Origin: Candidatus Daviesbacteria bacterium
Lineage (GTDB): Bacteria > Patescibacteriota > Microgenomatia > Daviesbacterales > UBA10151
Assembly (NCBI GenBank): GCA_030699125.1
Contig: JAUYKM010000011.1
Span: forward strand, 36,937-100,936
DNA length: 64,000 nucleotides
Direction: 5' to 3'
Shown: piece by piece, positions 1 through 64,000 of the stretch
How positions within the stretch are numbered: the first letter of the stretch is position 1
Layout of the letters: every line of letters starts with the position of its first letter
Position numbers and translations under genes: made by a program
The notes under the pieces: model-generated
Database searches by the model: none
Told to the model about the DNA's origin: nothing
What the model saw: only the letters and a program-made list of their open reading frames with translations

Positions 1-831
1 GGTACTACACCCACAACTGTGGCTTTGGATTTGGCCCTAAATTATATAAAGGAGGATGATTTTGCTGTTTGGTCAGAATTAACAGGACACCTAGCTCAAC
101 TAGATTCACTTTTATCTTATGAAAGCTTTTATGAAAACTTTAGAACTTTTGGCAGAAAAATTTATGTTGGGATTTCGACTAAGATGGATTGGGAAAAAAG
201 GAGTGGAGAAAAACATACTGATGGGCTTTTGCGCGGCATGGTTTTAAATATGTTGGGGAGCTTTGGGGATCAGAAAACTATTAAGAAAGCAAAACTTCTG
301 TTTGGGAAAAAAGTAGATCCTGATATTCGTGGAGTAGTTTACAATCTGGTGGCAGAAAATGGGGGACAATCTGAGTGGAATAATCTGGTTAAGATGTATA
401 AAGATGAAGAAAATCAGCAGGAAAAGGATAGATTAGGCAGAAGCTTAGGTAAATTTAAGAGTAAAACTTTGCTGAAAAAAACTTTAGAGTTTGCAATTTC
501 CAAACATGTCAGGTTTCAAAATACCTTGGGGATTATTTCTTCTGTTTGGGGAAATCCTGAAGGTAGATATTTGGCCTGGGAATTTGTTAAAAAGAATTGG
601 CAGTTATTAAAAGAAAGATATGCCGGCGGGCACTACTTCACCAGAGTTTTTGGTCCGGCAGGGGAGTTTACAAAGAATTCGGATGCAAGAGATATAGAAG
701 AGTTTGTTAAGAAAAACCCGGTCCCGGAGGCCAAAAGAACCATAGCCCAAGCCTTAGAGCAGATTTTTTCAAATGTGGAATGGTTAAAAAGGGATAAAGA
801 AGGAATTAAGAGATTTCTTCAGAAGATCTAG
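1..831 (+). CDS. pepN: Aminopeptidase N (M1 family) C-terminal ERAP1-like domain; 5'-partial, continues upstream of window
   Basis: Frame is open from nt 1. The helical C-terminal region resembles M1 aminopeptidase C-domains. Confidence 0.55.
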   Translation, partial: GTTPTTVALDLALNYIKEDDFAVWSELTGHLAQLDSLLSYESFYENFRTFGRKIYVGISTKMDWEKRSGEKHTDGLLRGMVLNMLGSFGDQKTIKKAKLLFGKKVDPDIRGVVYNLVAENGGQSEWNNLVKMYKDEENQQEKDRLGRSLGKFKSKTLLKKTLEFAISKHVRFQNTLGIISSVWGNPEGRYLAWEFVKKNWQLLKERYAGGHYFTRVFGPAGEFTKNSDARDIEEFVKKNPVPEAKRTIAQALEQIFSNVEWLKRDKEGIKRFLQKI

Positions 832-846
832 TTTAATAAATCTCCC

Positions 847-1206
847 TCAGAGAGAGGATGTGGGAAACATAAGCTTAACTAAGAAATATCCTACAATAAA
901 AGCCCCAACTAATTGTAAAAGTACGGTAATTCTGTATGCATTAATGCCTTCTACTTCATTTTTTGTCATTGAGTAAGTAAGTTTTTCTGCAACTTTCGGA
1001 GGTATTAAAGATAGCAGGAATATAAGCACTAAACCCACAACTAAGAAAATACCAATAATTGGACCAGAGATTCCCCCACCCATTAAAGCACTAAAGCCAC
1101 CAATTAATACAGCCATAATACCAAAAGGAGCTATAAATGCTAATAGTATACTACCAAGAATACTGCATCCAATGATGGTAAACCAGTATTTCACTTTATT
1201 AGACAT
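847..1206 (-). CDS. Small polytopic membrane protein (hypothetical)
   Basis: 119 aa, 3-4 predicted hydrophobic helices, Gly-rich. Confidence 0.4.
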   Translation of the reverse strand: MSNKVKYWFTIIGCSILGSILLAFIAPFGIMAVLIGGFSALMGGGISGPIIGIFLVVGLVLIFLLSLIPPKVAEKLTYSMTKNEVEGINAYRITVLLQLVGAFIVGYFLVKLMFPTSSL

Positions 1207-1221
1207 AATATGACTTTATCA

Positions 1222-1378
1222 TACAGTTATGCTAAAATCTATAAAATATAGCTATTCCGATCCCGGATCGGAAGATATCGCACAACAGGTAATTCTATGA
1301 TAAAATCTGCCAATGGCTTTGAATGTAAATGAGTTAAGAAGCCTCATAATATACCCCTTTAGTAGTGCCTCTTTTTTT
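1222..1378 (+). pseudogene. Diverged duplicate of the efp promoter (TGCTAAAAT + hairpin) and first ~10 codons of efp (MALNVNELR...), terminating after 24 codons
   Basis: nt 1228-1340 align with nt 3398-3500, the true efp promoter and start. Confidence 0.6.
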
Positions 1379-1546
1379 GATTAAACCAGCATCAGTAAGT
1401 TTTTTGATATGATATCGAAGCGTTCGATCCTTTATACCTAAAAATTTTCTTCTAAGCTCTCGCGAACTTATAATTTTATGTTCTCTTATAACTTCCAAAA
1501 TGGCTGCTTGTTTTATAAATAGGGAATCCTCTAAAGACATTACCAT
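1334..1546 (-). CDS. Small winged-helix (MarR/ArsR-like) DNA-binding protein
   Basis: 70 aa with a wHTH-like pattern (SSRELRRKFLGIKDRTLRYHIKKLTDAGLI). Confidence 0.45.
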   Translation of the reverse strand: MVMSLEDSLFIKQAAILEVIREHKIISSRELRRKFLGIKDRTLRYHIKKLTDAGLIKKRGTTKGVYYEAS

Positions 1547-1598
1547 ATATTACCAGATATTACCTAATATTGCCTAATATTGCCAGATATAGAATAAA

Positions 1599-1994
1599 TT
1601 AGGTTAACTCCAGGAGACCTTTTTTAAAATCTAAAGTCAGTTTAAAATGTTTAAGAAAAGATAAACCTAAAAGTCCATCAGCAGGTGTTTCGGGCGGAAG
1701 GTCTTTAACAATAGCCTCCACATTTTTAACTTTCTTTCCTAAAATTCTCATTTCAGGAATAATAATTTTTGATATTGTTTCCACGGTTGAAACAGAAGTT
1801 AGTCTTACAGTATTTTTAGGATCAATAGGTATACCAATTCTAGAAACTAAATCATAGGGGAGTGCAACATAGCTTGCTCCAGTATCTAATATAAGTTTTG
1901 CAGCTGTTGGGAAAGTGGCCTTTATATCTGCAGTGACAATTATAGAAAGAGATTGAGGATTAAATTTTAGCTGGGACATAAAAGAGGAATGCAC
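1599..1994 (-). CDS. Retropepsin-like (clan AA) aspartic protease domain protein
   Basis: LILDTGASYVALP catalytic motif plus GLLGLSFLKHF, typical of bacterial retropepsin-like/TIGR02281 proteins. Confidence 0.7.
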   Translation of the reverse strand: MHSSFMSQLKFNPQSLSIIVTADIKATFPTAAKLILDTGASYVALPYDLVSRIGIPIDPKNTVRLTSVSTVETISKIIIPEMRILGKKVKNVEAIVKDLPPETPADGLLGLSFLKHFKLTLDFKKGLLELT

Positions 1995-2190
1995 CCTTTA
2001 CCTCGCCAGTATATATAGTGGCTATGTGTGTTCCCTTAGGAAGAGTAGGAATCCTCTTATAAAGTTCATAACGATTTTTACTCGCCATAATAGGTTTTAC
2101 ATCTACTAGCTGATTTAGCTTATCCTGTTTTAAAACTTCGGCCAAAACCCAAGTGTTTTTATATTTTTTATTCACTTCGGAGATTTTCAT
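1960..2190 (-). CDS. Hypothetical 76-aa ORF immediately upstream of, and overlapping by 35 nt in the +1 frame, the retropepsin-like ORF
   Basis: The +1 overlap contains U-UUU-U and A-AAA-U runs. It may be the N-terminal part of a frameshifted protease gene. Confidence 0.3.
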   Translation of the reverse strand: MKISEVNKKYKNTWVLAEVLKQDKLNQLVDVKPIMASKNRYELYKRIPTLPKGTHIATIYTGEVKGAFLFYVPAKI

Positions 2191-2212
2191 AATTTCATTA
2201 TAGCACAGAAAA

Positions 2213-2270
2213 ATTCATTCAAATGTGGAATGGTTAAGAAGAGATAAAGAGAGAATTAAATCCTCCTTGA
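2213..2270 (+). pseudogene. Diverged ~58-bp duplicate of the pepN 3' end
   Basis: nt 2213-2270 (ttcaaatgtggaatggttaagaagagataaagagagaattaa) align with nt 776-830. Confidence 0.55.
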
Positions 2271-2303
2271 CAAAGTAGTACCAAATATAGTACCATTTAT
2301 GTA

Positions 2304-2537
2304 GTGACTAAGCGAGAGAAAAGAGTTAGAAAGCTCTTTCAAAATCCAAAAACAGTTCCTTTTAAAGAATTGGATAGAGTTTTAAAAGATGCTGGTTTTA
2401 AAATGAGACAGCCTGGGTCTGGCAGCAGTCACTCTGTTTATACAAAAGGAGAAATTCAAATCTCGGTGCCTTTCAGAAGGCCTTTTGTAAAAGAAGTGTA
2501 TGTTAAAAGAGTTTTGGAATTATTAGGAGAAGAATGA
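2304..2537 (+). CDS. hicA: HicA toxin (mRNA interferase, YcfA-like)
   Basis: 77-aa basic protein with HicA-like SH3/dsRBD pattern (GSGSSHSVYTKG); overlaps the hicB start. Confidence 0.75.
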   Translation: MTKREKRVRKLFQNPKTVPFKELDRVLKDAGFKMRQPGSGSSHSVYTKGEIQISVPFRRPFVKEVYVKRVLELLGEE

Positions 2538-2884
2538 GAAATAAGAATCTTAAATATTATCTCAATTTAGATTACACTATCCGCCTTAAACAAAACGTGG
2601 ATGGAAGTTATTTTGTGGAAATTGAAGAATTACCTGGTTGTATGAGTGAAGGTGATACAAAGATGGATGCTTTGAAGATGATTGAAGATGCCAAAAAAGC
2701 TTGGTTGGAAGTTGCGTTAGCAAGAAAAATAAATATTCCTGAACCGGAAAAAGATGAATTTAGTGGTAAATTAAATGTTAGAATGCCCAAATTCTTGCAT
2801 AGAAAATTGTCATATAAATCAAAACAGGAAGGGGTTAGTTTAAATACCTTAATTTCTACTACTCTAGCTTCCACAATCAGGTAA
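2534..2884 (+). CDS. hicB: HicB antitoxin (UPF0150 fold + C-terminal RHH-like DNA-binding tail)
   Basis: 116 aa. YFVEIEELPGCMSEGDT matches the HicB N-domain. The C-terminal KLNVRMPKFLHRKL is RHH-like. ATGA-coupled to hicA. Confidence 0.75.
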   Translation: MRNKNLKYYLNLDYTIRLKQNVDGSYFVEIEELPGCMSEGDTKMDALKMIEDAKKAWLEVALARKINIPEPEKDEFSGKLNVRMPKFLHRKLSYKSKQEGVSLNTLISTTLASTIR

Positions 2885-2973
2885 AATTCCTAGGTACGAA
2901 CCGTGTGATACATATCCTAGGTGCCTGCCTAATCCACCCCCCAGGTGTACTTCGGACATTGGCAGAATCTACG

Positions 2974-2997
2974 TTTCCACATTCGAAGTGGGAAGCT
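2974..2997. repeat. Family-A palindromic element (TTCCACATTCGAAGTGGGAAGCT), intergenic copy
   Basis: Shares CTACGTTyCCAC...TGGGAAGCT with the copies at 35372, 38300 and 41119. Confidence 0.6.
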
Positions 2998-3048
2998 AAA
3001 TTATAAAGGTGGGGATAGGGAAAAGATTAGAAAATTTTTTTCAGAATT

Positions 3049-3309
3049 TTAAGACTTAGGAGCTTCTTTTATAAAATGTTCTACTAATTGTGAGTCGCCT
3101 TCAAGAAATGTTACAAACAAAGGGGTAGGCATTTGTAGGACTATCTCTCCTTTAGAGTTTTGTAGAACCACTTCAAGATCAGCTGCTGATATTATCTTTA
3201 ATCCTCTCCGAAGAGATAAAGATTGTCTAGTCAGATCACTTACAGATTTTTGTTCTGCCTTTGCTTCAGCTTTCAGAGCAGTTAATTCAGATGAGGATAC
3301 ATCTACCAC
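3049..3309 (-). CDS. Hypothetical 86-aa protein
   Basis: ORF only; no recognisable motif. Confidence 0.3.
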   Translation of the reverse strand: MVDVSSSELTALKAEAKAEQKSVSDLTRQSLSLRRGLKIISAADLEVVLQNSKGEIVLQMPTPLFVTFLEGDSQLVEHFIKEAPKS

Positions 3310-3397
3310 TACTCTTGGTCTATCATTTCTTTCAGACTTTTTTATATTATAGGATAAAGGGTAAAAATTGTCAAGTTTATTGTCCTAAAATCTTTTA

Positions 3398-3465
3398 TTA
3401 TGCTAAAATCTATAAATTAGATCCTTCTCCCGCCTTTGGCGGGATCAGGATGACAGGAGGGGTAT
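3398..3465 (+). promoter_or_regulatory. Putative efp promoter: extended -10 (TGCTAAAAT) followed by GC-rich hairpin CCCGCCTTTGGCGGG
   Basis: TGn+TAAAAT sits 60 nt upstream of the efp ATG. The same module is duplicated at 1228-1290. Confidence 0.45.
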
Positions 3466-4029
3466 ATGGCACTAAATGTAAATGAATTAAGAAATGGGAC
3501 GTTTTTTAAAGAAGGGAAAGATATTTTTTTGGTGGTTACTTATGAACATATGAAAACTGGCCGGGGATCCGGCAATATTAAACTAAAGGTGAGGAATTTA
3601 AGATCCGGGGCAGTGGTGGAGAAATCCTTTATTACCGGAGCCCGGGTGGATGAAGCAAATGTAGAGAAAAAAAAGGCCCAGTTTTTATACCGGGATGGAG
3701 ACATTTTTAATTTTATGGATCCTGTCAGTTTTGAGCAGTTTTCAATTTCTGCCAATGTAGTAGGTGATCAGGCCAAATATTTAAAAGACGGGTTGGAGGT
3801 AACTTTGATTGTTTCTGAGGATGAGGCCTTGGGAATAGAACTTCCTTTAAGTCTGGTATATGAAATCTCGGAAACAGGCCCAGGTGAGCGGGGAAATACT
3901 ATTTCTAATGTTTTTAAAGAAGCAACACTGGATAATGGATTGGTTGTAAAAGTCCCTATGTTTATTGGTGTTGGAGAACATGTTAAGATTGATATCAGGT
4001 CAGGAGAATATGTGGAGAGAGTAAAATGA
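3466..4029 (+). CDS. efp: Elongation factor P
   Basis: 187 aa with full-length EF-P architecture and motifs (KTGRGSGNIKLKVRNLRSG, OB folds). Confidence 0.9.
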   Translation: MALNVNELRNGTFFKEGKDIFLVVTYEHMKTGRGSGNIKLKVRNLRSGAVVEKSFITGARVDEANVEKKKAQFLYRDGDIFNFMDPVSFEQFSISANVVGDQAKYLKDGLEVTLIVSEDEALGIELPLSLVYEISETGPGERGNTISNVFKEATLDNGLVVKVPMFIGVGEHVKIDIRSGEYVERVK

Positions 4030-4913
4030 CAAAAAAGATAACTAAAGCTTTAATACCTGCTGCCGGGTTTGGAACCAGGTTTTTACCCCAAACCAAGGCC
4101 ATGCCTAAGGAGATGTTGCCCATTGTAGATAAGCCAGTCATCCAATATGTGGTGGAGGAGGTGGTAGCCTCCGGAATAGATAACATAATTATTGTCACAG
4201 GAGCCACCAAGAGAGCGATTGAGGATCACTTTGATGAACCTAACGAGGATTTGGTACAAAATTTGGTCAATGGTAAAAAAGAAGAACTCCTAAAGCAAAT
4301 CAAACATATTTCTGATATGGCCAATTTTATTTATGTCAGACAAAAAGGTCCTTACGGCAATGGTACCCCTGTTTTGGCAGGAGAACCTGTTATTGAGGAT
4401 GAACCATTTGCCGTAATCTGGGGAGATGAGTTTATTCTGGCAGATCCACCAAGGTTAAAACAGATGATTGATGTGTATGAAAAATACGGCGGGATGATAA
4501 TATCCGGTGTAAAAATAGAAAAAAAAGAAGATTTAAAAAGATATGGTATTGCTGATTTGGAGAGCGTTGAGGGAAATGTTTTTAAGATTAAAAAGATTGT
4601 GGAGAAACCTGATCCGGAGCATGCTCCATCAGACATTGCCACTCATGGCGCCTATATTTTGCCTCCGGAAATCTTTGGGGCTCTTAAGAGTTTAACTCCA
4701 ACTCAGGGTGGAGAAATTTGGCTTACAGATGCCATTAACAAGCTTAAAGAAGAAGGCGTTCCTCTTTATACAGTGGTAATTGAAAATGGCAAATATTATG
4801 ATACCGGTAATAAGTTAGAATATATGAAAACTGTGGCTGAGCTGGCTTTACAACACCCTGAAGTGGGAGAAGAATTTAAAGCATACCTCAAAGAATTAGT
4901 GGGCAAATCTTAA
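4026..4913 (+). CDS. galU: UTP--glucose-1-phosphate uridylyltransferase
   Basis: N-terminal [34 protein letters not shown] signature. ATGA-coupled to efp. Confidence 0.9.
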   Translation: [295 protein letters not shown]

Positions 4914-5336
4914 AGCAAAAACAACTCCTCCCACTGTAGCTGCCTGGGTTAAAATCCCCCAGGGAAGTCGTGCTTTTCCGTTGATTTCGTGCTGAATTTT
5001 ATAGAAGATGTAGAAGGGGAATTTCCAGCCCCAAAGAAGGTAGGGCATCTGTAGGATATCCCAAACCTCAGATAAAAATATGGCAAAAAGCAAATATGTT
5101 AAATCAGTGACCTTTCCGAATATCAGCAAAGTGACAGCCACCCCAAAGACAAGATCAAAGATTGACTGAGTAAAAAGTAATGCTTTGGATTTTTTCCTCC
5201 AACCCCAGCCAAAATCCCAGTGAGGAATCATATCTAAAAGGGGGTGGGAGGCTGCTGCCAGGGGTAAACCAATGGCGGGATTAGAAATGGAGGCAGCGAT
5301 TGCTCCTCCTACTAATGCATGTGCTGTTGCGGTCAT
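4896..5336 (-). CDS. Hypothetical integral membrane protein
   Basis: 146 aa, multiple hydrophobic helices, Trp-rich. Confidence 0.4.
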   Translation of the reverse strand: MTATAHALVGGAIAASISNPAIGLPLAAASHPLLDMIPHWDFGWGWRKKSKALLFTQSIFDLVFGVAVTLLIFGKVTDLTYLLFAIFLSEVWDILQMPYLLWGWKFPFYIFYKIQHEINGKARLPWGILTQAATVGGVVFALRFAH

Positions 5337-5385
5337 AAATTGGGCCCACTATTCAGTATAGCAGATTGTGTCAATTATTTATTAT

Positions 5386-7341
5386 TTATTGGCTAGTTAC
5401 TTTGACAGTAGCTGATGATTGGTTATTGGAGGGATCATAAGCTTTGGCAGTTATGGTATAAGTTGTTCCGGCTTTACCTGATACTTTCCAGTTACAGGTA
5501 TAAGGAGAGGTGGTATCGCTACATTTAGGTTTACTGCCACTACCAATGTAAAACTCCACCTTGGATACTTTGACATTATCAGCTGCATTTACTTGGATAT
5601 TAATGGTTGAGTTTCTTTGGACGATACTTCCATCAGATAGATTAGTTATGGATACTGTGGGAGGAGTGGTATCAGAGGAGATTGGAGCAGGAGTTGAAGT
5701 TGGAACTGGAGTTGGAGTGGGAGTAGAAACTGGATTATTAACTATCACAGTTACAGCAGTAGAGTTACCTGTATTATTAGCCAAATCATATGCTTTAGCT
5801 GATAAATTATGTGATGAACCATTAACTAAAACTGTAGTATCCCAGGATGCAACATAGGGTGAGGAAATATCAGAACCAAGTAATACTCCATCCACATAAA
5901 ACTCTACTTTAGTAACCCCCACATTATCTGAAGCATCCACATTGATATCTACCGGTTCTGAAACTGTTGATCCTGAAGATGGTGCAGTAATAGAAACAGT
6001 GGGAGCAGTTGTATCCGGTGGAGGAGCAGTAGAACCTGTGGCTTTTTGCAATGCTTTATCTGCTTGTATTCTTCCGTAGCCTGTATATTGATCCCATCCA
6101 GCATCCTGCATATCCAAAGTGGTTGAAGTAATAATATCTACCACTTGCTGATTTGTTAAATCAGGATTGGCAGACATGATTAAACCTGCCAAACCTGCCA
6201 CGAAAGGTGAGGCAAAAGAAGTACCAGACACATAAGCATAAGTACCTGTGGCAGTAGTTGAACGAACTCCTACCCCAGGAGCCATCATATCAAGTCCTTC
6301 ACCATAATTAGAACCACTCCACCTATTATCATTTTGATCTGTAGCTCCCACTGCAATCACCACAGGTTCTGCTGCAGGATATAAAATTGGGCTGGTATTA
6401 TAATTCCCGGCAGACGCTGCTAATATTAAACCTTTATTCCAGGCATAAGTTATGGCATTTTTCAAAGTAAAATCTGAGCCTGATCCACCTAAACTCATAT
6501 TAATCACTTTTGCCCTATGATCAGTAGCATAAATAACTGCTTGTGCCACATTATAATAACTACCAGAAAGAGTGGAATCATCTAAGACCTTTAAAGGTAG
6601 AATAGGACAAAGAGGGCAGACACTGGCTATGCCTACCCCATTATTAGTTAAAGCTCCTATAATACCACTGACATTGTTACTATGCCCGCTAGTTCCAGCT
6701 ACATCTGTAGTGTTTGTTAAAAAGTTAAATCTAGGTAAAATTTTACCTTCTAGATCTGGATGAGGAGCTATACCAGTATCTAATACTGCTACTATGGTAG
6801 TAGATGAACCTTTTGAAATATCATAAGCAGCTGGTAAGCCGATTTTATTTACAGCCCATTGTCTGTTAGCTGTATATTCAGGATCATTGGGAACTTCTTG
6901 AGCAGTAATAATATAATTTGGTTCAGCAAACTCCACTCTAGGGTTTTTGTTTAGAGCTTCCAGCACTTTCCCTTTTTTATCTTCAGGAACTTTAAATCTT
7001 TCTACTCCAAGTTGTTCAATCTCATCAAGTTTAGAAAGTCCATGTTCATTCTTGACATTATCTTTAGCTTTATCTGGAACTCCAGCTTTGAATTTAATTA
7101 ATATCTCATCAGCTATAGATTCTACCCCTTGTGCTTTGGAGGAGGGTTTGGGATAAAGGAAATTAAATACGCCGTTGTTAAAAGGAAAAGTTTGAGAGAT
7201 TATCAAATAGGCAATTACCCCAACAGATGCCAGCAGTATTAAAATAACAGGTGCTAAGCCTTTTTGATTGGACATTAATCCTGCTCTTAATTTAGTAGAA
7301 CATATAAAAAAATTCCCGTCAAGGGGTAGGTGATTTGCCAA
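5386..7341 (-). CDS. Secreted subtilisin-like serine protease (S8) with N-terminal I9 propeptide and two C-terminal Ig-like (Big) domains separated by Pro/Thr linkers
   Basis: VAVLDTGI (Asp), GTSFASPFVAGLAGL (Ser), TM/signal N-terminus, PTPTPVPTSTP linkers, repeated V(S/T)KVEFY(V/I) domains. Confidence 0.85.
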   Translation of the reverse strand: MANHLPLDGNFFICSTKLRAGLMSNQKGLAPVILILLASVGVIAYLIISQTFPFNNGVFNFLYPKPSSKAQGVESIADEILIKFKAGVPDKAKDNVKNEHGLSKLDEIEQLGVERFKVPEDKKGKVLEALNKNPRVEFAEPNYIITAQEVPNDPEYTANRQWAVNKIGLPAAYDISKGSSTTIVAVLDTGIAPHPDLEGKILPRFNFLTNTTDVAGTSGHSNNVSGIIGALTNNGVGIASVCPLCPILPLKVLDDSTLSGSYYNVAQAVIYATDHRAKVINMSLGGSGSDFTLKNAITYAWNKGLILAASAGNYNTSPILYPAAEPVVIAVGATDQNDNRWSGSNYGEGLDMMAPGVGVRSTTATGTYAYVSGTSFASPFVAGLAGLIMSANPDLTNQQVVDIITSTTLDMQDAGWDQYTGYGRIQADKALQKATGSTAPPPDTTAPTVSITAPSSGSTVSEPVDINVDASDNVGVTKVEFYVDGVLLGSDISSPYVASWDTTVLVNGSSHNLSAKAYDLANNTGNSTAVTVIVNNPVSTPTPTPVPTSTPAPISSDTTPPTVSITNLSDGSIVQRNSTINIQVNAADNVKVSKVEFYIGSGSKPKCSDTTSPYTCNWKVSGKAGTTYTITAKAYDPSNNQSSATVKVTSQ

Positions 7342-7366
7342 AGTGCTAAAACTTTGATACCCTTTT

Positions 7367-8272
7367 GTGTGTATGATTCCGATACTTTTTTCAGTTAGTG
7401 GATTTAGCGTTTCATCCTATGGAGTTTTCTTGGCGGCCGGGTTTTTATATGGCATCTTTTTAATCTGGAGACTTGCTAGAGCCTGGGATCTGGATCAGGA
7501 AAAAGTCTTGGATCTGACACTGGTTACTTTTGTGGGAGGACTCATTGGAGCGCGGATCTATTTTGCCCTGGAAAATCCGGCTTTGCTTTCGTTACCTCAA
7601 ATATTCCTTATTCATAAATTTCCCGGTTTTTCTTTTTGGGGAGCCATTTTGGGAGGATGGCTAACACTTTTTTTATTTGCCAAAAGATTTAAATTGGAAT
7701 TTTTACAGGCTGCTGATATTGCTTCAGTTGGGCTTCTATCCGGGATGATTTTTGCGAATATGGGATGTCTTTTGGGAGGATGTAATGTGGGTATACCAAG
7801 TAATCTATTTTTTGCTTTATATATGAGCGGTGCAGTGGGAAAAAGAATTCCCGTTCAAGGAATAGAAGCATTTCTTTTAGTTTTGTCTCTGAGAAATATT
7901 TGGCATAAAGCCACCCACTTTCATCTTCAAGGAACGGTGGTCAGCTTAAGTCTGATTTATATAGGAATAATTAAATTATTAACGGAACCATTAAGAGAAA
8001 CACACAGAATGAATTATTTTTTGGCTTTAACCTTGGTGATATTGGGAATTGTATTATTCTATAAAGTTACCAAAAGACAAATAGTTAAAGATTTAGGTGA
8101 TTTTGTCCTTATGGGAGTAGAAATTATAAAAAGCGGTGAGAAAAGAAAATTAATGTTGTTTGTTTTTAAAAAGAACTGGTATAATTTTAAAGTTAGTTTA
8201 TGGTGGAGAGTAAAAAGGATAGCTAAATTACTAAGGAGGTTAAATGTTAGATTTTCCCACAAGACAAATTAG
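7367..8272 (+). CDS. lgt: Prolipoprotein diacylglyceryl transferase
   Basis: GARIYFAL and PGFSFWGAILGG align with Lgt signature GxRxxYVL / GGxSFHGGLIG. Polytopic. Confidence 0.65.
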   Translation: MCMIPILFSVSGFSVSSYGVFLAAGFLYGIFLIWRLARAWDLDQEKVLDLTLVTFVGGLIGARIYFALENPALLSLPQIFLIHKFPGFSFWGAILGGWLTLFLFAKRFKLEFLQAADIASVGLLSGMIFANMGCLLGGCNVGIPSNLFFALYMSGAVGKRIPVQGIEAFLLVLSLRNIWHKATHFHLQGTVVSLSLIYIGIIKLLTEPLRETHRMNYFLALTLVILGIVLFYKVTKRQIVKDLGDFVLMGVEIIKSGEKRKLMLFVFKKNWYNFKVSLWWRVKRIAKLLRRLNVRFSHKTN

Positions 8273-8612
8273 AGCCATCAAAAATTTATTGCTCAAACAA
8301 CAAAAAGAGGTAGAGCAAAATATTGAGGAAATAGAAAAAGATGATCCGGCTAAAGATAAGGTTTTGGCAGAATCCTCAGAACCCGGAACAGATTCTTATA
8401 TTGCGGATATCCATACAAAATCTTTAGTCATTCTGGATAGTCTAAAAAGGATTAGTCTGAGTATAAGGTCAGCTCTCTTAAAAATTAGAAAAGGCACTTA
8501 TGGAAAATGCGAGCGCTGCAGTAAACAAATAGAGGCCTTGCGCCTTTGGGCCATGCCTACTGCCCGGTATTGTTTATCCTGCTCGAAAATAAAAGAAAAG
8601 TTATCTAATTAA
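8244..8612 (+). CDS. DksA/TraR-family C4 zinc-finger protein
   Basis: C-terminal CERCSKQIE...YCLSC four-Cys finger after a coiled-coil region. Confidence 0.7.
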   Translation: MLDFPTRQIRAIKNLLLKQQKEVEQNIEEIEKDDPAKDKVLAESSEPGTDSYIADIHTKSLVILDSLKRISLSIRSALLKIRKGTYGKCERCSKQIEALRLWAMPTARYCLSCSKIKEKLSN

Positions 8613-8615
8613 TTT

Positions 8616-10094
8616 ATGTTGCCCGATCTTTTTAATCAGGAATATTTTTTGGCATCAAATGCATTTCTCATTTTCCTTTTAGCCATCATCTTGTCTCTTT
8701 ACATATCATTCAGAAGAAAAACTCAAGATCTTCAAGAGAGGAATAGAAAATTATCTGCTTTGAGAAAATTAGATCAGGTAATGATGTCTTACTATACTGA
8801 TTTAGAGGAAGTCGCGCAAAAAATTACCGATGCTTTTGCTCTGGAATTGGGATATGAAAATATTACGCTTTTGGTACTGGATGAAAAAAGGCGCTTGTTA
8901 AAAAGTGTGGCCATGTCTAATTTGATGGCGGGTTCAAAAAGGGGAAAGATTGAAATCCCTCTTTCTGATTCTCAAAATATAGCAGTCCAGACAGTTTTAG
9001 AGGGTCAAGTTAAACTTACCCAAAGTTCCCAGAATGTATTTATCCCCCTTTTAGAGCAAGGCAAAGGAGGAAATCTGAATCAGGTTCAGCGCCCCAAAAC
9101 TACAGTCGTTCATCCCATCAAAGCCAGGAATAAAGTGATTGGAGCGATGAGTATGACACTGAATAAAGCCAGCAGTCTTGATGTCCATAAAGAAAATATG
9201 GAGGAGCTTCTGGATGTGATCGGGGCTTCTTTAAATAATGCCATACTTTATCAGGATCTAAAGGTGATGGGTTGGCATCTTGCCGAGGCCAATAAAAAAA
9301 TGCAGGATCTGGATCAAATGAAGGATGATTTTGTCTCTGTTACTTCTCATGAGCTGAAAACTCCCATGACGGCCATCCGCTCATATGCCTGGATGGCCCT
9401 GAATAAATCAGATGTTGTCCTCTCTGACAGATTGAAAAAATACCTTGTCAGAGTTCTTATTTCAACGGAAAGATTGATCAATCTGGTCAATGATCTGCTT
9501 AATATCTCGCGCATCGAATCAGGAAGAATTGAAATAAACCCTGAAAGCGTGGATTTAATTTCCCTTAGCAAAGATATCCTTGACGAAATCTATTATTCAA
9601 AATCCACTCAGAAAAATATAAATTTTGTTCTTCTGGAACAAAAATTGCCCAAAGTATTTGCTGATGGAGAAAAATTAAGGCAGGTATTTTTAAATCTAGC
9701 AGGAAACGCTGTTAAATTCTCACCAGAGGGCGGTAAAATTGCCATTGGCTTTTTTACCGATGGAAAAATAGTAGAAACCTATATTAAAGATGAAGGCCCG
9801 GGTATTGATCAGGAGGATTTAGGAAGGTTATTCACAAAATTTGGCAGATTAGATTCCTCATATGAGGCTACTGCCGCAACCGGAGGGTCAGGATTAGGTC
9901 TTTATATTTCCAAAAATTTAATTGAGCTCATGCATGGTAGGATTTGGGCAGAGTCAGAAGGATTGGGGAAGGGAACCATTTTTAAGTTTTCCCTGCCCAT
10001 TGCAACAGAAGAGGTATTGGCGCATCCGGAGCAATTTAAGGTACGGCCCAAAGGAGAGGCCAAAGGTTTGGAGCCGGCAGCTATGCCATTGTAA
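8616..10094 (+). CDS. Sensor histidine kinase (TM, GAF-like, HisKA, HATPase)
   Basis: H-box VSVTSHELKTPMTAIRSY; N, G1 (DEGPGI), G2 (GGSGLGL) boxes. Confidence 0.85.
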   Translation: MLPDLFNQEYFLASNAFLIFLLAIILSLYISFRRKTQDLQERNRKLSALRKLDQVMMSYYTDLEEVAQKITDAFALELGYENITLLVLDEKRRLLKSVAMSNLMAGSKRGKIEIPLSDSQNIAVQTVLEGQVKLTQSSQNVFIPLLEQGKGGNLNQVQRPKTTVVHPIKARNKVIGAMSMTLNKASSLDVHKENMEELLDVIGASLNNAILYQDLKVMGWHLAEANKKMQDLDQMKDDFVSVTSHELKTPMTAIRSYAWMALNKSDVVLSDRLKKYLVRVLISTERLINLVNDLLNISRIESGRIEINPESVDLISLSKDILDEIYYSKSTQKNINFVLLEQKLPKVFADGEKLRQVFLNLAGNAVKFSPEGGKIAIGFFTDGKIVETYIKDEGPGIDQEDLGRLFTKFGRLDSSYEATAATGGSGLGLYISKNLIELMHGRIWAESEGLGKGTIFKFSLPIATEEVLAHPEQFKVRPKGEAKGLEPAAMPL

Positions 10095-10097
10095 TAT

Positions 10098-10475
10098 ATG
10101 AAAAGGATTTTAATCGTTGAAGATGATCAATTTTTAAGAGAATTTTATCAGGAGCTTTTAGAGGCTGAAGGTTATATTCTTGATACAGCATCAGAGGGAG
10201 AGACCGGTTTAAGGAAAATCCAACAAAATGAATATGATCTGATTCTTTTGGATATAATGCTTCCCAAATTAAACGGCATCCAGATTTTGTCGCAGCTAAA
10301 AACGCAAAGGGCTAAAAATGCTAAAGCTCCCATTGTGGTGTTAACTAACCTGGGCCAGGATGTTACCATAAAACAGTGTTTTGATTTGGGAGCGGCAGGT
10401 TATCTGATTAAATCAGCTCTAAACCCCGATGAGGTTCTAAATGAGGTAAAAAGCTATCTCCAAAAAACAACTTAA
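10098..10475 (+). CDS. Single-domain response regulator (CheY-like receiver)
   Basis: ILIVEDD...DLILLDIMLP...K motif set; adjacent to the kinase. Confidence 0.85.
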   Translation: MKRILIVEDDQFLREFYQELLEAEGYILDTASEGETGLRKIQQNEYDLILLDIMLPKLNGIQILSQLKTQRAKNAKAPIVVLTNLGQDVTIKQCFDLGAAGYLIKSALNPDEVLNEVKSYLQKTT

Positions 10476-11218
10476 TGAAAATTATTTTCCAGGATGAGTT
10501 TTTAATGGTTATAGATAAAGAGGCGGGTTTGGTGGTGGATCGTTCCAACACTCAAATAGGGGATACTTTGGAAGATATTTTAAAAAAAGAATATGCTATA
10601 GAGCTAGAAAGAGGAGGAATTGTACATAGGTTAGATAAGGATACATCAGGAGTATTGCTGGTTGCCAAAACCCAGGAAGCTTTGGAGAATTTACAAAAAC
10701 AATTCAAAGAAAGAAAAACTAAAAAAGAATATGTGGCTTTGGTCCACGGAGTGTCGAGAGAGGCAGGTAAGGTAGAAGGTAATATCGGTAGGAACCCCAA
10801 AAAGAGGGAGAAGTTTGTTGTACTGGAGGAGGGCAAGGAGGCGGTAACTGAATATAGTCCAGAGGGGAATTTTCAATTTTCAATTTCCAATTTTCAATCA
10901 ATCTTCAATGACTTAAACAAGATACAAATGAGAAAGCTGGAAAGGATGAATTACAATCAGTTTACACTACTCAAGTGTAAACCCCTGACTGGACGGACAC
11001 ACCAGATTAGGGTACATTTAAAATATATCGGACATCCGGTTGTTTCAGATGAGAAGTATGTGGGTAGAAAGATATATAGATTAGATAAGAGGTGGTGTCC
11101 GAGATTGTTTTTGCATGCTGAAAGGTTGGGGTTTTATCATCCCAAGTCCGGCGAATGGATGGAATTGGAAGCTAAGTTGCCGGAAGATTTGATGGCGGCT
11201 TTAGATAAATTACAATGA
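10475..11218 (+). CDS. RluA-family pseudouridine synthase (no S4 domain), carrying an in-frame tandem-repeat insertion
   Basis: Catalytic HRLDKDTSG; TGRTHQIRVH. An AATTTTCAATTT repeat encodes NFQFSISNFQ in the middle. Confidence 0.8.
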   Translation: MKIIFQDEFLMVIDKEAGLVVDRSNTQIGDTLEDILKKEYAIELERGGIVHRLDKDTSGVLLVAKTQEALENLQKQFKERKTKKEYVALVHGVSREAGKVEGNIGRNPKKREKFVVLEEGKEAVTEYSPEGNFQFSISNFQSIFNDLNKIQMRKLERMNYNQFTLLKCKPLTGRTHQIRVHLKYIGHPVVSDEKYVGRKIYRLDKRWCPRLFLHAERLGFYHPKSGEWMELEAKLPEDLMAALDKLQ

Positions 11219-12921
11219 ACAATGTTTTTGTACAGCTGGCTATAATTTTGGGATTGGCTTCATTTTTGGGATTTTTTATCCATAAAATGAAGCTGCCGCT
11301 TCTGATTGCTTATCTTTTAGGAGGATTGTTAATAGCTCTTTGGGGTATTTTTGATATTAGAACTTCTGAGGCCTTATCATTTTTACCGGAAGTGGGATTA
11401 GCCTTTTTACTGTTTTTAGTAGGTATGGAGTTGGATTTAAGAGAGATCAGAAGCTTTGGTAAACCTATTATAATCAGTGGAATATTGCAGGTGGTCATTA
11501 CCACTATTCTGGGAACATTCATTGCCCAGAGTTTTAACTTTTCCTTAATTGAGGCAATTTATCTGGGGGTGGGATTGTCTTTTTCCTCAACCATTGTGGT
11601 AGTTAAGCTCCTCTTGGATAAAAAAGATTTAGGATCTTTATATGGAAAACTCTCCCTTGGGATCCTGCTTTTAGAAGATTTATTGGCTGTGGTGATTCTT
11701 CTGGGGTTAACCTCCACCACCTCTGTCTTGGGTTTGGGATTAACCCAAAGCCTGCCGATAGTCTCATTTATGGGGAAAGCTTTAATTCTTTTTTCTTTGG
11801 CTCTTCTTTTAAGCCATTATATTTTAGGGACTATTTTTAAAGCAGTTTCCGAATCTTCCGAACTGCTGTTTTTATCAGCATTGGCCTGGTGTTTTACTTA
11901 TGTGACTTTCTCACTCCTGTTGGGGTTTTCTGTTGTGATAGGGGCTTTTTTGGCAGGGGTGGCTTTGGCTAACTCGCCTTATCATTTTCAAATTCAGGGC
12001 AAAGTGAAGCCAATGAGAGATTTTTTTGTGGCTTTGTTTTTTGTTTATCTGGGAACGAAAGTCAACTTTGCCCATATCGGTGAAACATACCAGCTGATTT
12101 TGGCATTTACCCTGTATGCCGTCTTTGTAAAACCCGTCCTCTTTTTACTGCTTCTGGGCAGTTTTGGCTTCAGAAAACACACCATTTTCCAGTCAGCCAT
12201 AAATTTATCTCAAATCTCGGAATTTTCCCTGATTATTATTTTGGTGGGAGCGGAGCAGGGATTGGTGGGGGAAGGCGCTCTAAGTGTGATTGCATCTTCA
12301 GCTCTTTTGTCCATCATCATCTCGTCGGTATTTATCTCCCAAGGGAGAAAAATCTATAAATTAATCGAGAGTTTTGTAGGATTTTTTGAAAGGGGACATC
12401 AGGCCATCATTGGAGAGGAAGCACAACATGAGCTTAAAGAGCATGTGGTGTTAATCGGCTCACATCAGGTGGGCGAGTTTTTGATCCGGTTTTTGCAAAA
12501 GGAGAAAACCCCCTTTGTTATTTTGGATTTTAACCCATATCAGGTGGAAAAATTAATTGCGGAAAAGATTCCGGTTATTTTTGGAGATATGGGGGACCCG
12601 GAAGTGTTAGATGTACTTAATCTGGAAGAGGCCCACCTCGTAATCTCCACAGTGCCGGATCGGGAGAATAATGAACTTTTGATTGAGGATTTAAGAAGCA
12701 GAAGTTTAAAAATACCGATCATTGTCCGCTCTGACAGCTTTAAGGAAGCTAAGCTGCTTTATAAACTGGGGGCTAATTTTGTATTCTTGCCGGATGTGGT
12801 ATCAGGGGAATTCTTGGTGGAAATGTTAAAAAATCATCTCAGTGACCGGGATTATTTTGAGGAAAGGCCCAAAATTGAGATGGAAAAGCTGTCGCGCAAA
12901 AACCTAGCCTGGCAAGGATAA
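11215..12921 (+). CDS. Kef-type monovalent cation:proton antiporter (CPA2) with C-terminal RCK/TrkA-N domain
   Basis: ~12 TM N-domain; Rossmann VVLIGSHQVGEF at the C-terminus. Confidence 0.8.
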   Translation: MNNVFVQLAIILGLASFLGFFIHKMKLPLLIAYLLGGLLIALWGIFDIRTSEALSFLPEVGLAFLLFLVGMELDLREIRSFGKPIIISGILQVVITTILGTFIAQSFNFSLIEAIYLGVGLSFSSTIVVVKLLLDKKDLGSLYGKLSLGILLLEDLLAVVILLGLTSTTSVLGLGLTQSLPIVSFMGKALILFSLALLLSHYILGTIFKAVSESSELLFLSALAWCFTYVTFSLLLGFSVVIGAFLAGVALANSPYHFQIQGKVKPMRDFFVALFFVYLGTKVNFAHIGETYQLILAFTLYAVFVKPVLFLLLLGSFGFRKHTIFQSAINLSQISEFSLIIILVGAEQGLVGEGALSVIASSALLSIIISSVFISQGRKIYKLIESFVGFFERGHQAIIGEEAQHELKEHVVLIGSHQVGEFLIRFLQKEKTPFVILDFNPYQVEKLIAEKIPVIFGDMGDPEVLDVLNLEEAHLVISTVPDRENNELLIEDLRSRSLKIPIIVRSDSFKEAKLLYKLGANFVFLPDVVSGEFLVEMLKNHLSDRDYFEERPKIEMEKLSRKNLAWQG

Positions 12922-12940
12922 GATAGGGTAAAATACCCCA

Positions 12941-14176
12941 ATGGTTCAGTTTAAAATTCTACAAAAAAGTGGGCGCTCCAGAGTGGGGAAGTTGACCACA
13001 CCCCATGGAGTAATTGATACACCCAATTTTATTCCGGTAGGGACACAGGCCACTGTTAAGGCGCTCTCAGTACGTGATTTAGAGGAAATTGGGGTGCAGG
13101 TAGTTTTAGGTAATACCTATCATTTAATGCTCAGACCTGGGGCGGATTTGATAGAAAAGTTTGGCGGACTACACAAATTTATGAGTTGGGATAAGCCCAT
13201 CATGACGGATTCCGGAGGATTTCAGGTTTTTTCACTTGGTGTGGGTTTAGAGAGCGGAGAGGGTAAAGTTTTAAAAGAGGTGGGAAATGAGGATTTAGTT
13301 AAAGGACAAAAAGTAAGACTTGCTAAAGTAGAAGAAAAGGGTGTGACTTTTCAATCCCATTTGGATGGCTCTAAACGCTTTTTAGGCCCTAGGGAGTCTA
13401 TAAAAATTCAACACCAGCTGGGAGCAGATTTAATAGTGGCTTTTGATGATCATGAGTCCTCAAAACATACAAAAGAAGAGATGAAAAGATCCTTAGAGCT
13501 GACAGAAAGATGGGCTCTGAGGAGTTTGGATGCGTATCGCCGTTGTCATTCTGAGCCGAAGGCGAAGAATCTCCCGCGTATGCGGGACTCAAACAATAGG
13601 CCATTAATGTATGGTGTTGTTCACGGAGGTACTAATAAAGAGCTCAGAATTAGATCTGCCCGCTTTACAGATGAGAATTTTGAAGCTATAGCCATTGGAG
13701 GGATTTATGGTAAAAGGCGGGATCTTTATCAAATTGTGGATTGGGTGGTGGAAAATATTTCAGAGGAAAAGATACGCCATCTTCTGGGAATAGGGGAGGT
13801 GGAAGATTTATTTAATGGAGTGGAAAAGGGGGTGGATTTGTTTGACTGTGTGGCGCCAATGAGACGCGCCAGAAATGGCTCTTTATATATTAGTCCCAAA
13901 AACAGTGGCAGTGTAAAAAATAGCTTTACCTTAAATATCAGGCTTTCCAAATATGCTCTGGATAAAAAACCAATTGATCATGGATGTCTCTGTTATACTT
14001 GTGGAAACTTTAGTCGGGCTTATCTAAATCATTTATATCGGGCCAATGAGATTTTATTTCATAATTTAGCCACATATCATAATGTCTATTTCATCACTAA
14101 TTTATTAAAGAAAATAAGAGAAGCGATTGGGAATAAGCAATTTGACAAATTAAGGGGAGCATTTTGCCCCCCTTAA
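12941..14176 (+). CDS. tgt: Queuine tRNA-ribosyltransferase (tRNA-guanine transglycosylase)
   Basis: TPHGVIDTPNFIPVGTQATVK, catalytic Asp region, Zn site CLCYTCGNFSRAYLNHL. Contains an in-frame GC-rich hairpin insertion at 13545-13590. Confidence 0.9.
   Translation: MVQFKILQKSGRSRVGKLTTPHGVIDTPNFIPVGTQATVKALSVRDLEEIGVQVVLGNTYHLMLRPGADLIEKFGGLHKFMSWDKPIMTDSGGFQVFSLGVGLESGEGKVLKEVGNEDLVKGQKVRLAKVEEKGVTFQSHLDGSKRFLGPRESIKIQHQLGADLIVAFDDHESSKHTKEEMKRSLELTERWALRSLDAYRRCHSEPKAKNLPRMRDSNNRPLMYGVVHGGTNKELRIRSARFTDENFEAIAIGGIYGKRRDLYQIVDWVVENISEEKIRHLLGIGEVEDLFNGVEKGVDLFDCVAPMRRARNGSLYISPKNSGSVKNSFTLNIRLSKYALDKKPIDHGCLCYTCGNFSRAYLNHLYRANEILFHNLATYHNVYFITNLLKKIREAIGNKQFDKLRGAFCPP
13545..13590. repeat. 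Family-B GC-rich hairpin element (GTCATTCTGAGCCGAAGGCGAAGAATCTCCCGCGTATGCGGGAC) in frame within tgt
   Basis: Homologous to the gyrA copy (GTCATTGCGAGCGAAGCGAAGCAATCT...). Encodes extra CHSEPKAKNLPRMRDS. Confidence 0.55.
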
Positions 14177-14202
14177 AGTTTTCAAAATTCTTTGCAAAGA
14201 AT

Positions 14203-14436
14203 TTACATTGCAGGCGCACCACCTGGTGCTCCACCTGGCTGTTCACCTCCACCTTGTTCCTCACCTGTACCAGCTTCTGGAGCAGGTACTGATGGTGATG
14301 GTTCAGGAGATGGTTCAGGAACTGTTTGATCAGTTGGAGTAGCTGGAGCGTTTGGATCTGCTGTCGGTACTCCTGCATTTGGATCAGTTGGCATTCCTCC
14401 ACCCATCCCGCCTTGATTTGGATCATTTGGATTCAT
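14203..14436 (-). CDS. Small Pro/Gly-rich low-complexity protein
   Basis: Perfect SD AAGGAGGTGA 8 nt upstream of the ATG. GC-rich, PxP repeats. Confidence 0.5.
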   Translation of the reverse strand: MNPNDPNQGGMGGGMPTDPNAGVPTADPNAPATPTDQTVPEPSPEPSPSVPAPEAGTGEEQGGGEQPGGAPGGAPAM

Positions 14437-14513
14437 TAAAATATCACCTCCTTTTTTGCAGTGTACATGAAAATCCCTTGCATGGTCAAGGCCCTAATGA
14501 GTACAATGTGGTT

Positions 14514-15587
14514 ATGCCCAAAAAATCTGCCCGAGGGCCCAAGCCACTCCATGGATGGAGACAAAAACAGTCTCGTACTAAACTAAATAACAAAGTTAAA
14601 CTGGGGTTTATTATCCTGACATTTCTAGCGCTGATACTAATCTCAGGCCAGATTATCAGGATTTTCAATACTGTTTTTATAGACTCCTGGAAATTATCAT
14701 CAGATCACACTAAATCTTTGAACTTTAAGTTTAATACCAATTTTATCTTAAGCTCTGATTCCATCTCCCTAGTCTCTTTTAATATTAAAGAGAAAAAAGT
14801 CACCCAAATTAGGATTCCACCAGAAACTTATCTTCAGGCAGGTCAGTTTGGACGCTGGCAAATAAGATCCTTATATAGCCTGGGGGAATCAACTCAGTCA
14901 GGCCTTGGACAGCTACTTTTAAGAGAGTCGATCTCAACACTATTTGGTGTGCCTATAGACGGATTTATCGGTTGGAATGATGAATCATCTACAAAAGATT
15001 CTGATCAGATCTTATCTGATATGAGACAAAAAATATTCGGTTGTTTGGGTTTATTTGCTCATATCGAGACAAATTTTACTCCTTGGGAACTAAACCGTCT
15101 TTGCTGGGAAATTTCCGGTGTCAGATTTGATAAAGTGGTAAATATTGATCTTGACGACTTTAATCTTTTAGATCAAACTAAACTGCCGGATGGCACCGGG
15201 ATCTTTACAATTGATCCGATTAAAGTTGATAGTGTGATCGATCAATTTGTGGACCCAACCTTAAGAGGTGAGAATATCTCTATTGCCATCTTTAATGCTA
15301 CTCAATATCCAAGTTTGGCCCAACACGCCAGAAGAATGATTGCCAACTTGGGAGGAAACGTTATTTTTATTGGTAATTTTAACAAAGAGCTAAAAACTAG
15401 TTTAGTAATGGGGGATAATTCAGAAACTTACAAATACCTTAAACAAATCTTTGTTTTGTGTGAAAAAACAAAAGATTGTGATAAGATTGAGCCGAAGGAG
15501 TTAGCGGCTTTATTTTCCAGAGCAGAGGTAAACATATTTTTAGGAGAGGATTATTATCAAAAAATTCAGATCCAGCCTAAAAATTAA
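14514..15587 (+). CDS. LytR-CpsA-Psr (LCP) family protein, membrane anchored
   Basis: IRIPPETYLQ (cf. IPRDTYV) and YSLGESTQ...LFGVPIDGFI match the LCP core. Start taken at internal Met to avoid overlap with the upstream convergent gene. Confidence 0.6.
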   Translation: MPKKSARGPKPLHGWRQKQSRTKLNNKVKLGFIILTFLALILISGQIIRIFNTVFIDSWKLSSDHTKSLNFKFNTNFILSSDSISLVSFNIKEKKVTQIRIPPETYLQAGQFGRWQIRSLYSLGESTQSGLGQLLLRESISTLFGVPIDGFIGWNDESSTKDSDQILSDMRQKIFGCLGLFAHIETNFTPWELNRLCWEISGVRFDKVVNIDLDDFNLLDQTKLPDGTGIFTIDPIKVDSVIDQFVDPTLRGENISIAIFNATQYPSLAQHARRMIANLGGNVIFIGNFNKELKTSLVMGDNSETYKYLKQIFVLCEKTKDCDKIEPKELAALFSRAEVNIFLGEDYYQKIQIQPKN

Positions 15588-15595
15588 AATCAATT

Positions 15596-16291
15596 ATGCT
15601 TATTTTATGGATAATCTTATTTCTTTTAATTTTAGGAATATCTTTTGCGCTGGCCTACTCCTCTATGAAGGATTATCAGCTGACTCCACAGGCTAATAGG
15701 ATTCATGAGCATGGTCTTTATCTTATCAGAAATCCCTCACTTTTTAATATCAACTTTTTAACTAATCTACATAAAATTCTTGTCGAAGACAAACAGATTA
15801 TCAGTTTTGAAAGGTTATTTAAGGGAGGGGAGTCAGCACTGGTTGTTTTTGGTTCTCAGGAGTTTCTTAAACCTTTGACAGATCAACTATCTCTTGTGGA
15901 GTTGGAAGATTATAGTGATATCAATAAAAATCTTGTTTATGCCTGGGAAGTGGATTTGAAGAATGAGGAGACATTTTTACAAGAGCCGGGGGATATTTTT
16001 AAGGATTTTCCTCACCTTTTGCCCCAAGAACAATTCTTCTGGCAGGTGGTTATAATGGCTGGAAATGAGAATGAATTCAGAATTCAAATAAGAGCCGTAT
16101 TTGTTTCTAATGATTCCAAGAGAAGAAAAGAGATTGGAGAAATCCTACAAAATTTCAATCCCAATATGATTAAATTACCTAAGGATTTTTCCTCAATCCA
16201 GATCTTGGAGCTATACCAAAAAAGAAGTCTGTCTCAAGAAAAAGCAATTACTCTCAAAACTGCCTCGATTATCAAACTTTTGAAGTTGTAA
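15596..16291 (+). CDS. Hypothetical N-terminally anchored protein
   Basis: ORF with N-terminal TM helix. Confidence 0.4.
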   Translation: MLILWIILFLLILGISFALAYSSMKDYQLTPQANRIHEHGLYLIRNPSLFNINFLTNLHKILVEDKQIISFERLFKGGESALVVFGSQEFLKPLTDQLSLVELEDYSDINKNLVYAWEVDLKNEETFLQEPGDIFKDFPHLLPQEQFFWQVVIMAGNENEFRIQIRAVFVSNDSKRRKEIGEILQNFNPNMIKLPKDFSSIQILELYQKRSLSQEKAITLKTASIIKLLKL

Positions 16292-16298
16292 TGCCTTT

Positions 16299-17021
16299 TT
16301 AAGATTCTTCTGATTCCTCATCTATCTGGTTATCTTCTTCATTATCAAAAGCGGTCAAAATCTCGTTTGAGTGAATCCTAGAGGAACCTTCCAAAAAGGA
16401 AGCCTGGTTTTTGAATCTTTTGGAGCGAAAAATTTCTCTGATTAAAACAGATAGACCGTTAACTCTTATAGATTTAATATAAAGTGTATACTTATTGCCG
16501 CCTCTTAGGAGTCTTAATAGATGATGACAGATATCGTCCGGTAGAACCCCTAAATAATTGCCTTCGTGATCGGCTACGGTCAGTTTTCGGTTCTTAACAA
16601 TCATTTCAACTGCCATTCCACAATAGATTTGGGACAATTTTTGGGGTTCAGCCACTTTTAAAAGGCTGACTATTTTGGTTTTTCCAGGCTCCTGTAAAAA
16701 GAGAGCCGGGGATAGTCTCATATCCCCATTTGTGATATGTGGTTTGCCACTAGATTTAAATGATCTTAAAATCTTTAAATTTTTTTGAGCTATGGGATTA
16801 TATGGGTCTACTTTTAAGACTTCACTATAAACTTTTTTGGCCAAATTTAGTTTACCCAGTTCAGTATAGGCTTTGGCTTGACGGTTTAGAGCATCAATAT
16901 TTTGGGGATCAAGTTTGATAATTTGTTTATTAATCCTTAAAGCTTCTTCCCATTTGCAATCTAGGGCCGCATCAATAGCTTTGTGATTAAGGGTTGAAGG
17001 AACTTGTGAGGTGGCATCCAT
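16299..17021 (-). CDS. TPR-repeat protein with acidic C-terminal tail
   Basis: N-terminal TPR-like helices (ALRINKQIIKLDPQNIDALNRQAKAYTELGKLNLAKKVYSEVLKVDPYNPIA). Confidence 0.5.
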   Translation of the reverse strand: MDATSQVPSTLNHKAIDAALDCKWEEALRINKQIIKLDPQNIDALNRQAKAYTELGKLNLAKKVYSEVLKVDPYNPIAQKNLKILRSFKSSGKPHITNGDMRLSPALFLQEPGKTKIVSLLKVAEPQKLSQIYCGMAVEMIVKNRKLTVADHEGNYLGVLPDDICHHLLRLLRGGNKYTLYIKSIRVNGLSVLIREIFRSKRFKNQASFLEGSSRIHSNEILTAFDNEEDNQIDEESEES

Positions 17022-17121
17022 TTAATGGTAAGCAAGTATAGATTGATAGCTCAAACTTGTCAATGTTTCGCAAATCCTTTGGGTAATGAATTTGCATTTT
17101 AAATGTTGAGTATATATAATC

Positions 17122-18060
17122 ATGCCTAATATGGGACAGCTCGAACACTTTATTGCTCCAGATATAAAATACCAGCAACTTTATCAGGATATATTAACAA
17201 AGAATCCTCTATCTGCTGGTGCTGCACTTTGGGAGGTAGGACAGACTCTGACTCAAGCAGGCTTACAGTTAGAGGCTGAATTAAAGGAGATATTTATCCA
17301 AACGCAACAAGTAAATCAGGATTGGGCAGAGGGTAGGTTTAGAGTTTTGCGAGAGGGGGAGGGAAAACAATTATTGGATGGTATGGTTGTTGATGAAGAG
17401 GGGAGAGCTGTGATTAGACCGTGGTCTAGCTTTGCAGATTACACTAGAGGAGATGATTTACCACCTACACTTGGGGAAATGAGGAATCTAATAACAGCGC
17501 AAGGCCGGTTACTTTTTCCTGTTACACCTTCTAGGGACAGTTTCCTTTTTTGGTTATATAGTGATCAAGCTTCAGTATTACAGCTTCTTGTAGAGGAAAG
17601 GTTGGATCAAGGATTGGAAACTAAACCTTATGCGATAGAACCGTCTATTGCACAAGCCATGCCTGATATGGTTATGACGGTAAGTATTAAAAGAGGTAAG
17701 GTTGGCATAGGAAAGTTTGCTCAAAAAGGGATGGTTTTGGGAATTGTAGGTTTTTGGGAACATACACATAGCGATTTGAGTGAAGGTAGAGGTTATATCG
17801 GAAAGGTACGCGTTGAGGCGTCAAAATTAACAGAGCACATAGAACTTTCCCCCTTGGAGAAGAGGGAAGTTATTCTTTCGGGTGGTTTACCAATGGATGA
17901 GAAACACAACGTCACTGTTTTAAGAATGGACCCGCAGATTGCCAGAAGAGATCTAATCGCAGCGGCTTTCCAAAAGTTTACCGGAGAATCTAAGCATCCT
18001 CTTGTGTTAAGGTTTAATGCTTACAGACCCTGGTTGGGTGAATTTCCTAAACACGGATGA
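17122..18060 (+). CDS. Hypothetical protein
   Basis: 312-aa ORF; no recognised motif. Confidence 0.4.
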   Translation: MPNMGQLEHFIAPDIKYQQLYQDILTKNPLSAGAALWEVGQTLTQAGLQLEAELKEIFIQTQQVNQDWAEGRFRVLREGEGKQLLDGMVVDEEGRAVIRPWSSFADYTRGDDLPPTLGEMRNLITAQGRLLFPVTPSRDSFLFWLYSDQASVLQLLVEERLDQGLETKPYAIEPSIAQAMPDMVMTVSIKRGKVGIGKFAQKGMVLGIVGFWEHTHSDLSEGRGYIGKVRVEASKLTEHIELSPLEKREVILSGGLPMDEKHNVTVLRMDPQIARRDLIAAAFQKFTGESKHPLVLRFNAYRPWLGEFPKHG

Positions 18061-18104
18061 TCCTCCTCTAGCATAATAAAAAGACAAAGGGGTGCTTTAG
18101 ATTA

Positions 18105-18194
18105 TTACTTTTTAGGAATCAAAAAGAAAACTATATAAAGATCCACCAACGTTAATATTATTGCAATGGTGAGGAGAAGTCCATTCATGTTCAT
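18105..18194 (-). CDS. Small single-TM peptide 3 (29 aa)
   Basis: ATG 6 nt after the peptide 2 stop; hydrophobic with a KK end. Confidence 0.3.
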   Translation of the reverse strand: MNMNGLLLTIAIILTLVDLYIVFFLIPKK

Positions 18195-18200
18195 ATTTCA

Positions 18201-18323
18201 TTACCTTTTTCTTTTTGCTTTTTTTTGAGAGTAAACAGTTAATGCACCAAACAAAGTTATTATACCGCCAACAATTAAGAAAAGATACGCAACAGTAATG
18301 ATATCGTTTTGAGATATATTCAT
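18201..18323 (-). CDS. Small single-TM peptide 2 (40 aa, C-terminal KKAKRKR)
   Basis: SD GGAGGAGG upstream; hydrophobic core plus basic tail. Confidence 0.35.
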   Translation of the reverse strand: MNISQNDIITVAYLFLIVGGIITLFGALTVYSQKKAKRKR

Positions 18324-18514
18324 TTAACCTCCTCCAAAAGACTCAAGCCGATTCTTAGACATGTGTATGCTAAGAATACGCTTACAAATACCATTATCAA
18401 TCGTACTTCAAAAGGTGTCACCACTGCAAGACCAAGACCACCCAGTATTAAACCCTTAGCTACATCAAAGAAAAAGCCTGCCAAACTTTTAGATTGCTCC
18501 ATATTAAGACTCAT
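18320..18514 (-). CDS. Small membrane peptide 1 (64 aa), first of a three-gene micro-operon
   Basis: Two hydrophobic helices. Stop overlaps the next ATG (ATGA). Confidence 0.35.
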   Translation of the reverse strand: MSLNMEQSKSLAGFFFDVAKGLILGGLGLAVVTPFEVRLIMVFVSVFLAYTCLRIGLSLLEEVK

Positions 18515-18543
18515 TACAAAATTATACTCCAGATGTTAAAATA

Positions 18544-19344
18544 GTGCACATGAGCGGGCATTCCAAGTGGTCAACTATTAAGAGGGCTAAAGGTGTGGCA
18601 GATATCAAGCGCGGCCAGACCTTTACCAAGGTAGCCAATGCTATCACCATTGCTGCCAAACTGGGTGGATCAGGGGATCCGGAAGCCAACCCCCGTTTAA
18701 GAATGATTATGGATACAGCCCGCGCTGTCAATATGCCCAAGGAAAATATTCAGAGGGCCATAGATAGGGGATTGGGTAAGCTGCCTGGTCAGACTTTGGA
18801 AGAAGTTCTGTATGAAGGTTTTGGTCCAGGTAGTGTAGCCTTTATAGTAGAAGGCGTTACAGATAATAAGTTAAGAACTTTGCAAGAGGTAAAAAATATT
18901 TTCGAAAAAAATGGAGGGTCATTGGCAGGGCAGGGTAGTGTCTTGTATATGTTTGAGAGATGTGGGGAATTAAGGGTAAAGGGGAAAGGGCTCGCTTCGC
19001 GAAGCGAGGGAAGTATGGAAGATGAGATGTTAGAACTTATTGATTTGGGGTCAAAAGATGTAGAGTCCTTCGACTTCGCTCAGGATTTCGCTGACGCTCA
19101 AGAAAAACAAGGATATTTAGTATATGTAGAAGGCTCAGAATTAAATACTATGGGTACAAAAATTACTCAAGCAGGATTTGGGGTAGAGAGTCAGGAATTG
19201 GTCTATAAACCGCTTAATATGGTGGAAATTACTGATAAAGAAACAGCTGAAAAAGTATTGGATTTTGCAGGGAAGTTGGAAGAGTTAGATGATGTGCAAA
19301 AAGTATATGCTAATTTTGATATTCCGGAGGATTTGGTGCAATGA
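18544..19344 (+). CDS. yebC: YebC/PmpR-family transcriptional regulator
   Basis: MSGHSKWSTIKRAKG...; full length. Probable start at 18550. Contains an 18-bp perfect GC palindrome in frame. Confidence 0.85.
   Translation: MHMSGHSKWSTIKRAKGVADIKRGQTFTKVANAITIAAKLGGSGDPEANPRLRMIMDTARAVNMPKENIQRAIDRGLGKLPGQTLEEVLYEGFGPGSVAFIVEGVTDNKLRTLQEVKNIFEKNGGSLAGQGSVLYMFERCGELRVKGKGLASRSEGSMEDEMLELIDLGSKDVESFDFAQDFADAQEKQGYLVYVEGSELNTMGTKITQAGFGVESQELVYKPLNMVEITDKETAEKVLDFAGKLEELDDVQKVYANFDIPEDLVQ
18991..19008. repeat. Perfect palindrome CTCGCTTCGCGAAGCGAG (family-B-related) in frame within yebC
   Basis: Encodes GLASRSEG. The CTTCGC motif is shared with the other GC-rich elements. Confidence 0.55.
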
Positions 19345-19874
19345 TAATCCTTGGCATTGATCCTGGAACAGCTACCACCGGATACGGGGTAATTAAAATA
19401 CCCGATGATATTTTGGGTAGGGAATTCAAATATGATATTGAGCTGATTACTTATGGAAATATCCATACTCCTAAGGAGAAGTTGATGGAACATAGGTTGC
19501 ATATGATTCATTCCGAGCTTAGCAAAATTATCAGGGAATATAAACCTGATCAGATGGTGTCTGAGATGTTATTTTTTGGAGCAAATACCAGAACTGCTAT
19601 CATGGTAGGACAGGCCAGGGGAGTGATCATGCTCGCGGCAGCTCAGCACAAAATCCCTATTCAAGATTATACAGGTTTGCAGGTAAAATTAATGGTGGCA
19701 GGTTCCGGCAGAGCAGATAAGGATCAGGTGCATGAGGGGGTGAGGAAGTTTTTAGGGACCAGTGGGAGGAAAAGAAGAAGATTAACAGTCAACTGGAAGG
19801 GAGGGCATCTGGATGATGCCACCGATGCCTTGGCTATTGCCATTTGTCATGTACTGAAGTTGGTGGCAAAATAA
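19341..19874 (+). CDS. ruvC: Holliday junction resolvase RuvC
   Basis: MIILGIDPGTATTGYGVI N-terminus with RuvC catalytic Asp. Confidence 0.85.
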   Translation: MIILGIDPGTATTGYGVIKIPDDILGREFKYDIELITYGNIHTPKEKLMEHRLHMIHSELSKIIREYKPDQMVSEMLFFGANTRTAIMVGQARGVIMLAAAQHKIPIQDYTGLQVKLMVAGSGRADKDQVHEGVRKFLGTSGRKRRRLTVNWKGGHLDDATDALAIAICHVLKLVAK

Positions 19875-19875
19875 G

Positions 19876-20658
19876 ATGAATTTAAATATCAGCAAACGCC
19901 AAAAGATAGTAGTAAGCTCAATTCTAATAACTATAGGGCTATTATCAACTCAGTTGGTGAACTTCAATCTTCGTTTTCACTTTATTGCGGGCTTAGGGAT
20001 ATTGGCATATGCTCTTTCGCTTTGGGCTCTTTGGGAAGGTATAAATCTTACTAAAGCAATAATCCTTATGATTCTACCCACTTTTTTTGCAGTGGCTGTG
20101 GCCAGTTTCTATTTTCTTTTACCCGTCAGATGGTTAACTAGGCTGCCTGTGGCACTCTTTTTTGGACTGCTATTTTATTTGCTTTTGCTATCTCAAAACG
20201 TATTTAATGTGGCTGCCATCAGAACAATTCCGCTATATAGAGCAGCCTCAACAGCTGCTTTTCTTTTTACTTTGCTGTCAGCCTTCTTTATATATAACGT
20301 AATTTATGCTTTTAATTTACTGTTTATCTGGAATGGTATCTTAGTAGGACTTATTAGCTTTCCGCTTATTTTACAGGTAATTTGGTCTATCAGGATGGAG
20401 GATAATTTAAATTTGGGGGTGGTTCTGCAAAGCTTCATTTTGAGTCTGATGCTGGGGGAGCTAGCTTATGTCTTTTCTTTCTGGCCTATGCCTACCACCA
20501 TCTGGTCCTTGGCTCTTTCTTCTAGCATGTACATAATTTTAGGTTTAACTACGCAGGTTTTAAGGGGTAGGGAAAGCAAAAGGGTAGTGTGGGAGTATTT
20601 GGGAATAGGGGCAGCAGTTTTGGTAATCAGTTTCCTGGCTACCTCTTGGACAGGATAG
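19876..20658 (+). CDS. Hypothetical polytopic membrane protein
   Basis: 260 aa, ~7 hydrophobic helices. Confidence 0.4.
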   Translation: MNLNISKRQKIVVSSILITIGLLSTQLVNFNLRFHFIAGLGILAYALSLWALWEGINLTKAIILMILPTFFAVAVASFYFLLPVRWLTRLPVALFFGLLFYLLLLSQNVFNVAAIRTIPLYRAASTAAFLFTLLSAFFIYNVIYAFNLLFIWNGILVGLISFPLILQVIWSIRMEDNLNLGVVLQSFILSLMLGELAYVFSFWPMPTTIWSLALSSSMYIILGLTTQVLRGRESKRVVWEYLGIGAAVLVISFLATSWTG

Positions 20659-20699
20659 GGACACAATTTTCAATTTACAATTTTCATTGTTAGAAATAA

Positions 20700-21525
20700 G
20701 CTAAAGTAGGGAAGAGAGTAGTTTACACTGAGGAGCAATTGCAACGGAAAGTGTGAAAACTATAAGGAATTTTCGTGAAAAGAGATAATGATGTAGAATG
20801 ATACAGTAGACAGGCACGAATGTGGAATACTATGGGGTCTATATAAGCATAGGGATGTACACCTCCATCACCATCTGTGGATAACTGCTTATCTGCGTGA
20901 AAAATACCCGAAGCTCTATGGAGGAGGGTATTCACTTCTCGGGTCTTGCTTATATCGGATGAAAGCTGATTAGATAGGATACATTAAGTTAAATATTGTT
21001 GAGCTTTCTGGACTTCACTACTCTCGGACGATTTACTAAACTTCCCTGCATTTTAATGTCGGACAATATGGGGGTGAATAATTTGGCCGGAGGAGACCCA
21101 AACCTGATAAAGTTAATTTAAATAAACAAAAAAGGAACATTTTATCTAAAATTTAGTGGTGCATATTTTGGGAGGTTCCCGATCAATTTTTTTCAAGTTA
21201 TAGATTCATTTCTTATTAATTTTGTTTTCATTAGATTGGGTCTCTATAACAATCTAAACATAGGATAACTCAGTATACCTCTTATCCCCCAATCAGCCGT
21301 TTTTGGGGCGTTTACGGGGCTTGTGCCTGGATAGGCTCAATAAGGGAGATAAAGGGGTTGGACGAGAAGCGTTAATGGTTTCACTCCGTTAGGATCTACC
21401 CGTTGGTAATAAGCTAACGTTACTTCAGCCCTAAAATATTATAACTCTTTGAGCTCATTTATGTACTTGACAGCCAGTTTTAAGCCTGGTATTATTCTTG
21501 TAATCAGCATTACACGAAGTCACAA
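20700..21525. other. ~800-bp non-coding region with locally elevated GC and predicted stems (possible structured ncRNA or decayed sequence), upstream of a recombinase gene
   Basis: No ORF over 70 aa. Stems such as AATACCC...GGGTATT. No tmRNA/RNase P/tRNA signatures found. Confidence 0.3.
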
Positions 21526-22519
21526 TATGCCTACTCCAACCAATAAAAATTTAAAAAATCAAACACCGCCCTCCTCTTTAAATTTAATAGATGATTTTTA
21601 TTTATTCCTGCAAACCAACAACTATTCCCCTGCTACGATTTATCATTACAAAAATGATTTAGCAATTTTTGATAATTTTTTAAAATCCAGAAATTTAAAA
21701 GTTAATGATTTGGATAAACGGTCTATATTTGAATTTAAGGCTTATTTATCATCAGATAATAGGCAAACTGCAACTACTCACCTTGAGTCTGCTCAAAGGT
21801 TATCCTCAGCAAGTATAAACAGGTGTCTTTCTGCGGTTAGGGCTTATATTCGTTTTTTGATAGATCAGGATTATCAAACACCGGTTTTTCCTGAACAGTT
21901 TAAGATGGTTAAAAGAGAGCGTTCTCACCCGAACGTTGCAGAGTTTAGCGAGTTAGTTTCTCTTATTGAATCTCCATCAACTATTGAACAAGACCCGATA
22001 ATCGCTGCACGCAATAGGGCAATTCTGGAAGTTTTATTTGCAACGGGTATGCGGATATCAGAGCTGGTTTCCTTAAACAGGAGAGATTTAAATGTTGAGG
22101 GGAAAATATTTATAACAGGAAAAGGGCGGAAACAAAGGTTTGTTTATCTGACAGAGCGGGCTCAGTCTTACTTGGATCAATATTTGTTAATTAGGAAGGA
22201 TAACCAGCAGGCTTTATTTGTTCCAACGAAAACAAGAAGTAAAGATAAACTTTCCTCCAGATTAACTCCCAGATATGTTCAGGAGAGACTTAAGACTTAC
22301 AGGGAAAAACTAAGAATAAACCTGCCAACTACACCGCATTCTTTCCGTCATGGTTTTGCAACATATTTAGCAGAAGAAGGAGCCTCCCCTGCTGCAATAC
22401 AAATTTTACTGGGCCATGAAAGTTTGAATACTACTACCAGATATGTAAATGCATCTGATAAGTTTGCTCAGGAATCACACCGTAAGTATCATCCTCTGGC
22501 TGAAAGATCTGGTAAATGA
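21526..22519 (+). CDS. Tyrosine recombinase (XerC/XerD-like integrase) with N-terminal SAM-like core-binding domain
   Basis: C-terminal HSFRHGFATYLAEEG...LLGHESLNTTTRYV (R-H-R-Y catalytic set). Start taken at MPTPTNKNL. Confidence 0.75.
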
Positions 22520-23052
22520 CAAGTGAAGATTTTGTAAGAATTTTCTACAGTAATTTTAGTCCGGGTATAGATTGGGCCAATATTGATGAAATAGCCTGGA
22601 TGTTTGAAGAAGGGTTATTTGGTTTGAATTCTCAGGCTATAGCTACAAATGATCAATTTTTAGAAAGAGTTGATCTAGTTGTTAATCCTAAGTATGGCTT
22701 AATAAAAAATGGTGAGAGTTTTGAGCATATGGCCTTGAAATCCCTCGCCAAAGATTACTTAGTTGAATATTTTGATATAGCTGAAAATAAAATTAAAATG
22801 GAATATCCATTAATAGGATTTGAGGTTGATGTAATAGATGAAGATTTATGCTTTCCAACTGAGTGTGGAGATACAAGTGCCCTTAAGTTAGAAAAGTACC
22901 TTTCTCTTTCAAATACTAAGAAGATGTTGATTCTTCCCTATCCTCATTCTGAAGATATAAAAGTCTTTGAGTTTGTTGCCAATCCCAGATTTTTTGAATA
23001 TATTAATCATAAACATCAATTTTTAAATCAGAAAAATGCTAAGTTACGTTAA
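22516..23052 (+). CDS. Hypothetical protein translationally coupled to the recombinase; possible PD-(D/E)xK-like nuclease fold
   Basis: ATGA overlap with the integrase. IGFEVDVIDED...ECGDT acidic motif (weak). Confidence 0.3.
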   Translation: MTSEDFVRIFYSNFSPGIDWANIDEIAWMFEEGLFGLNSQAIATNDQFLERVDLVVNPKYGLIKNGESFEHMALKSLAKDYLVEYFDIAENKIKMEYPLIGFEVDVIDEDLCFPTECGDTSALKLEKYLSLSNTKKMLILPYPHSEDIKVFEFVANPRFFEYINHKHQFLNQKNAKLR

Positions 23053-23099
23053 ATCTAATATCTTCTGATTGTCGGACAATACTGTAGAGCTTCGGAGTC

Positions 23100-23786
23100 T
23101 TACTTTTTAACAATTTTTATTCCCAGTCTGGGTATTGGTCCGTTTCTGGTTTGTTCTAAAGATGTAAATAATTGGAAGTTCTGGATCCCTATCTCCCCCA
23201 CCAACCCACTTATTCTATTTTTGCTTATATTAAATCTTTCATTTGGATCCTCTATTAATGCTTCTATATATAAATCCAATGGATAAATATTTATCTGAGA
23301 GTCTGGGCGGGTAATTCTAAGGAGTTCTCCAAGATAATTTTTTAATTCTTTAGGATCATTGGGAAAATACATAAATGCTCCGTGGTTATCAAATATGTAA
23401 TCAAAGCTATCATTTTTAAACGGTAAATCAGGAGCCATAGCAGCAATTACTTGGCTTGATTTTTTCAATCTGCGTTCAGTTTTTTCCCCTCTTGTAATGG
23501 GTCTAATTTTTCCTGTTTCGTCTTGTATTTCATAATCTGCAATAAATAAGGATGGATCTATACTAACTACATCAAGATCAGGTCTCATGTTTCTCAATTT
23601 CTTAGCAAAGGCTTGATAAGTGCCGCTTCCTACATCTAAAATACGAGCATTTTGTTTAAAATCCCCCGGAGTAAAAGAAAAAATTTCCTGGTATTCTTGA
23701 AGATTGCGCTCAGTGGATCTAAAATAACCAACTTTTTCCTTTGGGGTTTCCCCTACTTTAACTGGTGTTTCTTTTACTTCATCCAT
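23100..23786 (-). CDS. Class I SAM-dependent methyltransferase
   Basis: Motif I ILDVGSGTY and acidic motif II. No DPPY/NPPY, so not obviously a DNA methyltransferase. Confidence 0.65.
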   Translation of the reverse strand: MDEVKETPVKVGETPKEKVGYFRSTERNLQEYQEIFSFTPGDFKQNARILDVGSGTYQAFAKKLRNMRPDLDVVSIDPSLFIADYEIQDETGKIRPITRGEKTERRLKKSSQVIAAMAPDLPFKNDSFDYIFDNHGAFMYFPNDPKELKNYLGELLRITRPDSQINIYPLDLYIEALIEDPNERFNISKNRISGLVGEIGIQNFQLFTSLEQTRNGPIPRLGIKIVKK

Positions 23787-23921
23787 TTTGAAATCTTCCT
23801 TCTAATAAAGGCAGATATTGTTTAATATATCATACAGTCTATCACTAGTCGCACAATATTTCCTCCCTGCTTGACAAACCTAGCCAAATTCCTCTATTGT
23901 GAAAATAGTGACGATTTATTG

Positions 23922-24191
23922 ATGAACGATAATCTCTTTTCTAAGAAAAACCTTATCACTTACCTACTCCTGGCTATCTTGGCTGTGGCTATCCCCTTAG
24001 GAATACAGATGGTCCAACAGCAAATTGAGCTTAGAACCAAAGCCACCGGAGAGGAGATTAAGTTTTCCGGAACGGGGGTCAGCTGTGACCCTTCTATTCC
24101 TGCCAGCGGGGTTCAATGTACCACAACCAATCCGACTATCACTGTGGAGTTAACTTCCCCATTTGGAGGGCCACTGATACAGGAAAATTAA
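23922..24191 (+). CDS. Small N-terminally anchored protein sharing the N-terminal motif of the downstream giant protein
   Basis: TM helix then QQQIELRTKATGEE (cf. QQQQDIRSKAAGPT in the next gene). Confidence 0.35.
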   Translation: MNDNLFSKKNLITYLLLAILAVAIPLGIQMVQQQIELRTKATGEEIKFSGTGVSCDPSIPASGVQCTTTNPTITVELTSPFGGPLIQEN

Positions 24192-24192
24192 T

Positions 24193-27100
24193 ATGGGAAA
24201 TTTATTAAATATGATTAATATTAAAACCGTGGTGGCAGTACTGGTGGTGGCAATCCTTGTTGCCGCCATCCCGGTAACTACCAGATTAACCCAGCAGCAG
24301 CAGGATATCAGATCAAAAGCGGCTGGTCCTACCATAGCCACTTCCCCCACAACATTAACTAATACCGGTTCAGGATATCCAGTAATGAGTATTTTTGTAA
24401 CTGCTGATCCAGGGGTTTCCTGGAAGGTATATTACTGTACTGTTGCAGGTACCAGCTGTCCAAATGCTTGGTTTGCAATACCTAACGGATCAGGTTCAGG
24501 AAATGCTCAATCGTTAACTTATCAATTTCCATCCAATGAAACTGGAACTCACATTCTGGCTCTTTTTGATGGGAATAGTGTCACACAACTTGCCTCAACA
24601 ACTATCACCTTTCAAACTTCAGGTGGTGGTGGAGAAGTTGCCTTGACAGGATCCATTGCCATTTCTCAAAATCCAGTTGTTAAATCCGGAGGGAGTTACC
24701 CAAATGTAAAAGTATCCATTAATAATGCCAATACCAATTGGGTTGTCTATTACAATAACAATAATGGGGCAAATTGCGGAGGTACTTGCAGCGCAACCGG
24801 AAGTTGGACACCATTTAAGGATATATCAGGAGTTTCCGGAAATACGAGCGGTTCAGCAGGTTCATATTCCTTTAACTGGACTCCTCCTTCTTATATAACA
24901 GGTACACATACCATTGCCCTGTTTGATAAAAACGTTTCAGGAATTGCCAGTAAAGTGGATGTTACTTTTCAGGACGGTGGCGGAGGTAGTTCAGGAGGAG
25001 TTTGTATCGGCCAAATTGGCTTAAATACAACTACAACTGCATGTGGATTTACTGCTAGCTGGAATTTAGAAGCAAAATATGGGGCCAACACTTGTAACGT
25101 TTTTATTAGAGATAAGGATGGAGATCATAGAATTAGTTTAAATAATGAATGTTCTGGGGAGAGATTCTTATGGACTGATGATACTGGTAGTATAAAAGGC
25201 ATAAATATAGTGAATGGTCAGAGTTATGAACTATTTGTTAGTAATGGTGATCCCAATGGGGGTTGTTATAACCAGAGTAAAGGTAAAATAACTCTTAATT
25301 GTCCTGGTACTGGTGGTACAGGAGGTAGTCGTCCTATAGAGGATGTGCCCTCAACTTGTAAAACTTCTCAAACTTGTACAGCTTCCGGTAAGGATACTAC
25401 CTGTCCGGCAGGATCTCAATGGTGTTATGACGGATTCTGCATTAATGAATATTATGACCCTGAAACTAAAACTTGTAAGGCTCCTGTCAGCGATACAACT
25501 TGTATTTCCCCGGGTCCTGTCACAAACTTAAGGCCGGTTGACGGAACTGAGTATCCGGCAGGCAAGAGAACTGTGACTTTACAATGGGATGCTCCTTCAG
25601 GCGGTGGTCCCCTGTCTCACTATAATGTTAGATTGGATGATCCGACCACAACAGGGACTGGTAAAGAGCCGGATGTAGTAGCTGATAATTATTCAAGCAC
25701 CTCTTTGCAAATTCCTGATCTGGATAATCCCACTCTTTATTCTTGGTGGGTAGATGCAGTTTCTTCTTGCGGAGCTCTACCGTCCAGAGCCGGTGCCAGT
25801 TTCACTATCTTGGGGGGAAGTGCCAACGTCAATTACATAATTGAAGGAGATGTGTTAAATGAGACCAGTAATCCGGTGGGAGGAGCCACCGTCTGTCTGG
25901 ATCCACCTGCAGGCGATACTACATGTTCCAGCGCAGGTCTTCTTAAAAGTACCACCAGCTCAACTGATCAGTCAGAATTAATGGCCGGAAAATATCATAT
26001 TGAAAACGTGCCTCCGGCTGAATCAGGACATAATGTATTTATCTTCCCTCCTCAAGGATATATAGTTACTTCTGAAAATCCGGTGTTAGTTAATCAAGGA
26101 GGGATTAGTCAATCTAAATATGTTGGTTTTAATCTGCAGAGTCCTGCAGGTACAACTTGTGAGCAGGTTGTCACCAGGGCCAGGAATACCGCTACCAATG
26201 AATGTAAAGACTTCCCCACCACCTGTTTGGATGCTGGTTGGGAGGCTGATCCAAGTTGCACCGCCACTACTGGTCAGGGTACTACCTGCTACCTTATCAC
26301 CGATGAGCTCTTGGAAAAGGAAAGATGGGATGAGGAGGGATTTGCAGATTGTGACGACTCCAAAGCTATTCCTTATGACGAGCATCCGGAAGAATTCTCC
26401 TTTGCCTTTACAGATCAGACAGCAGGACTAAAGACCATTTATACTAAATTTATTGCCACAGATGGATCATCACAAAATTTCCAGAAAGCAATTCTCTTTA
26501 AACCAGGATCAGCTCTAACCAATATTACCTGTTCTTATGCTCCGGAAGGGACAGCCACCAATATTACTGTTACAGGTACTAATTTGGGCTCGCATACCCA
26601 GCTAGGTTCTGGCGGAATTACCGTGGGCGGCAAGAAAACTCAAGTGACTTGGACTGAGGGCCAGACTGAAATTAGTATCCAGGTGCCGGAAAGGCTGCAA
26701 TCTGAAATCCCCATTCTTTTCCAGTCGGATGGGGGTACTGTGATTCGTGGCTCTTGTGTAGTAAATTTGGCTACCATGAATTTTACTGCCAATATCCAGT
26801 GTCGTCCCCCTGGCAATTTAGGGGCCCAGGATGTGCAAGTGCAAATTTATGAGAATTTAGCCACTTCATCAGCTACTCCCCGACCGATTATTTCACAGGA
26901 AATAGTTTTGGATAAAGATGGTTTGCCCACCCGTTTCACTCCCCAGCTGGAAACAGGTAAAAGTTATACTATGATTATCAAAGCTCCGGGAACAGTGGCC
27001 AGAAAAGTAAACTTTATAGCCTCAAATGGTACGGTGATTGTGCCAGGGCCTATACTTTTGCCCGTGGGAAATATTGCTCCGGTGGCTTTGGCTGATGATC

Positions 27101-27939
27101 AGGTTAATGCTTTTGATAAATCCGAGCTGATCAGACAATGGACTCTAATATCGGATGTAGTAAGAAGCGGTGATTTTAACCTGGATAAAAGAGTCAATTC
27201 TATTGATTATGCTTGTATGAGACCGAATCTGGATACCTCCTCCCCCACTCATCAGGATGAGGTATATACTTTACAATCCCTTTCGTCAACACCCGTAAAT
27301 TCCAACTCTTCTTCGAGTTTCACAGTTCCTGCCTCCTTTGGCACTGCCGACATCTTTCGGGATGTAATACTTTCTGCATATGGATTTACTGATAATGCCT
27401 CAAAATTTATTAAAGATAACTCAAAAATATCCGTTACTGACCTAAGCGGTTCTTGTGCTGGAGGAGGAGGCTGGCAGCCCCAATCTCAGACTGTAACATT
27501 AAATTGCGCCCAACATGAAGCGGCAGTGCATGAATTGGCACACGTTTGGTGGCATACATTTAGATTACAGAATCCGGAGATGGCCAAAGGTTTGGCCCGT
27601 GATTTAGTCAGACTGGCAAATGGGGATGGGTCGGCCACAGCAGTGGCCTTTGCCAAAACTTACGTCCAGGGAGATGGAGGAAGTTTTGAGGGTATGTACT
27701 GTACAGATAACGGTTGCGCTGATGTTCAAAACATTAAGGATAGCGATTTTGATTTGACTGAGGCAGCATCGAATGCCAAAATTATTGATTGGGAGATCTT
27801 TGCCGGACTTTCCAGTTGGACAATGGGCCAATTTAAGAGTGGTACCAGAGCGCTTCCTTCCTATCTTTGGAAGTATTTCGAACCGATGTTTACAGGGGTT
27901 ATACAAGTAACCCCATATTATTCTGGAGGATATCGATAA
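24193..27939 (+). CDS. Giant (1248 aa) Cys-rich surface protein: N-terminal TM anchor, Gly/Thr/Ser-rich beta-rich repeats, FN3-like segment, dockerin-like Ca-binding repeat, C-terminal HExxH (zincin-like) domain
   Basis: SGDFNLDKRVNSIDYACMR (dockerin-like), AAVHELAHVWWH (HExxH), many Cys pairs, and TVTLQWDAPSGGGPL (FN3-like). Confidence 0.55.
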   Translation: MGNLLNMINIKTVVAVLVVAILVAAIPVTTRLTQQQQDIRSKAAGPTIATSPTTLTNTGSGYPVMSIFVTADPGVSWKVYYCTVAGTSCPNAWFAIPNGSGSGNAQSLTYQFPSNETGTHILALFDGNSVTQLASTTITFQTSGGGGEVALTGSIAISQNPVVKSGGSYPNVKVSINNANTNWVVYYNNNNGANCGGTCSATGSWTPFKDISGVSGNTSGSAGSYSFNWTPPSYITGTHTIALFDKNVSGIASKVDVTFQDGGGGSSGGVCIGQIGLNTTTTACGFTASWNLEAKYGANTCNVFIRDKDGDHRISLNNECSGERFLWTDDTGSIKGINIVNGQSYELFVSNGDPNGGCYNQSKGKITLNCPGTGGTGGSRPIEDVPSTCKTSQTCTASGKDTTCPAGSQWCYDGFCINEYYDPETKTCKAPVSDTTCISPGPVTNLRPVDGTEYPAGKRTVTLQWDAPSGGGPLSHYNVRLDDPTTTGTGKEPDVVADNYSSTSLQIPDLDNPTLYSWWVDAVSSCGALPSRAGASFTILGGSANVNYIIEGDVLNETSNPVGGATVCLDPPAGDTTCSSAGLLKSTTSSTDQSELMAGKYHIENVPPAESGHNVFIFPPQGYIVTSENPVLVNQGGISQSKYVGFNLQSPAGTTCEQVVTRARNTATNECKDFPTTCLDAGWEADPSCTATTGQGTTCYLITDELLEKERWDEEGFADCDDSKAIPYDEHPEEFSFAFTDQTAGLKTIYTKFIATDGSSQNFQKAILFKPGSALTNITCSYAPEGTATNITVTGTNLGSHTQLGSGGITVGGKKTQVTWTEGQTEISIQVPERLQSEIPILFQSDGGTVIRGSCVVNLATMNFTANIQCRPPGNLGAQDVQVQIYENLATSSATPRPIISQEIVLDKDGLPTRFTPQLETGKSYTMIIKAPGTVARKVNFIASNGTVIVPGPILLPVGNIAPVALADDQVNAFDKSELIRQWTLISDVVRSGDFNLDKRVNSIDYACMRPNLDTSSPTHQDEVYTLQSLSSTPVNSNSSSSFTVPASFGTADIFRDVILSAYGFTDNASKFIKDNSKISVTDLSGSCAGGGGWQPQSQTVTLNCAQHEAAVHELAHVWWHTFRLQNPEMAKGLARDLVRLANGDGSATAVAFAKTYVQGDGGSFEGMYCTDNGCADVQNIKDSDFDLTEAASNAKIIDWEIFAGLSSWTMGQFKSGTRALPSYLWKYFEPMFTGVIQVTPYYSGGYR

Positions 27940-28058
27940 TACTTGTAAAAGGTAAAAAAATGTCATAGGCTAAATATATATGATTAACCTAAAATATTAT
28001 AATGTAATTTACTATTTAAGGAAGGTTAACCATATAATTTTTCGTATAACTCAAAATT

Positions 28059-28697
28059 ATGGAAAATAATCCGCAAGTAATGCAAAGTGAGAATCAGACT
28101 TCCAGAAATGGAGGTTTTAAGAAGCTCTTAACCAGAAGGAATATTTTTCTTCTGCTGGGGCTGATTGTGATAGCGGAGGTAATCTGGGCCTTCTGGGCTT
28201 TGGTCCTCTCCCCTTCTCAAGGCTTAATTATCCCGCAATTTGGAGCGCCAAAGCCTCAAGCAACTTCAGTTTCCCTACTATCCCCCACTCAAAGCTTAAA
28301 AGTGGGAGATATTGTGACAGTCACAGCTAAAATTGAATCTGATAAGTTTACTGATGGCGCAGATTTAGTCATTATTTACAATCCCCAAGCTTTGGAGGTG
28401 CAGACAACTTCCGGTGATAAACCATTAGCTGCCGGATTACTTTATGATGACTATCCTTTTAATAACGAGGAGGAGCCGGGAAGAATTACTGTTTCTGGAA
28501 TCACCACCCGGGCAAATGGTACTTTAGCTAGCGGCATTTTTGGTACTGTTACCTTTAGAGCTTTGTCTGAGGGAGAGGCTAAGGTTTCCCTACTATTTAA
28601 TGTGGGTGATACCACTGACTCTAATGTGATTGAAACAGGCACAGGTAATGATGTGTTGGATGAGGTAAATAATTTAGAGCTAAAAATACTGCCATGA
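28059..28697 (+). CDS. Secreted/membrane-anchored cohesin-like beta-sandwich domain protein (paralog 1)
   Basis: N-terminal TM. GDIVTVTAKIESD...GRITVSGIT...GTVTFRAL is shared with the next gene and resembles cohesin/CARDB-type folds. Confidence 0.4.
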   Translation: MENNPQVMQSENQTSRNGGFKKLLTRRNIFLLLGLIVIAEVIWAFWALVLSPSQGLIIPQFGAPKPQATSVSLLSPTQSLKVGDIVTVTAKIESDKFTDGADLVIIYNPQALEVQTTSGDKPLAAGLLYDDYPFNNEEEPGRITVSGITTRANGTLASGIFGTVTFRALSEGEAKVSLLFNVGDTTDSNVIETGTGNDVLDEVNNLELKILP

Positions 28698-29491
28698 TGG
28701 GAATTAGAATTAAGCTATTAGAATCAAGAATTAAGCTTTTTAGTGCGCTACTTGTTATGATGCTTTATTCTTTATTCTTACCGCTTACTGCCCCTGTCTT
28801 TGCCCAGCAGGCTACCCTGTCTGTTTCTCCTTATGATGGAATTGTCAATAGAGGTTGTAATTTTTCCCTGGATATTAGACTTGATACCGGTGGTGCCCAG
28901 ACTGATGGCACTGATGCTATTTTAAAGTATGATCCTTCCCGGCTTTCCGGCGTATCTATTATTTCCGGCGCCATCTATCCTGATTATCCGGGCAATAATA
29001 TTGATCAGCAAAACGGTAGGATTACTGTGTCCGGTTTGGCCTCGGTCACGCAACCCTTTACCGGTCAGGGGGTTTTGGCAACTGTTAATTTTAGAGTAGC
29101 TGATAATGCTCCCGCCGGACTTACCCAGGTGACCTTTGATTTTGATCCTCAGAATAAAAGTAAAACTACAGATTCAAATGTGGTGCAAAGACAGACTGTG
29201 GTAGATATTTTAAATTCGGTGGTAAACGGTAATTATACTGTTGGTACTGGAACGTGTGGTGGTGGAACAGGAGTGAGCGGATCAACAGACCCAACAGCAA
29301 CAGGAACTGGAACAGGAACCGGAACAGGAACCGGGTCTCAAGGCGGCGGAACTATCGGCTCATCTACCCCATCCGGTCAAATTATTTATAAAACTTTACC
29401 TCAAGGAGGAACTGCCGAGTTGACAGCCACTCTGGTAATTGTGGGATCAATTCTGACTGTTTTGGGAATAATGGGACTGGCACTGCTTTAG
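28694..29491 (+). CDS. Cohesin-like domain protein (paralog 2) with (GT)n linker and C-terminal LPQGG + hydrophobic anchor
   Basis: Signal peptide, GRITVSGLA...ATVNFRVA, GTGTGTGTGTG linker, and KTLPQGGTAELTATLVIVGSILTVLGIMGLALL tail. Confidence 0.4.
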   Translation: MMGIRIKLLESRIKLFSALLVMMLYSLFLPLTAPVFAQQATLSVSPYDGIVNRGCNFSLDIRLDTGGAQTDGTDAILKYDPSRLSGVSIISGAIYPDYPGNNIDQQNGRITVSGLASVTQPFTGQGVLATVNFRVADNAPAGLTQVTFDFDPQNKSKTTDSNVVQRQTVVDILNSVVNGNYTVGTGTCGGGTGVSGSTDPTATGTGTGTGTGTGSQGGGTIGSSTPSGQIIYKTLPQGGTAELTATLVIVGSILTVLGIMGLALL

Positions 29492-29493
29492 AC

Positions 29494-30411
29494 ATGCAAC
29501 TTTCTACCCTTATAACTGACTTTTTGGAATATCTGGAACTGGAGCGGAATGCTTCACAACTAACCATTAAAAACTATGACCATTATCTAAAGCGCTTCCA
29601 AGATTTCACAGGCGAAATTGATCCCAAAGATATTGATCTGAATTTGATCAGAAAATACCGCTTGTATCTTTCCCGCTGGAGCGATCCATTAACCAAAAAG
29701 CCTTTAAAAAGAATCACTCAGAATTATTTTATGATTGCTCTAAGAGCTTTTTTAAAATACTTAGCCTGGAAAGATATCGCCACTCTCTCAGCTGAAAAAG
29801 TGGAATTGGGAGAGCAGGATCCCAGACCTTTAAAAATTCTGGACGAGGTAGCGCTTAAGCAGCTTTTGGATGCTCCGGATGTATCAAAAAAAGATGGCAT
29901 AAGAGATAGAGCCATACTGGAAACTTTATTTTCCACCGGGCTGAGGGTGTCTGAGTTAGCATCTCTAAATACAGATACTATTAATTTAGGAAGACGCGAG
30001 TTTGGCATAATTGGCAAGGGCGGAAAGGAACGGGTGGTGTTTATATCTGATGTTGCTGCTTCTTGGTTGGAAAAATATCTTAACGTGAGAAAAGATACAT
30101 TCAAGCCTTTATTTATCAGGTTTCAAGGTAAAGTAGACCCTGCTGAGAGTGGTGAGGCCATGAGGCTTACTTCCCGCTCCATTGAGCGGATTGTGGAAAA
30201 ATACGTTAAAAAGTTAGGCTTGAGTGTTAAAGCTACACCGCATACCCTACGTCACTCATTTGCCACAGATTTACTGATTAACGGAGCAGATATCCGCTCA
30301 GTACAAGAGATGTTGGGTCATTCTAATATTGCTACCACCCAAATTTATACCCATGTCACTAATGCCCATTTAAAAGATGTCCACAAAGCTTTCCACTCAG
30401 GCAATAAATAA
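29494..30411 (+). CDS. xerD: Tyrosine recombinase XerD/XerC
   Basis: N-terminal FLEYLELERNASQLTIKNY and C-terminal HTLRHSFATDLLINGADIRSVQEMLGHSNIATTQIYTHV. Confidence 0.85.
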   Translation: MQLSTLITDFLEYLELERNASQLTIKNYDHYLKRFQDFTGEIDPKDIDLNLIRKYRLYLSRWSDPLTKKPLKRITQNYFMIALRAFLKYLAWKDIATLSAEKVELGEQDPRPLKILDEVALKQLLDAPDVSKKDGIRDRAILETLFSTGLRVSELASLNTDTINLGRREFGIIGKGGKERVVFISDVAASWLEKYLNVRKDTFKPLFIRFQGKVDPAESGEAMRLTSRSIERIVEKYVKKLGLSVKATPHTLRHSFATDLLINGADIRSVQEMLGHSNIATTQIYTHVTNAHLKDVHKAFHSGNK

Positions 30412-30418
30412 TAGAGCT

Positions 30419-30778
30419 CTATTTCAGCTTAAGTTTGGCCAAATCACCCAATAACATGGACAGGGCTGTTGCCACAACCGATAAAACTACTGCTGCTAAA
30501 ATAGCCGGTACAAAACCGGCAATGGTAATCCCCGGTACAAAATAAGCCACAATATATAGCATCAAAGCATTGATGACAAAAGCAAACAACCCCAGACTGA
30601 TAATAGTCAATGGAGCTGTAATAAAGGCCAAAACCGGCCTGATAAAGGTATTAACAATTCCCAATACTATGGCAGCTAAGAGGGCTGTGGTGAAATCAGC
30701 CACCTCAAATCCTGGAACAACATAGGCAGTGACAATTAAAGCCAAAGCGTTAAGTGCCAAGGCTACAATAATTTGCAA
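30419..30778 (-). CDS. PF04020 (Phage_holin_4_2/DUF360) family 4-TM membrane protein
   Basis: LALIVTAYVVPGFEVADFTTALLAAIVLGIVNTFIRPVL pattern is typical of this family. Confidence 0.7.
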   Translation of the reverse strand: MQIIVALALNALALIVTAYVVPGFEVADFTTALLAAIVLGIVNTFIRPVLAFITAPLTIISLGLFAFVINALMLYIVAYFVPGITIAGFVPAILAAVVLSVVATALSMLLGDLAKLKLK

Positions 30779-30880
30779 ATCTTCTCACCTCCTTTTTGTT
30801 TTGGATATATCTTAATTATTGGATTAAAAAATTGGGGATGTCAAGTTGACTAATTCTTCTGATGGTATACAATTTAAGAT

Positions 30881-31396
30881 ATGGAAAGTCAAGAGGGTCC
30901 GCCCCAAGGGAAAACTGGAGTCATCAAAAGAATAGGTGAAGGTTTAAGAAGTTTTAGAAGTTATTTAAAAGAAGTCACAACATTTAACTACCAAATGCCT
31001 CTAGAGGAAATTAACGATCAATCTGTGGCAGAATCGATTCGAACAGGTATTTGGCTTGAAGGAATGAGGATAGGTATTGATAGAAGTGATCAACTATTCT
31101 CAGTAACCACCATTTTGAATCAGATACATCAAAAAGGGACCCCAGACATGTTAGGACGAGATAAATATAGGAGGGAACTTCCGCTAAAAAGGGAAGCTGT
31201 CCAAAAAATATTGTCAAATTGGGTGAATGAAGACATCGTGGAAATGGAACATCGCCCGCAACCTGATGCAGCGGGAGATGTTATTTTTTATACGGTGAAA
31301 GATAAGGCTGCTTTTAGAAGAATATCCCAGGGTGATCAAATAGGCTTGCCTGTCAAACCAAAGGTGAGAAGATCTCCTAAAAATCCCCCCATCTGA
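30881..31396 (+). CDS. Hypothetical protein
   Basis: ORF with a promoter-like TTGACT-16-TACAAT upstream. Confidence 0.35.
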   Translation: MESQEGPPQGKTGVIKRIGEGLRSFRSYLKEVTTFNYQMPLEEINDQSVAESIRTGIWLEGMRIGIDRSDQLFSVTTILNQIHQKGTPDMLGRDKYRRELPLKREAVQKILSNWVNEDIVEMEHRPQPDAAGDVIFYTVKDKAAFRRISQGDQIGLPVKPKVRRSPKNPPI

Positions 31397-31545
31397 AACG
31401 GCCAGGTTAAAATAACGCTATAAAAATTGGGAGATAAAAATGACAAAAATGGCCACTTATAATAAAGAGCAAACAGGGCGGCAAAAATAAATCCCGCTAT
31501 AAAATAAATAATGGCAATTGAGGAGATGATTTTTTCTTTGCTCAT
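31336..31545 (-). CDS. Small membrane protein downstream of gyrA
   Basis: ATGA-coupled to the gyrA stop; two hydrophobic helices. Confidence 0.35.
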
Positions 31546-34106
31546 TCTACTCTTTCTTTTGATGAAACTACTGTGGCTGCAGCCACCTTTTCTCCGTCTC
31601 TCACCCTCATCAGAATCACCCCTTGTGTTTGTCTTTGCAGAGTTGGTACTTGTTTAAGATCCATCTTTATCAGCTGACCTTTGGTGGAGGTTAAAACTAA
31701 AATATCCATATTTTCATCAATGACCTTGGCTGTGACAATCTCGCCTGTTTTAGCAGTGATTTGGGCGGCTTTAACTCCCTGTCCTCCCCTGCCCTGTTTA
31801 CTCCAAGAGGATGTTTTAGTTTTCTTGCCCAATCCTTTTTCCATCACTACCAAAAGTTCTCCTTCTTCCTTTTTTTTGATGATATTTAAAGAAACCACAC
31901 TATCATCTTTGCCTAATTTAATCCCCCTCACACCAGATGTATCTCTGTGAGTTGATTTGACTCCAGCTTCTGAGAATCTGATGCTTTTTCCCATTCTGGA
32001 GACAATGATAATATCATCAGTGCTACTAGTTGGTTGAACCCATCCTAATATGTCGCCAGCATCCAATTTAATAGCCACCAACCCGTTTCTTCTGATGTTG
32101 GCATATTCACCTAAAGTGGTTTTTTTGACAGTGCCTCTTCCCGTACACATGAAGAAGAATTTAGACTCGGTTTCCTTCTCTCTTCGGGTTAGGACTGCAG
32201 TCACCTTTTCACTCTGTTCAACGCTAATTAAGTTAACAATGGCCTGACCCTTAGCTGCTCTTTGGGTTTCCGGAATATCCCAAACCTTAATCTGAAATAC
32301 CCTGCCCCTGTCAGTGAAAAAAAGAATATTGTCATGAGTCTGGGTATAGAAAATATGGGAAACAGCATCGGTTTCCTTGGTGGATATTCCCATCACCCCT
32401 TTGCCTCCTCTTGCCTGAGTTCGGAAAGAGTGAGGAGATTGGCGTTTAATATAGCCTCCTTCGGTGATGGTGACAATAGTCACCTCATTAGGCACTAAAT
32501 CCTCTTCAGAGAACTCCCCCACTTTTTGTTTATAAACCCGGGTTCTCCTGTCATCTGCATACTTTTCTTTAATCTTGATGAGTTCATCCTTAACAACTTT
32601 AAGAATCTTTTCCGGATGAGCTAGAAGGTCCTCAAGATAAGCTATTGTTTCCCTGACCATTTTCAACTCATCTTCTATTTTTTGTCGCTCCAGTGCAGCC
32701 AGCCTCCTTAGCTGCATGTCCAAAATAGCCACAGATTGAATTTCGGTTAATTCAAACTTCTTCATCAAATTAATCTTAGCCTCTTCGGAATCTTTGGACT
32801 TCTTGATAGTTTCAATTACAGCATCAATTGAATCAACGGCAATTTTTAATCCTTCTAAAATATGTTCACGCGAGCGGGCCTCCGAAAGTTCAAACTCCGA
32901 TCTTCTCACGATAACTATCTGTCTGTGGTGAATAAATTGCTCCAGGATATGTTTGAGAGTTAACAGATGAGGCACGCCGTCTGAGAGCGCCACCAGATTA
33001 ACATTAAAAACCGACTGCATGGCAGTGTATTTATAAAGGCTGTTTAAAATAGACTGGGGTCTGCCGTCTCTTTTGAGATCAAAAACAATCCTCACCATCT
33101 GTTTTCTGTCTGACTCATCCCTGATATCAGCAATCCCCTCTAACTTTTTATCTTTAACCAATTCGGCAATTCTGGCAATTAAAGTGGCTTTATTAACCTG
33201 ATATGGTAGTTCTGAAACGATAATTTGCATTTTACCTTGTGCTGTTTCATCAATCTCGGCCTTTGCTCTCATCACAATTCTGCCCTTGCCTGTAGCATAA
33301 GCTGCCAAAATTTCGGATTGGTCATAAATTGAGCCTCCTGTGGGAAAATCAGGACCCTTAATGTGTTGAATGAGATCCTCCACAGTGGCTTCAGACTGGA
33401 AAACACTGTCATTGCGAGGACCCTGTACCATTACGGTACTGGGGGACGAAGCAATCTCTTTATCCGGGCCAGATTGCTTCGCTTCGCTCGCAATGACGGA
33501 TTTTGTTGGATGTTCTATCATGTAGATTAACCCGTCACATACCTCCCCCAAATTATGAGGTGGGATTTGGGTGGCCATGCCTACAGCAATACCAGAGGCT
33601 CCATTTAAGAGTAAGTTGGGTATAACCGATGGCAAGACCACCGGTTCTTGTGTAGTTCCGGAATAGTTATCAATAAAATTAACTGTGTTTTTGGAAATAT
33701 CCCGTAGTAACTCATCAGAGATGACAGCCAGTCTGGCTTCGGTATAGCGCATAGCAGCTGGAGAATCCCCATCTATCGAGCCGAAATTTCCCTGTCCGTC
33801 AATCAGCATATATCTCATGGAGAAATTTTGAGCCATTCTGACCATCGCCTCATAAACCGGAGCATCTCCGTGTGGGTGCAAATTTTTCAAAACCTCACCT
33901 ACCACTGCCGCAGACTTTTGATATCTAGATGTATGGTGAAGGCCTTGCTCATGCATGGCATAGATGATTCTTCTTTGAACCGGTTTTAAGCCGTCTCGGA
34001 CATCAGGCAGAGCCCGGGAAACAATTACAGACATGGCATAGTCAAGGTATGACCTTTGCATCTCTTCTATGATGGGTGTTATTTGAATTTTGCCGATATT
34101 ACTCAT
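31542..34106 (-). CDS. gyrA: DNA gyrase subunit A
   Basis: Full-length GyrA with the active-site Tyr region (AAMRYTE), GPDFPTGG, and C-terminal beta-pinwheel repeats. Carries an in-frame ~100-nt palindromic insertion. Confidence 0.95.
33411..33507. repeat. Family-B nested GC-rich palindromic element inserted in frame in gyrA (encodes [31 protein letters not shown])
   Basis: Outer arms CATTGCGAG/CTCGCAATG and inner arms CGAAGCAATCT/AGATTGCTTCG. Region is ~34 aa longer than E. coli GyrA between the HNL and GPDFPT motifs. Confidence 0.6.
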
Positions 34107-34189
34107 AAAGAAGCATGAAAAAAGAGCTTATCGCTCCCCTAAATTATACCTTTTTTAGCCTACCTTAAGCAAGAGGACTTTTTAAAATT

Positions 34190-34984
34190 ATGCTATACTT
34201 TGGTCAAATGAACACATACCCTCAATTACCAGCTGGGCGGCCTGAAAGGGAGGTTGGTTTTTCTAGGGAGGTACATGGAGAGGCCAATACAAGGGAGGAA
34301 GTAACTCTTCTAGGTATCCAGCAGGATATTCTACAGAAGGCTTGTGATTTTGTGGCTAAAGTAGATGATATAAATCCTTTTAATATGGTATTTACAGATG
34401 GATTTAATGGAGAAATAGCTAGAGTTGCTATTCTACGGTTTCTGGGATTGATGGATATACCTAAAAGTGCACTTTATCTGCAAGGAGTAAGAATTGGTCA
34501 GGATGAACTAATCCGCCAGAGTATAGAGAGTTACTCCTCTAATCGTTCTTTTCAAGAAGGAGTTAGAGCGTCAAAAGGTATACTGGCAAGTTTAACCCCA
34601 TTTATTGTTAGTTCAAAGGAGCTAAAGGCCACAAACCAACATGGTCAAATTCAGCTAGGAATCTATTGGTTCCCTGTTGATTATGTCAAATATGAATTGG
34701 AGAAAGACCCTACAGGACTATCCTTTATGCAAACACTTAGGCTTCGAGGATTAAATACTGATCAGGACCAGGGACTTTCAATGATAGCTGATATGTATAC
34801 TGGTGCGCATACTTTCTTTACAGATATGGAGCTGGATAAGATTGTTAGAGTGCGTAGATATGACGCTTATTATGTAAATGAAGTTTTTTTAAAGCAGGTA
34901 GATGATCTAATAACTAAGTTAAAACCACCTGAGCCGGATTTACAGATGGAGGATCCTAAGCTTTTTTCAAAGCTGACTTTATAA
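34190..34984 (+). CDS. Hypothetical protein
   Basis: 264-aa ORF; no recognised motif. Confidence 0.4.
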   Translation: MLYFGQMNTYPQLPAGRPEREVGFSREVHGEANTREEVTLLGIQQDILQKACDFVAKVDDINPFNMVFTDGFNGEIARVAILRFLGLMDIPKSALYLQGVRIGQDELIRQSIESYSSNRSFQEGVRASKGILASLTPFIVSSKELKATNQHGQIQLGIYWFPVDYVKYELEKDPTGLSFMQTLRLRGLNTDQDQGLSMIADMYTGAHTFFTDMELDKIVRVRRYDAYYVNEVFLKQVDDLITKLKPPEPDLQMEDPKLFSKLTL

Positions 34985-35053
34985 TTTTATCCAAAAGTTT
35001 GGGAAAGGAAATTCTTCTTTCAGAAGATGAGCCACCAGTAATAACTAATACTT

Positions 35054-36388
35054 TCATTTAAAAACTTTTTGGACAGCCTCATTAAATTTTCTTCCCCTGT
35101 CAAATTCGTTTTGGAATAAATTAAAGGAGGTGGCAGCTGGAGAAAATAGGACTATGTCACCTGGTTTAACTTCAGCCTTTACATCAGATAGCAACTTTTC
35201 GAGATCATTATAGAGACCAAATATTTGAACCTGCAAACCGGGTTTGTAGCTTCGTATTAGGTCAGTAGCGTCTCCTTCCAGGAAAAAAACTTTTTTACAA
35301 TTTTTACTGACAACTTTGGTGAATGCTTTATAATCCATTCCTTTATTCATCCCCCCACAGACTAAAACTACGTTCCCACTTCCGATATGGGAAGCTGTTT
35401 TTATGGCCTGGATACCTGCTTCAGGAGAAGTGGCTGTGGTGTCATTGATGATTTTTACACCATTCCATGTTTTTATAAGTTCCATCCTAAACGGAACACC
35501 CTTAAATTTGGCCATCGTTTGCAATGCCTGCCTTTGTGGAATTTTAAAAATCTTTGCCACTGATAAAGCTGCTGCTATATTTTCCCGATTATGTTGTCCT
35601 AATAAGTTTGGATGAAAGTCTTTGGGTAAATCATCAGCTGAAAAATAAATAATTTGACCCTTTAATCCTTTTAAGAAATGATTTTTAGTAGTTACTGGTT
35701 CATTTTTTCTTAAGAATAAGAAATCTTGTGCAGTCTGATACTTACCAATAATTCTTTTGGCAGCAACATACTCCTTCATGTTGGAGTAATAATTAAGGTG
35801 ATCCGGAGTGATGTTTGTTATTACCGCCCACCTGGGAGAAACTCCATGTTTATCAAATGCTTCCAGTTGAAACGATGATATCTCCAAAGCCACCAAAGAG
35901 TTTGGGCTAACATGTTTAGTAATGTCTAAAACACTTTTACCAATGTTTCCAGCCACTATTACATCTTCCCCCCCTGCTTTGAGAGTCTCAAATATTAATG
36001 AGGTAGTGGTGGATTTGCCTTTGGTACCTGTGACACCAATAATTTGTGAAGGGTTAACATGCTCCAAAAATATTCCCATATCCATCTCCACTCTTTTCCC
36101 GATTTTGGTGGCATATTCAATGTATGAGTTATTAGGTTTTACAGCTGGGTTTTTAATGATCAAATCAGCCCAGTCAATATCCTTATTTTCATGTTCACCT
36201 AATGTGTATTCAATATCGGGAAACCTTTTGAGTTTATCAATTGATGGCTTCAAAACTTTAGCATTCTTTAAATCGGTTATCCTCACCCGGGCACCCAAAG
36301 ATGCAAAAAACCTGGTAGATCCCACTCCTCCTTCATTTAATCCTAGCCCGAAGATAAGGACTTTTTTATTCTTAAACTTATTATCCAT
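35054..36388 (-). CDS. murD: UDP-N-acetylmuramoylalanine--D-glutamate ligase
   Basis: GTKGKSTTTSLI P-loop and Mur ligase domains. In-frame family-A element at 35372-35394. Confidence 0.9.
   Translation of the reverse strand: MDNKFKNKKVLIFGLGLNEGGVGSTRFFASLGARVRITDLKNAKVLKPSIDKLKRFPDIEYTLGEHENKDIDWADLIIKNPAVKPNNSYIEYATKIGKRVEMDMGIFLEHVNPSQIIGVTGTKGKSTTTSLIFETLKAGGEDVIVAGNIGKSVLDITKHVSPNSLVALEISSFQLEAFDKHGVSPRWAVITNITPDHLNYYSNMKEYVAAKRIIGKYQTAQDFLFLRKNEPVTTKNHFLKGLKGQIIYFSADDLPKDFHPNLLGQHNRENIAAALSVAKIFKIPQRQALQTMAKFKGVPFRMELIKTWNGVKIINDTTATSPEAGIQAIKTASHIGSGNVVLVCGGMNKGMDYKAFTKVVSKNCKKVFFLEGDATDLIRSYKPGLQVQIFGLYNDLEKLLSDVKAEVKPGDIVLFSPAATSFNLFQNEFDRGRKFNEAVQKVFK
35372..35394. repeat. Family-A palindromic element in frame in murD (encodes ASHIGSGN)
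   Basis: TTCCCACTTCCGATATGGGAAGC on the + strand. Confidence 0.6.
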
Positions 36389-36402
36389 GGTATGTTATTA
36401 TA

Positions 36403-37214
36403 TCGCCCATATGAATAACAATCCAATCGGCGTTTTTGATTCCGGCATTGGCGGTTTAACCGTGGTGAAAGCCATAACTGAAAAACTTCCCCATGAAAGC
36501 ATCATCTATTTAGGGGATACTGCCAGAGTACCTTATGGTACCAGATCCAAAGAAATTATCACCAAATTCGCTCTCGATTTAGCTCAATTTCTGATCAAAA
36601 GAAAAGTTAAATTTTTGGTAGTTGCTTGTAATACTATTTCAGCTGTAGCCTACGATGCTATAAAAAATTCATCTCCGGTACCCATTATAGGAGTAATTAC
36701 CCCGGCTGTAATTCAAGCATCAAGGGTTAGCAAAAATGGCAAGATCGGTGTGATTGGAACTGTTGGTACCATCAAAAGTGATACTTATGGAAAACTGATT
36801 AGGGTTCTTAATCCTGATGCCGAAGTTTATAGTGTGGCCTGTCCATTATTTGTTCCTTTAGCAGAAGAAGGTTTTGCAAATAACCTAATTAGCGAACTGG
36901 CGACTCAAGAGTATCTTAAAAGTTTAAAAAAAGCCAAAGTAGATACTTTAATTTTAGGTTGTACACATTATCCAATCCTTTATAAGGTGATACAAAGAGA
37001 AATGGGAAATCGAGTAAATTTAGTAGATTCATCACATACCACAGCAGAAATGCTGGAAAAAAGGTTAAAAAATTTAAAACTGTTGGGAAATAATACTCAT
37101 CCAAAATGGGAATTTTATGTCACGGATGCACCGGAAAGAGTTTATCAAGTGGCAGGCAGGTTTTTTGGAGAGGCTTTAAATGGTAAATTAAAGAAAATCA
37201 GTTTATCTGAATAA
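36403..37214 (+). CDS. murI: Glutamate racemase
   Basis: IGVFDSGIGGLTV and VVACNT(I)S motifs. Start chosen at MNNNP; the upstream extension overlaps murD. Confidence 0.85.
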
Positions 37215-38481
37215 ATTCTCTGGCCATTTTATCTATATCCCCTGCTCCCATAAAGAAAATAATTTCTCCACTTTGCACATGTAGTTTTAGCATTGGTAGG
37301 AGTTGATCCTTACTGTGATACACTAGAGTATCTCTGCCTACAGTATCTGCCAGTTGTTTAGATGTGATTAGTCCAGTATCTACTTCCCTGCTGGGATAAA
37401 TATCTGTAATAATGATTTTATCAACCGGGAGACTTTTAAAAACTCTGACAAAGTCATTAAATAGAACTTTGGTTCGGGAGAACATATGTGGTTCATATAT
37501 GAGGATAATTCTTTGATCAGGAAATTTTTCCCTGGCAGCTTGCATGGTTTTTTCAATTTCACTGGGGTGATGTCCAAAATCAGAATAAACTTTGGCTCCA
37601 TGGTAGGAGCCGATATACTCAAATCTTCTCCCTACCCCCTCATATTTGGACAAACTTTTCTTGATGGTTTGTGGATCAATTTTAAGTAGTAGTCCAACCT
37701 GGAGGGCAGCTTGAGCATTTAACCTATTAAACTGGCCAGGAATTTTTAGCTTAAAATCTATAGGTTTTTTAGAATAGTCTAAATTTGTATTGACACCCTT
37801 GGGGTGTACAGTCAAAATTTCAGAAACTACAAGGTCAGAAAGATTGGCGACAATTTTCTCTCTTGTTTGAGCCAAAAACTTTTTAAAGCTTTCTTTATAA
37901 GCTTCAAAATCCTTAAAATATTCCGGGTGGTCCATTTCAATATTGGTGACAACTGTAATCTCAGGATAGAGAGATAAAAAATTATCGTTAAATTCATCTG
38001 CCTCAATAACAAAATATTTAGGCTTCCCTGCCCTGTAATTTGCCTTCCACTTTGGGTATATTGCACCTAATAAAACAGTGGGATCTAACCCCGAGTCCTC
38101 CAGAATTTGAGCAATCATGGCTGTGGTGGTAGTTTTTCCATGTGTTCCGCATACAGCGATCACAAATTTATCTTTGACTAAATACTTCCCCACAAACTGT
38201 TGCCAGGTAAGGATGGGTATCCCCATTTTTTTTGCCTGCAATAACTCTGGATTTTGTGGATCTAAAGAAAAGATAGCAGGAGTAACTGTCAATAAATCTA
38301 GCTTCCCACTCGACATGTGGGAAGCTGAATGACCTTTTAAAAACTGGGAGGATTTAAATTGAGTGGTAAATTCATTATGAGGTTCAAGGTCACAGCCAGT
38401 TATTTCAAATCCTTGGGCTTGAGCAATGGCTGCCGCAGCAGATGCCCCGGATCCACCTATCCCCAAAAAATGCACTTTCAT
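37198..38481 (-). CDS. murC: UDP-N-acetylmuramate--L-alanine ligase
   Basis: HFLGIGGSG and AVCGTHGKTTTTAM motifs. In-frame family-A element at 38300-38326. Confidence 0.9.
   Translation of the reverse strand: MKVHFLGIGGSGASAAAAIAQAQGFEITGCDLEPHNEFTTQFKSSQFLKGHSASHMSSGKLDLLTVTPAIFSLDPQNPELLQAKKMGIPILTWQQFVGKYLVKDKFVIAVCGTHGKTTTTAMIAQILEDSGLDPTVLLGAIYPKWKANYRAGKPKYFVIEADEFNDNFLSLYPEITVVTNIEMDHPEYFKDFEAYKESFKKFLAQTREKIVANLSDLVVSEILTVHPKGVNTNLDYSKKPIDFKLKIPGQFNRLNAQAALQVGLLLKIDPQTIKKSLSKYEGVGRRFEYIGSYHGAKVYSDFGHHPSEIEKTMQAAREKFPDQRIILIYEPHMFSRTKVLFNDFVRVFKSLPVDKIIITDIYPSREVDTGLITSKQLADTVGRDTLVYHSKDQLLPMLKLHVQSGEIIFFMGAGDIDKMAREFIQIN
38300..38326. repeat. Family-A palindromic element, perfect 10-bp arms (AGCTTCCCAC-TCGACAT-GTGGGAAGCT), in frame in murC (encodes ASHMSSGK)
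   Basis: Direct reading of the sequence. Confidence 0.65.
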
Positions 38482-38534
38482 ATGAAGATTTTACTATATT
38501 AGGGAGTTTTTTTGGGGGGAAAATTGTCAGACCT

Positions 38535-38954
38535 CTACTGCTCGTCGCGAAATAAGCGTTCGAGTAGTCTTCTAACTCTTAAGGCTAATATTTGTGTTGA
38601 ACTATCTGATGCTGATTCTTGTTTTGAATAAACATCATCTATCACCCCACTATTTAATATTGAAGCAGCGGTTGCTTGATCTGCATTGGATCTGATTGTA
38701 ACCGCTGTATGCGGGAAAAGGCGTTTAATTTGTTCAGCTAGGGAGATGAGTTCCTCCACACTGGTGGACGGACTATGACTTAAACAGGTCATATGAAAAT
38801 CTGATTCAGGACCCATCAGAACCTCTAAAACCTGTGCATTTTCAGGAACCATCCTTAAGTCAATGTTTCCTGGCGGTGGTGTTAATTTACCGGAAAGGAT
38901 ATCTGAAATGTCAGGATTCTCCTCCACAATTAAAATTCTACGTGCTTTTTCTAC
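38535..38954 (-). CDS. Receiver-like (degenerate CheY fold) domain protein
   Basis: RILIVEENPDI...IDLRMVP pattern. Start moved to an internal Met to avoid overlap with gyrB. Confidence 0.35.
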   Translation of the reverse strand, partial: VEKARRILIVEENPDISDILSGKLTPPPGNIDLRMVPENAQVLEVLMGPESDFHMTCLSHSPSTSVEELISLAEQIKRLFPHTAVTIRSNADQATAASILNSGVIDDVYSKQESASDSSTQILALRVRRLLERLFRDEQ

Positions 38955-39000
38955 CATAAAATAATTATAGGATAAATTCTGGAAAATGTCAACTATGGGT

Positions 39001-40998
<1,998 letters not shown>

Positions 40999-41001
40999 TT
41001 A

Positions 41002-41715
41002 TCATAATTCCTTTGGCATAGATAGCATTAAATATTCCAGAATGGCTCGGATATTAACATTTTGAGCAGCCCACTGCTCAGCTTGCAAAAGTTCCTTCAA
41101 GAAATTCTTATAATCCGTGTTCCCACTTGTCAAGTGGGAAGCTAGATTTTGGTGAAAGTAGCTCACCAAAGAGTGTAAAAATTCTTTCCTGTCTTTTAAT
41201 TTTTCAATATATTCAAATCTTTGCTCAACAGAAATCCTTAAAAGCCTTTCTACGTCCTGAGAATAATCTTTTTCCTGTAAACTGCCGCCTTTGGCGAGCC
41301 TCGCCTCTGGCGGGTAACCTGTAACCTGTAACCTGATTATTTGGCATCTAGACAGAACCGTGGGTAAAAGTTTGGACTCAGAATCTGTGGCCATGATAAA
41401 TATAGCATCTTCGGGCAGTTCCTCCAAAGTTTTTAATAAGGCATTTTGAGCCTCTTCAGTTAGATTGGAAGCCTCTTCTAAAACTACTGCTTTGCCCTTT
41501 GATTGCAAAGGCTTAAAAGAGAGGTGTTTTTTGATTTCTCTGGCTTGTTCTATACCCATTTTTTGAGTTGAATCCAGATAAAGCAGATCAGAATGAGGGT
41601 TGCTCGTACCAGCTTCTTTCAAGATCTCTCCAATCTTTCTATTTATTTTTTCTAAATCAGCTGAAATTAAAAGTTTGGCAATCACATTTTGGATAATACT
41701 TGATGATTGACACAA
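41002..41715 (-). CDS. holB: DNA polymerase III delta' subunit-like protein (short form)
   Basis: IFIMATDSESKLLPTVLSRCQI (SRC sensor motif). Carries an in-frame family-A element and a CCTGTAA x3 tandem. Confidence 0.6.
   Translation of the reverse strand: MCQSSSIIQNVIAKLLISADLEKINRKIGEILKEAGTSNPHSDLLYLDSTQKMGIEQAREIKKHLSFKPLQSKGKAVVLEEASNLTEEAQNALLKTLEELPEDAIFIMATDSESKLLPTVLSRCQIIRLQVTGYPPEARLAKGGSLQEKDYSQDVERLLRISVEQRFEYIEKLKDRKEFLHSLVSYFHQNLASHLTSGNTDYKNFLKELLQAEQWAAQNVNIRAILEYLMLSMPKEL
41119..41143. repeat. Family-A palindromic element in frame in holB (encodes ASHLTSGN)
   Basis: GTTCCCACTTGTCAAGTGGGAAGCT. Confidence 0.6.
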
Positions 41716-41768
41716 AGATCAACCTTTGCCCATAATAAAGATAATACCCTGGAAAAAATACAGGGATA

Positions 41769-43493
41769 TTGTTTATGGCTACACAAACTGCCCAAAATGC
41801 CCCAGCCAGTACACTGGAAGAGATTCTGTTTAAACAAGGACTGATCAATCCCGAACAACTTTCTGCCATCAAACTGGAAAGTATTAACTCCGGTCAGGCT
41901 ATTGAAGATATCATAATCCAGCATAATTTATTGCCGGCAGAAAAAATTACTCAAGCCAAAGCTCAGCTTTTGGGTGTGCCTTACATCAAACTGGAAGGTC
42001 AAGCCATTTCCACTGATGTACTAAATCTCATCCCCGAGGCAGTGGCCAGGCGCTACATCCTGATTCCCTTTGAGAAACAAAATGATGTTTTGTTTGTGGC
42101 TATGGCAGATCCTCTAGACATCCAGGTGATCCAGTTTATTGAGAAAAAGAGTGGCATGAGGATTAAGGCTTTCCTGGGTCTGTCACAGGATATCTTAAAG
42201 GCTGTTAATGATCAGTATGCCCAGAATCTAACAGCAGAGGTCACCTCTGCACTCAGAGAAGTAGCTGCCTCTAAGCCTATTGAGGTAGCTGGAGAGGGTC
42301 CTCAGGTCATCAGGGAGGCGCCTGTTTCCAATATCATCGATCAGCTTCTGGAATACGCTATAAAAGTAAGAGCTTCGGATATTCATATTGAGCCTCAAGA
42401 GGACAAAACCAGGGTGCGTTATAGAGTTGATGGTGTTTTGGCGGAGAAAATTATTTTGCCAAGAGGCGTTCATGAGGCCTTAGTTTCCAGAGTGAAAATA
42501 TTGTCTGTTCTAAAAATAGATGAAAAAAGACTGCCTCAAGACGGCAGGTTCACTTTTAAATATGGTAAAAACATCATTGACCTTCGTGTATCAATTATTC
42601 CTACTATTTTTGGGGAGAAAGTGGTCTTGAGACTTTTGCCCAAAACAACTGCTGCACCCACGCTTTTAGAATTGGGTTTAAGAGGAGTATCCCTAAAAAA
42701 TATAGAGATACAGCTTTTAAGGCCTCACGGAATCATCCTCATTTGTGGTCCCACTGGTTCCGGAAAAACTACCACTCTATATTCTCTGCTGACCAAAATT
42801 TCTACCACCAGAGTTAATATTTTAACTATCGAGGATCCGGTGGAGTACCAAATTCCCGGAGTTAATCAGGTTCAGGTAAATCCTACCATCGGGCTTACCT
42901 TTGCCTCGGCTTTGCGCTCTTTTTTAAGGCAGGATCCTAACATCATGATGGTGGGAGAGATTCGTGATACAGAAACAGCAGAATTGGCAGTACAGGCGGC
43001 TCTAACTGGCCACCAGGTATTTTCCACAGTTCATACCAACTCATCTGCAGGAGCTGCTCCCAGACTGCTTGATATGGGGGTTGAGCCGTTTTTGCTCTCT
43101 TCTGCTTTGAATGCAATATTAGGACAACGAGTGGTCAGAAAGATTTGTCAATACTGTAGAACTACTTATAGTCCTCCCCCGGAAATTTTGGATAATATTA
43201 AAACTACCCTCAGTAAATTGACCCCGCAAAATATTGGTACTAACATAAAGTTATATAAGGGTAAAGGCTGTCAGAAGTGCAACAATACCGGTTATTTGGG
43301 TAGGGTGGGTATCTTTGAAGTTTTGGTGGTGAGCTCAAATATGGCGAGATTGATATTGGAGAGGGCTACTTTGCAAGGGATTGAAAAAGCGGCCGTCTCC
43401 GAAGGTATGATTACCATGAAACAGGACGGTTATTTAAAGGTGTTAGAAGGGGTTACTACCATGGAGGAGGTGTTAAGGGTAGCACAGGATTAA
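41769..43493 (+). CDS. pilB: Type IV pilus assembly ATPase PilB (GspE family, with N-terminal T2SE_N domain)
   Basis: Walker A GPTGSGKTTT, Asp/His boxes, tetracysteine CQYC...CQKC. Confidence 0.9.
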   Translation: MFMATQTAQNAPASTLEEILFKQGLINPEQLSAIKLESINSGQAIEDIIIQHNLLPAEKITQAKAQLLGVPYIKLEGQAISTDVLNLIPEAVARRYILIPFEKQNDVLFVAMADPLDIQVIQFIEKKSGMRIKAFLGLSQDILKAVNDQYAQNLTAEVTSALREVAASKPIEVAGEGPQVIREAPVSNIIDQLLEYAIKVRASDIHIEPQEDKTRVRYRVDGVLAEKIILPRGVHEALVSRVKILSVLKIDEKRLPQDGRFTFKYGKNIIDLRVSIIPTIFGEKVVLRLLPKTTAAPTLLELGLRGVSLKNIEIQLLRPHGIILICGPTGSGKTTTLYSLLTKISTTRVNILTIEDPVEYQIPGVNQVQVNPTIGLTFASALRSFLRQDPNIMMVGEIRDTETAELAVQAALTGHQVFSTVHTNSSAGAAPRLLDMGVEPFLLSSALNAILGQRVVRKICQYCRTTYSPPPEILDNIKTTLSKLTPQNIGTNIKLYKGKGCQKCNNTGYLGRVGIFEVLVVSSNMARLILERATLQGIEKAAVSEGMITMKQDGYLKVLEGVTTMEEVLRVAQD

Positions 43494-43497
43494 ATTT

Positions 43498-44550
43498 ATG
43501 ACCATTCATCAATTTTTAGAATTAACCATTGCCAGAGATGCATCTGATTTACATTTAATTGTGGGCTTTGAACCGCAGCTGAGGATTCATGGAGAACTAT
43601 TGCCTGTTCCAGGAACCTCGCCCCTAACAACTGAGGACGTTCAAAACTTGCTTGAGCCTTTAATGAATTTAAATCAGAAAAAAACTTATCTAAATAATTT
43701 GGAATTGGATTTTTCCTACCAGCTGGAGAATAAAGGCAGGTTTAGGATTAATGCCTATTTTCAAAAAGGGGCTCCGGCAGTTGCCCTCAGATTAATCCCC
43801 TTTCATATCAGACCTTTGGATGAGTTGGGATTTCCACAGGTGATTAGCAAGTTGCCGGATTTGGAACAAGGTTTTGTCTTAATTACCGGTCCCACCGGTC
43901 ATGGTAAATCCACTACCCTGGCTGCCTTTATTAATCAAATAAACCACAACCGGGCCGCACATATCATCACTATTGAGGACCCTATTGAATATGTCTACCC
44001 TAAGGGGAAGTCAATTATTTCTCAAAGGGAGATGTATAGGGATTCTCGCGATTGGCCGTATGCCTTAAGGGCCGCATTAAGGGAAGATCCTAATGTGGTG
44101 TTGATTGGCGAGATGAGGGATTTGGAAACCATTGCATCTGCCATGACCATTGCCGAAACCGGACATCTGGTCTTTGCCACACTGCATACCAACTCGGCCG
44201 CCCAGTCAGTTGATAGAATTGTGGATGTTTTCCCAGAGAATCAGCAGCCGCAAATAAGATTGCAGCTGGCTGCGACCCTTGAGGCAATTATCTCTTTAAG
44301 ACTCGTGCCAACTATTAATCCGGGTAGAATTTTGGCGGTGGAGATTTTGTTTGCCTCAGCAGCAGTCAGAAACATCATCAGGGAAGGCAAGACGCACCTG
44401 ATTGATAATCTGATTCAAACATCAGGCGAGTTAGGTATGACTACCTTGGAAAACTCCCTGGCATCATTAGTTAAATCAGGCAAAATTTCCCGGGAGGTAG
44501 CTTTAAGGCATGCACTTAGACCAGAGCTTCTAAGCAAGCTGATAAGATAG
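43498..44550 (+). CDS. pilT: Twitching-motility (retraction) ATPase PilT
   Basis: GPTGHGKSTT, AIRNIIREGK PilT signature. Confidence 0.9.
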   Translation: MTIHQFLELTIARDASDLHLIVGFEPQLRIHGELLPVPGTSPLTTEDVQNLLEPLMNLNQKKTYLNNLELDFSYQLENKGRFRINAYFQKGAPAVALRLIPFHIRPLDELGFPQVISKLPDLEQGFVLITGPTGHGKSTTLAAFINQINHNRAAHIITIEDPIEYVYPKGKSIISQREMYRDSRDWPYALRAALREDPNVVLIGEMRDLETIASAMTIAETGHLVFATLHTNSAAQSVDRIVDVFPENQQPQIRLQLAATLEAIISLRLVPTINPGRILAVEILFASAAVRNIIREGKTHLIDNLIQTSGELGMTTLENSLASLVKSGKISREVALRHALRPELLSKLIR

Positions 44551-44554
44551 AATA

Positions 44555-45757
44555 ATGGCTATTTTCATTTACAAAGGTAAGGATAAACAAAGTGTTGAGA
44601 GGTCCGGTGAAATTGAGTCTTCTGATCCCAGAAGCGCAGCTTCAATATTAAGAAAACGGGGTCTGATTGTGGTATCTGTTAAGGTTAAAGAAATTCCTTT
44701 TGGTTCAGGTATTGAGAGCATTTTCAACAAAGTATCATTTTCCGATTTGGTCAGATTTACCAGACAACTTGCTACCATGATTGGGGCAGGTTTGGTTTTA
44801 TCAGAGGCTTTGGATATCTTAGATGAACAGGAGGAAAATAAAAAACTTAAAAAAGCCCTGGGAGAGATCTCGGATGCGGTCAAAGGAGGGATGACTCTGG
44901 CCCAATCATTTTCCAGACATCCGGAGATTTTCCCTGCCATCTACGTAAACTTAGTCAAAAGCGGTGAGGCTTCCGGTAAATTAGACCAGGTGCTTTTAAA
45001 GATGGCAGATAATCTGGAAAAAGAAAGGGAATTTAGGGCAAGAATTAAAGGAGCCCTTATTTATCCAATGGTGGTAATTATTATGATGGTGGCGGTGATA
45101 GTATTAATGATTACTTTTGTCATCCCGCGACTCACTGCTCTTTATACTGATGCCCAAATCGATCTGCCGCTGCCCACCAAAATTCTAATTGCGGTGTCTT
45201 CCTTTTTTACCACTTTTTGGTGGGCCTTACTGATTGCTTTAGCAGCAGGTATTTATGGACTCAGACGCTGGGGAAAAACCCAGGAGGGAAAATTGGTTTT
45301 AGACAAGCTGCTCTTAAAAATGCCTATTGTAGGTAAAATTATCACTTCAGTTACATTAACTAATTTTACCAGAACCTTTGGCTTATTGGTTTCAGCAGGC
45401 ATTCCCCTACTTGAGGCCATCAATATTGTTTCCGATATTACCGATAACTCTGTTTTTAAAAGGTCCTTAAAAGAATCATATATTGGTGTGGAAAGGGGTT
45501 TGCCTTTTTCCACTCTTCTCCCCTCCCCGCTTTTCCCCAGAATTGTAGGTCAGATGGTTAAAGTCGGCGAAGAAACAGGAAAAGTGGATGAGATATTTTT
45601 TAAGCTGTCAGATTATTTTGAGTCAGAGGCAGACCATATGGTGAAAAACTTGACTGTTGCCATTGAGCCAATCATTCTGATCATTTTGGGAATTGGAGTA
45701 GGGTTTTTAGTCATATCAATCATTTTGCCAATATATAAGTTGACAACGTCATTTTAA
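44555..45757 (+). CDS. pilC: Type IV pilus platform protein PilC (GspF family)
   Basis: Two GspF repeats, 3 TM. Confidence 0.9.
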   Translation: MAIFIYKGKDKQSVERSGEIESSDPRSAASILRKRGLIVVSVKVKEIPFGSGIESIFNKVSFSDLVRFTRQLATMIGAGLVLSEALDILDEQEENKKLKKALGEISDAVKGGMTLAQSFSRHPEIFPAIYVNLVKSGEASGKLDQVLLKMADNLEKEREFRARIKGALIYPMVVIIMMVAVIVLMITFVIPRLTALYTDAQIDLPLPTKILIAVSSFFTTFWWALLIALAAGIYGLRRWGKTQEGKLVLDKLLLKMPIVGKIITSVTLTNFTRTFGLLVSAGIPLLEAINIVSDITDNSVFKRSLKESYIGVERGLPFSTLLPSPLFPRIVGQMVKVGEETGKVDEIFFKLSDYFESEADHMVKNLTVAIEPIILIILGIGVGFLVISIILPIYKLTTSF

Positions 45758-45828
45758 TTTATTTGGCTACTTGACTAACTATATAATTTTATGAATACAA
45801 TGGATTAGATAGAAAATCCTGAAGGGAG

Positions 45829-46389
45829 GTGAAGTTTTTGAAGAAATCTGCTCAACCATTTAAAGGTTTTACTTTGGTAGAGCTTTTGGTGGTTATTGCT
45901 ATTATTGCTATTTTGGCAGCAGTGGTGGTACTTATTATTAATCCTTTGGAGTTGACCAGAAGAGGAAGGGATGCAGCTAGACTGCAAGACTTGGCTCACC
46001 TTCAACAAGCCATTAACGTGGCCGTACAGGAAGCTACTCAGTCAGGTTCAGACATTCTTTGTAGCGGATCCAGTTATCCTTGCACAGGTGCTTCTCATAC
46101 AGGAACCAGGGATTCTGATGGAACCGGTTGGGTTTTAGTTAATCTAGGATCACAACAAGCTGTATCAGTTCCTACTTTGCCTGCAGATCCGACCAACAGT
46201 ACTGCTTTTCATTATACGTACTGCGCGGATGATGCACCAGGCACCGATGCTTGGGAAATCGACACGGCTTTGGAATCTGACCAACAGTCAGATAAGATGA
46301 CCACAGATGGTGGGAATGAGGATACCAGGTATGAGGTTGGTTCTAATTTGACCATTATTGCCGCCTCAGGTGGAAGTTGCGCATATTAA
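45829..46389 (+). CDS. Type IV (major?) pilin, class III leader
   Basis: MKFLKKSAQPFKG|FTLVELLVVIAIIAILAAVV; Cys pairs in the C-terminal domain. Confidence 0.8.
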   Translation: MKFLKKSAQPFKGFTLVELLVVIAIIAILAAVVVLIINPLELTRRGRDAARLQDLAHLQQAINVAVQEATQSGSDILCSGSSYPCTGASHTGTRDSDGTGWVLVNLGSQQAVSVPTLPADPTNSTAFHYTYCADDAPGTDAWEIDTALESDQQSDKMTTDGGNEDTRYEVGSNLTIIAASGGSCAY

Positions 46390-47305
46390 AGTGGTAGTAA
46401 TAGGTTTTTTATGGGGAACAGTCCTTGGTAGTTTTGTCAAGGCACTGGCCGATCGCAGCTTAACCAAAAGGACTTTTTTGGGAAGGTCATACTGCCCTAA
46501 TTGTAAGAAGGTTTTACGCTGGTATGACCTTCTTCCTATCCTGTCCCATCTTCTTTTAAAAGGTAGATGCAGGTATTGTCATAGGAAGATTGGCGTGGAG
46601 TATGTGGTAGTAGAGGTAGTGATGGGAATTCTGGTGGGCTATCTGTTTTTCCAGACCTTCAATAATTTTCAATCCTTCGACTCACTCAATTCGCTCAGGA
46701 CAAGTTTTCAATTTCTAAATTTATTATTTGAGCTTGTATATAAGGTTTTCTTTATCATCGTTTTGGCAATTCTTTTCCTGACAGACTTGAAAAAAATGAT
46801 AATTCCAGACAGGATTGTTATCCCTTCTATTATTATTGCTTTTTTGGCTTTGTTGGTCATAACCGGCTATAAAATTGGTTACCTTTATTATTATCTTTCA
46901 GCGCATCCCGTTGGTCAGTATCTACTTCCTCCCCACAGCCTGTATTTTCAGGAACATGCTTTAGTTCATTTACAATCATCTGCTTTGGCAGTAGTTTCCG
47001 GTTTGGTTTTGGCATCATTTTTTCTGCTCCTGATTATTATTACCAAAGGTAAGGGTATGGGAGGAGGAGATGTTAAACTGGCCCTCTTCATGGGCTTGGG
47101 ATTGGGTTTTCCTAATATAATAGTAGCAACCATGTTATCTTTTATAATAGGAGCCGTTTTTTCAGTGGGACTAATTATTTTTGGCAAAAAAGGTTTTAGG
47201 TCAGTTATTCCTTTCGGACCATTTCTGGTCATCGGATCTCTCCTGGCCTTATTTTGGGGAGAGGAAATTATTGATTGGTATTTTCAATTATCCCTACTCT
47301 TTTGA
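46358..47305 (+). CDS. pilD: Prepilin peptidase PilD (A24)
   Basis: CPNC...CRYC zinc motif, GGGDVKL catalytic Asp motif, polytopic. Confidence 0.85.
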   Translation: MPPQVEVAHIKVVVIGFLWGTVLGSFVKALADRSLTKRTFLGRSYCPNCKKVLRWYDLLPILSHLLLKGRCRYCHRKIGVEYVVVEVVMGILVGYLFFQTFNNFQSFDSLNSLRTSFQFLNLLFELVYKVFFIIVLAILFLTDLKKMIIPDRIVIPSIIIAFLALLVITGYKIGYLYYYLSAHPVGQYLLPPHSLYFQEHALVHLQSSALAVVSGLVLASFFLLLIIITKGKGMGGGDVKLALFMGLGLGFPNIIVATMLSFIIGAVFSVGLIIFGKKGFRSVIPFGPFLVIGSLLALFWGEEIIDWYFQLSLLF

Positions 47306-47359
47306 ATTAACTCTTGACAAATAAGTTACCATATATCAATAATTAAATATAGATTATAA

Positions 47360-47917
47360 ATGAAAAAGTTACTGCCCAATTTTATTAGACCTCACGGTTT
47401 CACCCTAATTGAGTTAATGGTGGTGGTGGCAATTATTGCTATATTGGCTGTTATTGGATTTGCTATTTTCCAAAATGCTCAAAAAAACGCCAGAGATGGG
47501 ATAAGAAGAGGTGAAATTAATAATTTATCCAAATCCATTGAGTCCTCCAGAGATCCAACGCTAACAACAGGATATTATATATATAATGCTGCTAATTTTA
47601 CTGCGGATTATCCCACCCATACACCAAAGGATCCCCGCAAAGATGCGGCTCGTCCTAAGTATTGCGTATCTACATCTAATTCAGCTACTAATCCATTTAC
47701 CGTTAATCCGACTATATGGTCAGATCCAACTGTTTGTCCAAGCGGCGGGCCTGCTGGCTCTACAGCTTATGCAGCTATTGTAAGCGAGAGTGGGGTTTAT
47801 CAGACCATAGGTAACGCCTTGGCAGGTGCCGGAGGAGCAAGGCACTGGGAAATTTGTGCCTTATTGGAGGTACCTACTGGTGCCAATAGCATATTCTGTA
47901 TTAGTAATTCTCAATAA
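47360..47917 (+). CDS. Prepilin-type protein
   Basis: PHG|FTLIELMVVVAIIAILA. Confidence 0.75.
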   Translation: MKKLLPNFIRPHGFTLIELMVVVAIIAILAVIGFAIFQNAQKNARDGIRRGEINNLSKSIESSRDPTLTTGYYIYNAANFTADYPTHTPKDPRKDAARPKYCVSTSNSATNPFTVNPTIWSDPTVCPSGGPAGSTAYAAIVSESGVYQTIGNALAGAGGARHWEICALLEVPTGANSIFCISNSQ

Positions 47918-47928
47918 CGTCCTATATC

Positions 47929-48495
47929 TTGACACTAGAGTCAAACTCTTTCATACTAATATTAGTGAATATTTTACTGCCCCTGAGCGAGACTTCGACG
48001 GTGAGCTCAGTCGAACCGCGAAGTGAGTCGAAGGGTTTTACCCTGATAGAACTGTTGGTGGTGATCTCCATAATTTCCATTTTGGCTACCATCGGTATTG
48101 CTTCTTACCAAGGAGCCCAGAAAAACGCCCGGGATGCCAGACGTAGAAATGATGTAGATGTAATTGCCAAATCATTGGAGGTAAACAAGGCTCAAAATAC
48201 CCTTTATTACCCTATAATTGATCCCACCTGGTTTGAATCAGGTGCTGTACCCATAGATACCACTACTGCCAAATATTGCATTCTGTATAGAGAAAGTGGA
48301 ACTATTGCCAAACCCAATACCTGGCTGACGACTGCTTCCTGTCCTCCGGCGGTAGAGGGAGATACAAATGTGGCGGCTATTCCTGCAACCGGTAATGTGC
48401 CGGTTGTTGTTCCCGGCTATGCTGTCTTTAAAATTTGCGCCAGACTGGAACAAGGTACCCAACCTAATATTTTCTGCCGCAGCAATATCCAATGA
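47929..48495 (+). CDS. Prepilin-type protein with atypically long leader containing a GC-rich hairpin sequence
   Basis: ...SESKG|FTLIELLVVISII. The 5' region carries GAGCGAGACTTCGACGGTGAGCTCAGTCGAACCGCGAAGTGAGTCGAAG. True start uncertain (in-frame GTG at ~47989). Confidence 0.65.
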   Translation: MTLESNSFILILVNILLPLSETSTVSSVEPRSESKGFTLIELLVVISIISILATIGIASYQGAQKNARDARRRNDVDVIAKSLEVNKAQNTLYYPIIDPTWFESGAVPIDTTTAKYCILYRESGTIAKPNTWLTTASCPPAVEGDTNVAAIPATGNVPVVVPGYAVFKICARLEQGTQPNIFCRSNIQ

Positions 48496-49031
48496 AAGTT
48501 AGTAGCGGTTTTACTTTAATAAGGACCTGCTTCGCTTCGCGATATGAGAAATTGTATCACTCACTCGCAGAACCCTGTAAGGGTTTTACCCTTATAGAAC
48601 TTCTCATAGCCGTATCCATTATTGCTCTGCTTATGACGATTGGCGCTATCTCTTATATGGGGTTTTTAAGAACAACCAGAGATACCTCCAGACAAACTGA
48701 TTTAAAAACTATCCAGTCTGTTTTGGAGCAATACCATGCTGATTTACACTTTTACCCCACTGCCCAATTTACTTTTGCCGGTCAAAGGTTTACCAATGCT
48801 TCAGGCAGAGCCGGAAACCCCCAGGTAACTAAAACTTATTTAAACAACACACCTAAAGAACAATGGACTCAAACTGCACCTTATTTATATGTGCCACTTC
48901 CCGCAGGATGCGGTGAAGTTGCTCCGCTTTGTTCCAACTACTGTTTATATGCTCGTTTAGAAGGAACAAGCCCTGGATTAGGCAGCTGTGCTACTCAGAC
49001 AGTTTATAACTATGCCGTCAGCCAACCATGA
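48492..49031 (+). CDS. Prepilin-type protein whose leader is interrupted in frame by a 51-nt MITE-like element plus ~19-bp duplication
   Basis: MKVSSGFTLI-[RTCFASRYEKLYHSLAEPCK]-GFTLIELLIAVSII. Removing the element plus one repeat restores a canonical prepilin. Confidence 0.7.
   Translation: MKVSSGFTLIRTCFASRYEKLYHSLAEPCKGFTLIELLIAVSIIALLMTIGAISYMGFLRTTRDTSRQTDLKTIQSVLEQYHADLHFYPTAQFTFAGQRFTNASGRAGNPQVTKTYLNNTPKEQWTQTAPYLYVPLPAGCGEVAPLCSNYCLYARLEGTSPGLGSCATQTVYNYAVSQP
48523..48573. repeat. Family-B MITE-like element GGACCTGCTTCGCTTCGCGATATGAG...CTCGCAGAACC with imperfect TIRs (GGACCTGC/GCAGAACC), flanked by direct repeats GGTTTTACYYTAATAGAA
   Basis: ~75% identical inverted copy at 58792-58846. 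Confidence 0.65.
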
Positions 49032-49567
49032 AAAATTTTGGTTATACTTTAATAGAACTAATGGTAGGAGTGTCAATTCTAGCTATTTTTTCCGTAGTGG
49101 CTCTTTTGCAATTCCGCACCTTTGGTGAAGATAAAATTCTTACCTCAGCTGCAAATGATGTTCAATCTTTTATCCGGACAGCACAGACCAATGCTTCAAC
49201 AGGAGTACTTTGTACCGGCAATGGTGGGGCATCCTGGAGTGTGGTTATAAATACCAACCAGATAAATATGGACCATCTATGTAGCTATGGAGACCCGCCT
49301 GTAACATTTACTCCCCCCAATAATCTAAAGCTGCCTCCCAATATTATAATAAACTCCATGGTTTCCCCTTTTTGTCAGTCTGTTTATCCCCAGATGGGTG
49401 GAGCTTTAACTTTAATCTATGCTCCGATAACCGGAGGAGTAACATTTGAAACACAAGAACAATGCATTAAAGACGGAGTGAATCTGACTATTACTTTGGT
49501 AAACACCAAAACAAGTACTTCTAAAGATGTTATTATAGATAAAGGAGGTGCGGTGGATGTTAAATAG
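49028..49567 (+). CDS. Pseudopilin/minor pilin
   Basis: MKNFG|YTLIELMVGVSILAIF. Confidence 0.7.
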   Translation: MKNFGYTLIELMVGVSILAIFSVVALLQFRTFGEDKILTSAANDVQSFIRTAQTNASTGVLCTGNGGASWSVVINTNQINMDHLCSYGDPPVTFTPPNNLKLPPNIIINSMVSPFCQSVYPQMGGALTLIYAPITGGVTFETQEQCIKDGVNLTITLVNTKTSTSKDVIIDKGGAVDVK

Positions 49568-50075
49568 TAGAGGGCAGACTTTAATTGAGCTTTTGGTGGT
49601 GGTGACTGTGGCGATTATCGTCATCACAGCCTTAGTTTTTGCCACTATCACCTCCCTCCGCAATGCCGAGCTTTCCAAAAATCAGATTCAAGCTTCCAAG
49701 TATGCTCAAGAAGGTATAGAAAAGGTCAGATCAATCAGGAATAGAGATGGTGAGCTCATCTTTACTGACGGCGGAGGTCCTATTGATAAATTTTCCGGTC
49801 TCTGGAATAAACAGCTGAACAGCTCCTGTGTAGATTATTGTTATTTTAAGCTTTACAGACAGGATAGGGATGCAGATGGGAATCCTGATGATTACCTAAA
49901 CTCCGAGACAATCAGCTCTTTTGAGGATTTAACTGGTGAGTTTCAAAGACAGGTTCAAATGATAGATAATTCTACTACATATAGTTTGGAAAAAACTATC
50001 AATGTGATAGTTAAATGGAGAGATTTTGCCGGAGAGCATGAGTCGAAACTGACAACTGTTTTAGGGAAAATATGA
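49548..50075 (+). CDS. Pseudopilin/minor pilin
   Basis: NSRG|QTLIELLVVVTVAIIV. Confidence 0.7.
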   Translation: MRWMLNSRGQTLIELLVVVTVAIIVITALVFATITSLRNAELSKNQIQASKYAQEGIEKVRSIRNRDGELIFTDGGGPIDKFSGLWNKQLNSSCVDYCYFKLYRQDRDADGNPDDYLNSETISSFEDLTGEFQRQVQMIDNSTTYSLEKTINVIVKWRDFAGEHESKLTTVLGKI

Positions 50076-50623
50076 GAAAAGGGTTCACTGTGGTAGAGAT
50101 TTTGGTAGTGGTGGGAGTTTTGACTGTGACGAGTGTAATTTTTGTGGAGATTTTTTTCAGATCTTTAAGAGGAGGCAATCAGGCTCAAACTTTAGGAGTG
50201 ATTAAACAGAATGGCCAGCAAGCCATTGAGCTTATGGATAAAAATATCAGACTGGCAGATAATGTAGTTTGTATTGGTAGTATTGGCAGTGGCGCTGATA
50301 ATACTTTGGTGATTGAAAAGGAAAAAAATTACACCAGATTCAGATTTATTTCCCCCACTTCCAGTAAGAATGGTTATATCTCGCAGGATAATGTAGATAA
50401 CTGCACTGCTCCCTCTCCTGCCGGCAGTTTGATTATCTTGACAAATACTAATCCCGTAGGTGGTGTATCAGTATTATCCGGAAGTTTTCAAAAGGATACA
50501 CAAGCCGGTTTTAAGGATGTTATTCTGATTAATTTTACGATTGGCCCTGGCGTAGGTGTGCCTAAGAGTTTAACCGACAATATTGACCCACTGGAATTTA
50601 CCACCAGTGTGGAGTTAAGATAA
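50072..50623 (+). CDS. Pseudopilin/minor pilin
   Basis: MRKG|FTVVEILVVVGVLTV. Confidence 0.7.
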   Translation: MRKGFTVVEILVVVGVLTVTSVIFVEIFFRSLRGGNQAQTLGVIKQNGQQAIELMDKNIRLADNVVCIGSIGSGADNTLVIEKEKNYTRFRFISPTSSKNGYISQDNVDNCTAPSPAGSLIILTNTNPVGGVSVLSGSFQKDTQAGFKDVILINFTIGPGVGVPKSLTDNIDPLEFTTSVELR

Positions 50624-50630
50624 AAAAAGT

Positions 50631-51494
50631 ATGTTTAGAATTAAATTTGAGGGAGGACAAGTCATTCTACTTTTGCTTTTGGCTATCACAGTGGGCCTGG
50701 GGGTAGGACTGTCCATCGTGCAAAGATCGATCTCCAATGTTTCAACCTCCACCAAGGTGGAAGAATCCCAAAGGGCATTTTCGGCAGCTGAGGCGGGTAT
50801 TGAGAGGGCACTTTTGGGTGATTATTCCGGAGCAGACTTCATAAGCGAGAATCTATCTGAGGCCAGTGTGGAAACAACTGGTCAGATTCCAGGCTCCCAG
50901 CAGGCTTTTGAGGAACCGAATAATTCTAAAGAAGATACAGCTCAAATGTGGCTGGCATCCCCGGCCGACTTGTCTCCTTTTTATACCCAGGGTAGCTTTG
51001 ATGTATATTGGGGTAAGTCGGACGTAGTAGATGATAACGATAAACCAGCTATCTCCTTAAGGGTGATCTATTATCTTGGGGGAAGTTATCAGGTTAAACA
51101 ATTCTTTTTTGACCCGGTTGGAAGTAGGAGAACTGTTAACGGCTTTAGCGCTCCAGGTAGCTGCAGCAATAGTCTATCAGCCATCACTACCTCTTCAGGG
51201 ACAGGAAGAACTTTTTATTGTAAAACGACCATATCTGGATTGAGACCAGGAGGGGAGAATTTAATTGTGGTGCGGGCTAGGTTGTCATATAGTGACAGTT
51301 CGCACCCAATAGCTTTTGTTCCCACAGTTACAGGAGGTTGTGTAGGTTGTTCCTTCCCTCCGCAGGCTAGAATTATCACATCCACCGGTCAATCAGGTTC
51401 AACTCAAAGGAGACTGCAGCTTTTTGTGCAAGATGACGTGGTACCTTGGTATTTTGATTATGCTCTTTTTTCCCTAGGTGAGATTAGCAAATGA
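50631..51494 (+). CDS. PilX-N-like minor pilin
   Basis: GGQVILLLLLAITVGLGVGLSIVQRS N-terminal helix without the G-F-T-L-I-E motif. Confidence 0.5.
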   Translation: MFRIKFEGGQVILLLLLAITVGLGVGLSIVQRSISNVSTSTKVEESQRAFSAAEAGIERALLGDYSGADFISENLSEASVETTGQIPGSQQAFEEPNNSKEDTAQMWLASPADLSPFYTQGSFDVYWGKSDVVDDNDKPAISLRVIYYLGGSYQVKQFFFDPVGSRRTVNGFSAPGSCSNSLSAITTSSGTGRTFYCKTTISGLRPGGENLIVVRARLSYSDSSHPIAFVPTVTGGCVGCSFPPQARIITSTGQSGSTQRRLQLFVQDDVVPWYFDYALFSLGEISK

Positions 51495-51895
51495 TAAATG
51501 AAAGAAGAAAAGGAATCTCCACAATTGAAATGCTCATTGTTATTGCCATTGTCGGATTTTTGGTTATCCTTATTGCCGCCATTCCCAATTCAATAAGGCT
51601 GATCTCTCGCGCAAGACACCAAAGCTTGGTCAGAGAAATTATTAATAAAGAATTGGAAACAAAAAGAAGTATAGGGTATATTAACCTTGCCAATGGAACC
51701 CAAACTATTGGTGACCAAAGACTTTCCACTCTCCCCGGTGGCGTTGGTGAGACTTTAATTGAGGATTGTGACGAACTAATTTGTACAGATAATGAAGATG
51801 TTAAAAAAATTACCGTCACAGTCAGCTGGAATGAAGCAGGCAGCGCAAAGCAACAAGCAGTCGTTACTTTTATCTCAGAAGGAGGCTTGAATTAA
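51491..51895 (+). CDS. Pseudopilin/minor pilin
   Basis: RRKG|ISTIEMLIVIAIVGFLV. Confidence 0.65.
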   Translation: MINERRKGISTIEMLIVIAIVGFLVILIAAIPNSIRLISRARHQSLVREIINKELETKRSIGYINLANGTQTIGDQRLSTLPGGVGETLIEDCDELICTDNEDVKKITVTVSWNEAGSAKQQAVVTFISEGGLN

Positions 51896-51897
51896 AA

Positions 51898-52479
51898 TTG
51901 AAACTGCCCCAAAAAGGTTTTTCTCTGATAGAAGTTTTGGTTTTGACAACAGTGGGGATTCTGGCAGGAGGATTATTGGTGGCAATCCTTGTAAATAATA
52001 CAGGGGTTGTTTATCATCAGACGTCCCGGGTTTCTCAAGGACTTAATATTAATGACGCCCTGATTAAAATCAGAAGCTTAGTTAAAGAATCATCAGCTGT
52101 TGCCTCAGAATATCCTGAAGGCTCCTCCACTCCTGACTATCAGACCTCAAATTCTCAATTGGTCTTAAAAATGAATGTTATTGATTCTCAAGGATCTGTT
52201 GTAGCGGATGTTTTTGATTATGCTATTTTTTTCAAAGATGAAAACAGACTAAGAATGATCATTTTTGCCGACCCTCAAAGTATAAAAGGGAGTGAGGATA
52301 TGGTTTTGGCAAAACAAGTGCTTTCAATAAATTTTGACTATTTAGATGATGAAGGAGTGAATGTTTCCCCATCCACACTGGCCCAGAAAGTAAAAGCGAC
52401 AATTGTTTTACAAGAGAAGGCAGGCTACAGTCTGGAAACCGGAGTAGCCACCTCGGAGGCTAGTTTAAGAAATGATTAA
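51898..52479 (+). CDS. Pseudopilin/minor pilin
   Basis: PQKG|FSLIEVLVLTTVGILAG. Confidence 0.65.
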   Translation: MKLPQKGFSLIEVLVLTTVGILAGGLLVAILVNNTGVVYHQTSRVSQGLNINDALIKIRSLVKESSAVASEYPEGSSTPDYQTSNSQLVLKMNVIDSQGSVVADVFDYAIFFKDENRLRMIIFADPQSIKGSEDMVLAKQVLSINFDYLDDEGVNVSPSTLAQKVKATIVLQEKAGYSLETGVATSEASLRND

Positions 52480-54247
52480 AAAAGAGTTGGGTCAAATTTT
52501 TCCTTTGATGTTGATTGCCATCTCGGTAGTATTAGTGGGAACTCTAGCTTTAATTGGAGGTTCACAACTTTATTATCAAACTGCCAACTATTCTCAAGAT
52601 GTGGAAAAAGCCACAGCTTTGGCAGAAGCCGGAGTGGATAAAGCCATCGATTCTTTAAACAAGACTGGTGGAGCTTACTCTGGTGAAGCAGAGATTTCTT
52701 TAGGAGATGGTTCTTATTCTGTAGCCATCACCTCCAAGGATGCCGGAACCAAGATGATCACCTCAACAGGTTACATACCAAATAAGGATGACCCAGAAGT
52801 TACGCGAACAATTAAGATTCAGGCATCCTTAGGGGTGGGAGTGGCATTTGTTTACGGTGTTCAAGTGGGAGAGGGCGGGATTGAGTTGGGTAACAGTAAC
52901 ATCATCACCGGAAGCATCTATTCTAATGGCAATGTGACCGGTATTAATCAAAACAGGATTACCGGTGATGCCTGGGTGGCCGGGGCTCCCCAATCTGATC
53001 CGGATCAGGAGACAGAATGTGTGGGGGTTAATTGTGATGATTTTATATTTGGTAAAAACGTTGGCAGTGAGGATAGAATGGATATTGCCCAAAGCTTTCA
53101 ACCCTCCGTGGGAGGTATTTTAAATAAGACATCTTTGAAGCTTAAAAAAGTGGGCAATCCCTCGGATGTTGTAGTGAGGATTTTAAGAGATGCTGGAGGC
53201 AAGCCGGATAAAAATGGTGTTTTAACACAAGGAACCCTGTATGGTAGTTTAGTGACAGCTATTTATGGTTGGATTGATGTGACTTTTGCCACTTCCCCAG
53301 TGGTTTCTGCCGATACCACCTATTGGATAATGATTGATACCACCTCAGATGCTAACAATTACTGGGTGTGGGAAAATGACAGTGCTCAATCATATACCAG
53401 AGGTTTTCCGGCCTGGTCGCCAAATTGGTCTACCGGCAATGCTGTATGGAATAATTTTAACGGGGATTTGGGTTTTAGGGCATACTTAGGTGGAACGCCC
53501 ACCTCAATCAGAGCTCTAAATAATATGACAGTGGAAGGAAACGTGCATGCCAATACGATTGAGAGTTTGAGTATAGGTGGAGATGCCTACTTTCAAACTA
53601 TTGTTTCATCAACTGTTGCTGGCAGCTCTAATCCCGGATCAGCTGATCCTCCCCCCAAGGTTTTCCCCATCTCTTCGGCCAATATTGATCAGTGGAGAAT
53701 AGAGGCTTTTGATAATGGCGGAGAATACACTGGAGATATCACTACTTGCCCCACTACTGTAGTGTCTCAGAGAATCAATGGTAGTGTCATCTTAGGATCT
53801 AACTGTAACATCACTATCCATTCCCCGATCCATATTACTGGTGATCTGACCCTAAATAGTAATAATGATTTAATTTTAGCATCTTCCTATGGCACTTCCT
53901 CAGGGGTAATTGTGGTTGATGGAAAAATTACTATCAACAGCGATAATAGATTCTTAGGAACAGGTCAAGGTTCAAGCGTGCTGATGGCCCTATCTGCTTA
54001 TGATTCCCGCACTGATGGAATAGCTGCCATTGTGGTTAATAGTGAAGGCAATACCGGGGTATTTTATGCTGGGGAAGGGATTATCGAACCTGGAAATAGG
54101 AATAATTACAAAGAATTAACTGCCTGGGGAATCAGGCTTATCAATAATTCCAACGTTAATTATGAAACAGGTTTGTCCTCCACCCTATTTTCATCCGGAC
54201 CAGGAGGCGCCTTTACCCTAACCAAAGGGACATACCAAGTTGAGTAA
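52472..54247 (+). CDS. Large (591 aa) PilX-N-like minor pilin / putative pilus-tip adhesin with beta-helix-like repeats
   Basis: N-terminal IFPLMLIAISVVLVGTLALIGGSQ helix; a long Gly/Asn/Thr-rich C-terminal domain with repeated IT/GD motifs. Confidence 0.5.
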   Translation: MIKKELGQIFPLMLIAISVVLVGTLALIGGSQLYYQTANYSQDVEKATALAEAGVDKAIDSLNKTGGAYSGEAEISLGDGSYSVAITSKDAGTKMITSTGYIPNKDDPEVTRTIKIQASLGVGVAFVYGVQVGEGGIELGNSNIITGSIYSNGNVTGINQNRITGDAWVAGAPQSDPDQETECVGVNCDDFIFGKNVGSEDRMDIAQSFQPSVGGILNKTSLKLKKVGNPSDVVVRILRDAGGKPDKNGVLTQGTLYGSLVTAIYGWIDVTFATSPVVSADTTYWIMIDTTSDANNYWVWENDSAQSYTRGFPAWSPNWSTGNAVWNNFNGDLGFRAYLGGTPTSIRALNNMTVEGNVHANTIESLSIGGDAYFQTIVSSTVAGSSNPGSADPPPKVFPISSANIDQWRIEAFDNGGEYTGDITTCPTTVVSQRINGSVILGSNCNITIHSPIHITGDLTLNSNNDLILASSYGTSSGVIVVDGKITINSDNRFLGTGQGSSVLMALSAYDSRTDGIAAIVVNSEGNTGVFYAGEGIIEPGNRNNYKELTAWGIRLINNSNVNYETGLSSTLFSSGPGGAFTLTKGTYQVE

Positions 54248-54281
54248 TTTACAATTTACAATTTACAATTTACAATGAAGA
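54246..54281. repeat. Tandem AATTTACAA x4 immediately upstream of pilM
   Basis: Direct reading. Related CAATTTWCAATTT arrays at 10861-10905 and 20661-20690. Confidence 0.6.
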
Positions 54282-54290
54282 TACTGTCCT

Positions 54291-55328
54291 ATGGCTAAAA
54301 TTTCTGTTGGTCTAGATATTGGCTTTTCCTCAATTAAAGTGGTGTCGCTCTCCTTTGAAGGAGATAAAGCCCACCTACTGTCTCTGGGATCCATTGCTAC
54401 TCCCCAACCCGGAGTTTTATCTGATAATGACATTGATTTGGAAGCGGTTGCTCAAGCTATCAAAAAATTACTTGCAGCTGCCAAAATCAACGAAAAAGAA
54501 ATGTCTTTAGCTCTACCTGAATCAAAAATATTTACCAGAGTAATAGATGACCTGCCTTACTTGACTAATCAGGAGCTTGACTCAGCCATACGATATGCCT
54601 CGGAGGAATTCATCCCATTGCCCATCACCGAGGTTAATTTAAACTGGCAGGTAATTTATAGAGGAAACAAAGGAGAAAAAAATGCCAAAACTATGGTATT
54701 TGTGGTAGCTTCGCCTAAAAATTTGGTTAATAAATATATGAAAACAGTCCTCTTGGCAGGATTAAAGCCTAAACTGATGGAAACTGAGATAATTGCCACT
54801 ACCCGATCCTTGGTTGGCAATAATCCCTTCTCCCCTACCACTTTAATTATTCAGATGGGAGCCTCTAATACGGATTGCGCAGTAGTTTCTAAGGGAATGA
54901 TCTGGTTGACTCGTTCCATTGCCACCGGCGGTTTGGCGCTCACCCGGGCCCTGGCCCAGCAATTTAATTTTGAAATCAATCAGGCAGAAGAATATAAAAA
55001 AGTTTACGGTTTACAAGAGGACCAGCTGGAGGGAAAAGTGTATGAGGCTTTGCGGGGGGTGGTGGATATTATAGCTCAAGAGTCTAAAAGAGTTATTCAA
55101 GCCTTTGAAACAAAATATCCGCAAAATCCCATCAAGCGGGTAGTTTTATCCGGAGGAGGCGCCAAATTACCCGGCCTGGTGGTATACCTTGCCAATATCT
55201 TAGGACTGGAGGTCCAGGAAGCAGATCCCTGGTATCTTATTAGTAAAGATGCGGCTATGCAGCAAAAATTATCTCAGGATGCACCATCTTTTTCTGTGGC
55301 AGTGGGACTGGCTTTAAGAGAAGAATAG
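54291..55328 (+). CDS. pilM: Type IV pilus assembly protein PilM (actin-like ATPase)
   Basis: SVGLDIGFSSIKVV N-terminus; two actin-like subdomains. Confidence 0.85.
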   Translation: MAKISVGLDIGFSSIKVVSLSFEGDKAHLLSLGSIATPQPGVLSDNDIDLEAVAQAIKKLLAAAKINEKEMSLALPESKIFTRVIDDLPYLTNQELDSAIRYASEEFIPLPITEVNLNWQVIYRGNKGEKNAKTMVFVVASPKNLVNKYMKTVLLAGLKPKLMETEIIATTRSLVGNNPFSPTTLIIQMGASNTDCAVVSKGMIWLTRSIATGGLALTRALAQQFNFEINQAEEYKKVYGLQEDQLEGKVYEALRGVVDIIAQESKRVIQAFETKYPQNPIKRVVLSGGGAKLPGLVVYLANILGLEVQEADPWYLISKDAAMQQKLSQDAPSFSVAVGLALREE

Positions 55329-55331
55329 AAA

Positions 55332-55886
55332 ATGGATAGAAATTTTAAAATAACAATCAATCTGCTTCCCCATTTGGAGCCCAAGAATGTGGCTGCTCAA
55401 AGAAGATTTCAGAAGGTTCAGCTAATCTCCACTTTGGTGATACTGCTACTTTTTTTTGCTGTATCTACCAGCTTTGCTCTGACTATTTTGCAAAAAGCTA
55501 ATTTGGATAAAGCAACCAGACAAGTCTCAGATTCAGAGAAGGCGGTGAGTCAACAGCAATCAAAGGAGGTTTCTTTAACTGTTCTAAAAAACAGATTGGT
55601 CTCAATTGATCAAATCCAATCTGTACCCTCAAAGCACAGGGAGATCTTTACACTTGTTAACAATTTGACACCTCAATCCATCTTTGCCAACTCACTCTCA
55701 ACAGATAAGTCAGGTAATCTGATAGTCTCATTTATCTCAGCTAGCATTGTTGATCTTGATTTATTCATAGAAGATCTGATTAACAAAGATAAGAATGAGG
55801 GGAAAATTGCCTCCGTTGATGTTGATAGTTTATCTAGAGGAAGGGATGGAATTTATCGGATTAGCTTAAAAATAAGTACCAAATAA
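55332..55886 (+). CDS. pilN: PilN-like bitopic protein
   Basis: Position after pilM; single TM plus coiled coil. Confidence 0.55.
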   Translation: MDRNFKITINLLPHLEPKNVAAQRRFQKVQLISTLVILLLFFAVSTSFALTILQKANLDKATRQVSDSEKAVSQQQSKEVSLTVLKNRLVSIDQIQSVPSKHREIFTLVNNLTPQSIFANSLSTDKSGNLIVSFISASIVDLDLFIEDLINKDKNEGKIASVDVDSLSRGRDGIYRISLKISTK

Positions 55887-55895
55887 TATATTTAT

Positions 55896-56600
55896 ATGAA
55901 TAAATCTGTCATTCTACTTTTTTATCAAAAATATAAATTAATTCTTTTTCCCCTGGCGGTGATTTTATCTTCTCTTGTCCTGATCTTTTTTGTGATCAGC
56001 CCACAGATAAGCAGGCTGCTGGATACCAATCGCAATATTGATGAATTAAGTAAAAAGAATGCATTTCTGGATGCAAAAGCTCAGGAACTGGAAGTTTTGG
56101 ATGGTGAAGATTTACAAACTAAACTTAATTTGGCTCTTTTGGCTCTACCCCAGGAAACGGATTTTGCCAACTTGATAGGTGTTATTCTTAACCTGAGTTC
56201 CCAGGCTCAATTTAGTTTGGTAAGTTTCCAAACAGATAGAGTTGATCCTAAGGCCGGATCTAAAGCATCAGCTTACGGGATAAGGCTGATCCTGAGTGGT
56301 CCAAAAGAGACTCTGGAGACACTTCTTTCTGATATTGAACAAAATTCCAGGGTGATGAAGGTGACATCAGTAGAATACACCGCTGTCAGATCAGATGAAC
56401 CAATAGATGTTCAGCTGGGCGTTGAGGTGTATTATTCGCCTATTCCCTCATCCTTGGGGGCAGTTGATACACCTTTACCTAAACTGAGTGATAAGGATGA
56501 GACAATTATTGCAACCCTGGCCAGAAATGTTCAACAATCTGCATCAGTATCTCAGATTAGTGTCAGCGGCCCCAGAGGAAAAGCTAATCCGTTTGAGTAA
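55896..56600 (+). CDS. pilO: PilO-like bitopic protein
   Basis: Position after pilN; single TM plus coiled coil. Confidence 0.5.
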   Translation: MNKSVILLFYQKYKLILFPLAVILSSLVLIFFVISPQISRLLDTNRNIDELSKKNAFLDAKAQELEVLDGEDLQTKLNLALLALPQETDFANLIGVILNLSSQAQFSLVSFQTDRVDPKAGSKASAYGIRLILSGPKETLETLLSDIEQNSRVMKVTSVEYTAVRSDEPIDVQLGVEVYYSPIPSSLGAVDTPLPKLSDKDETIIATLARNVQQSASVSQISVSGPRGKANPFE

Positions 56601-57273
56601 GTAGCTCAGGCCTGGTTTTTCTGGTTTTTTTAATACTTTGTTCCATTCTCCATTTGGCAATCTCTGCATGATTCCCTGAAAGCAAAACATCTGGAACTTT
56701 CTGGTCTTCAAACTTCTCAGGCCTGGTGTATTGTGGATATTCTAGAAGAAGTGATGAGTCAGAAAAAGATTCGTTTTCTGTTGCCTCTGGTTTTTCCAAA
56801 ACTCCTGGGATCAATCTGGTGACAGAATCTACAATCACCATGGCCGGGATTTCACCACCAGTTAAGACATAATCTCCGATGGAGGCTTCCTCGTCTATAT
56901 ATTTGTCAATAAATCTTTGATCAACTCCCTCATAGTGGCCGCAGACTATTATCAGCTGATCTAGTTTGGAAAATTCCTGAGCCTTTTTTTGTTTATATGG
57001 AGTCCCAGAGGCGGACATGAGAATAGTTTTAAGTTTTAAGTTTTCAGTTTTAAGTGATCTAACTGCTTTAGCTAACACATCAGCTTTTAATATCATTCCT
57101 GCTCCCCCGCCATATGGCCGCCCGTCTACCACCTGGTGTTTTCCCTCTCCAAATTCCCTTAAATTAATAAGCTCAAATTTGACTTTGCCTTTAGCCTGGG
57201 CTCTTTTGAGAATAGATGAATTTAGGATAGGTTCAAAAACTTCCGGGAAAAGGGTGATGATGGAAATGCGCAT
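56584..57273 (-). CDS. trmD: tRNA (guanine37-N1)-methyltransferase
   Basis: MRISIITLFPEVF and the SPOUT knot motifs. Contains an in-frame GTTTTAA tandem (LKTENLKLKTIL). Confidence 0.9.
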   Translation of the reverse strand: MRISIITLFPEVFEPILNSSILKRAQAKGKVKFELINLREFGEGKHQVVDGRPYGGGAGMILKADVLAKAVRSLKTENLKLKTILMSASGTPYKQKKAQEFSKLDQLIIVCGHYEGVDQRFIDKYIDEEASIGDYVLTGGEIPAMVIVDSVTRLIPGVLEKPEATENESFSDSSLLLEYPQYTRPEKFEDQKVPDVLLSGNHAEIAKWRMEQSIKKTRKTRPELLTQTD

Positions 57274-57348
57274 AATAACAAGTAACTAGTACAGTAAAGG
57301 TAACAAGTTATTTCTACTTGTCACTTGTTACTTCTGTACTTGTTACCC
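57274..57348. repeat. Iterated GTAACAAGT / ACTTGTTAC inverted repeats spanning the KH-gene stop codon to the trmD start (potential hairpin/attenuator or operator)
   Basis: Five copies in 75 bp; two copies encode VTS...VTS at the KH protein C-terminus. Confidence 0.5.
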
Positions 57349-57583
57349 CAGTCGGTTCTGCCAGAGTCAAATTCACTCTGACGTTTTCCGTAATTGCCCT
57401 CACTGTTAAAAGTCTTCTGATTGATCTGATGGTTTGTCCCCCTTTACCAATGATCAGGCCCATATCTTGAGGGTCCACTGTTAGTGTAAGATTGATTGAG
57501 CCATCCTCTTTTTGTTCATCAATTGTGATAGCATCAGGTTTAGAAACTAGGTTTTTAACAATAAACTCAAGCAGTTCCTTCAT
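57314..57583 (-). CDS. KH-domain RNA-binding protein (YlqC/UPF0109-like)
   Basis: LIIGKGGQTIRSIRRLL KH GXXG motif; sits between rpsP and trmD as in the rpsP-ylqC-rimM-trmD operon. Confidence 0.75.
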   Translation of the reverse strand: MKELLEFIVKNLVSKPDAITIDEQKEDGSINLTLTVDPQDMGLIIGKGGQTIRSIRRLLTVRAITENVRVNLTLAEPTGVTSTEVTSDK

Positions 57584-58034
57584 TTTTTATTTCCTCTTTC
57601 GGTGCTTCGGCCTCCTTCTGATCCACTGATTCAGTGGCTTCTGATTCTACCTCTTTTGCAGGGGCTTCTTTTGTTTTTTGTTCATCTGCGGGTTGTTCTG
57701 ATGAGGTTGGTTCAGCTGTTTCTGTCTTTTCTGCTATCTGAGGACTGATAGCTGCTGGCTGTTCTTCTTTCTTTTCCTTCTTAGGCTTTCTGGGTAGCCT
57801 TTGGGGGGCTTTGCCAATAATTCTTAAAAATCCAGTACTCATCTGGGCTCCCTGCTTTGTCCAATGATCAATTCTATCTTGCTTAAGCTTGATATCTTTT
57901 GGTTCGGTTAAAGGATTATAAGTTCCCAAAAGTTCCAAATAAGCACCGGTTCTTTTGGCCCGTTCATCAACCACTACCACCCGATAGAATGGCCTCTTCT
58001 TTGCCCCTATTCTCATTAAACGGATTTTTAACAT
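57567..58034 (-). CDS. rpsP: 30S ribosomal protein S16 with Ala/Glu/Lys-rich C-terminal extension
   Basis: MLKIRLMRIGAKKRPFYRVVVVD... Confidence 0.9.
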   Translation of the reverse strand: MLKIRLMRIGAKKRPFYRVVVVDERAKRTGAYLELLGTYNPLTEPKDIKLKQDRIDHWTKQGAQMSTGFLRIIGKAPQRLPRKPKKEKKEEQPAAISPQIAEKTETAEPTSSEQPADEQKTKEAPAKEVESEATESVDQKEAEAPKEEIKNEGTA

Positions 58035-58052
58035 GGAGGTAAGTATAAAGGA

Positions 58053-58466
58053 TTAGTGGATATCTTTCAATAGCTGAACGAACTTGAATTTTGTAGCTCC
58101 AGCAAACTTTTCATCAGCCGTGATCAACCTTGCCTTATATTTCTTAGCAACAACTGCATATAACATATCATAAACTGAAGTATGATACTTTTTAGCTAGG
58201 CGCGATGCATCTTTTAGATCTTTTTCCACCGGATGATAAATATGTAAGTCTATCTGATAAAGTCTGGTTAAGGCGTTGGTTATTTTCCAAAGGCTAATAA
58301 TACCTTTTGTCACTAAGGTATTGGCAACCTCATAAAAAAGAAATTCAGGAACAAGAGTTTCCTGGGTTTGTAATATGTGGTTTCGAAAGATTTTAGAAGC
58401 GAGGAAGTGACCCTCTTCATGAGGTAGAAACAGTTTGTTAGCAACCGAAGCATCTATGACGGTCAT
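58053..58466 (-). CDS. vapC: PIN-domain ribonuclease toxin (VapC-like)
   Basis: MTVIDASVANKLF N-terminal Asp plus downstream acidic residues in a PIN arrangement. Confidence 0.7.
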   Translation of the reverse strand: MTVIDASVANKLFLPHEEGHFLASKIFRNHILQTQETLVPEFLFYEVANTLVTKGIISLWKITNALTRLYQIDLHIYHPVEKDLKDASRLAKKYHTSVYDMLYAVVAKKYKARLITADEKFAGATKFKFVQLLKDIH

Positions 58467-58736
58467 TTAGGAATACCTGATCTCGCGTAGGGCTTTCACA
58501 GAGTCAAAATCCTTACCTACCTCTTTGGAAATTTCTCTGCCAAGTTGTTCTAGCTCTTTCATGAATTTATCTACGTCTTTGATTTTCCTGTTTTTAACTT
58601 CCTTTTCTTTGTCGATGTTTTTAGAAGTAGCTTCACGTACTATTTTTGCCAGACTTTTTCTTTCTTTGAAAGCCTTAAGCTTGAGCTTCTTATATTGATC
58701 CTCAGGAAACCTGATGTTGGTGGATACCCAGTTCAC
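58467..58736 (-). CDS. Ribbon-helix-helix (CopG/VapB-like) antitoxin
   Basis: Abuts vapC. STNIRFPEDQYKKLKLKAFKERKSLAKIVREA is an RHH pattern. Confidence 0.55.
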   Translation of the reverse strand: MNWVSTNIRFPEDQYKKLKLKAFKERKSLAKIVREATSKNIDKEKEVKNRKIKDVDKFMKELEQLGREISKEVGKDFDSVKALREIRYS

Positions 58737-58791
58737 GTTTTTAATTCCTCCTTAAAAATATAATAGCCTTAGAATTAAAAAGGCAAGGTTC

Positions 58792-58846
58792 TGCAAGCAC
58801 GAGCTAAAATATCTCATAGCGAAGTGCGAAGCAGGTCCTTATAGTA
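58792..58846. repeat. Family-B MITE-like element, intergenic inverted copy of the 48523-48573 element
   Basis: GGTTCTGCAAGCACGAGC...GCGAAGTGCGAAGCAGGTCC; ~75% identity to the reverse complement of the pilin-leader copy. Confidence 0.6.
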
Positions 58847-58868
58847 TATTGGTATTATTATACCATTA

Positions 58869-58946
58869 TATAATGATACTAAAATTAGTCAAACCACTGA
58901 ATGGCCTCTTCTTTGTCCCTATTCTCATTAATCTAATTTTTAGCAT
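58869..58946 (-). pseudogene. Diverged duplicate of the rpsP 5' end (MLKIRLMRIGTKKRPFS...)
   Basis: nt 58899-58962 are ~85% identical to nt 57987-58050. Confidence 0.6.
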
Positions 58947-59271
58947 GGACATAAGTATAGCTTAAGCTGGATCAAGCGTCAATAAAGAAACTAGAATTAT
59001 AAACGACCTATAATATTGATATTTAAATTCAAATTTGATAAAATTAACAATAATATGGTTGAAAATAAGGATAATATTTATTTTGGAGGTATTTACTTTG
59101 ATCAAAGAAAAGGTTTGGAAGGTGTCGTGAAGCTCCTTGTTTCTAGCCTGCTTGCACCTGGTGTAGCCCAACTGCCAGATCCTCCACGCTTACCAGATAC
59201 TAGGGAATATTTGTATTTAAAAAATATCTATGATTTATGCCAGACCTACCAAAAAAAAGGTGGTAGAGTAA

Positions 59272-60434
59272 TGAGTCAATATAGTCCTGTTGATCGACTG
59301 TTCGGCGACAATGATCAAGAGTATTTTATTAATAGGTATGTTCATGAGGTAGTAGGTTCTTCAGACTATATAAAGAAAAGAAGAGCATATCCTTTATTAT
59401 CATCTTTATCAAAGAGAGTAGAAGAATTAACTCGTAGAAGTCAGAACCAGTTAGTAATAACTGTATACAACCGTGCCTTAGAAGCTCTTTATAGTCAAGT
59501 TTGTACTCCCGATAGGGTTTTGGTAAGTGTTGATAAAAGGCCTCTTTGGAGGCTGGTTAACTTAAGGCAAGTTACAAATGAGGAATTTGATACCCAATGG
59601 AGCGAGATTATAACTCAAATACCAAGAAGGCTACATGAGTTAACGCCATCAATGTTACCAGTTATTCCGGATTATTTTCTCACAAAGGACGATTTAAGGA
59701 ACTTATCTATTCCACACCCACTTACTCCAGTGGAGGACTCTTTGGAAGAGGCATATTACAGAAAACATTTTATTGTACCTCCAGAGGGTGCTCAAGTTTT
59801 CCTAAGGAATGGTGGAGATTTAGAAGGGTTTGTCTTAATGGAAAAAGATAATAACATTTGGGCTAAAGCTCAGACCACAAAAGGTGAATATATCATTCGC
59901 TTAAATCTCGATGATGCAACAATAGAGAGGCAAGAATTAGAAGGACAAGGAAGATTAATTCCTGAAAAGATGAATGATCTAACTAGAATGTTAGCATTAG
60001 TTTATAGAGATCTGGTAGTTTCAGAAGATGTGCTGTCACAAAGAAGGTCTAAAACTTTGAGAACTTCAGAAGAAACTAAAGAACAGGAACCCAAAAAGTA
60101 TGAATGGGTTTATATTCCCAGAAAAAGAAGAATTAAACCATTAATCAGATCTACCGATAAAGACAACGATCAGCATCATCGATCTCCAAGACCTCATAAA
60201 GTCTCCGGATTTAAGAGAAAAGGGGATATTACTGCTAAACATGAGATAGAGATTAGAGATTTTGAGAAGGAAACAGGTATAGCCATACTTAAAAATCTTC
60301 CTGAGGGTTACACATTTGTTAGACCACATGTTAGACCTAAAAATTCACTCGAAAGCGAATTAGCAAAATTACCGAAATTTATCAAAAGGAAAATTGAGGA
60401 AGATATTAAGGGGCCTATTACTATTCAACTCTAG
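59272..60434 (+). CDS. Hypothetical basic protein
   Basis: SD AAGGTGG 7 nt upstream of ATG 59272. The six-frame ORF extends to 59016, but that extension has a weaker start context. Confidence 0.4.
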
Positions 60435-60497
60435 AAATTATTTGGTCTACCTCTTCAAATGCCTCTTTGGCTGATTTTTATGCTATTTTTGGCAATT

Positions 60498-61961
60498 TTA
60501 CAATCTTATTGAGGTAACCTTATTTCCTCCATTTTCAGGGGGAAGGGAATTTTTATAAAATTCTCTTTCAGCTGCACTTATTTTTTGTAAGATCCTGGTA
60601 ATAAAGACCTTGGTATTGCCTTTTGTCAAAACATTAATGGAGCATTGTACATTATCCCAGAGTTTCTCATCCTGTTCACTCCAAAGACTTCTCAATTCTT
60701 CTGACTGCGCCTCTCCCTCCACCTTTCTAAAGGCCGATCTAAACATATCCTTAAGTTCGGCGGCCTGATATACCTTAAGTCTTTTGCCACCTTCGGGTGC
60801 GTCAGTAATCCTTTCGTCAGAAAAAAGCTCTTTTTGCAGAGTTTCGAAATGTAATCTTTTCTTGTCAAGAATAGTAGAGGTAATATAATTTAATAACTTA
60901 TTCTCCAGTCCGGTTCTGGGATTATCCTTAATTTGTTCAGTTGAGTTCGTTGGTTCTTCAGGCGGGTTAATTAACTGGATTTGAGCTTTTAGTAAATAAC
61001 CCTTATTGGTAGTTACCAGAATTGTTGGATGTTTAGGATCCCGCTCCAGTTTCTCACGCAGCCTGGAAATAGTTACTCTTATGGATGCTGGTTTTACGGA
61101 GCTGGTCTGTGACAGGAGATCCGGGTCAAATGGAGTTTGGGGATGTTTGTTAAATGATATTAATACTGCCTTCTCATTCCGGCTAAATCTCACGGGTCTC
61201 CTATCAAAGGAATTCCTTCCATTCTTTTGTTGATCTATGATGATCAGGGGTAATTGTCTTGCCAATTCCTTGAGGGTAAATCTTGTCTCCCCTTTTTGTT
61301 TTTCTTGAAGAGTATATTCTTTGTCCGGGGCAATCAATATACCTGCATCTTCTAAATTTTTATTAGTTCTTTTTTTGAGAGATTCTACTGCGGTTTTTGA
61401 TAAACTTAATTCCTGAGACATTTGCTCCAAAGTTAAGGATGGACCACTATTAAGCAACAGAATCATTCTCATCTGTTGCGCAGATGAGAATTGAACTTTC
61501 CTGCCATCGGGCAGTTGAATAGTTTTACCATCTGCAATGAGCATGGGAAAAATCGGTTCTTGAGCTGTTTTTATAGTCCCTAATATTTGGGTTGCTGCCT
61601 CTTTGGCAAATCTGGCTTGTTCGGGGCTCAGTCGATTGGATCTCTCCAATTGAGAGACTTGTTTAAGAGAGATCTCTAATTTAGATATCTGAGAAAGTCT
61701 TTCCCATAGGATATCTCTTTGTTTCTCCAGATAAGGTAAAGTTTGTGTTGCATATCTCTCAGAAGAGTTCCCTACTCTGATTGTTCTTGAGACTATCTCA
61801 AGAGGATCTTTAGTATGTTCGGGATTGAGTCCGGGTGGAAGTTGGCTGTTATCTCTAAGCCTTCCTAAAGTAGCATCCTTTCTGCCTAAGGCAGATTGAT
61901 ATTGATCATATTTTCTCTCCAGCTGCTTTTTGGGTAAAGAAAACAATTCCTGCTCTTTCAT
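60498..61961 (-). CDS. DNA-binding protein with C-terminal-type OmpR/PhoB winged helix (no receiver domain) plus additional HTH
   Basis: SIRVTISRLREKLERDPKHPTILVTTNKGYLL matches the OmpR trans_reg_C consensus. Confidence 0.5.
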   Translation of the reverse strand: MKEQELFSLPKKQLERKYDQYQSALGRKDATLGRLRDNSQLPPGLNPEHTKDPLEIVSRTIRVGNSSERYATQTLPYLEKQRDILWERLSQISKLEISLKQVSQLERSNRLSPEQARFAKEAATQILGTIKTAQEPIFPMLIADGKTIQLPDGRKVQFSSAQQMRMILLLNSGPSLTLEQMSQELSLSKTAVESLKKRTNKNLEDAGILIAPDKEYTLQEKQKGETRFTLKELARQLPLIIIDQQKNGRNSFDRRPVRFSRNEKAVLISFNKHPQTPFDPDLLSQTSSVKPASIRVTISRLREKLERDPKHPTILVTTNKGYLLKAQIQLINPPEEPTNSTEQIKDNPRTGLENKLLNYITSTILDKKRLHFETLQKELFSDERITDAPEGGKRLKVYQAAELKDMFRSAFRKVEGEAQSEELRSLWSEQDEKLWDNVQCSINVLTKGNTKVFITRILQKISAAEREFYKNSLPPENGGNKVTSIRL

Positions 61962-61997
61962 ATGGTAGTTAGAGCTCGGATTATATCAACCTATAAA

Positions 61998-62690
61998 TTA
62001 AAAAGTCAACTTTCTTAAAGCTTCTTTGGCACCCTTTTCTTCTGCTTCCTGTTTGGAAGAGCCTTCCCCCCTCCCCATCTCTTTCCCTTCCAAATATACA
62101 CCCACCAAAAACTGCTTAGCATGGTCAGGGCCATAAGTTTTTAAAGTTTTATAAACGGGAGATTGTTTTAATTTTTCCTGAGCCAGTTCTTGCAAAGAAG
62201 ATTTGGCATCCTGAGGTGGGCCATGTTTGATTTCATCCTCAAATATAGGTAGAAGAATCCTATCCACCATTTTTTTGGCTCCTTCCATGCCTTGGTCTAA
62301 ATAAACTGCACCCAAAAGTGCCTCAAAAGTATTGGCCAGAAGCTGAGGATTTTCCCTTCCTCCTCCCATCTCCTCACCTTTAGAAAGTTTTAAATATTTG
62401 CCCAAATTCAACCTTTGAGCTGCCTGAGCCAGCGACTTTGTTTTGACAATGTAAGCTCTTAAATTGGTTAAATCCCCCTCAGCATCAGCCTCCCTTACCA
62501 AAAATAAATACTGTGATATTAAAAGAGATAAAACAGAATCCCCTAAAAACTCCAGCCTCTCATTGGATTTTAAAGGGGCCTTGACCTCATTTAAAAAAGA
62601 TCTGTGAATAAAGGCCTGACTAAGTAATTGGGTATTTTTAAAGCGGATCTGAAGAAATTTTAACAGGTTGGAAAAATCATCATTTGCCAT
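61998..62690 (-). CDS. rnc: Ribonuclease III
   Basis: ERLEFLGDSVLSL signature plus C-terminal dsRBD. Confidence 0.9.
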   Translation of the reverse strand: MANDDFSNLLKFLQIRFKNTQLLSQAFIHRSFLNEVKAPLKSNERLEFLGDSVLSLLISQYLFLVREADAEGDLTNLRAYIVKTKSLAQAAQRLNLGKYLKLSKGEEMGGGRENPQLLANTFEALLGAVYLDQGMEGAKKMVDRILLPIFEDEIKHGPPQDAKSSLQELAQEKLKQSPVYKTLKTYGPDHAKQFLVGVYLEGKEMGRGEGSSKQEAEEKGAKEALRKLTF

Positions 62691-62927
62691 CTAATCTATA
62701 AGATTATCCTCTACCAGGACAATCAAATCCTCAACTGTTTGTAGATCCTCCACCTGATCTGATTCAATGGTGATATCAAATTTTTGAGAAAGACTATTTA
62801 GCAAATCATTTAACTCAATGGGCCCCAGAGCCAAATCATCTCTTAAGCTAGCCCCGCGGTCTACATCCTCGGGGGAGATAGCCAGATGTTCAGCAATAGC
62901 TTTAATAATTTCTGCTTCTTTATTCAT
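62691..62927 (-). CDS. Acyl-carrier-protein-like small acidic protein, apparently lacking the phosphopantetheine-attachment Ser
   Basis: Aligns with ACP (ASLRDDLALGPIELNDL vs ASFVEDLGADSLDTVEL), but Pro replaces the Ser. acpP-rnc linkage is conserved. Confidence 0.45.
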   Translation of the reverse strand: MNKEAEIIKAIAEHLAISPEDVDRGASLRDDLALGPIELNDLLNSLSQKFDITIESDQVEDLQTVEDLIVLVEDNLID

Positions 62928-62993
62928 GTATTTTCTTTAGGTAATTTAATATTTAACTATTTGAGAAATTATGTCCAGTACCAAAATGAATCC

Positions 62994-63359
62994 TTATGTG
63001 ATGATATTTTCAATCTGAACAGCCTTTCCCAAGACTCCATTTACAAAGCCGGGTGAGGAATCCGATCCAAACTCCTTACCTAACTCCACTGCCTCATCAA
63101 TTACCACCTTGGGCGGGGTGTCTTTTTTTATTATTAACTCACAAACAGATAAACGCAAGATAGCCAAATCAATCTTATTTATTTTATCAATCGGTCTATC
63201 AGGTGCGCATTTGGCAATCAGAGAGTCAATGACGCCTAAGTTAGCAGTAATTTCTTGAATATAACTTTTAGCTTTACTCTTGATATGAAAGTTCCAAGAA
63301 AAAAGCTCTTGCATTATTTTAATGCGCTTCAAGTGTCTGGGATCAGATTTTCTCTTCAT
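62994..63359 (-). CDS. nusB: Transcription antitermination factor NusB
   Basis: VVIDEAVELGKEFGSDSSPGFVNGVLGK C-terminal NusB signature. Confidence 0.85.
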   Translation of the reverse strand: MKRKSDPRHLKRIKIMQELFSWNFHIKSKAKSYIQEITANLGVIDSLIAKCAPDRPIDKINKIDLAILRLSVCELIIKKDTPPKVVIDEAVELGKEFGSDSSPGFVNGVLGKAVQIENIIT

Positions 63360-63550
63360 GCTTTTGTGACTTGAGCTTTTTCTCCCCTGACTTTCTGACC
63401 ATTATAAAAGCCGCAACTGCCACAGACTATGTGGGGCAAAGTAGGTTTGCCACAATTTTTGCAAGCCACATATGATTGAGCTAAGCTTATACTAGCTCTT
63501 CTGACTCTTTTTCTTGATTTTGAGTGTCTTCTTTTAGGTTCTCCAGCCAT
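63356..63550 (-). CDS. rpmF: 50S ribosomal protein L32
   Basis: PKRRHSKSRKRVRRA...CKNCG...CGSCGFYNG. Confidence 0.85.
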   Translation of the reverse strand: MAGEPKRRHSKSRKRVRRASISLAQSYVACKNCGKPTLPHIVCGSCGFYNGQKVRGEKAQVTKA

Positions 63551-63559
63551 AGTTTTAGA

Positions 63560-64000
63560 CTAATCCGGCATAGCTTGTGCCGATAGCTCATCCAATTTTC
63601 GCTTGAGGAGCGGGTATTTGTCAAGAGTAGGATTAGTTTTAAGTAAATTTTGGGCAGCTAATTTGGTTTTCTCCAGTAATGTCAGGTTGGAAAATGAGGC
63701 TATTTTAAAATCAAACCTGCCTGATTGTTTTTTACCAAAAATTTCTCCTGATCCTCTTATTTTTAGATCCAGCTCAGCCAATTTGATCCCTTCATGAATT
63801 TTTTCTAAGTTTTTCAGCCGGCTGATGGATTGAGAATCTCTTAGTTCACTAAAAAGCAGACAATAAGATTGTTTATAACCTCTGCCTACCCTGCCCCTCA
63901 GCTGATGAAGTTGGGCTAAACCGAATCTTTCTGCTGATTCTATGACCATGATGGTGGCATTGGCAATATCCATCCCTACCTCTACAACAGAGGTTGATAC
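63560..64000 (-). CDS. recG: ATP-dependent DNA helicase RecG, C-terminal end (3' partial in window; gene continues beyond nt 64000)
   Basis: Helicase motif VI QLHQLRGRVGRG and the RecG-type C-terminal tail LDLKIRGSGEIFGKKQSGRFDFKIASF. Confidence 0.7.
   Translation of the reverse strand, partial: VSTSVVEVGMDIANATIMVIESAERFGLAQLHQLRGRVGRGYKQSYCLLFSELRDSQSISRLKNLEKIHEGIKLAELDLKIRGSGEIFGKKQSGRFDFKIASFSNLTLLEKTKLAAQNLLKTNPTLDKYPLLKRKLDELSAQAMPD

Follow-up and report, generated by a model that had tools for sequence, protein, structure and literature searches.

The window analysed here is a 64,000-nt stretch of a Candidatus Daviesbacteria contig, a member of the CPR. In it rpsP is the first gene of rpsP-khpA-trmD, and a toxin-antitoxin pair lies directly upstream, between the working rpsP and a second, truncated copy of the rpsP 5′ end. 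The features below are given in window coordinates, and all promoters and leaders are predictions.

56584-57273, trmD (TrmD), downstream of rpsP and khpA
57314-57583, khpA (KH/KhpA), downstream of rpsP
57567-58034, minus strand, rpsP, ribosomal protein S16, 155 aa, its C-terminal tail long (PF00886, E = 3.6e-24)
57987-58047, minus strand, proximal repeat copy: -10 box TATACT, 7 nt, then codons 1-16 of the working rpsP
58042-58070, minus strand, hybrid rpsP promoter TTGAAA-N17-TATACT, 10/12 consensus match
58053-58466, minus strand, vapC, PIN-domain toxin, 137 aa (PF01850)
58467-58736, minus strand, vapB, antitoxin, 89 aa, GTG start, RHH-like N-terminal domain, abutting vapC
58737-58783, minus strand, Shine-Dalgarno leader, AAGGAGG at 58747-58753
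58784-58842, no strand assigned, palindromic hairpin element ("family B"), 59 nt; second copy at 48519-48577
58854-58892, minus strand, vapBC promoter TTGACT-N16-TATAAT overlapped by a palindrome (TAGTATCATTATATAATGGTA), 11/12 consensus match
58866-58959, minus strand, stub, containing the distal repeat copy (58899-58959) with rpsP codons 1-16
58954-58982, minus strand, ancestral rpsP promoter TTGACG-N17-TATACT, 7 nt before the stub ATG, 10/12 consensus match
59016-61961, no strand assigned, variable island separating rnc from the stub, with a 472-aa ORF (plus) and a 487-aa ORF (minus)
61998-62690, minus strand, rnc (RNase III), the ancestral immediate upstream neighbor of rpsP

The duplicated 5′ end and the rpsP promoters

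A preliminary description of this DNA proposed that a duplicated rpsP 5′ end brackets vapBC. Pairwise alignment confirms the duplication (E about 1e-14), with corrected dimensions: the repeat, put at ~64 bp and ~85% identity, is 61 nt long, only 48 of them coding, and 54/61 positions are identical (88.5%). The copies at 57987-58047 and 58899-58959 are spaced 912 nt apart. Each consists of 13 nt of 5′ flank including the -10 box TATACT, followed by codons 1-16 encoding MLKIRLMRIG[A/T]KKRPF, and the two longest uninterrupted matches between the copies span just 15 and 17 nt. Comparing the cassette flanks with each other by blastn gave E = 3.5e-15 and a self-comparison of the whole window E = 7.6e-15; the sole other significant local direct repeat in the window is at pepN.

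The working rpsP is predicted to use a hybrid promoter, its -35 hexamer formed by vapC codons (CTA TTG AAA) and its -10 box supplied by the duplicated segment. All seven in-group cassette lineages preserve both hexamers at a spacing of 17 nt. At L005 the vapC stop codon has shifted, yet hexamers and spacing are intact. The more distant L050 has TTGCAG at the position equivalent to the -35, and the three stubless loci L005, L042, and L050 have no dedicated rpsP promoter other than the hybrid one. The ileS-linked relative L007 has TTA CTT TCA at the homologous vapC codons, and these form no -35. The promoter in front of the stub matches that before rpsP in relatives with no cassette at this site (L011-L014 and L016). 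The rpsP start here appears leaderless; a crude genome-wide tally of leaderless-type versus Shine-Dalgarno starts, with start codons uncurated, gave no informative signal.

Upstream of the stub, the 487-aa island ORF has a weak winged-helix match and the 472-aa ORF has no NCBIfam match. Relatives carry unrelated large ORFs between rnc and rpsP, or nothing. By analogy with the pepN stub, a duplicate of the rnc 3′ end could be expected within the island, and none was found there.

The vapBC cassette and its leader

VapC matches PF01850 with E = 6.9e-10 and 40 bits (cut-off 23.6) and the PDB entry 2fe1, PAE0151, with E = 2.6e-8. Residues D5, E46, D100, and D118 are invariant in 13 homologs with identity down to 34%. 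The antitoxin is harder to classify. Its C-terminal tail, ending ...KDFDSVKALREIRY, is invariant across the family in our alignment. Eight of nine family members match RHH_1 (best E = 0.0021) and five of nine a FitA-like RHH (best E = 6.8e-4), all below cut-off; weak matches to PDB chains E73 and HP0222 were also obtained. A single-sequence AlphaFold model of VapB is one long helix and uninformative as to fold. NCBIfam returned no matches for toxin or antitoxin. Of the earlier reading of a PIN toxin with an RHH-type antitoxin between the repeat copies, the toxin is upheld, above the PF01850 cut-off, and the antitoxin is a candidate RHH protein by its sub-threshold matches. vapB and vapC abut in the window and overlap by 4 nt in relatives.

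The palindrome over the vapB promoter has the form TAGTA(C/T)CATTATATAATGGTA and is presumed to be the VapB operator. Promoter and palindrome have the same geometry in most of the ~30 vapBC family members that were read. In common with VapBC/FitAB type II modules, the cassette pairs a PIN toxin, its D-E-D-D quartet invariant, with a small antitoxin gene directly upstream, and a palindrome overlaps the promoter, as expected under autoregulation. It differs from them in that the antitoxin falls below all curated family thresholds and the toxin lacks an NCBIfam match, in that the cassette appears leaderless in most lineages, and in its placement within a ribosomal-protein operon, where the 3′ codons of the toxin gene double as the -35 of the next gene. 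From what is known of the family, VapB or VapBC would today repress its own promoter at the palindrome and VapC, with its acidic quartet intact, would be a PIN RNase; the pair would persist by addiction at the edge of the variable rnc-rpsP island.

The vapB leader of the window contains the hairpin, which the preliminary description placed at 58792-58846 and which we locate at 58784-58842. Its second copy (48519-48577) is in the opposite orientation and 76% identical. A T-run lies ahead of AAGGAGG, as does a weakly promoter-like site, TTGCCT-18-TATATT. A search of the hairpin and leader against Rfam gave no match at E up to 1. Hairpin and Shine-Dalgarno leader occur together only in the window and L003, where a hairpin is predicted at the same place with a different stem sequence. 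The leader is missing in L005, L040, L042, L043, and L050, whose vapB ATG lies 7-13 nt past the last -10-like box of the vapB promoter. Because the hairpin is missing from most cassettes, we regard it, together with the leader, as a later addition; hairpin, Shine-Dalgarno site, and GTG start would be late insertions in the vapB leader of the window and L003 lineages. With other cassettes lacking the hairpin, the suggestion that a MITE formed part of the delivery is not borne out. The element resembles REP/MITE-like sequences in being a 59-nt hairpin with two copies in the window and a predicted counterpart at the L003 site, but differs in lying off the insertion borders, in being missing from most cassettes, and in showing no clear target-site duplication.

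Distribution of the cassette and conservation of the stub

In L011, L012, L013, L015, and L016, rpsP-khpA-trmD begins about 30-70 nt after rnc. In the Levyibacteria locus L017, rnc adjoins khpA-trmD and rpsP was not picked up by tblastn. The promoter at these empty sites is TTGAC[GT]-N17-TATACT, with 7 nt to the ATG in L011-L014 and 8 nt in L016. Since rnc directly abuts rpsP in relatives and the promoter is conserved, sequence comparison identifies the vapBC cassette as an insertion, as the preliminary description had suggested. Empty sites were found only in relatives at 62-75% TrmD identity. A search for an identical S16 without the cassette returned two contigs with identical S16, both cassette-bearing.

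The linkage to rpsP is shared by every close cassette lineage examined. All PIN homologs at ≥68% identity with readable context lie upstream of rpsP (P0001, P0002, P0003, P0005, P0006, P0007, and P0009, at 68-100%), as does the more distant cassette L050. Such a distribution speaks against the recent delivery that had been proposed. Codon 16 is the last before the stub junction in each of four lineages, namely the window, L003, L040/41, and L043, and no further stub turned up in all fetched loci; three lineages (L005/L006, L042, and L050) have the linkage without a stub. An ancestral vapBC-rpsP linkage lacking the duplicate, which the preliminary description named as evidence against its own reading, is therefore close to what we see: the linkage holds throughout, while the stub is present in four lineages and missing in three. 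A neighbor-joining tree of vapC places L043, which bears a stub, as sister to the rest of the in-group cassettes (bootstrap 97%), and stub-bearers are monophyletic in 0/300 replicates. With L043 basal and stub-bearers never monophyletic, the stub looks ancestral and later lost in L005 and L042. A recurring site-specific process could, instead of common descent, account for the shared codon-16 junction. An S16 host tree did not separate vertical inheritance from transfer between lineages. L040 and L041 are identical over the cassette and 330 nt upstream, and their rpsP differs from codon 4 on, a pattern in line with recombination at the cassette-rpsP border.

In the window, the stub today reads as a mini-ORF of 26 codons (58866-58946), its stop codon lying within the vapB -10 box. 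Stubs are 79-88% identical between lineages, compared with 54-66% at vapC third codon positions, and 10/16 of their variable sites are third codon positions; the spacer of the stub promoter has 4-10 of 17 matches. The stub thus evolves more slowly than neutral sites, and may be functional or refreshed by gene conversion. Comparison of each stub with the rpsP of its own genome revealed no clear or consistent extra similarity over the 48-61 nt available, a length that carries little signal, and simple local gene conversion by that copy was set aside.

Selection on the stub is another way to read these numbers. The ancestral promoter and a leaderless 16-codon mini-ORF would send transcription, and possibly ribosomes, on into vapBC and rpsP, coupling the toxin-antitoxin pair to ribosomal-protein expression, and selection would maintain the duplication. 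The rate difference, the excess of third-position changes, and the lack of extra similarity to the local rpsP fit this, as do the TTGACG and TATACT hexamers, intact in 3/4 lineages despite a scrambled spacer. However, L005/L006, L042, and L050 do without a stub, the L043 stub carries G10D and P15L, the L040 promoter has diverged to TTGCCT-18-TAAAAT, and the L003 ATG is 16 nt rather than 7 nt from the -10 box. Mini-ORF length (18-26 codons) and stop position also vary, and four independent stubs make for thin statistics. We consider both selection for such coupling and its role in keeping the duplication unlikely, if worth keeping in mind.

Origin of the insertion

We think it probable, though far from certain, that the locus is an old, inherited insertion scar of a toxin-antitoxin cassette at rpsP. 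A self-contained type II cassette (promoter with palindromic operator, RHH-like vapB, and PIN vapC) would have entered rpsP at its promoter and 5′ end, in an ancestor of one Daviesbacteria clade. What remained upstream would be a stub made of the ancestral promoter, TTGACG-N17-TATACT-N7-ATG, and codons 1-16; past the end of vapC, a second -10 box and 5′ coding end would precede the rest of rpsP. The vapC-codon TTGAAA, 17 nt upstream of that -10 box, would complete the hybrid promoter, and so the essential rpsP-khpA-trmD operon would stay expressed.

From this anatomy we infer that the likeliest route was recombination anchored on rpsP homology, either as homology-facilitated illegitimate recombination or as one crossover with a circle or fragment in which vapBC was joined to an rpsP 5′ arm. 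The same picture would result from tandem duplication and subsequent insertion, or from a recombinase working in trans. The rpsP locus has the layout of a homology-anchored scar: a truncated end of the anchor gene sits next to the cargo, and a complete copy is restored. T6SS, Rhs, and CDI loci provide a precedent for homology-facilitated illegitimate recombination and for orphaned gene-end stubs (PMC5361080). Those loci (PMC5361080 and references therein) share with rpsP a cargo beside a conserved gene, a truncated end left behind, an intact copy regenerated, and no involvement of a dedicated recombinase. The rpsP case differs from them in its anchor, an essential ribosomal protein gene represented by its promoter and 5′ end, in being a single event rather than an array, and in a stub whose promoter is intact. 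Cargo directly upstream of rpsP without a stub, a possible donor layout, is found in L005/L006, L042, and L050. The cassette tree suggests that stub loss is secondary in at least L005 and L042, so this layout leaves the direction unsettled. The junction sequences have diverged, and 48-61 nt carry too little signal on microhomology at the joint or on the lineage of each copy.

A route by recombinase or transposase is less likely than recombination anchored on homology. The remnant of a site-specific integrative element, CIME-like and mobilized in trans, would have the 61-nt repeats as attL and attR, and a replacement rpsP 5′ end carried by the element, and would rely for integration and excision on a recombinase, of tyrosine or serine type, encoded outside it. 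Gene-end integrative elements and CIMEs do likewise bracket their cargo with direct repeats of the target end and reconstitute the gene, and a junction that coincides to the codon across four diverged lineages would suit such a process. The window also encodes two tyrosine recombinases, Phage_integrase genes at 21449-22519 and 29494-30411. Both, however, are Xer-like in architecture and >27 kb away, and no recombinase was found in or beside the cassette in the window, L003, L005, L007, or L040-L043, at least seven lineages. The repeat is imperfect, with the short identical runs given above and no long identical core, the cargo is merely a promoter and two genes, and no presence/absence polymorphism, as excision would leave, was found among close strains. 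The same family occurs elsewhere without att-like repeats: none flank it at L007, L044, L047, or ~30 metagenome loci, and flanking repeats were accordingly discarded as a general trait of the family. Between the rpsP (57900-59100) and pepN-efp (700-3560) sites, blastn-short returned only chance 10-13-mers. The idea of an integration mechanism common to both sites, with a shared integrase or att motif, finds no footing in these searches, and we judge a CIME-like origin decidedly improbable.

Target-site duplication by a transposon- or MITE-like element carrying vapBC is highly improbable. It would explain direct repeats around an insert with a palindromic repeat element inside, but no inverted repeats were found at the cassette ends in the window, the hairpin is putatively secondary, and family members elsewhere lack flanking repeats. 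The repeat length of 61 nt also counts against it, being far above the target-site duplications of known bacterial transposases; 2-15 bp would be expected of a transposon or MITE. Searches of viral contigs for cassette relatives gave no matches, and carriage by phage or plasmid was dropped as an explanation. A chimeric join or collapsed repeat in a metagenome-assembled genome would produce a similar picture, repeats being typical misassembly points. We reject it as having practically no chance: the same architecture recurs in independent assemblies from different samples and pipelines, with diverged sequences and homologous junctions (L001, Logan SRR13727534; L003, GCA_016176405.1; L040, ENA ERZ27284380; L041, SRR8863439; L043, SRR22388125).

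A bolder version of homology-anchored entry is that the cassette is a recombinase-free element that hitchhikes on homology, using a copy of the nearly invariant rpsP promoter and 5′ end as a portable arm and the stub as a working part. The vapBC unit would enter related genomes by DNA uptake and RecA recombination, rpsP would be regenerated with its hybrid promoter, and the cassette would then be held by toxin-antitoxin addiction, while a live ancestral promoter and leaderless mini-ORF would couple the pair to ribosomal-protein transcription. This extension seems to us distinctly unlikely. Under the old inherited scar that we favor, nothing points to an active mobile element targeting gene ends, and the rpsP locus reveals no new integration machinery.

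Why the 16-codon stub stays conserved is the one point worth follow-up. The rnc-rpsP gap emerges as a hotspot for variable genes in Daviesbacteria, and the rpsP locus adds evidence, from conserved geometry, for a leaderless-looking rpsP start. As a probable insertion scar, it would be a clean, datable case of a selfish toxin-antitoxin cassette embedded in a core ribosomal operon of the CPR with the operon unbroken, the old promoter surviving as a stub and a new one built from toxin codons and a duplicated -10 box.

A vapBC cassette between two copies of the rpsP start

The insertion at rpsP is bracketed by a duplicated gene start. A direct repeat of 61 nt (57987-58047 and 58899-58959; 88.5% identical, copies 912 nt apart, blastn E ~1e-14 to 1e-15) spans the -10 box, rpsP codons 1-16 and the 7 nt in between. 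The proximal copy belongs to the working rpsP, and the distal copy is referred to as the stub. The preliminary description was right that a duplicated rpsP 5' end brackets vapBC, although its extent, identity and hairpin coordinates needed small corrections.

Features of the rpsP locus (positions in the window)
62690..61998, minus strand, rnc
61961..60498, minus strand, 487-aa ORF
59016-60434, strand opposite to rnc and rpsP, 472-aa ORF
58982..58954, minus strand, promoter-like site TTGACG-N17-TATACT
58946, minus strand, ATG of the stub, then 16 codons identical or near-identical to the rpsP start
58892..58865, minus strand, second promoter TTGACT-N16-TATAAT, overlapped by a palindrome
58842..58784, hairpin element of 59 nt, then a Shine-Dalgarno site
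58736..58467, minus strand, 89-aa gene (vapB)
58466..58053, minus strand, 137-aa PIN gene (vapC)
58034..57567, minus strand, rpsP, starting 18 nt past the PIN gene; khpA and trmD next

The vapC product matches PF01850 above threshold as well as the Pyrobaculum PIN protein 2fe1, and its D5, E46, D100 and D118 are invariant in 13 homologues. VapB has no family match above threshold. Its N-terminus gives sub-threshold matches only, to RHH_1 in eight of nine family members and to a FitA-like RHH in five of nine, and VapB weakly matches two PDB chains, E73 and HP0222. Modelled from its single sequence, VapB comes out as one long helix, which carries no information on the fold. An RHH fold is probable for VapB, and the gene pair is treated here as a putative VapBC/FitAB-like type II module. 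The downstream S16 protein ends in a long C-terminal extension of low complexity, rich in Lys, Glu and Pro (57567-57800, and in rpsP of the related loci L003-L016), with which its total length varies from ~105 to 184 aa among relatives.

Empty sites in relatives and the age of the insertion

Scanning species-representative genomes with TrmD as anchor brought up loci of Daviesbacteria and Levyibacteria. In relatives L011, L012, L013, L015 and L016, rpsP-khpA-trmD begins ~30-70 nt past rnc with no cassette between; in L017 rnc adjoins khpA-trmD, and rpsP was not picked up by tblastn. TTGAC[GT]-N17-TATACT precedes rpsP in L011-L014 and L016, with a gap from -10 box to ATG of 7 nt in L011-L014 and 8 nt in L016. 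Because this geometry is conserved, rpsP is predicted to be leaderless. The window's stub carries the same promoter, the ancestral one. Together, the empty rnc-rpsP sites and the ancestral promoter on the stub show that the vapBC cassette, as previously proposed, and the larger rnc-to-stub island are insertions relative to the ancestral state.

The rnc-rpsP gap in Daviesbacteria is a hotspot of variable genes (window 59016-61961; L003 3175-5478; L005 1-5665; L014 2-5177) and is empty in some relatives. Its large ORFs differ by lineage and are mostly unrelated and without Pfam matches; the only cross-lineage match is between an L005 ORF and the C-terminal third of the 487-aa ORF in the window (42% identity). 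Two records, L011 (CAYLXC010000014.1) and L014 (CAZJNI010000003.1), are titled 'uncultured Gammaproteobacteria bacterium', yet carry a Daviesbacteria-type rpsP-khpA-trmD block, pilO/pilN-like genes and a TrmD 71-75% identical to the window's. The block is preceded by rnc in L011 and by unknown ORFs in L014. The taxonomy of both records looks wrong.

All PIN homologues of at least 68% identity lie directly upstream of rpsP wherever context is readable (window/L001/L002, L003/L004, L005/L006, L040/L041, L042, L043 and L084), as does that of L050 at only 55%. Among these lineages, vapBC is 75-85% identical at the nucleotide level. This consistent linkage and divergence indicate that the insertion is old and the vapBC-rpsP linkage ancestral for the clade. 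The stub junction follows codon 16 in the window, L003, L040/L041 and L043, while L005/L006, L042 and L050 have no stub, and the end of a different gene lies just ahead of the vapB promoter. By neighbour joining of vapC, the close rpsP-linked cassettes form an in-group (bootstrap 96%) in which stub-bearing L043 is sister to all others (97%), and stub-bearing cassettes are never monophyletic. A single origin of the stub architecture with later loss is the parsimonious reading.

Promoters, stub and leader

The working rpsP copy is preceded by a promoter-like site, TTGAAA-N17-TATACT, whose homology to the ancestral promoter starts only at the -10 box. Its -35 sits within vapC, in the codons CTA TTG AAA (Leu-Leu-Lys). 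Every in-group cassette has these codons and a spacing of 17 nt without variation; L005 is no exception, since intergenic bases complete the spacer there although its vapC is shorter by one codon. The homologous codons of an ileS-linked relative, L007, are TTA CTT TCA, and no -35 is formed. We predict that rpsP has a hybrid promoter under selection, which would be its only dedicated promoter in stubless genomes.

Between lineages, stubs show 79-88% identity across 48 nt, compared with 54-66% at vapC third codon positions and 4-10 of 17 matching positions in the adjacent promoter spacers. Ten of 16 variable stub sites fall at third codon positions, three of the four stub lineages retain unbroken TTGACG and TATACT hexamers, and stubs are not consistently nearest to the rpsP copy in the same genome. 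The stub would thus be either functional, as a live promoter with a leaderless mini-ORF, or kept fresh through conversion by rpsP alleles. Against function stand three lineages without a stub, G10D and P15L in the L043 stub, a diverged promoter in that of L040 and the varying ends of the mini-ORF. The comparison rests on four lineages, too few to decide.

In most of ~30 metagenome family members, the cassette has TTGACA, 16-17 nt, TA(T/C)AAT and a palindrome over the -10 box, of the type GGTACCAT..ATGGTACC (L007 5700-5740; upstream of vapB homologues in L049-L080). The vapB ATG lies 7-9 nt past the -10 box, which suggests that most of these antitoxin mRNAs are leaderless. The window and L003 differ: ~105 nt inserted between vapB promoter and start codon, here GTG, hold a hairpin and a T-run, and also a strong Shine-Dalgarno site and a site that weakly resembles a promoter. 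Because this insert is confined to the two and foreign to the usual family layout, the hairpin, earlier listed as a MITE inserted together with the module, is a later, separate event, not the cassette's vehicle and unrelated to its arrival. In the leader (window 58737-58850; L003 5628-5731), the hairpin is followed by a terminator-like GCCTTTTT, and a second predicted stem pairs a CCUUUUU tract with the Shine-Dalgarno site. Through these structures, vapB could be insulated from the two promoters upstream, or its expression from them attenuated.

The hairpin element recurs at 48519-48577, within the 5' part of a pilin gene (48492-49031; region 48492-48600) and in its reading frame, between two GFTLI codon copies (48507-48521 and 48582-48596; 12/15 identical). 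Residues 29-50 hold the N_methyl motif, and so the second GFTLI copy is the working one. Another short palindromic family (core TTCCCAC...GTGGGAAGCT) is present four times in the window (2955-3002, 35354-35401, 38284-38331 and 41101-41148), one inside the pepN-efp island.

Route of insertion and the pepN-efp site

A recombinase or transposase route is argued against by several lines. No recombinase was found in or adjoining the cassette in any lineage examined, the window's two Phage_integrase genes being >27 kb away, and we found no terminal inverted repeats at the insert, no viral relatives of the cassette and no Rfam match for its hairpin or leader. Same-family cassettes elsewhere (ftsZ-ileS, Band_7/tRNA_bind and many metagenome loci) lack flanking direct repeats, and to our knowledge 61 nt greatly exceeds the target duplications that transposases make. 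Near one related cassette, in Daviesbacteria GCA_016186985.1 (L044 1-2364), precomputed Pfam hits place intein and LAGLIDADG domains in an FtsH gene.

The remaining option is recombination anchored on rpsP homology, which we infer as the route. DNA that entered with vapBC attached to an rpsP 5' arm would undergo homologous recombination within rpsP and then illegitimate joining at codon 16, by homology-facilitated illegitimate recombination; the alternative is a circle that would integrate by single crossover. Both are documented sources of truncated gene-end stubs beside new cargo (PMC5361080). In L040 (1401-1598) and L041 (1130-1190), assemblies of different samples, the cassette, stub and 330 nt upstream are identical while rpsP differs from codon 4 on, which places a recombination breakpoint within the 5' end of rpsP. 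The arrangement may instead stem from a trans-acting recombinase or from tandem duplication and a subsequent insertion.

The pepN-efp site had been likened to the rpsP site as the product of a common gene-end-targeting integration system. Comparing the two sites gave no evidence for one: they have only chance-level short words in common, and the missing recombinase and repeat-free relatives of the cassette also speak against it. The pepN-efp order, with stubs of both neighbours (763-809 / 2213-2259 and 1228-1340 / 3397-3493), is as follows.

Order of features at the pepN-efp site
pepN
cargo A, 119-aa membrane ORF
efp stub, efp promoter plus 9 codons
cargo C, HTH gene, retropepsin-like Asp protease and 76-aa ORF
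pepN 3' stub, 42-47 nt, ~87-90% identical
cargo B, HicA/HicB, family-A palindrome and 86-aa ORF
efp

An order like this would arise from a single crossover involving a circular fragment, and so both sites may share a generic recombinational origin rather than dedicated machinery.

Taken together, the rpsP locus is rather likely to be the inherited scar of an ancient insertion, in which an ordinary VapBC-type cassette entered by recombination anchored on rpsP homology. What stands out is the hybrid promoter predicted for rpsP, together with a stub conserved to an unusual degree.
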